From positions 21,762,001 to 21,826,000 of the forward strand of contig NC_079164.1 of NCBI RefSeq assembly GCF_947568905.1: a DNA stretch of 64,000 bases. Reading direction: 5' to 3'. Below the pieces are notes generated by a model. That model worked only from the letters and a program-made list of their open reading frames with translations, made no database searches and was not told where the DNA came from. Below, piece by piece: positions 1 through 64,000 of the stretch; the first letter of the stretch is position 1, and the number at the start of each line of letters is the position of its first letter. The position numbers were made by a program, and so were the translations under genes. This DNA comes from Ostrea edulis (Eukaryota).

Positions 1-523
1 GGCGGCCCCTAGACAACTTGCCACACTTTGCGTATACTTCATTTTCTTTCTGGCTACACGCCTGACATTCATGCAAAAAGTCTTTTAGCAATCGTATGTA
101 AACCTACGATAGGTATGGTGATCAAAACCAAACAAGTTCGACTGTACTCATTCAGGTAAATAGCAGATGATTGTGTGACTGAGGACTATCATAAAAACAT
201 GCAGTGTATACAGGACGACAAAGAAGAAAAAAGAAAAGATGAACTGAATACAGTGCTCATCGGGAAACTGACCAGACCAATTAGTAGACTGGATTTATGT
301 GTGTACCTCTTCATTTCTTAAATGTATAATGGAACTTCGAGGCAGAGGTGCATTGCTTTTTAAGGAATGGAGAAATACGACGATATTGACCTACTTAAAA
401 TCCACCCAAGTTTTAAATATTCAACCATAATTTTCTCACATTACATAGATATTTTTTTATGAATTACAAAAATACAATTAAATATCATATATGTAATGCT
501 ATGTTATGGGTCAGAATAAACCC

Positions 524-793
524 ATCCCATGGGCATCCGGGTGAGAATAGGTCTTTGAACAGTACCCCTTGCTTGTCGTAAGAGGCGACTAAATGGGGCG
601 ATCCTTCGGATGAGATCGCAAAAACAGGTTCTGTGTCACAGCAGATGTGGTACGATAACGATCCTTCCCTGCTCAATGACCGTAAGCGCCGAGTATATAG
701 GCGTAAATTTTGCAGCCCTTCGCGGCAATGGCAAAGTCTCCATATGAGTGAAAATTATCGAAAGGGACGTTAAACAATACACAACCAACCAAC
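524..793 (+). mobile_element. SINE, family A (non-tRNA head plus shared core)
   Basis: 12-bp TSD cagaataaaccc at 512-523 and 794-805. Core tgtgtcacagcagatgtggtacgataacgatcc...gggacgttaaac is shared with other SINE copies here. Ends in a (caac)n tail. Confidence 0.85.
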
Positions 794-2463
794 CAGAATA
801 AACCCTGTGATCATCAGAAATCAATTACAAAGAATTCAAAAGATTTAACAATTTATTTGTGCCTTCATTTCTAGAACGCACATTGTTGTGGCAAAACACT
901 TACCCGGTAGTGTAATGAACTAACAAACATCGTTCTAAAAATAGAAGGTCTAGAATCTTGTCTATGTATGGTGTCGATCAAATACAATACACAACAACTA
1001 GTACAGAGTTTTCTCTTATAAAACATCTACTGTTCAATTTTTCCTACAGTTGTCATCGTCCTCAAGATGGGTCAGTGGATAGAGCTACTGACTTCCATGC
1101 GAAAGGTTTGAAGTTCAAGTCAAGTTTATGCCTTTGGGTTTTAATATGAATTTATTAAAACATTTTGTTAAAAATCAAAAGCTCAATAGTGTCAGAGGGG
1201 TATTAAGGGAGAATCTGGACATTAAAAAATGATAAAATTGAAACCAGCAAAACACTAACTACGTGCTTGTCTGACTCATTCCAGCGCTTTTAACAATAGT
1301 GTGACATCACATGTGGAGTTTTAATACAAGTCCAATACAAGCAACACAAGACTTTGGATTCATCATAAAGTGCAATACAGACATCAGCTTTATATGAGAG
1401 TTTGGGTTAATATACAAGAGCAATTATACAAAACTTTGGATATATCTGAGAGTTCAATAGGAGAGTTTGGGTTTATATACAAATCCAATACAGGACTTGA
1501 TTTATCTGAGAGTTCAATACAAGACGGTAGATAGATGAAATACAAAGATAAAAGAAAATACAGTCGGAGTTTATAATTGTCTATTTTAACACGAGTGGGT
1601 CATCAGACTACAATTCATGATCACGTGTCTTTCGTGACAAGTTGAGAAGAGGGCCAATAGAAAATACTTATCCTGTACAAATCTTTCTCTGCTGATTTTA
1701 TTTAAAAGTACTTAAATAAATGTTATCATGTAAGACAATAACTTACCTTACCCTCAGACAACACCAAAGTTGTTTTTATACGAAACTGTGGTGCCGGCGA
1801 ATAACATAGGCAGTAGGATTACGTCGGTCTGCAGACACAGCACGAGAGGGTTTTCCCTTATTGTTCCCCACTATGTAATTAATTTTCTCTCTAAGTGCGC
1901 TATATCAGCAACTATACTATAATTAACTGTCTCATGATTTGATTGGTACATTTTATAAAAATGTATCGAAAATCGACTTTAAAAGCCGGTACACCAGCAA
2001 TGTCGCCTACCTCGCAGGTTTTCTGCGCAGACCTGACAAATTAATTATATACTGTGCCCCCCTGGGGACAGCAAAAGGAAGCCATTCAATGAAATCACCG
2101 ATATAATCACTACATGACATGTATCAACACAAAGTGGTAAATTACATCTGAAGTCATGACATATTCGAACAATACATGTGTAATTATGATAAAACCATAC
2201 ATAACTTTTTAGACATGACAGAGAGTGCGCACAAACTGCATATATCTATTGAACACATACGTTAAGGCGCTGATTATTTTATCCTTTTTGAAATAAACCT
2301 TATTAAACACACTTGACAGTATGATTTTTATAACGTAGATGTACCGAGTGCTCACTTCCGCTTGATGCTCCAACTACAATTCATTCCGGAAATTAATTAA
2401 TCATCGCTCTCCGTCACTTGGTTTTGTTTTTATGGTCCTAGACTCGGGAGTGTGACTTACAGG

Positions 2464-5400
2464 ATGACACCATTACAACTGATTGCTTTCGGTGAGGCGT
2501 TTTTCTTTAATGCATATTTGTTAATTACCACGATATGTAGGTGTTGATGTTGGTCGTTTAGAATTCGCATTTTTTCCTTCTAAATCTTAATCTATGATGA
2601 GGAAGTTTTTCTGACAAAATCCATATTATTTTTAGTGTTTATATATGAATTTTCTTTTCAAACTCTCAACAAGAAATGACCTTTCTGACATGTTTTTCTG
2701 TTTGTTATTTAAAGGTGTGTTGTTTCTTCGGTCAGATGCCCAGCCGTGGAATTGTGCTGCGGCCGAACGATGTGCTTTATCATTAGAACGAGATTTTGAA
2801 GAAACAATCGCAAATAAAAACGATTCTTTTACAATAAACTTCTGTTTGTAAGTGATTTATATACTGTACATCTAACTAGCATCTATGTATTCTTTTAATT
2901 TTAGAATGATCCTAAAATAATTTAAGTTAAATTCTATTTGAAAGAATACATCATTTACTCAGTTTTATATGAACAGGAAGAAAACAAAGGAATTCCGAAC
3001 TGTGTGTTTAACAAATGCCACCATTTCGTGTAAATGGGGCGGGAATGAAGATGAATATTATAGGTTGCAAGACTTGCAGAGAAAGTTCCAACAGAAGTGT
3101 TCCGAACGTGAGAGTTTTCTTTTTTTTAAAAATTAAAATAGGATAAAGTTAGCAAAACCATGGTTATGAACTGTACCCTGTATTCTTCTTTGCAGTATGT
3201 CCAGTGACAAAGGAAATTCAAGCGTGCTCCGGACTCGTGGACTACCCTGCATACATTAACAGGAAATTTCAAGATTTCTGCGAGTTCGTTCAGCATTCTT
3301 AATTAACACAATTTTGAAATTGCAAAAGTTGTAACTTAACTTTATCAAATAACCTGTATAACATTTGAAAACACCGCCACCGTATTTATCTTATCTATCA
3401 TGCGTCAAACAGAACTATATCCAAATAATTCTCATCATTTCTCAAGCTTCACTTTTGTTTTTCCACAGCTCTTACAAGCGAAGTGTCAACTGTAAAGACC
3501 AGGCGTTGGCAGGGGACACAAATTGTTCATTTGGAGAAAAATTGTACTTGCTGGATTTTGACCAGAATACGCTCCACGTGTTCAACTATATATGTAACTC
3601 TGGTGAGAGAAGTCATTGTCAACGCTGAATTACTATTACAAAAATTTGTTTCTTTAAAAAAACAACCACGATTTCTCTTCTAACATATACCCTTATGAGG
3701 TAAGGTAAATGAGTTTTTTAAAAAAAAAATTATTACTCGGACGTGTTCTATATAATGGTACTTAATTGTTCCAGGATGTGAGGACATCGACACAGCTTGG
3801 GCCGTGTTGGAGCGGTGCACATCCACCCATAACCTGGACAATGCCGCTCCCGGGTGCAAGTACTGTGTCTGGATATTCACTCAATCTATTGTCCAGTTAC
3901 TCTTTTCTGTAAAATTCTTACGACTATTTTTTTGTTTTGTTTTTTTTTGTTTGTCTCGGTGTTTCACTTAGATATAAGCGTCTAAATTCTGCAAGTAAAT
4001 ACAAAAGTTTAATCAACCATTTTAAAATACACCTTTGTACTCATTCTCTTACATTTACAATCGATGCATTGTAAAGAAATTTCACTGTTTAACAAAGTTT
4101 CATTTTGGGCGTAAGCTTTTATGAAAAGGGTCACTGCGTGATGATGCATCTTTTGTTTATTTACATGCATATGATATGATAAATCCTGTAAGCTAAAACG
4201 ATCCACTCGTGCTGGATACTGTAATCCATGTATCATGTACTAATCTACAAGGCATATAAAGATTTTCGATGGTATTTCAATTTTATAAGTCTTGGTTACA
4301 AGAATTTTTTTTTCTTCTTTGCACAGAACATATCAAGACTTGGAGCTGTGTTTGTCAACCAGTAAATCCTGTCCTCAGATTCATATGATGGCACCTTATT
4401 TCGCGAGGAAGTATACGGAATATATGAGCATATGCCCCCTACCCATGCCTGTCAGAACATCTACTACGACTCCCACACCTGTCCAGACATCTACCGCTTC
4501 ATTGGAGCAGGAAACAACATTGGATTCAGAGCCAGACGAATATTTAACCGTAAAAGACCTGATAACAACAGTCGTTTCGACAATACATTCCGCAATAATA
4601 ATGTCATCCAGCACTAAGGGTAAGATTTATGAAGATCGAGTTCGGTCAAAGGATTATAACAGATTCACTTACAGTTCGTCTTTTTAAAGAAAAAGGGACA
4701 GAAAACGAGTGTATAGAATGTCAGGTGTGATTTAGCTGATAAACTGAACAAGCATGAAAACAACAGAGTAGATACTATTTATTGATAACCCCGCTAGTTT
4801 CCCGGTTAATTTGATTTCATTCATTCTTCTTTTGTCCTAAATCAATAGAAAGATCAATAGCCCTGAGTAGGTGATTGTGCTGATCAATTATCAGTTCATT
4901 GAAACGCATAAGTGCACATTTTTCCATTGCCGTTGTGGGTGTGAATTTCAAGGTGTAGTTTCGTTTTTTGGCATATCATATATATAGATGAAGTTCCCAT
5001 ACATTTGCTCCCAGACTTGTAAAAATTCTTCCCGATTTTGATTGATGGCAAGCAGCTGAGGCCCTGACATGACGTCACCACGTGTGACAATAATGGTCAA
5101 CAGATGGCCATCAGGTGTAATTTGATGAACATTTTGAGATTTATACCCGGCAACGTAAACGAGGCGATCGCCGCGACCCAGTGCCACACCATAAGGGCAA
5201 ACCAGATCTCCGTGACTATATTTAAAGAGTTCGTGACCAGTTGTTGATAGGCAGTGAAGAGAACTGTCACTCTGCACTGTGTAGTATAATCTGTCTTTGG
5301 CTGATAAACAAATACAAAGTATTTCAACACCTGAGATAGGAATTGTGCGGACGGACGTTCCATTAAACAATTTTACTTCTGTTTCACAAACGATGACCAT

Positions 5401-8400
5401 CTTGTTGTTTGTATTGCATATTTGACGGCAATGCCCCCGAATTTTCATATCTTTGGCCATAGAAAAGTCTTTGTTGTCTATGAATTGAATAATTTGCTCC
5501 GCCGGGAAAGTAACTGCTGATTCCAGCTCGGAGAGCACGGCTATTCCGCCTGGCTGGCATCTTAAGCGTATCTCCTTTTCCAGTGAACCTTTACTTGTGT
5601 AAACATACAAGCGCCAATTCTGGTCGTTACTGGCAATCAACATAATTCTTCCATCTGGTAAAAACGTTGCATCGATGATCTTTAGCTTGTTGACATATAT
5701 TGTTTTCGATAGATCCGCCTCTTTGACCCCGATGAGATCACTTGCTGAGAGAGACAACTGCAGAAGTTCTGATTCTAGACTTGATCTTCTGGATTCGTTT
5801 CGGTCCGAGTAACTTTCGTTAAGTTCGATTCTTCTGCTGCTTGATGATATGTCAAGGTCAATAGACTGGAATGACGTCATGGGAGATGAACGACGTGACG
5901 CACGTGGGGTGGACGTAACATACGTCGTATAGGGCGTTTCGATGTTAGGATAAGGCGATGTTTTGACCGTGATGTCAGCAATTGTCGTCAAATAATGCCT
6001 GAAATTGGTTGCGGGGGAGCTCAGACTAAAGCTGAACTCAATACGTTTTGTAGAATTTTTCTGTCTTTGTAAATGATCTTCATGTTCCCGAATCTGGCGT
6101 TTCAATTTGTTCATTTCCAAAAACAGTTTATAGTCCGTCCCATGTTTCACGCACGTTTGTAATACCTTCTGGCAATTGGTAATTGCTTTTTCGCGATTTT
6201 GTAACTGTTCCACCTGTGCGTTCATATCAGCGAGATTTTCATTATAAATAACGTTCATGTTCTTTTTGCAACGCTGCTCCAACTCATCAAGATGCCGATT
6301 GATATCTTGTCTTAATTTTGAAATATCGTTCTCCATACGTTGATGCTGTTGAGTAAAATCGCTGATATTTTCCTTCCGATCACGGATAATTTCTTGAATT
6401 TCACAGTTGGCATGTTTCAGTTGGTTGCCAAGGTGTGCTATTTCGCCGCTCTCGCGGATTCCATGGGCCATTTCCTCAATGGAAAGTACGGAATCACATT
6501 GTTTGTGACTCGATGTGACACATATGATACAACATAAAGCCTCGTGATACTTACACAACATCTCTACACGTTTATCTTGGTGATGGGCACAAAATTCCTC
6601 ATCTGTGAAACGAAATAGTATTGGTTCTTCTTCGAGGTCCTTAACGTTGAACATGCGATGATGTTTCAAAGATTTGTTTGTCTTGTGGTAATTTGAACAA
6701 GTGTTACATAATGCTTCCTGGCATTCGCTACACCACGATTCGGCCTTGATGACATCTCCCCGAGATTTACATCCGTCGCAAGTCTCAGATTTCTTCTTTA
6801 TCTTATGCTTTTCTATTAAATTATTGATCATTGTGTTATCTGGTAAATTTCTTGCCCATACTTTTGGGTCTTTGTCGGAACATGGCACAAACATTTTACA
6901 AACTGGACAGTTGAAACCACTTTCTGACCCCGAGTGTTGAGGATTGCGGCGGAACGCCTTTTGCATTGAATTCACGTAGATATCTATACATTGTTCACAC
7001 ACTGTATGCAAACAAGGGAGGTACTTCGGATGAGTAAAACTTTCCAAGCACACTGGGCAGTGGGTGACGCTCTTACTTTCGCTATCACTGCTGTCCATGT
7101 TAAGGTGTCTATCTCTCGAAATCGTAAGAGTAAATGAACAATGTTAAACGCGTCAACAAGTCAAAATTCGTTTTCTGTCCCTTTGTACTTTTTTTTTTCT
7201 TTGTGGTCATTGGTTTTCAATAACCATCAAATGTTTTTTAAAGAATTGAAATGACACAGTGAAATGATTAGCTAAACGAAACCTAAACAGGTCATATATA
7301 TAGAGAGATACATAAAAGAATTGTTTATTTGATCGTATATGTGTATGTTATTTTAACTATGTGTTTTAAATGCCTCTTCTTGCAGCTTTCTTAACCTCTT
7401 CAAAGCTTTCAAAGTATATCTCCTTTCCTTTTAAATGAATTGTCTAACTGCATTGTGTGCACCTATTAACATTAATTGTATTTCTGTACGGTGGTTTTAC
7501 TGGCTCTTTCCTGTTTCCGTCTTTCACGATTATAATCAATTACTACGTATAATTCTCCCATCATATGTTTGTGAGCTTTTTGTGGCACTTTCTTACAGTT
7601 ATTATCAATTTTATTTCACACCAATAACCAATCTGCAAAATGAGTAGTCCGACACTAAATCAATCGCGTTTTTCTTCATGAACCTCGAATACCAAAGGTA
7701 AGTTGTTCCAATCTATCTATACACCATAGAAATAGTGGTTAAAGTGTTTTTCAAATAACATTTTAAATTCGAAAAAGAGTCTCTCAGAAGTGCATTTTGT
7801 CTGATCATCACAACATTCTACCTAAATCATTAAAACTTTAATTCATTACTTTTCTTGACGAGCTAAAGATTGTTCTTTACTTCTTCATAGTTTTTTCTTC
7901 ATAACATTCAATCACCAAATGTACCTTGATTGCATTTCAAAAATAAGATGTCGTCTGCTGTTTCAGATATCAGTACCGGACTTGAATTTGGAGAATGTCT
8001 GACCTCTGTAGCGCCGTTAGGGCTGCTGTATGGTACAGTCAGGTAACGATGTTTGATATATACAACCCGTCATTAGGACGAATGCTGTTTCATGTCAATT
8101 GTTAGGTCATCCGTTGCATATCAATTTTGAGGACGGATTACTTCACTTATCTGATCAAGATATCGGGCTCACGGCGGATGTGACCCGTCAACAGGGGATG
8201 CTTATTCCTCTTAGGCACCTGATCATCAGGTATGCACAGGAATCCGTGTTTCCCGTACTCTTGAATTTGTATTCTTTGTAGGAATTATGAGATTGATCAC
8301 CGTTCGTAATCTTCACATTTTCATTAGATATTTGGTACATTCCAAAAACCGCTAAAGATATACTAGATGAAACCCCGCGCAAGCGCAGGAAAACAATTAA

Positions 8401-10443
8401 ATACATGCAATATTCATTTATCGCAGAGAGGAAGGACTTCCTTAATGCGTGTTTGAATTGTTGCGCACATGAATTGAATGAACGATATCTTTAATTCAAA
8501 TGAATTTAAGAACAATCTTTTAACCATTGCGTGCATTAGTTATGTTATATTTATTGTTATCATTGGGGAAAAACTGACTTAGATCCGCCACTTCACTTTT
8601 GTTTTTGCTATTTCAGGGTAGTTTATCGAAAACGAAAGTAGGTTTTTCATTAACATTACGATATTTACTAATCAAGTAAGATTCAATTATAAAGCTAACG
8701 GACTTCACCTCACATATGAAACAATATTAAAGGTGCAAGCAGTAACTCTGGAGCAAGCGTTTCGAGGTTTATTGGCAAAAGTTGTTAATTCTTACTTATA
8801 GATTTTCCATCTGTGTATATGACTATTTTCCTATAAATAAAGATGTGTAACTAAACATTATACTTTTGCATGCAATTGCAGTGATTTGTGTGATAGTGTA
8901 CGGTGTCTGAAAAGAAAAGGCATGGTTCCGGATGAGATATCTTCAGTGAATTTACAAAAAGATCTGAAAGAAAACTTGATAGCTGCTTGGGACTCCTGTG
9001 GTATAACAATTACAACTTCATTAATTTATTCGAGTATTAATTACCAGTTGCGGTAGCTCAGTGGTAGAGCGTTCACTTTGTAACTGGGAAGTCGTGAGTT
9101 TGAGCCCCGCTCGTGCCATGGCCGCGTCAAACCTACATGTGTAAGACGTAAATCTAGGTATAGTGATTGCTCCTTCACCAAACGCTCGGCATTTAGAAGT
9201 GAGAATCACGGGTCTTTCGGATATGACCTTAAAACTGAGGTCCCGTGTAGCGACAGGCGTTGGCATGTTAAAGATCCCTCACTGCTACGGCCCTGAGCGC
9301 TAAGCGTAGGTCTAAATGTGTGCTACTTCAGCTACAGTCTCAATATGAGTGAAAAATTCACGACGGGACGTAAAAAAAAACCCCAATCAATTAAATACTA
9401 TATTTTAGTATTGTCCATACTTTTATAGCATTTATTGGCATGAAACCTCTCTGTTATTTCAGTATCTCAGGATTGTTTTATTTATTAATGAATGGTGAAT
9501 TTGTAATGATTTCAACATCTGTGTTTGTTGAATAATGTATGTTCTCTAAAAACATTTAACAATCTTCCCTTGAAGTAATGTTCTTTTCATTAAATGTAAC
9601 ATTCTATAATCATACAAGTGGAAGACGGTTATAGAAGAAAAGAAACACCAACAGAAAACCCGATCCTCATTTCAAAAATAGTAGAAAGTGGAAATGCAAC
9701 ATCCGATATGACGTCATCTATTCTTGTCAACAAAAATATCGACGATGTGAAAGGTGTAAGCACTGCAAATGGCGTATATTTGTCATCAACTGTGACGTCT
9801 GCATCCACAGCAACTGTACCATCAGATGAAATCAGTAATGCGATGGGTAACACGATTGTGTTTCCCACTAAATCCCCAGCGACAGGTAACCCAGCATTGG
9901 TCGGACGAAAAAGCACAGACGAGATTATTCTGGAAATATCTGATGAAGAAAGTGAACTTCCCGTTGTCAGTTTCGACACACAACCCGAATCTTCCACATC
10001 TAATGGTAAAACCGGTAGACTAACAACTAACCCTTTCCTACACGTAAAGACTTCTCTGAGGCCTATCAATCCTACTCTTGGATATGAATCTACGACTCCT
10101 TCATTAGGTATGCGCATGAAATCCTAACTAGACATTTTTGTCGGAGCTGGCTTATAAGAATATATCTTATGATCAGATTAAATTTAAATCATAATAATGA
10201 TGATGTATTTTCAAGAGATACAAAGTCGGTCAAAGACCACGATCACGACATCTGGACCTGAACTTAGCCAGGGACTACACAACGGTACGTTCATATTTGA
10301 AATAAGAGTTTTGATGATCTGTTATGTAATCTTCAATCAGTGTTGATGCGTTATTTTATTTTACAGGTTCTCCCAGTGTCAGTTCCTTGGACATTGTTTT
10401 GTACGTGACAGCATTGATCAGCGTCTGGTATGCTGTGTTATAG
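2464..10443 (+). CDS. Gene A: secreted, putatively GPI-anchored Cys-rich modular protein with Ser/Thr stalks (about 573 aa)
   Basis: Exons 2464-2491, 2715-2847, 2977-3107, 3196-3283, 3469-3602, 3775-3859, 4327-4619, 7967-8042, 8882-9000, 9619-10107, 10216-10284, 10367-10443. All introns are GT-AG and phase-compatible, total 1722 nt with no internal stop. N-terminus MTPLQLIAFGVLFLRSDA-QPWNC looks like a signal peptide; C-terminus HNGSPSVSSLDIVLYVTALISVWYAVL* looks like a GPI signal. The donor at 3284 (gttcgt) and the acceptor at 9618 are weak. Confidence 0.8.
4948..7098 (-). CDS. TRIM-family E3 ligase (RING, B-box1, B-box2, coiled coil, NHL-like beta-propeller), single coding exon, 716 aa
   Basis: RING CPVCLESFTHPKYLPCLHTVCEQC...CPVC; B-box1 CDGC...WCSECQEALCNTCSNYH...HH; B-box2 CAHHQDKRVEMLCKYHEALCCIICVTSSHKQC; heptad region; C-terminal YGVALG-type repeats. 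AATAAA on the minus strand at 4778-4783. Confidence 0.95.
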   Translation of the reverse strand: MDSSDSESKSVTHCPVCLESFTHPKYLPCLHTVCEQCIDIYVNSMQKAFRRNPQHSGSESGFNCPVCKMFVPCSDKDPKVWARNLPDNTMINNLIEKHKIKKKSETCDGCKSRGDVIKAESWCSECQEALCNTCSNYHKTNKSLKHHRMFNVKDLEEEPILFRFTDEEFCAHHQDKRVEMLCKYHEALCCIICVTSSHKQCDSVLSIEEMAHGIRESGEIAHLGNQLKHANCEIQEIIRDRKENISDFTQQHQRMENDISKLRQDINRHLDELEQRCKKNMNVIYNENLADMNAQVEQLQNREKAITNCQKVLQTCVKHGTDYKLFLEMNKLKRQIREHEDHLQRQKNSTKRIEFSFSLSSPATNFRHYLTTIADITVKTSPYPNIETPYTTYVTSTPRASRRSSPMTSFQSIDLDISSSSRRIELNESYSDRNESRRSSLESELLQLSLSASDLIGVKEADLSKTIYVNKLKIIDATFLPDGRIMLIASNDQNWRLYVYTSKGSLEKEIRLRCQPGGIAVLSELESAVTFPAEQIIQFIDNKDFSMAKDMKIRGHCRQICNTNNKMVIVCETEVKLFNGTSVRTIPISGVEILCICLSAKDRLYYTVQSDSSLHCLSTTGHELFKYSHGDLVCPYGVALGRGDRLVYVAGYKSQNVHQITPDGHLLTIIVTRGDVMSGPQLLAINQNREEFLQVWEQMYGNFIYIYDMPKNETTP
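8066..8330 (+). mobile_element. Interspersed repeat, probable 3' remnant of a Penelope-like or other non-LTR element
   Basis: Motif ggcggatgtgacccgtcaacaggggatgcttattcctcttaggcacctgatc...gattgatcac recurs inverted at 25838-25980. The family assignment is from recall only. Confidence 0.5.
9044..9394 (+). mobile_element. tRNA-headed SINE, family B
   Basis: A box tagctcagtggtagagc, B box gagtttgagccc, shared core gtcccgtg...ggcatgttaaagatccctcactgct, A-rich/caat tail. Homologous to 55972-56297 and 57750-58097. Confidence 0.85.
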
Positions 10444-11854
10444 GATTTCAAAACAAGAAGACGATGATAAACTGTGATAATTGATAATTTACATTTGGTG
10501 CCAAATGAATTCTTCCTTCGTGAAATTTCACTTTGTTTATTTATTTTACATCCAGAAAGCGGTACTTTATACGATGTACATGATACATATGTTGATACGA
10601 TGTTTATACAAGATGGTACACGTAATACCATGTTCATACAATGATAAAACGATGTTCATACTACATATGGTAATACGATATTATGTTCACATTGTTGTCT
10701 GTTCAACAAAACCATATTGTGTCATGACTAGAAAACTGACACGGTCAGCAAGGGCCCCGCTGAGGGTTATTAGAGGAAAGTGACATCTGTATTTGATATA
10801 GCAATGTTTGGGGCTGGTATATATGTTCGAATTAATAATATATAAAGATACATTGGAATGCCAATTTGTGAAAAAGAAATCATGAAGCATATTTTTGAGA
10901 GACTTATGCAATTTAAATTACTTTTGTTTGACACACACTCATCCACTCAAATACAACAGAGTGCAACAAAATCCCATTGTAATAGGGGATTCAAAATGGA
11001 TAACTGGTACAAAATATGGTACATACTATTCGAAAAGGATTATGAATTTGAAATATTGATGTCTTGGAAAAGGAAATTCTGACATCGGGACTCTAAGCGT
11101 TTTCAAACACATTGCCATTTGATAAAAGTGTTCTACATTTTTAAAAATAGAGATTAATATGTCTTTACATGAACTTGTAAATTTTATTTTTCATCTATCT
11201 TTTGGATAATCACTCTTTTATGATTTATGTATATGAACTTTGTATTTTTTTATGCCCTCTGGGCCCAAAATTGGAAATAAATTACTTACTTACATAGGTG
11301 AGAAAGTTTCCATTATTCCTAGCCGAGAGATACCATGTATGCGCAAAAAATTTATAAGCAAATATCAAAATACTCACGTAGAAAATGTGGACCTCAGCGT
11401 GAACAAATGCAGTGAAACACGCCATTTCGAGATTTTCGCCGACGAAAGCTCGGTAACAGTAGTGAATAAGGTACACTCATTTTGTATCTATTTTGTGACT
11501 TTCTTTATTAAAAGGAACAGTTCTCTAATGTGTAACATGCAATTACTACATAATTCAATAACTTGAAGCATGAAGCAGTTTCACTTTGCAACCGGATATA
11601 AGAAATTTTATTTCGAATTCCGATCCCGATCGAAAGTTGTTGACTGGGAACGACGTGTTTTAATTCAATATACATGTAACATCAAGCATTTTTTATATCA
11701 CATTAAAAAAAAACCACATACACAATGTTGTAGAGTTATTTCTTGTAAATTTTCTATATATCAATACAATGCATATCATAATTCAAATTGAATTATCTCC
11801 CTTAGACAGTGGTAAATAAATACGGTCATAATAAGAAAGATTATGACATTCAAA

Positions 11855-12200
11855 CAGACAGACAAAGTGACATGACTCCAAAATCTATAGGTATCTTCCT
11901 CTTATTGTAAAGTATTTCGGTACAAAATTTGAAAACTGTACAATGAAAACTGTTTGAGTTATTGTGTCACAAAGAAAGTGTTCATAATAACAAAGATCAT
12001 GCCATACAGACAGACAGACAAAGTGAAATGACCCCAAAATATATAGGCTTCTTCCTCTTATTGTACATTATTTCTGTACAAAATTTGAAAACTGTACGAT
12101 AAAAACTGTTTGAGTTATCGTTTTACAAAGAAAGTGTTGACGGACGAACGGACAATGTGATTACTAGAGGGCTTCCCGCATTTCATGCAGGGTCATAATA
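11855..12200 (-). mobile_element. Helentron/pearl-like non-autonomous element with two ~155-bp core repeats
   Basis: Two tandem copies of acagacagacaaagtga...tttgagttat...caaagaaagtgtt followed by a gacggacgaacggac microsatellite and a terminal motif. Confidence 0.55.
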
Positions 12201-12204
12201 ATCT

Positions 12205-24904: not shown

Positions 24905-24978
24905 ACGGACCAGACTGGGGTTCGAACCTGGGGGCCCTGAATCTCCAGTCAGGTGCTCTACCAACTGAGCTGGCCACC
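24905..24978 (-). pseudogene. tRNA-derived sequence (pseudo-tRNA or SINE head)
   Basis: Reverse complement ggccagctcagttggtagagcacctgactggagattcagggcccccaggttcgaacccc has A and B boxes but no convincing acceptor stem. Confidence 0.6.
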
Positions 24979-25315
24979 AGCGATATAACCCGTCTGACCA
25001 CTTCATTCCTCTCTCCTTAAATTGTCTTCGCCCTCGAGCACAAAACTATAGTATAGTAGATGAAGACAGATAGATACACTGTAGTTAGTTAGATAAATGG
25101 TTGGAGTTTTAGATGAAGCTCTACAAAGAACCAGCTGCACAGATGTTATTAAGGAGGTGAGAAATTCAAAAATAATTATAATTTTAGTAATGAATCGTGA
25201 ATGAATTGACTAATGTCACAAATTGAACGTGTTTCTCTGATATTATCTTTTCAAATGGTGAAAATAGACATTCCTTTCCCCAAACTGTTTCAGTGTTTGG
25301 CTTTAGAAAGCATAC

Positions 25316-25478
25316 CATAGGCGTAGCTTGGGTTCGAATACTACCGAGGCAGGGGGTCTGGGGGGGCGCAGCCCCCCCAGAAGCTATCGACATTTTAACA
25401 ACGTAAAAAGTTTTGTTTGTTTTTTGTTTTTTTACCGAGGCAGCTGCCTCGGTTGCCTCAATGGAAGCTACGCCACTG
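25316..25478. mobile_element. Small MITE (hAT-like termini)
   Basis: Termini cataggcgtagct / agctacgccactg. No clean TSD seen. Confidence 0.5.
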
Positions 25479-25532
25479 ATACGAGTTACAATTGTATCTA
25501 CTACAATCCAAGAACAAGGGGATATGCGTGCC

Positions 25533-25806
25533 TATCGAGATTGATTAAGTATTGTTTAACGTCCCTCTCAAGAATCTTTCACTCATATATAGACGTCACC
25601 ATTGTCGGTGAAGGGCTGCAAAATTTAGGCCTATGCTCGGCTCTTACGGCCATTGAGCAGGGAGGGATCTTTAAATATCGTGCCACACCTGCTGTGACAC
25701 GGAGCCTCGGTTTTTGGGGTCTCATCCGAAGGACCGCCCCATTTAGTCGCCTCTTACGACAAGCAAGGGGTACTGAGGACCTATTCTAACCCGGACCCCA
25801 GGTGGG
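25533..25806 (-). mobile_element. SINE family A, full length
   Basis: Complete head and core on the minus strand; (caat)n tail at about 25533. Confidence 0.85.
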
Positions 25807-26313
25807 TTGGTGTAGAAATTTAAAGTCAATATACAATGAAAAGGTGAAGATAAAGCGCAGTGATCAATCTTAATATTCCTATAAGGAATACAAAATAGGG
25901 AGTTGGGCAAACACGGACCCTTGGACATACCAGAGGTGAGAAGAGTAAGCATCCCCTGTCGACAGGTTACATCCGCCGTGTATACTCCTAATGTTTTTGT
26001 TATTTCATGGACGTGAAACGCAAGTACATGTAAATGTTTCAATTTACTAAATAATCAATGTCTGTGTTTATACAAAATTCAGCAATTTGGATATTTTTAT
26101 GCACTTTGATGCAGCATGCTATATGAGTGGACATTCCCCGTGTAGTTTTGTCTTTGTAAATTTTTGCAATCAAATTGTACATATTTCAATTAATAAAAAT
26201 CTGGAGCCAACAACCACGATACATGTATATTAAAACACAACTTTAATTATTACACATTTTGTGAAAATAATAGAACTTCGAAAAGACGGTTATTTGAAAG
26301 TAGTACGTTAAAA

Positions 26314-27510
26314 CGGGTACCTGTAAAGTGCGAAACGAAATCGAAACGAAACGAAATCTACCGAAACGAAACACCGAAACGAAACGAAACCTACCGAAAC
26401 GAAACGAAACAGATTGTATAACCGAACTCTTTTAATTATAATAATTAAAATGGTATCTTAGGCCCCTGTGAAAGTTACCACATAAAAATAAAATTCGCCT
26501 CCCCTTTGATGTAGGCTTTCAGCTTGACTGTTACAAAGTTTTAAAAGTTGGAAAGGGGGGAGTAAGCACAAAGTACATATCCGTAGTTGATTAAATGCCA
26601 TGTACAATTAGTTTCGGATCCATACATTTCAGAACCGAGGGTTACAGTCTCAGAGATCTGGGGAAACACACTATACGAGGGGTGGGGTCGCCGACGTTGG
26701 ATCCGCCTTTGGGCATAGAAACATTGTTTGAAGAAGCTGGTGTTTGAGAAAATTGAAAGCAGGAAGAGCTCTTAACCTCTTATTTTATCTCTAACTGCTG
26801 AGGTGCGAGTACTTTCAATAATGGAAAAAATCTATACATTTGGGATGTTGCTAAGACGGGGAATTGAAAACGGGACGGAAAACGGAATTTTTTAAATGCA
26901 ATAATATTAGGAGGAGGTCGGCATTTTGTAAACTGAAAAGGCTTATGAACAAGGGGATTTTAAGCAGAAATCACAAAGAGAACGGGAGGACATATTCAGA
27001 ATCCACCGTTTGATATACTACATACAAATACACAATATCCACATGTATACATATATTTGTCTTTAGAGCAAAAATACTGAAACATGTATTTATGCCCAAA
27101 ATCGGATTCAACGACGACGACCCCATCCCTCGTTTAGTGTGTTTCCCCAGACCTCTGACCTGTGAGACTGTAACCTTCCGTTCTGAAATTTATGGATCCG
27201 AAGCCAATTGGACATGGTATTTATGTACTTTGTGCTTACCCCCCCCCCCCCCCCCCCCCCCAACTCTTAAAACTTTGTATCAGTCAAGCCGAAAGCCTAC
27301 ATCAAAGGGGAGGCGAATTTTATTTATATGTGTAAACTTTAACAGGGGCCTAAGATACCATTTTCAATTATTATAATTAAAAGAGTTCGATCATACAATC
27401 TGTTTCGTTTCGTTTCGGTAGGTTTCGTTTCGTTTCGGTGTGTTTCGTTTCGGTAGATTTCGTTTCGTTTCGGTAGATTTCGTTTCGTTTCGCACTTTAC
27501 AGGTACCCCG
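26314..27510. mobile_element. Foldback-type element with ~400-bp inverted arms containing (GAAAC)n
   Basis: cgggtacctgtaaagtgcgaaacg... versus ...cgtttcgcactttacaggtaccccg. Arm similarity continues to about 26720/27088. ttaaaa direct repeat at 26308-26313 and 27511-27516. Confidence 0.85.
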
Positions 27511-27837
27511 TTAAAACTATTGAATGACAGAGATTCTTGTGAATTACATGTGGGTGATCGAGTGATTAGAGAGGGCTGGAAACGATGGGTAAACAAAGAA
27601 TATGGTTTTGAAGGTTGGTCACACCTCTGATATCATCAACCTTATTTCTTTTTTTTTAATTTTAAAATAAATAGGGTTTTTGAAGAAAAATACGAGTTTT
27701 AAAAAAAAAATCAAAGAAGCCCGTGGGCAGTAAGGGTCACCTGAATATGATGCAATAACTCAACAAACAACCTGATCAAACATTGTTTATTTTTTTATTA
27801 TAGAAATGAAAATAAATTATCCGTAGCTTTCCAAACT

Positions 27838-28132
27838 CATGGGCCACATTGCTTACTTGAGTCACCTTGGTCCATATTTTAAGATTTTCACTATATATAA
27901 TCGCATGTAAAACTTTGATCCCTTATTGTGGCCTTACCATATACCCCCGGGGGTCATGGTTTTAACAAACTTGAACCTGCACTATGTCAGGAAGTTTTCA
28001 GCTCTTCTGGCCCAGTGGTTCTTAAGAAGAATTTTAAATGACCCACTTCATTTTTGTGATTATTTCCCCTTTGAAGGGGGCATGGCCCTTCATTTGAACA
28101 AATTTGAAAGCCCTTCACCCAAGGATGCTTTT

Positions 28133-28176
<44 letters not shown>

Positions 28177-28268
28177 TCGAAAATGTGGAAAGTTTACAGA
28201 GAAACCGACAGGCAGACAACAGGTGATCAGAAAATCTAACATGGCTTTCAGCTCAGGTGAGCTAAAAA
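27838..28268 (-). mobile_element. Helentron/pearl-like non-autonomous element
   Basis: Ends gatcagaaaatctaacatggctttcagctcaggtgagctaaaaa; core aaaactttgatcccttattgtggcc is shared with 37219-37820. Confidence 0.7.
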
Positions 28269-29494
28269 GACCATTTTAAAAATCCATGTATAGCACTTGG
28301 TCTATACAATTGGTGCTCCCTATACCCTCAGTTACTAGTCATGGAGTAATGAATTCCACAATTTGGTAGAAGTCTTCATGCATATAATAATTGGTTACAT
28401 TGTACCAAAGTAAAGAGGGTAATTCTACTACGCATACATAAAATGTAACAACCTTTTACCCATTTGTGCCCCGCCTCAGAGTATGAACCATTGACCTACA
28501 TGTATGAGCATGGAATTTTACAATTTTCATAGAAAGACCAAATACATTTTATTTTGCATACAGTATTTCTACACAAAACATAGACGATATCAAATAATGT
28601 ATTAGACTACTGCATAGTACATATCAATTTGGACCACATCCTGGAGCCTTCACCTCTGACCCACGGGTAATGGATTCCTCATTTTGGTAGAGGGTTCCAT
28701 GTTCTTCATAACCATGCATACCATTTTTCTTCAAGATGTGTAGGGGTAAATAAGACTATTAAAGAATGCATTTTCACTATATACCCTGGGGCCATGAATT
28801 TCATGCAAGACGATTTTTAATGATTGCATAAAATTCTAAACTATTGATTTTGTATCATTTTCATGAAAAGAATCAGTTTGGAGGATATATTCTAACATGG
28901 AAGTTACATGTAAAGAATTCTAGAGAAATTGAAGAATGTTTAAAGTTGAAGTCACAGAATGGTCGTTGTCGAAGCTAGTCCTTTAGACTTATGCTTATCC
29001 TTTCGTAATAATTGTCATCAATGTGAAATTCTTTAATATTTGTGACCATTATTACAATAACAGCAAGTGCACCACACAATGGGCATTATTATACATACTA
29101 CAACAGCCACTGTTACTACAGCTGAAGAGGCAAGATAGGCAGTTACACATACATGTATTACGTAAAACACCCTAAGACTAAAGTTTATAGAGTTCACTTG
29201 TTGTCCTCAACAATTCATTTCGTAATTAAATACATACAATCAAATCTCTACCCCACAGGAATATTAACACTTAAAACGTTTCCTGTATAATATTACTCAA
29301 CACTATGTATTACATATAAGCTTTAAAGCACATTTATTGTCCGTCAACTTTGTTATTACAAGCTCAATCAGATTATCTCTCCAGTGTAATTATGCTGTAA
29401 TTCAATGGCTAGTACAGATTGGAAGGCATGCATACACATGTAACAGTGAAAGGGACTGTCTGTGTTTGTGGTTGGGAAATACGATAAAATTCTG

Positions 29495-31662
29495 TCATGC
29501 AAATGTCTTTCCATCCAGTGCCACATCTCCTCTTTTCAAGTTGGTGAATGTTACATAAAATCTGCCATCAAACAAAATAAATGTAACATATTAAAATCAT
29601 TACTATACAATAATGCTGACTGCAGCTGTGAAAAATTAAAAATTTCTTCATAATTCTATTCAGGTATAAATAATGTTTAGTACTAAAGGGACTGGTTCTT
29701 TTTGAAAAAAATATTTTGCATTTTTGATGTTAAACATTAAAAATATTTAACTCATTTAATGTTGACAACCAAAATTTTGACCTTCTGAAGGCAAGAATGA
29801 AAGCAATATTTTAGGCTTAAATCTGTGTTATGTAAACAAAGACTTGAGTCTTTTTATGTATACAAACAAAGCAGTGAAATATTAATTTTGTAATATAAGC
29901 ATCTTAATTTTGCATAGTCGCAAATTTTAAATTTTAGATGACAGTCTACCCAAAGAATGCTTGAAATGTGAAAGATATAATAAAATATATCCATTCTTTT
30001 TTAAAAACTTTTGTAAACAATAATATACTGCAATCTTTGTTTACAAAACAAATAACAAACTCAGATTACTCTCTAAAATGAGCTTCTGTGATAATGTATA
30101 ACCTTAATTTTTATGTGAAATCTTTTAAACACATTAAACAGCAGGTTTTGATCATTAAAAGTGAAAAACAAAATTTTGGGGAAAATCGTGAATCAGTCCC
30201 TTTAAAGACTTAGCAAACTCTATCCGCTAGTCAAAACAAATTCAGTCCAGGTAAAATCTCTGCCACAATAGCATGAAAGCACCTACTCATTTTCAAACAG
30301 ACATACTGCAACAGATTGGTTAAATATTCGCCAGCCAATACACAAAATTTATAGTCAGAAGAGTTATTTGCCCTTATGTAATGCATTTGAACATACTATC
30401 CAACTGATGGACCATATGGAAGAGCACCAACTATTAGTAAGTTTTATTTCTAGGCATATGTCCGAATCAATTTCTAGTGGATGTAAAATTTAATTTTCTT
30501 TCAACCTCTTGATTTTACAAGCCATTAATCTAAAATCAAAGTACAGTAAAGCACTGCAGTAACAAACCTCCAGGGCCAATGGAAAGCATTCCTTATAACC
30601 TAACTTCGCTATTAATATCCGATAAAAAAAATTTCCTCAAGCAAGTAGTCTATGATCTAGCAAGCATTTCTGTGAAAAATTTAAGTATTTTCAGCAACAT
30701 TTGATTATTCTGCCATGAAGTGCGAGTACAAAGTGTAGCAAAAGAGGATTAACACGCAGTCCTCTAGTACTCAAAATAGCATGTATTTAAATTGTGTGTG
30801 TGGCTCATCATATACCTGTTCTTTGGTATGGATAATTTGCTTTCCAAAAATTCTGCAATGGCTAAAGCATGTTCTTTATTTTTCGCCCCATCTGAAATGT
30901 TGTACAATTCCACAAAACCACAGAGATCCGACGACCCCCCGTGCATCATCATCTGGTCTGGGTGCAGCCGCACTGTTACATACTGAAAATAGACATACAC
31001 ACAGTAGATTTAAAGAGCTGTAACAATTTCAAACATCATCTTAACTGTTTTTGACAGCTTTTAGCATTTGCCTCTGAGAGTTTCACCTTTGATGAATAAA
31101 ATTGTGATTTTGGATCTTCTATCTAGTCTGCTATTCTATTTCGAATTATCTATATAATCAAGAGTATAACTAAATTAAAATTAACATCAAAGCCCAAAAG
31201 TATGCATCTATGGCCAATATGCACTTCTTCCTGTCTGTCAGTGTGTTTATCTTATATCATGGAAAGAAGCCAAACAAATTATATATATAGAGAAATATAC
31301 ATTAAAATCAATTTATAAGGAAGTATATGTGCTACATATCTACTGTTCATACCAAAAAACTGGCAGCCATTACATCAAACTGATTGGATTCGCGAGTCTG
31401 ACCAATACATACACATGCCACCTCCATGTTAATGGCATTTCAAAGTCCAAGCTATCACCTTATTTATCAGACCTCAGTTATCACCTAGACTACATTTATA
31501 TGAATTGAAAACTTTCATACAAAGTGTAATGTGTGTTGAAAGTGGTTAGTTGAGCTGATACTAAAACATATAAATTTGTGTGATTATAGAATTACGGTTA
31601 GTTTGTGACAAGAAAATCATTTCTATAAAGTTTATGCTGATTGATTGATTTTTAACGTCATG

Positions 31663-31695
<33 letters not shown>

Positions 31696-34600
31696 AGCTG
31701 TAGGTGAACTACCACAAATTTAGACCTGTGATTAGGCTCTCTGGGCCATAACAGAGAGGGTTCTTTAACATGTCAACGCCTGCCTTAACACAGGACCTTT
31801 GTTTTTGCTGTACTTCAAGTTTAACCCATATTATGACTCCACCTTAGCCAAACGGGGGTTATGACTAAACCCAACTTGAATCAACACAACATAAGGATGC
31901 CCTATATATACTCTGCTACATTCATATATCATGTAAAAATTTAATCTTGATTCTAGTCCCATCCAATGGTCCATATTAAAAAAAAAAAAAAAGATTTTCA
32001 AATTTTCCCCCATGCATACATTCTTATGTAAAACTTCAAATAGGTATTGTGGCCCAAACCCTCGAGGCATATTGATGTGAAAAAAAATCTGCACTGCCAG
32101 AGGGTGTTTGGAATTTGATATATTGTGACTAATTCTGGCTCTGCTGTTAAGAATGAGATTTTATATAAAGATTTATTCTTATGCAAAACTTTGATCACCT
32201 ATTGAGTCCATCCTACCCCCGGGCCAGGATTTGGATAAACTTAAATCTGAACTGCCTAAGGATGCTTTCTTATTGATGACTAATCAAGTCTCTGACACTA
32301 TTGACGAGAAGATTTTTAAGTTTTAAAGTAGACCTATACTCGGCCTATGCACAATCAAATGTAAATGCGGAACCACGCTTCCGTTTTCCGAAATGTGATA
32401 TTTTAACGATATCCATTTGATGTTTACATGGCGATACGAGATATGAATATCCGATATCAATTCCTTCCTGGGTGTTCTTATTTTCCTATCAGTCAAATCT
32501 TAAGTTGAGACTTTGTGGTGTGTTTTTTTTTAAAAGGGGGAGATAGAGATTATAGCTTTAGAAAAAAATCGGTTGGAGAACAAACAACATGTTGGTGGAT
32601 GAGGGTGTGTCAATTACATTGTACATGTCCGTGAGGCATTCAGTGTACATTGACTATTTATGTATGGAAAAGTTTTACTATGATCCATTAAATGTTCACT
32701 CAGCTGCCACATTGCTACATTCTTCTCCTCTAAAAAATTACATCCTCGTCATTCTCTGAGAAGAATATATATATGTATAAGTTATTTACAAAAGCATGTG
32801 GACAGTTTTCTGTCACACAATTCATGAAAATGGAAGCATCAAGTCTTCTTAACAATTTCAAGAAGAGTCTTCAAAATCTCATTTCTTTCAAAGCCTTGGC
32901 ACTGTTTGTCTTGCAGAATGCTTTGAAGAAATCTCGCTTTCTCGGACCAATGCGGGTCAATAGTTCCCTGCTGAAGCCTTACAAAGTTTCCACTTCGTAA
33001 CCATGCTGACTCCTTTCTGGGTCTGGTCGATCTGCGTGGAGCAGTAACAGGTGAACTTGTATCCGTATCATCTGTTTCTGGTTCAGCATCAGCTACTGGT
33101 TCAGTTTCAGATTCTGGATCTTCTGCTTGTGGCGCAGGTTCCATAGCAGTCTCCTCTTCTGCATGATCTTCAAAATGCTCTCCAACCTGATGTGCATCCT
33201 CATCTGTTGGGAAATCTGCATTCTCTAGTCCAGGTTCTCTCCTTTCAGTAACACAATACTAGGGGCATCAATGTGATGACGTTGTGTTCCTCTAGGAATT
33301 TCCCATAAGACTGCTTCCTCCTCATCTGTATCAAATTGAGTTTTTGCAGTTGACCGAGTGTCACTGTCTTCCCTTTTCCATTGTCTGGTTATAGGTTTTG
33401 GTTTTGGCTTCAGCGTTGGTGGAACTGAATACTCTGGTGTTGCATCCATCTTCGGTTGGAATTCTAAAAGATGTCCAATTGATAGCAGTAAGTTTCTGTG
33501 CAGAATCCTCACTCTTCAACACCATCCTCCCTCTGTACTTTGTAAACAGGGATGTCTTGATTGGGCTGACTAATCACTATGTATGGGTCTTCTTCCCACT
33601 TGTCCGACAATTTGTGGCGTCTGTCAAATGCTACCACTTTGACTAGCACTCTGTCTCCTGCTTCTACCACAACTCCTCTAGACTTGAGATCATAATTGTC
33701 TTTTTGTTGTTCCTGTGATTTGCGTGTAGCCTCTGATGCTAACTGGTAGGATTTCCTCAGTCGCTCCTTTAGGTTGTCTATATACTTGGTAAGAGATTTT
33801 GATCTTTCATTCCGTCTATCTAATCTGAATTCTATGTCTATTGGTAAGTTAGGTTCCCGTCCGAACATAAGGTGATAAGGTGAAAATTTGGTAGTTTCTT
33901 GTTTCATGCAGTTGTATGCATGTACAATGGGAGCTATGTAAGATTTCCAATCTGCTTTTCTTAATTGTTCTAAAGATCCTAACATGTTGTGTAGCATGAT
34001 GGTGGTTTGTAATGTAGTAACAACCAACTCCTGTTGCAGTCATTTATTGCATGATAAAACGAATAAGGATGATGCTAACGATGATTATGGAATTGCGGGG
34101 CATCAGAAAGTGGGGGAGACAGATGGGAAAGGAGGTCAGACCAATTCAGATTTCCACGAACATCATGATAATATTTCTTTTGTGAGGATCCGGTGTTAGA
34201 ATAGGTTTCAAATTATCATCAACAAATACATGGTACGCTTGTGTAAAAAAGAAAAGTTCACATTTCGCTGCTTCAGTGACCACAGATATCGTAGTTGTGT
34301 TCGCTGTTACAATGTTACTGATATAGAGACAAGCTTCAAAGATCAGCTGCAAATAATCTGTTTTATTTCACCGACCGTCATGAATTTGTCATTTTTTCCT
34401 CATCCTCTCTCCTTTTTCAAAATTATTGGGGCGGCATCTATTAGTTCCTTATTGAGATTGCATCTACTTAGAACGGCGTAAGTGGTGTACATGTGCAAAT
34501 ATCCAATTTATGTACATGTAATTGTAAATGATTTCATGACCTGTAGAGATTCAAATAAAACTTTGTCTCAGGACATAAGATATATCACACATTATACATA

Positions 34601-37600
34601 TTCATTAATCATATAAGCAAAATCATCAAAATTCAGTTTGTTACTTTCGGTTTACATTTACATTGTGCAAATTAAACCTCTCTAGAATACTGTAGAATCA
34701 TTTAAATTCATGAGGACATAATTTCGTGGATTTATATATTTGTAAGAAAGATGACTTGGAATGTCTTTATTCGTTGAGGATGTAAATTCGTGGGTGAGGG
34801 TTACCCACGTATTCCACGAAAATTGAGCCAACACGAATTCTAATGATTCCACAGTATTTTTTTTCAGATAAAATGTAAAATTTAATTGTAAACCACATGT
34901 ATCTTATAATAGTTATAGTTTAGCATAGTTCAAATTATTATTCAAGGTTGTAAATATGCTCAAACTTCACATGTCTTACGAAAATATGATAATGTATAAT
35001 TTTTCAAGATTTTAAGGGGGGTGTACTTGTTGTAGAGCTGATAGCTAGCTTCTAAATTAATACATCAACATATGATTTTCTTACTCAAATCCTTATTCTA
35101 AGATAATAATCTGTAAATCAAAAACAATTAATTCAAGGTTTAGTCCATAAAAATTAGGGAAAAGACTAATATTGACGTCAAATGGCATTTCCTACAGTAT
35201 TTCCTTTAACATGTTTGGGCTCACAAAGTATACATTGTGAAAATATTTATTCCAATTCATTAGAACAAATGATTACATATACCATTAAATAAAGGGTATA
35301 TAGTCTATGTTGCTTATTATACAGCCCATTTGTTTGGGAAAATAATAATTAATAAGAAAAATAAAGAAGGAGGAGTGCATTTTCCTTAATGTTGACAGGG
35401 TTCTTACTTTTGAGAAGCAATAACAATGAAAATAGCATGTCAACATACATGTATATATTTTTCAATGTTTATCTATTACTGGAATGTATATTTATCTTGT
35501 AAAGGCAATTTTTTCATGATTTGAGTGCATTTAAGGCCGAGTATAGATCTACCTTAATCTCTTACATGTTTTTATGTAAGACTTGGTGTACAATGTAACC
35601 CCTAATGTGCCCTCCTCCCCCATCCTTGGAGGGGCCAATGGTTTCAACCAATTTGAATCTGCACAACCTGAGGATGCCTGCCTAATAGCATCTATCAACA
35701 TGACTAAACATGGCTTAGCTGTTCATAAGACGACAAGCTCACTAAAGCTTATATAGCTCAGGTTCATAAGACGACAAGCTCACTAAAGCTTATATAGCTC
35801 AGGTGAACTAAACACTGAGATGATATGTCAAAGCTGTTACTTCAAATATTCCCTACATCCCCCTCTGTCCAAATATCTAATTCCTCATTTCCAATTACCA
35901 CACTAGCAGGCCTTCCATTCACCTACACTTCCTAAGTCCTTCTGAGTGCTTTGCTACCCTGACATGTTAACTTTTGATAGTGCTTCTCCACAAAATTTCT
36001 GTGATATATATTTTAGTTTACCACAAGATCCTTAAAACTAGATTACACGTCTGACACAAAATATTTCTTTATAATATCTAGCTTCAACCTGTCTTGAGCA
36101 TTTTTTCAGACTAGTGTTGAAACTAATCATTAAAGATATCAAGTGACAGGCCCCTATACTGGGTTCAAACTGTGATGTCAAAGAGTCGTATTTGCAGTGT
36201 ATCATTTTTAATGCGGGTTGATGCAACAATGTTATCTTAATTTATAAACGCTTTCAATCAAACTAATGTTTAGCATGTGTAGGTCAATGCCATGCGATAT
36301 CTTTCCAGAGATCATATGTGTCTGATATTTGCCATTTTTATCAAGTTTTAAATATGAAAATTGCAATGTTCCTTAAGTCTAATCATTTAACAACAGACAT
36401 GAAAGGGCACTAATTTTTTTCTGACTTTGATAAAGGAGCCTTTAACATTTTCTCATTAATCCAACCAGTCTCTTGTTGAAAAATTAGTGAAAAATCATAT
36501 ACACCGATTGGCTGGTTACATATGTACACATCTTGAACTTTAATTCACACATCTGTCATGGTGCCCTGGAGCAGTACAAATTTCATGGTGATTTGAATTA
36601 AGACTGCGGAACATTAAGTGGCAAGAAATGAAATATACAGCATTCATGATGTTCATCTCTTACATGTACAGTCAAAACAATTAATGCCACAATGCAATGG
36701 GTGGATGCTAACTCAACGCGGATTGAAAAGATCTAAGTTTATCGCCGCACATGGGTGGGAACATTTTTCAGCACAGACTCCCTTGAAAACGTTGCGATTG
36801 CATGAAATTCCAATTTCTAAATTGATTGTCAATCCACTTAGTTTTACTTTTATTGTATTAATGAATTATAATGTTAAACATTTGGTAAAACGTATTCAAA
36901 ACAAAAGGATGAGGTCTAGAAGATTACCAAGGGTTAATAATCCATCTGGCTGATCATAAAATAATGATCGGGTAATAGGCCCGCGAAATCTGCAGTCAAC
37001 ATTTAATAGCTTCCACCTCAGGTGCAAAATATCTATGCGAGATCAACTTTTTACAATATAATTCAACCACGCATGACCTGTATACTCATTAAAGCATCTT
37101 TGTACAGTTAACATTTCAAGGAAATGGTATACATGTATATGTATATGGAACTCGATTTTTCTCATTTCTCATGCATATTTATACATACTTCATAGCTATA
37201 ATGCAAAAAATCAAAAGAAACAAGAGGCCCAAGGGCCACATCACTCACCTGAGTTACTTTGGCCCATATCTGAAGACTTTCCATATATATTTGCATGTAA
37301 AACCTTAGTCCGTATTGTGACACCAACCTACCCCTGGAGGCCATGACTTGAACAAAATTGAATCTGCACTATGTCAGGAAGCTTTCATGTAAATCTCAGC
37401 TCTTCTGGCTCATTGGCTATTGAGAAGATGATTTTTAAAGATTTTCCCAATATATTTCTATGTAAAACTTTGATCCCCTATTGTGGCCCCAATCTACCCC
37501 TGGGGGCTATGATTTGAACAAACTTGAATCTGCACGATGTCTGGAAGCTTTAATGTAAACCTCAGCTCTTCTGGCTCATTGGTTCTTGAGAAGACGATTT

Positions 37601-38910
37601 TTAAAGATTTTTCCTATATATTTCTATGTAAAACTTTGATCCCCTATTGTGGCCACAATCTACCCCTGGGGGCCATGATTTGAACAAACTTGAATCTGCA
37701 CTATGTCAGGAAGCTTTCATGAAAAATTTAAGCTCCTCTTGTCCAGTGGTTCTTGAGAAGAAGATTTTTAAACGCCCCCAACCTATTTTTGCATTTTTGT
37801 GATTATCTCCCCTTTGAAGGCTCTGAAAGTTAATATAACTCACCAAAACGTGATGGGTTACTGTCCAGAGCTATCTACTCGCGGCCTGCCAATATCAGAA
37901 TCTCCTTCGCACCAAAGAGTTCCAATTCCGCTTCCTGTGGATACAACTAATAACCAAAACGAACTTATATACAGTGATGAACCACAACGGCCAATAATGT
38001 CAAATAGAAGGAACTTAACAAATTCCCCTTCTTTCTTTTTAAAGTAAAATAGTGTCATTCAAAATATACTGTACATATCTACACGATTCCTTTTTCTCTG
38101 TTTACATTTTCAAGCACTGATCCCGCCAAGCACCTGTCTCTAGTGCTTTAAATTATACTGTTGCTGAACATTAGAATTTAGCTTAGATATTTAGAACAGG
38201 AAATTTTTTTCTAGATTTCATAGCCCATGGAAGTAGTGATACTTTTTCACTAGTGGGCCTCTTGTTGAGCTACCCATGCTGTGGCGGGGGGGGGGGGGGG
38301 GGGGATTACATACGGAGGTGTAAAGTGCAGAAGGTCAATAGTGTGGGGGATGCAGTGTCTTAAATTCCCTCCAACATCAGGGTCCGCAAATATGAGGCTC
38401 TCTTTCTGCCTTTTAGTTGGTCAGTTAGATCACAGGCTTTAATGACAAATTCCCTCTAGACACAATCTTGGTAATTAACTCTGAGAATATAATCATGTCT
38501 TATGTAACAAAGGTGCAGGCATGTTTTCTCTCCCGATCTCATGGTTTTGAAACTATCTCCTGACTACAGCTACCCTGGCCTGGAGTAGGTACCTATCGGA
38601 TATCTCACTGATGTGCTAGTTGTTGGTTTTTCCCCCCACACCTTTACCATAAGACCTGCGAATATTAAGTGGCAAAAAATGAAATATACAGCATTTGTTA
38701 TGTTCATCTGTTACAGTCAAAACATTTGACGTCACAATGGGCGATTTAACAGGCGGGAACATTTTTCAGCATGGACTGAGGATTTTTAAATGAAAACGCT
38801 TGTGTTGAAATTTAATTTCATGTTGTATTTTTAACTCACCTGAGCCAAAGGCTCAATTGAGATTTTCTGATTAAAATTTGTCCGTTGTGTGTCGTCTTCG
38901 TCGGCGGCGT

Positions 38911-38941
<31 letters not shown>

Positions 38942-50013: not shown

Positions 50014-53000
50014 GGTGCAAAACATGTTTAGATGTATCCCCTGCAGTACCTGGTAGCAGCCAAAATGTATTGATGGTGTACAAGGTGTGAAGGCAGTGGT
50101 GTTATATATGACTTAATTGATTTCTGTTTGTAGTATGATGGTCAGGGATACAGTGAACAGCAGCTGATGGGGAGCAGCCAGACGCAAGGGTAAGTCCAAA
50201 TTTACTCCTTTATTTAATGGACTCTGCTGGTCAAGTTAGGAGGGATGGATTCAAAAGCAGATAATGGAAATGTCCGTGGTTGACAACCTTTGGTTAAGTG
50301 ATCTAGCAATGTTTGCATCATGCATGATGTGTTGTGGTGTTATGTAATGGAAAATTAGAAAGAAATCGTTACTGACTTCTGCAGGTTCTATTTTAAGCAA
50401 AATCTAAGATCCTATATTTGCTTGTTATTTAGATATTTAAATAATTTAGGCCAGTATTGTAAAGTACAAATGTAAAGTATATAAATCCATGTATCTGATT
50501 ATTCCAAGTAACAGTATTGATGTACTTAAGCAAGATCAGCAATATTGGATGTAGAAATGGCTCTTTTATGTTTCCCAAAACATTCATCAATATAGAGCAA
50601 TGTAAACATATGGAGACAAATTACTAAAAAAAAAAAAAAAAAAGAGATGTAATTCTCTGTTATAACTAGCTTCTGGTTATGACAGTGAGGAAAGTGAATC
50701 TGTACAATGATTGGATGTAATGAGCTTTTGTTTTTATTATCACCCAATAATGAAGGAACGTGGAATATGAGCTAAAGGTTGTTAGATGTGGAGGTGTATG
50801 TTGCATTATGGGTATACTGCATACAAAACTGTTAATCACATGTATGTCATGTTATTACGATGGATAGACATGCAAGTGATTTTTCAGTAATATTTGAATC
50901 ATTGTTATAAGCATGAAGGACTGTTTTCACCGAATCTTAAGACATAAGATGCTAAATTTAGAATTTTGAATACCAGAGTATGGGAACAGAGGACAACAGA
51001 ATGTAAGTAATGTGAATGAGTGTGTTTTCAGGGTGAATTTAGTCTTGTTTTTTCAGTTCATCAGAAACTGCAGAGATACCATACAGTGTCTGACATTGCA
51101 AAGAAATATGAAGGCCTATAAGAATTGAACATGTTCAACATTTACAGTCTTAGATTCACAGAAAAAAAAAGTTTTTTGAGCACTGGTCATTTGAGCCTTG
51201 TTTGGCAGAATATTTTTTGAGACAGCAGAAATGTTTACTAGTTCAGAGCAAATGCAAAGAATTTGATGGAACTTGTGTTCCAGCTTTAAGTCAAATTTCT
51301 TTTATGATTAAGTAATACAAATTTTCTCTCTGTTATTTACTCCAGTCATAATCATCGTTACATTTCAACCCTAGGATTAATCATTTTCACTTGAAGTTAA
51401 TTATACTGAGAAGTGATGGCCTCACGGATTTAGAGCCAGATTCCAAATCAACGGGACTGTTCTTAATATAGAAAATTGCAGTTACAGAAATAATTATGTG
51501 AAAAAGTTTGATTTAGTGCTCCTTCTGAACCTACATTTGTAAGAAGAAAGATTTGCAGAACTTATTGGCACATTGATATAGTGAATGGCATTTATAAGTC
51601 TACAGCAGGATCAAAATATGATTGATTGATTGAATATTGTTTAACGTCCCTCTCAAGAATATTTCACTCAGGGCTGCAAAATTTAGGCCTATGCTCGGTG
51701 CTTATGGACCCACAGGATCAGAATAAAATAAACTCATTGGAACATAGAATTTTGTAGTGTATTCCTATATAAATAGATCGTAGCTCTTAAAACTAAAATA
51801 TTCATTGCAATTGCATATTTATTATTGATTAATGGGAAAGAATTTTAACCAGCAAGAATAGCAGGGGTATGAGAAATTGCTTGTTACAACTTAGATAGGT
51901 TCATAAGATCTAATTTGATGTAATTTTTAGCTCATTAACAACTGTATTCTTAATTCTGCTTGAATTTCATATATGCCTGTATGAAGACATTATAAAATGT
52001 TAAATTGTAAACCAACTTTTACTCGCAACAACTTTATTTTGTGATTTACTAGTGATGAACTGGTTTGCAGCTAGTGACAAATTTTAACGACCAATATAAT
52101 CTTAAAATGACAAGAAACGTTAAATATCTAGTTCGCAGCAAGAAATATTCGTGATTAAGAGGTTCTCACGAACCTTGCGAAAATTTCTTGTACGCGAATA
52201 AAAATTGGTTTACAGTATACGATTGTAGGAATGAAAAATTTCAAGAATGTGCATATAATATCTTTATATGTACCATGGTAATATTAGATTTTTTCTGTGA
52301 GAATAATTGATTATATCTTGTATGATACCGTAGAGATGTTAATGGCAGGCTTTGATGATTAGTTTCAAAATCTGTGACAATTTCACGCATTGTTTCTTGC
52401 TGTCAACTGATCTAATTGTTCAGGAATATTTTTGCATGCTTGGTGATGGTTCGTTCACTTTTACTAACACATTTTTATTTCCAGCCATCCACTGGTGGGG
52501 GCATCTGCAATCTCTGATCAGAGTGGATGGTCAGGAGAGACTGTCGTATCCTCCAAATCTGCCAAGGATCCACGGTATAAACACCAATCCTCAAAATTTG
52601 AATCCATAAAAATATTAGAGATGCAAACAACAATATCATAAATGTAAACAAAAATATTATGGATTTGAAAACATCATGAATATAAATAACAATATTGTAA
52701 ATGTAAACAACAATAGTGTAAGTGTAAACAACAAGATTTTAAATGTAAACAACAATATTATAAATATATGAATAACAATATTGTAAATGTAAACAACACC
52801 ATCCTAAATATAAACAACAATATTATAAATGTAAACAACAATATTGTAAATGTAAACAACAAGATTTTAAATGTAAGCAACAATATTGTATATTTAAACA
52901 ATGTTATTAATGTAAACAAGATTATAAATGTAAACAGCAATATTGTAAATGTAAACAACAATATTATAGATGTAAGCAATAATATCATAAATGTAAACAA

Positions 53001-55389
53001 CAATATGGTGGATGTATACAGCATTATAAAAGATGTAAACAACAAGATTGAAAATGTAAACAGCAATATTATAAATGTAAACAGCAATATCATAAATGTA
53101 AACAACAATATTATAGAGGTAAACAATATTATAGGTGTAAACACTTAATATGACTGTCATAAATAATCCAAGGTATCTCAATTAGTGGCATAAATGTAAA
53201 TATATATAAGATCCATGTAATTATTTTTATTATAGGACTAGGTCACTGGCACTTATACTCTTATATATAGTAATTAGGCCCCAAGCAATATAAGTGCCTG
53301 TGGACTAGATATACTGCAATTTCTTTGGCTTTGATTTATTTGGATACATTCTTTTACTAGCATGAGAGCAGTCTAAATGCATTGTTTGTATGTTTGGATA
53401 ATAGATTACCTATATGTGCTTGCATTGAATTTCTGACTTGCATCATGACGTCAACCTTATTATTCATTGTCATGTCAACATCATTATCATTAATATTTAG
53501 AACTGTGATGCTACGCAAATGGAAAATTTTTAGATTTTTAGTGTTTTTTAAAAAAAAAATTGACGAAAAATATATAGGAAATTAAGAAATGTAAATATTG
53601 CCATATGATAAATCAATCATTGCTTTTTTGTTTTATTGATTATTAATTAATAGTTTAAAATTTTCAATCTGAAAACATAATATTAACTAAGGAGAACATG
53701 CATACACCAGCTCCATGGAATAAACATATGACAACCAGTGGCAATAATTGTAAACAAAAATAAAATATTTAGTCATTATCTAGTGTAATGAGCTAGGCTA
53801 CACCACTGAAAGATCCCTAGAACCACCACAGAGTGGTATACATTACCTGGCTCAGTAGCAATTTATCCCTAGAACCATCACAGAGTGGTATACACTACCT
53901 GCCTCAGTAGCAATTTATCCCTAGAACCATCACAGAGTGGTATACATTACCTGGCTCAGTAGCAGAGGGCTTTCTCGACATCTGGAAGAGCCAGCTCGCG
54001 CAGCTAGTCAATCTTGACTAGTAGCATCGTCTCATTCGCTAATTACTCCAAAGGAGGTCTGCGAATTATTCAATAGAACTAGAGCTACCTTAAAAAGATT
54101 CAAGTTTGCTGATACCGTATATAGTCTAAATGCATAATTAGGAATAGCAGAAAATGATGTACAAAAATGATGAATTTCGGGGTTTGACTCTAGGATGGGT
54201 TCAAATTACCTAGTCATATCATTTATAGTTGATACATACAGAATGTATATCATCTGATGTAAAGCCTTTCATCAGTGTATGCACTTTTGAGGGCATTGAA
54301 GTTTTAAAAACATATATTGCTTTATACTGTCACTGGATATTAGAATTTAGCTTAGATATTCAGAACATGTAGGAATTTTTTTTCTAGATTTCATAGCCCT
54401 TGAGACTAGTGATACTTTTTAAAAGTAGTACTCAGGAGACCGTTAAGGCTTGTGGGCCTCTTGTTTAGAATTAAAATTGAATTTGGTAAAATACATCGGC
54501 TTGACCTGTACTTATTATTTTACATGCACGAGGTACAAATGGCGTCCGATAATAGTTAGACAGTTGTTAACCTCGAGTCTGACAATAACAATAATGAACT
54601 TAATCTGTTTAAACTACAGAGCCAACAGGCATCTTACCGTTCGGCAGTCATCTTACCGTTCAGCAGTTTGGAAACAGTTTGCTTTTAAGATTGTGACTAT
54701 GAATCTTCTTGATTAAATTTTTCTTCGATGTTATTATTTTTTCTTCTTCTGTAAAATGTATCGTATTGGAAATATTAAATTGTGGCATAAGTATTGCAAT
54801 ACGTATTGTATCGTGAAGGGGGAGTATTGTTTCAGCTTTATAACAACTGCTTATCATATCACTCCATTACTGGATTACTGGTATATTCTAATATGTTGAC
54901 GGTGCTACCATTAGGACAAACTAAGCTACCGATAAATGAGCATATCCAGAATTTTTTTTTTTTTTTTTTTTGGTCTTTGCAAATTCACTTGTGTTTCCGT
55001 AACCTTGCATTGATTTGGTATAATAAATAATTTATTGCATAAATGATTGGAAAATATGAAGATCTATTCACCCAAGAAAAATCATATTGCCCTCCCTCAG
55101 GGAATATATGATTTTTCTTGGGTGAATATATCTTTATATTTCCTTCATTATCATATGGAATAATTATATAATATATGATAAACAATCGGTGACATCAATG
55201 GAACCATACTTAATAGTCCCGGTCAGTATCATTACTAATCCACATATTGATATATATATATTTTTTAAACACACACTTATAATCTACTCTGTAACTCTCA
55301 GTTTCATAATGACTAACCTAGTATAGTTATACTGTGTAATCGTTGCTGATAATACGTGTAACATTAAAGCCTACTGTGACATTATAGTT

Positions 55390-55425
<36 letters not shown>

Positions 55426-58400
55426 TCGTGGTCATTATTCTGCCATATACCTTCCTGCGTAATAACGGATTATGAAAAAATTGATACACATCTCACTTGG
55501 TTTCGTGCTTTGTTAATAACACAATAAAGTCAATAACTGATAATTCCATTTTATACTCATACAAAATAATCAATACCATACAAGTGGAATTTTTAGCGAG
55601 ACACTTTAGCGATTTTTCAATAAAAATAATCATGCATATTTAGCGAGATCTAATTTTAGTGACTATAATTCCAGGAAAGATAACTATTACCGCCAATATG
55701 GAATAAATTGTTAGCGATATTCAATTTTAGCGACCTCATCACTTTCGCTAATAATGTCAAAATTAAATCTTCGCTTAAAATTCTGCATGTAAGGTACATT
55801 ATGTATCTGTTGTAAAACAGATGTATAAACGACGAAGAATATTTGTCATTCAATGTAAATTAATTGTCTACATTCAGAGATCGATACATCATCAGGCGAT
55901 GCGAAGACAAGTTAACCTTTTTCCATTTATGTGTATATAGTTTTCTTGGACTGTGCATTCAAAGCAGTTGAACCGGCCATGGTAGGTCAGTGGTATAGAG
56001 CCGGGAGGTCGTGAGTTCGAGCCCCGCTCGTGTCATGGCCGCGTCAAACCTAAGACGTTAAAATGGATAGTGATTGCTCCTTTACCAAACACTCGGCATT
56101 TACATGTAGAAAAGAGAATCACGGGTCTTTGGATATGACCTTAAAAACGGAGGTCCCATGTCGCGGCAGGCATTGGCAGGATAAAAAAAACCCTCACTGC
56201 TACGGCCCTGAACACTAAGCATAGGTCTAAATTTGTGGCGCTTCACCTACAGCTGGTGATGTCTCAATTTCTCAGCAGAACGCAAAAAAAAAATCAATCA
56301 AAGCAGTTGATATGATCTCTCAACATCAAACTAATTACTTGAAATGCTTTTCAAAATATATCTCACCTTTTTCGTCAACAAAAAACATGAAGCCTATTTC
56401 TGAGTCGTAGTAGAATAGAAATAAAGTTTTTATCTTCGTGTATGTTGCAGGATAATCTCCTCGGTCTCAAAATGGTGTTTTGAAATATAAAAGCGTCGGC
56501 TTTTATATTTCAAATCAACATTTCTCTACCTCAGAGGTTATTCTGCAATAATACACGAAAACAATAACTTTATTTCTTAATCAAGTTTTATAAACCACCA
56601 TTAGTCGCAGACTCTTGGTGGTTAAAGGTGCATGCATGTATATGATATACCGTTTTTTATGATTTAAGTAAAATAGAAGTTTATATGTCTAGATGACTTG
56701 ACTTCACTGGTTCCTGCATCAGTTTTATTTCTCCATCCTAGAGAGGCTACATATAGCTGCAGAGACTGTTGATGGTGTGACCCATTAATGTCAGGGTCTG
56801 AATGCACTTTTTAAAATAGTTCTCTATACCAATGATATGTGATGCAAACAATGGTCTATATCATATGTTTATGTAACTATTCTTTGCTTAAACCAGGAAC
56901 CAAAAATATTGATTCCTGTGTCAATAGTGACCAAAAAATGCAACTACGTACCAATTCTAATGTATTATTTACATAGTTTTGAATGTTATATGTAAAGCCT
57001 ATGATGCGCAGCAAAGAAAATGTTTGTAGAAGAGGTCAATTATGTAACTTACTTCTTTGTTCTGTTCATATTCATAGTATGGCCATTACTGGACGTAAAC
57101 TTCCATGCTAACTGATGTAAACTTCCATGCTAACTGATGTAAACTTCCATGCTAACTGATGTAAACGTCCATGCTTGCTTAGAATGTCGAGTGTAGGCTA
57201 TATTTACCAAGTACTTTGACCAGATTTCAGTTTTTAGAGATGGTCACAGTTTCTGGACCTTGTCGTATTTTGTTCTGCATGCTTCATTAGTCTTCATGTT
57301 GTGAAAGTGAAAGTCACGTGATGTTAGTGCACTGTACTGAACATGGTTTTCTTATGTCAAAAATTAAACTGTTCAAAGGTGTTTTTGTTTTACCAGTACT
57401 GTTATAGTCAATTGTTTTGAAAGCTCCGGTGAGCTTTTTTGATCGACGTTTCTCTGTCTGTCCGTACATCACCTGTTCAAATTTCACATTTTAACTTCTT
57501 TTCAAGAACCATTTTGGCCAATTTCATCCAGCCTTGGCCCAAATTATTCTTGGGTAAAGAGGATTCAGGTTTGTTCAAATGATGCATTGACACCTTATAA
57601 GGAGAGACAATGAAGAAATACTAAAATGAGGTTGGGTTTTGAAAAATCTTCTCAAGAACCTCTGGATCTGAAATTAAGTCGTAACATTTATAGAATCTTC
57701 CTTATATAGTGAAGATTTAAGGTCGTCAAGCAATGTCTTTATCCTTGGATGGATCGATTGATTATTTTACGTTCCATCGAGAATTTTTCACTCGTATTGA
57801 GACGTCACTAGCTGTATGTGAAGTACCACAAATTGAGACCTCTGCTTAGCGCTCAGGGCCGTAGCAGTGAGGGTTCTTTATCGTGCCATGCCTGCCGCGT
57901 CATGGGACCTCCGTTTTTAAGGTAATATCAGAAAAACTCGTGATTCTCACTTCTAAATGCCGAGCGTTTGGCGAAGAAGCAATCACTATCTATTTTAACA
58001 TCTTAGGTTTGACGCAGTCATGGCACGAGCGGAGCTCAAACTTATGACCTCCCTGTTACGGAGCGAACGCTCTACTACTGAGCTACCACGACGGGTGTTT
58101 ATCCTTGGAGCCAGGACTGGGCTACGATGGGGTGTAAAACTTTACATAGGAAGATGTTTAAGGGAGAAATTTTCTCAAGAATTACAATAAGGATGTGCAA
58201 ATATCTTCCTGTAGAGTAAATTCAATTCTTAAAGAGGATGAACACATTGTCACAATTGTTCAAACTGAGTTATATACATGTATGCCATTGTGGCAAAAGA
58301 TAGATCAGAAATATATTCTTTGTCCTTTGAAAATTCATATTCTGCTTCAGCTTAGCTCAATGGATTAGGATGATAGCTATAGCTCAGCATCTCTAGATCA

Positions 58401-61400
58401 TGTGTTTGGGTCGCACAGGGGTTTTCATCTTAATTACACTAAAATTATAATTGTATGCTACATCAGACAAAATTTTAAAGTCCCAAAACAACTCATTATT
58501 ATACAGATCCTATAGCTTTCAGTCATGACAGTTTTTATCGGTGTCATGTACCCCCTATAAAAGAAACATCTTCTCAACCACAGGATTATTGATTGATTAA
58601 TTGTATATTGTTTGACATCCCTCTCAAGAATTTTTCACTCATATGGAGATGTCACCATTGCCAGTGAAGAGCTGCAAAATTTAGGTCTATGCTTAGCGCT
58701 TATGGCCTTTGAGCAAGGGGGGATCTTTATCGTGCCACACCTGCTGTGACACGGGACCTCGGTTTTTTGTGGTCTCATTCGAAGGGTCATCCCATTTAGT
58801 CACCTCTTATGACAAGCAAGGGGTACTAAGGAACTATTCTAACCTGGATCACCACGAGAAACCACAGGAAAATGATGTTCAAATCATCCAATTTATGTAT
58901 TTATATTTTTTATCCATGAGTCGGTGATACCTTTGGTTATATAGATCTTGTTACTATTTTTGTACAGTCCATTTATTGAACAAACTCTGATTGCTATAGA
59001 TTAAAATTAGCACATATGAATGGTTTATTGATGACATGAAAATCACTAGTATGATATTTTTGTTTGTTTCTTTTTTAGATGGTGGAGACATCCAAAAATC
59101 AAAGAGAACTACAGGACAGTGTGTGGAGCTGTTTCATTGACCGTTGTGGGAACAGGTGGGTTCTATTCATTCATTAGATAGTGGGGCCCATTTTACAAAA
59201 CAACTTATGACTAAAGTTGCAAGTCTTAAATTTTATTACACTTTTATTACTTTGAGTGAATGAAGTAAAACTTTTTGAGGCTTAATTTTCAACAATTTTA
59301 AAAAAAAAAGCATTTGGAGTGAATGATCTTACAATAAACAGGAAAATTCCAGTATGTAAAGTTGGTCGTTAAGTCGTAAGTTCTTTTGTAAAGCGTGCCC
59401 CAGGTTACTAGATGTAACAGATAAAGTAAATGTTTCTTATGAATTCATAAGTACAATGCCTTTTTTATTTTTTCTATGTTCAGCATTGTTCTTGGTTGGC
59501 ATTGGGATAGTGGCTTCACCAGATCGAGGTAAGCTGTTCACACTCAGCCTGTCTTAACTTGTACATATACAGTAAAACTCTCTTATGATGAACATATCTA
59601 TAAAAAAGAACTTGTGCTTATAACGAGCACACTTATAAGGAATCCATGCTTATTGCAAAGTGATATTTAGTCCTCTACAAGAGGAACATTTTTTTTTAAA
59701 AATGTTTTTGGATGTAACGAAGTTTGGTTATAATGAACTGTTTTTCGCTGGCCCGGGAGGTTTGCTATAACTGTATTTTACTGTTAGTATTATTAAGAAT
59801 AATAATAAGAGCAGTTGGATTTTAAAGTCCCAAACTGAACAAAGAGAAAGGAGACCTACTGCTTGATTGCACATTATTGCAGACTGGAGCATCGGTCTAC
59901 ATTAACTCTTCACTGAGCATCAGACTCGGTGGTCGGAAAATATCGAGACTTTTGTATGTTAGACGGCTAATTATACCATTAGTGAAATTAATTTTGATAC
60001 AATTCTTTAATTTATTTTAGCATTTTAAGAATCCTTACAAGTACTAGTCTCACAATCTGTGCCTTTTGTCCTTATTGTAGGATATTTGCATTATTTTATC
60101 AACAAATTCAATTTTAGTTTGCTTTATTTTACTAAAGCATCAATGGAATTTCTGTAATTACACATGCATAATAATAAAATCCCTTATTCGACATTGTGTA
60201 AATTTTATATATACTGACTATCAGGCTGTCCTTGACATTGTGTAAATTATATATACTAACAATATTGGACTGTCCTTGACATTGTGTGAATTTGATATGT
60301 ATTGACATTGAGACTGTCCTTGACATTTTATGAATTTTATATGTACTGAAAATGAGACTGTCCTTGACATTGTGTGAATTTTATATGTATTGACATTTAG
60401 ACTCTCCTTGACATTGTGTGAATTTTATATATACTAACAATATTGGACAGTCCTTGACATTGTGTGAATTTTTTATATACTGACAACAAGACTGTCCTTA
60501 ACATTGTGTGAATTTTATATGTATTGACATTGAGACTGTCCTTGACATTGTGTGAATTTTATATATACTGACAATGAGATTGTCCTAGACATTGTGTGAA
60601 TTTTTTATATACTGACAATGAGACTGTCCTTGACATTGTGTGAATTTTATATGTATTGACATTGATACTGTCCTTGACATTGTGTGAATTTTATATATAC
60701 TGACATTGAGACTGTCCTTGACATTGTGTGAATTATATATGTATTGACATTGAGACTGTCCTTGTCATTGTGTGAATTTTATATATACTGACATTGAGAC
60801 TGTCCTTGACATTGTGTGAATTTTCTATATACTGACAATGAGACTGTCCTTGACATTGTGTGAATTTTATATGTATTGACATTGAGACTGTCCTTGACAT
60901 TGTGTGAATTTTATATATACTGACATTGAGACTGTCCTTGACATTGTGTGAATTTTTTATATACTGACAATGAGACTGTCCTTGACATTGTGTGAATTTT
61001 ATATGTATTGACATTGATACTGTCCTTGACATTGTGTGAATTTTATATATACTGACATTGAGACTGTCCTTGACATTGTGTGAATAATATATGTATTGAC
61101 ATTGAGACTGTCCTTGTCATTGTGTGAATTTTATATATACTGACATTGAGACTGTCCTTGACATTGTGTGAATTTTCTATATACTGACAATGAGACTGTC
61201 CTTGACATTGTGTGAATTTTATATGTATTGACATTGAGACTGTCCTTGACATTGTGTGAATTTTTTATGTATTGACATTGAGACTGTCCTTGACATTAAG
61301 TGAATTTTATATGTATTGACATTGAGACTGTCCTTGACATTGTGTGAATTTTTTATGTATTGACATTGAGACTGTACTTGACATTGTGTGAATTTTATAT

Positions 61401-61815
61401 GTATTGACATTGAGACTGTCCTTGACATTGAGTTAATTTTATATATACTGAAAATGATACTCTTTTTCCTCTGTCAGGTCTGCACTGCTTGGTGTTCTTT
61501 ATTGGGGGAGCACTGTGTCTTATTCCAGGAGGTAGGCCACCAGTTTCTGCATTTTATATTTCTATTGTATTTTAGACAGAAATATGTATTAAAAAACATC
61601 ATGAGTATTTGTCTCATAACAGGCTTGACTGAAAATTTCTCCTTGTTTGATTGAATACGAATTTAAGGATGCATTTTATTGTGATTCGTTAGGATGAAAA
61701 ATGGTCACATGTTTTGTAATTTTCCTTTTCAGTGTACCACGTGGTGTATATTGTTCTAGCAATAAATGGGGTCGGTGGATATAATTTATATAACCTTCCA
61801 GTGTTCAACACATAA
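46434..61815 (+). CDS. TMEM134: Transmembrane protein 134, 196 aa, 8 coding exons
   Basis: Exons 46434-46592, 50134-50190, 50977-51002 (least certain), 52485-52574, 59079-59155, 59484-59528, 61478-61531, 61733-61815; 591 nt, phase-consistent. FNIEDAFE, WWRHPKIKENYRTV, FFIGGALCLIPGVYHVVYI...LPVF match human FSIDDAFE, WTQHPLIQKNRRVV, FFVPGFLLLVPGVYHVIFI...LPYF. Confidence 0.92.
51990..52216. mobile_element. Tc1/mariner-type MITE
   Basis: Termini tgtaaaccaactttt / aaaattggtttacagta. Confidence 0.55.
52610..53146. repeat. 21-bp AT-rich minisatellite in TMEM134 intron 4
   Basis: Unit taaatgtaaacaacaatat(t/c)(a/g), roughly 25 degenerate copies. Confidence 0.9.
53813..53963. repeat. 52-bp tandem repeat, about 3 copies
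   Basis: atccctagaacc starts at 53813, 53865 and 53917. Confidence 0.9.
55043..55152. repeat. Palindromic hairpin element; similar hairpins at 44365-44445 and 56410-56580
   Basis: tattcacccaagaaaaatcatat ... atatgatttttcttgggtgaata inverted arms. Confidence 0.75.
55972..56297 (+). mobile_element. tRNA-headed SINE family B
   Basis: 13-bp TSD tcaaagcagttga at 55959-71 and 56298-310. Confidence 0.9.
57096..57172. repeat. 22-bp tandem repeat, about 3.5 copies
   Basis: Unit gtaaacttccatgctaactgat. Confidence 0.85.
57750..58097 (-). mobile_element. tRNA-headed SINE family B
   Basis: 12-bp TSD tttatccttgga at 57738-49 and 58098-109; A and B boxes on the minus strand. Confidence 0.9.
58586..58859 (-). 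mobile_element. SINE family A, full length
   Basis: 10-bp TSD aaccacagga at 58576-85 and 58860-69. Confidence 0.88.
59184..59402. mobile_element. MITE (PIF/Harbinger-like termini); a second MITE at about 59572-59785
   Basis: ggggccattttacaaaacaacttatgac / gtcgtaagttcttttgtaaagcgtgcccc; second element cagtaaaactc / tattttactg. Confidence 0.6.
60186..61455. repeat. 44-bp minisatellite, about 29 copies, with an internal 352-bp higher-order duplication
   Basis: Unit tccttgacattgtgtgaattttatatatactgacattgagactg. Diagnostic variants recur at +352 (attgatac 60661/61013; cttgtcattg 60761/61113; ttttctatat 60821/61173). Confidence 0.95.
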
Positions 61816-62603
61816 CAAATACTTGACAGACCTGTATACATTGTCATATATATGTGGAGAAGTTGCAGTACCAAGAAAATTTCTGTAGTAATAGATATGG
61901 TATGGAAGATGAAGAATTGTATGTTATTTAAAAGCCCATTCTTTTCACCATGACCTGGATATCTGTGTTCAGTTTACTTTGCATTGTTATTTATTTTTGC
62001 TCAGTATGAAAAAGGTTGTTATCATTTCCCTGATATTTAGTTATTTTTACTCTATCATTGTAATATTTATTGTTTATTGTTTATTTTTTTTTTTGATTTT
62101 TTTTTTTGGTCATAGTTATTGATATTTTATACATTATATATATAAATTAGTGAGAAATCGTGTGTGCTGGAGTATGGTGTTCAGTTAATATGCAATTTTG
62201 GTATATCTGTTTCTATAACTCTATCAAATCACCAATGATATGATTGTGTTTAACATACAGACACCCAGTTTTATTTTTCATGCCATTTTGCAGCTATTGC
62301 GCACATTGATATTAATTTCAGTACATTTTTTGTGACAATTTTATTCATATTTTGCCATATGCATTACAAATGTTTGAAACACATTAATGTTAGGTGTGAT
62401 GTATGAATTATTCGTTTTCCTCTAATGACAAATAAACTACTGTTTTAGAAAAATATCCATTGAAGGGTAATTTTTCTTGTACATTCAGATCTAGATATAC
62501 ATTGTGGTATGCTAAAAACGGTAAATTTGATGCTGCAAAACATCTCCGAAAGTTAAGCTAAGAGAGAGAGAGAGAGAGTCAAATGTAAATGTATACACTA
62601 TCC

Positions 62604-62634
<31 letters not shown>

Positions 62635-62952
62635 TCAAATGTAAATGTATACTATCCAAGAGAGAGAGAGAGTCAAATGTAAATGTATACTGTCCAAAAT
62701 ATCTTTGGTTCATTGCTTAATTATGAAATCATATCTTTTATTAGAATTAAATACACATGCTCTTGATTGTCATAATGGGCATAATAGTTAATTTGCATCT
62801 TCATTCAGTTTTACAAAGGTTGTGCAATTTATTCAAATTCCTGAGTTGTTTGACGAACTTGTTAAGATTATATATATATATATATATTATAGCACATAAA
62901 TAGCAATGAACTCTTAAATGAACATAACTGCCCTAAGTGAAGAAGTATTTAA

Positions 62953-63189
62953 TATAAAGCACAGAAAATTTCACTTTATATCCATTCTCAATGACCGTGT
63001 AGCGTGTGACAGCGTGGCGAGAATGCCATCGTCATCGAAAGCAAGTTTCTTGATTTACCTAGATGGTCGAGTGGTCTAGCGCGCTGGTTAAATGCAGCTA
63101 GGAGATTTGGTTCCGCAGGTAGTGAGTTCAACCCCGGGTAAGGGTCGGAAGTGGGTATCCAAATAAAGTGAAATTTTCTGTGCTTTATA
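62953..63189. mobile_element. MITE-like element with 27-bp perfect TIRs enclosing a tRNA-like cassette
   Basis: tataaagcacagaaaatttcactttat (62953-79) versus ataaagtgaaattttctgtgctttata (63163-89). Inside lies a Leu/Ser-tRNA-like segment tggtcgagtggtctag...gagttcaacccc. Confidence 0.7.
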
Positions 63190-63771
63190 TATATATACAC
63201 ACACTGGGAGGTAAGATTTTACAGTTATAGTAAACTATAGATTGACCGGTATAATTACTGAACTTTTTGATAAAATGGAAAGAATATATAACGATATTAG
63301 TTTAATAACAAACAAATTTTATTGCTAAAGAAGAATGGTACAGGCAAATGGAATAGTTCCTGTCAGCATGGGGGATAAATATACCACGTAAAGGTAAACT
63401 GTTCATTAAACCTCAAAAGATAGTTAAGGTATCTCTACGTGAAATTAGAGGTATATTAGGATAGATACTCCCGTGCGTTGAATTGTAATTAGGTTGTAAA
63501 TATTTCGAGTATAACAAAATAGGTAGAAAATTCCTCAGAAATGTGTACTTTTTTCAATTTAGCACAGGGACAGAATTGGTGCAAATGAGAATTGTACCTT
63601 TAAAAATTTACATTTTGTTAATTAGATTTTATTTGCAATATTCGTGCGCGTGTATAGGTACGCAATCTTCTTAACAATACGGTCAGAAAATTGAATGTGG
63701 TTTTAAAATATTGTGAGCTTGTATATTCTAGTACATCACATACAAATTGCAACACATCCTTTACTGAAGGA

Positions 63772-63897
63772 ATAATGTATATACCTACGTACGTACCTTT
63801 GAAAGATGGTAATACATTCATATACCAACGTACGTACCTTTGTAAGATGGTAATACATTCATATACCTACGTACGTACCTTTGTAAGATGGAAATAC
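63772..63897. repeat. ~41-bp tandem repeat, about 3 copies
   Basis: Repeated atacctacgtacgtacctttgtaagatggtaatacattcat. Confidence 0.85.
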
Positions 63898-64000
63898 AGG
63901 TAAGTACTTCGTTACTAGCTTGAAAATACGAATGTATATTTAATTGCTGTTAAAATTTTTAGAAATTCATTTCCAAATTAAGGATTATCTCCCTCACGCA

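Follow-up and report, generated by a model that had tools for sequence, protein, structure and literature searches.

Sequence comparison identifies the ~75-nt head of a SINE in the window (the whole 64-kb stretch of DNA analysed here) as a portable RNA module common to the 5' end of a LINE and the 3' UTRs of viruses. Covariation strongly supports the pairing of this head into a 5' H-type pseudoknot followed by a conserved hairpin, from which its three-dimensional fold is predicted. An RNA motif common to retrotransposon 5' ends and viral UTRs has apparently gone undescribed so far: in the literature searched, mostly without subscription papers, figures and preprint supplements, we found no description of the fold or of the viral occurrence, the motif letters returned 0 papers, and LP-SINE terms matched only PMC4758252 and unrelated papers. 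We consider it probable that this is an undescribed class of structured RNA that moves among LINEs, SINEs, RNA viruses and a DNA virus and makes the 5' ends of retrotransposon RNAs post-transcriptionally, without a promoter, being either the first retrotransposon-borne exoribonuclease-resistant RNA (xrRNA) or a new class of self-cleaving ribozyme. As to the activity itself, the head may well work as an xrRNA that sets the 5' end of the element, a reading that our analysis leaves evenly balanced between right and wrong.

LP-type SINEs of the window and their relatives

The original prediction had placed four copies of a SINE without a tRNA head in the window, and all four are present. A full LP-type copy lies on the forward strand at 524-793, composed of head, body and a tail with a short tandem repeat, and it is bounded on the same strand by a 12-nt target-site duplication (TSD) whose left arm at 512-523 is repeated on the right at 794-805. 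The other three lie on the reverse strand: a second copy at 25533-25806, for which no TSD was seen and whose head (25731-25806) scores 70.2 bits with our own model R1; a third at 58586-58859 (head 58784-58860, 61 bits) with a 10-nt TSD at 58860-58869 and 58576-58585; and a 5'-truncated copy at 23783-24005 (37 bits) without the first ~35 nt of the head and without the pseudoknot. Both TSD-bounded copies do begin 1-2 nt ahead of the first helix, as had been claimed. The head was also correctly described as unlike a tRNA, since the sole Rfam tRNA match in the window is 9047-9118; a pattern search for a strict A-box found none in the three full copies. The window copies are decayed, and the copy at 524 is altered in both pseudoknot stems.

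The proposed kinship of the body with tRNA-type SINEs stood as well. Body and tail (633-793, forward strand) are common to that group, at 76% over 168 nt against 15452-15617; against the intact tRNA-headed copies at 9047 and 57761, blastn aligns only the ~45-nt tail. The body is putatively Nin/Deu-like, a label in line with the text on Sgl_LP (PMC4758252). tRNA-headed SINEs with a related body and tail lie at 9047-9381 (forward; its segment 9047-9118 alone reaches the Rfam tRNA threshold, with 34.4 bits), 57761-58101 (reverse) and about 55980-56300 (forward), and tRNA-SINE fragments at 15350-15617, 31630-31760 and 51619-51707. The window further holds tandem arrays at 60092-61581 (44 bp), 52608-53185 (21 bp), 16177-16562 (18 bp), 13476-13686 (31 bp) and 37310-37807 (166-bp units), and a pair of inverted arms of ~350 bp at 26371-26724 and 27084-27441, separated by a 360-bp spacer, that look MITE- or fold-back-like.

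LP SINEs were described in Ostrea, Saccostrea, Haliotis and Littorina (Matetovici et al. 2016, PMC4758252, text in part), under the names Oco/Oed_LP, Sgl_LP and Lsa_2, with an Ostrea consensus of 256 bp. Two LINEs of the Nimb type and one of the RTE type (Nimb-17_LMi, I-3_DR and RTE-9_CPB) begin with the same ~70-bp LP head; LP stands for LINE-promoter, a role that the authors put forward for the head as an untested proposal. The text examined of that paper offers this promoter proposal without a structure or a viral occurrence, and it leaves two questions: the reason for which otherwise unrelated LINEs and SINEs agree in no more than ~70 nt at their start, and the means by which SINEs are expressed when they have no tRNA head. 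The window SINE is an LP-SINE and thus of a known kind, a match drawn by description, the published Oco/Oed_LP consensus being a figure, and one that makes the host likely an oyster. It has the same ~70-nt non-tRNA head, TSDs and a terminal short tandem repeat, and its body and tail are likewise common to tRNA SINEs; the AATATA hexamer that precedes the terminal repeats of LP-SINEs occurs in copies of the window family too. Scallop rows labelled 'Nimb-17 homology' in Fig. S2 of the supplement to the same paper (PMC4758252, seen in part) show, by eye, the AGAAU, UUGC and hairpin words of the window head as well as its 7-bp stem 2.

The expectation that LINE 5' UTRs would carry the head was confirmed, as a Nimb/I-type LINE in this genome begins with the same ~70-nt motif. 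Its domains are a zinc knuckle (weak), an endonuclease, a reverse transcriptase and an RNase H. Identity between SINE and LINE is limited to the first ~70 nt (76-79%) in 6/6 LINE copies (SINE positions 5-73, or 23-73 or 24-73 in three of them) and amounts to 76-87% over the aligned part; the SINE tail showed no match to the 3' end of the LINE that shares the head. This LINE family (L240 and L325-L329; G000:C1:83489900-83499800 and others) is decayed and combines the head with a 5' UTR of ~600 nt and two ORFs.

The SINE family and its non-tRNA head are real and abundant far beyond chance. Across 895 Mb in 52 contigs, an exact 18-nt head word occurs in 6,085 copies and an exact 28-nt head word in 2,837, each against 0 for the reversed control. 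Of 115 loci sampled, 89 are distinct copies whose 5' half is intact, and TSDs of at least 9 nt bound 33 of the 89; 30 of these 33 start 0-3 nt before stem 1, and 18 start exactly at -2, which makes the unpaired 2-nt leader at 524-525 (forward strand) the commonest exact start. Position -1 is a C in 19 of 20 LINE copies, read from aligned rows. The leader letters vary from family to family and no base is conserved at the 5' edge of the element, as a mechanical stop there, rather than a catalytic site, would lead one to expect. All 24 RNA runs listed consist of contigs, their RNA status partly guessed, and the 4 compared showed no start sites. Six further loci (L040, L044, L055, L059, L093 and L100) show either a partial duplication of the head at the 5' junction or a fusion to an inverted stretch of the SINE itself, and a contig from another sample holds a decayed relative of the window SINE that includes head and tail (L062).

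A covarying pseudoknot and a conserved hairpin

Since copies within one family decay neutrally, we sought divergent homologues, and obtained them from 10 metagenome loci, 4 loci in prokaryote assemblies and viral records. Three of the prokaryote-assembly loci (L102, L103 and L104, in contigs of bacterial metagenome-assembled genomes) carry heads of animal-type elements and are likely host contamination, L103 continuing like the 5' UTR of the LINE; the fourth (L105) lies inside an ORF and is likely a chance match. Metagenome loci L061, L064, L066, L068, L069 and L070 form a SINE family in which the head is followed, by eye, by A- and B-box-like words, much like the scallop fusion of LP and tRNA; ARAGORN called no tRNA behind the head in these six copies. 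Our main alignment, A2, is an unfitted MAFFT alignment of 13 representatives that are 54-90% identical, two of its rows coming from one family. Left out were L062, L067 and L102 (5' half decayed or rearranged), L103 (cut), L105, L236 (the same virus as L148), L061, L064, L068 and L070 (the same family as L066/L069), and also L104 and a partial second copy in L231, both of which are in alignment A1.

The fold that covaries keeps the first stem and the late hairpin of the predicted structure and swaps the partners of the strands between them. This swapped structure scores 0.448 over the 13 rows, vs 0.159 for shuffles and no more than 0.170 when the partners are slid; an earlier 12-row alignment gave the same order (0.309 vs 0.130). 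In the copy at 524, all on the forward strand, the 5' part of the pseudoknot occupies 526-541, in which stem 1 pairs 526-529 with 538-541; between these strands lie the U of loop 1 (530), which is invariant, and 531-537, the 5' strand of stem 2. Loop 3 follows at 542-549, with a word, AGAAU at 544-548, that is near-invariant in A2, and then the 3' strand of stem 2 at 550-556, whose pairing with 531-537 is assigned by covariation across the 13 homologues. From the general geometry of H-type pseudoknots, loop 3 is predicted to run across the minor groove of stem 1. The second domain (565-598) consists of a closing helix (565-568 with 595-598), an internal loop and a hairpin at 575-589 with a 7-nt loop; it also appears in the centroid fold of a younger copy. 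Decay in the window copy takes the form of a G-to-A change at 529 and, in stem 2, one mismatch, four G-U pairs and a short insertion after 550-556.

Stem 1 (4 bp) is paired in 88.5% of cells with double changes at 2/4 pairs, and stem 2 (7 bp, formed by loop 1 and the strand directly downstream of AGAAU) in 91.2%, where 7/7 pairs show double changes. The hairpin is paired in 98.1% of cells and nearly invariant, with 1 double change, too invariant to prove itself. The closing helix reaches 50% in the fixed alignment, where its register differs between families; with the register left free, 3-6 Watson-Crick pairs form in 14/14 representatives, which is weak evidence. Twenty columns are invariant among the 13 rows, many of them unpaired. 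At one hairpin-loop position a G-to-A variant has 580 exact genome copies, vs 309 and 337 for G-to-A at two neighbours, and the same position is G or A among viruses, a modest hint that the variant is tolerated in active elements.

As the swapped structure was drawn after the first homologues had been seen, blind checks matter. All five viral records found by the hairpin word alone have 6-7 of the 7 stem-2 pairs (5/5), and L276, L308 and L318, which came later from patterns with no constraint on stem 2, each have 7/7. Such stem-2-free patterns returned 44 loci, among which the 4 with the hairpin form 6-7 pairs and the other 40 form 0-4; 120 chance anchors gave 6/7 pairs in 1 case and 7/7 in 0. 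Nested-fold stability, by a method that ignores pseudoknots and is therefore of little weight here, has z values of 0.03 to 0.71 in genomic copies and -0.9 to -2.8 in four viral ones. The broader claim, which saw in the head a structured RNA with a pseudoknot that marks the 5' end, was right.

The specific claim, that the head resembles a pistol ribozyme cut at A|U before the last G run, fared differently, and we now give it almost no credence. P1 and P3 of that fold are supported, its junction looks pistol-like by eye, and the whole can be drawn on the oyster-type sequence with a relaxed descriptor. A pistol ribozyme has a pseudoknot of 6 bp linking the P1 loop to the P2-P3 junction, and a P2 in which the strand after J1/2 meets the 3'-terminal strand. 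The two pistol-specific helices do not covary in the head, however: the pseudoknot of loop 1 with CCCC (4 pairs) is paired in 50% of cells in the 13 rows (55% in the first alignment). The P2 of GUCCU with GGGGC is paired in 46.8%, loop 1 instead being the partner of that strand, at the level given above for stem 2. The whole pistol-like structure scores 0.162, vs 0.167 for a slid control (13 rows). Both pairings are possible in the oyster-type sequence because the four strands are G- or C-rich, and it is the divergent homologues that show the swapped partners. Of the features taken from PMC6154101 (in part), G40-C41-G42 occurs in 2/13 rows, the purine-G of A32-G33 in 5/13 and the G-U cleavage step in 0/13. 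Our own strict pistol descriptor matched 0/14 representatives and the relaxed one 6/14, within the shuffled range (3-16 of 30 each). Rfam gave no pistol match in the window at E<=1 or in 12 homologous loci at E<=10, nor any other ribozyme or cis-element match there. A pistol cut would moreover remove the 5' half, yet 89/115 sampled loci are the distinct copies with this half intact. We rejected the pistol assignment on these grounds.

The HDV-like alternative also fell. It has no Rfam match, and the descriptor matches, 2/14 representatives (sense strand) and 28/85 genomic copies with a relaxed pattern, mostly borrow a mismatched P1 strand from the host flank. The C-U-A-A word read as J4/2 is C-A-A-A in the LINE of this genome, and the nested double pseudoknot P1-P2-P3-P1.1 with a J4/2 cytosine was not found inside the element.

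The motif in virus genomes

The motif occurs in eight IMG/VR records that represent seven distinct viruses, six RNA viruses and one DNA virus, L148 and L236 being two records of the same virus. The RNA viruses are recognized by an RdRp (Pfam; L235, L237 and L308) or a capsid (Pfam; L231 and L148), and L318 by what we take, by eye only, to be a toti-like polymerase. All six carry the motif on the sense strand (6/6), at 6, 7, 11, 24, 74 and 101 nt past the stop of the last long ORF, and 89-233 nt separate it from the record end in six RNA-virus records. L231 carries the motif twice in tandem, the second time incompletely and with compensatory changes. Assembly chimeras are made less likely by the recovery of one virus in two records and by the fact that no viral record runs on into a SINE body. 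The DNA virus, a 212-kb record with an NAD-dependent ligase that is presumably iridovirus-like, holds the motif between two ORFs (L276:3000-3074), 121 nt after one and ~215 nt before another of at least 944 aa.

A 14-nt scan of viral contigs returned mostly chance matches (120 rows), gapped scans added three new records and the last scan none; phage records gave no match to the motif. Stop-codon readthrough was considered and rejected, as the distance from stop to stem ranges from 6 to 101 nt and no 100-aa ORF follows in the records with ORFs listed. Taken together, the occurrence in RNA viruses and the compensatory changes show that the motif acts at the RNA level and not only as a DNA promoter.

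Possible function and comparison with known RNA elements

A single function has to make sense both at the 5' extreme of the elements and at the start of viral 3' UTRs, and a block to a 5'-to-3' exonuclease does so. The xrRNAs known so far lie in 3' UTRs or intergenic regions, where they halt Xrn1 at the base of P1 (PMC6299227, in part); the head has a corresponding location in the 7 viruses and at 30/33 element ends, the latter standing in for RNA ends. If the head acts in this manner, a SINE or LINE copy would be transcribed passively within a host transcript, be it an intron or a read-through RNA. Once that RNA had been opened upstream, a 5'-to-3' exonuclease (Xrn1/Xrn2) would degrade it until the knot brought the enzyme to a halt 1-3 nt short of stem 1, leaving a unit-length SINE or LINE RNA that had needed no promoter of its own and that LINE proteins could then copy back into the genome. 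Acting in an RNA virus, such a block would yield a non-coding subgenomic RNA derived from the 3' UTR. We infer both the nuclease resistance and the source of transcription of head-bearing elements. Against an xrRNA, a ribozyme or an internal promoter would give just as sharp a 5' edge, and invariance extends to many unpaired bases, a trait seen in catalytic cores and protein-binding sites.

A new ribozyme class cutting 5' of stem 1 would share the position and the sharp edge and would account for the invariant unpaired columns; we hold it unlikely on balance. LINEs often use ribozymes at the 5' end (PMC5786205 and PMC6765202, in part), in six clades according to the former, the hatchet ribozyme cleaves at the base of P1 (PMC6154101), and ribozymes occur in the UTRs of linear RNA viruses, a few of them in 3' UTRs (PMC13725137, in part). 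The last source, though, places published viral ribozymes mostly in 5' UTRs, and for this reading the absence of a conserved base at the element edge and of any Rfam ribozyme match is awkward. A cut at that point would also remove the last 89-233 nt of the record in six RNA viruses.

The position of the motif directly after the last stop codon in RNA viruses invites another reading, that the module binds a host protein or the ribosome and serves the cap-independent translation or the stability of LINE RNA and of viral RNAs that are not polyadenylated, the SINE keeping it to reach LINE proteins on ribosomes. The 3' translation enhancers of tombus-type viruses lie just after the last stop codon. 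Such enhancers are mentioned in PMC6299227 (in part), and the hairpin loop is invariant across viruses and animals, the motif in the DNA virus standing 215 nt upstream of a long ORF. This reading leaves unexplained why elements start 1-3 nt before stem 1 and what would drive the transcription of a SINE whose tRNA promoter is gone, and we rate its chances as low. Lower in our estimation, and indeed very improbable, is that the head is only an internal RNA polymerase II DNA promoter derived from a LINE, as proposed in 2016 (PMC4758252, in part). Its place at the 5' end, where it replaces the tRNA promoter, and the AATATA hexamer would suit a promoter, and trypanosome Pr77, at once promoter and ribozyme (PMC4758252), makes a dual role possible; a promoter alone would explain neither the compensatory changes in both stems nor the presence in RNA viruses, which have no DNA stage. 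An xrRNA would be new, since xrRNAs are described as viral in PMC6299227 and PMC12397905 (both in part), and a ribozyme would be new, since new small ribozyme classes are rare; with either, one RNA module would be exchanged between viruses and thousands of genomic elements.

Among known systems, the pistol ribozyme resembles the head in that the loop of its first stem pairs downstream, the junction is A-rich and a hairpin comes later (PMC6154101, in part); it differs in that loop 1 of the head pairs with the strand right after the junction and not with the J2/3 strand. The HDV-like ribozymes of R2, RTE and L1Tc/ingi (Pr77) and their non-autonomous derivatives are, like the LP head, a short 5' module of unrelated LINEs that defines the 5' end of the element at the RNA level (PMC5786205 and PMC6765202, in part), whereas the head is without their nested double pseudoknot. 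Class 3 xrRNAs of Tombusviridae and Solemoviridae are likewise small pseudoknotted elements of viral 3' UTRs or intergenic regions (PMC6299227 and PMC12397905, in part), and the RNA that they protect begins at the base of the first stem, comparable to the ends of head-bearing elements. Membership of class 3 was rejected because the covarying topology differs: in a class 3 xrRNA, which has a T-loop and an AGY motif, it is the apical loop of a P1-P2 stem-loop that pairs with the 3' end (PMC12397905), whereas the head joins an H-type pseudoknot to a separate hairpin domain and occurs in retrotransposons.
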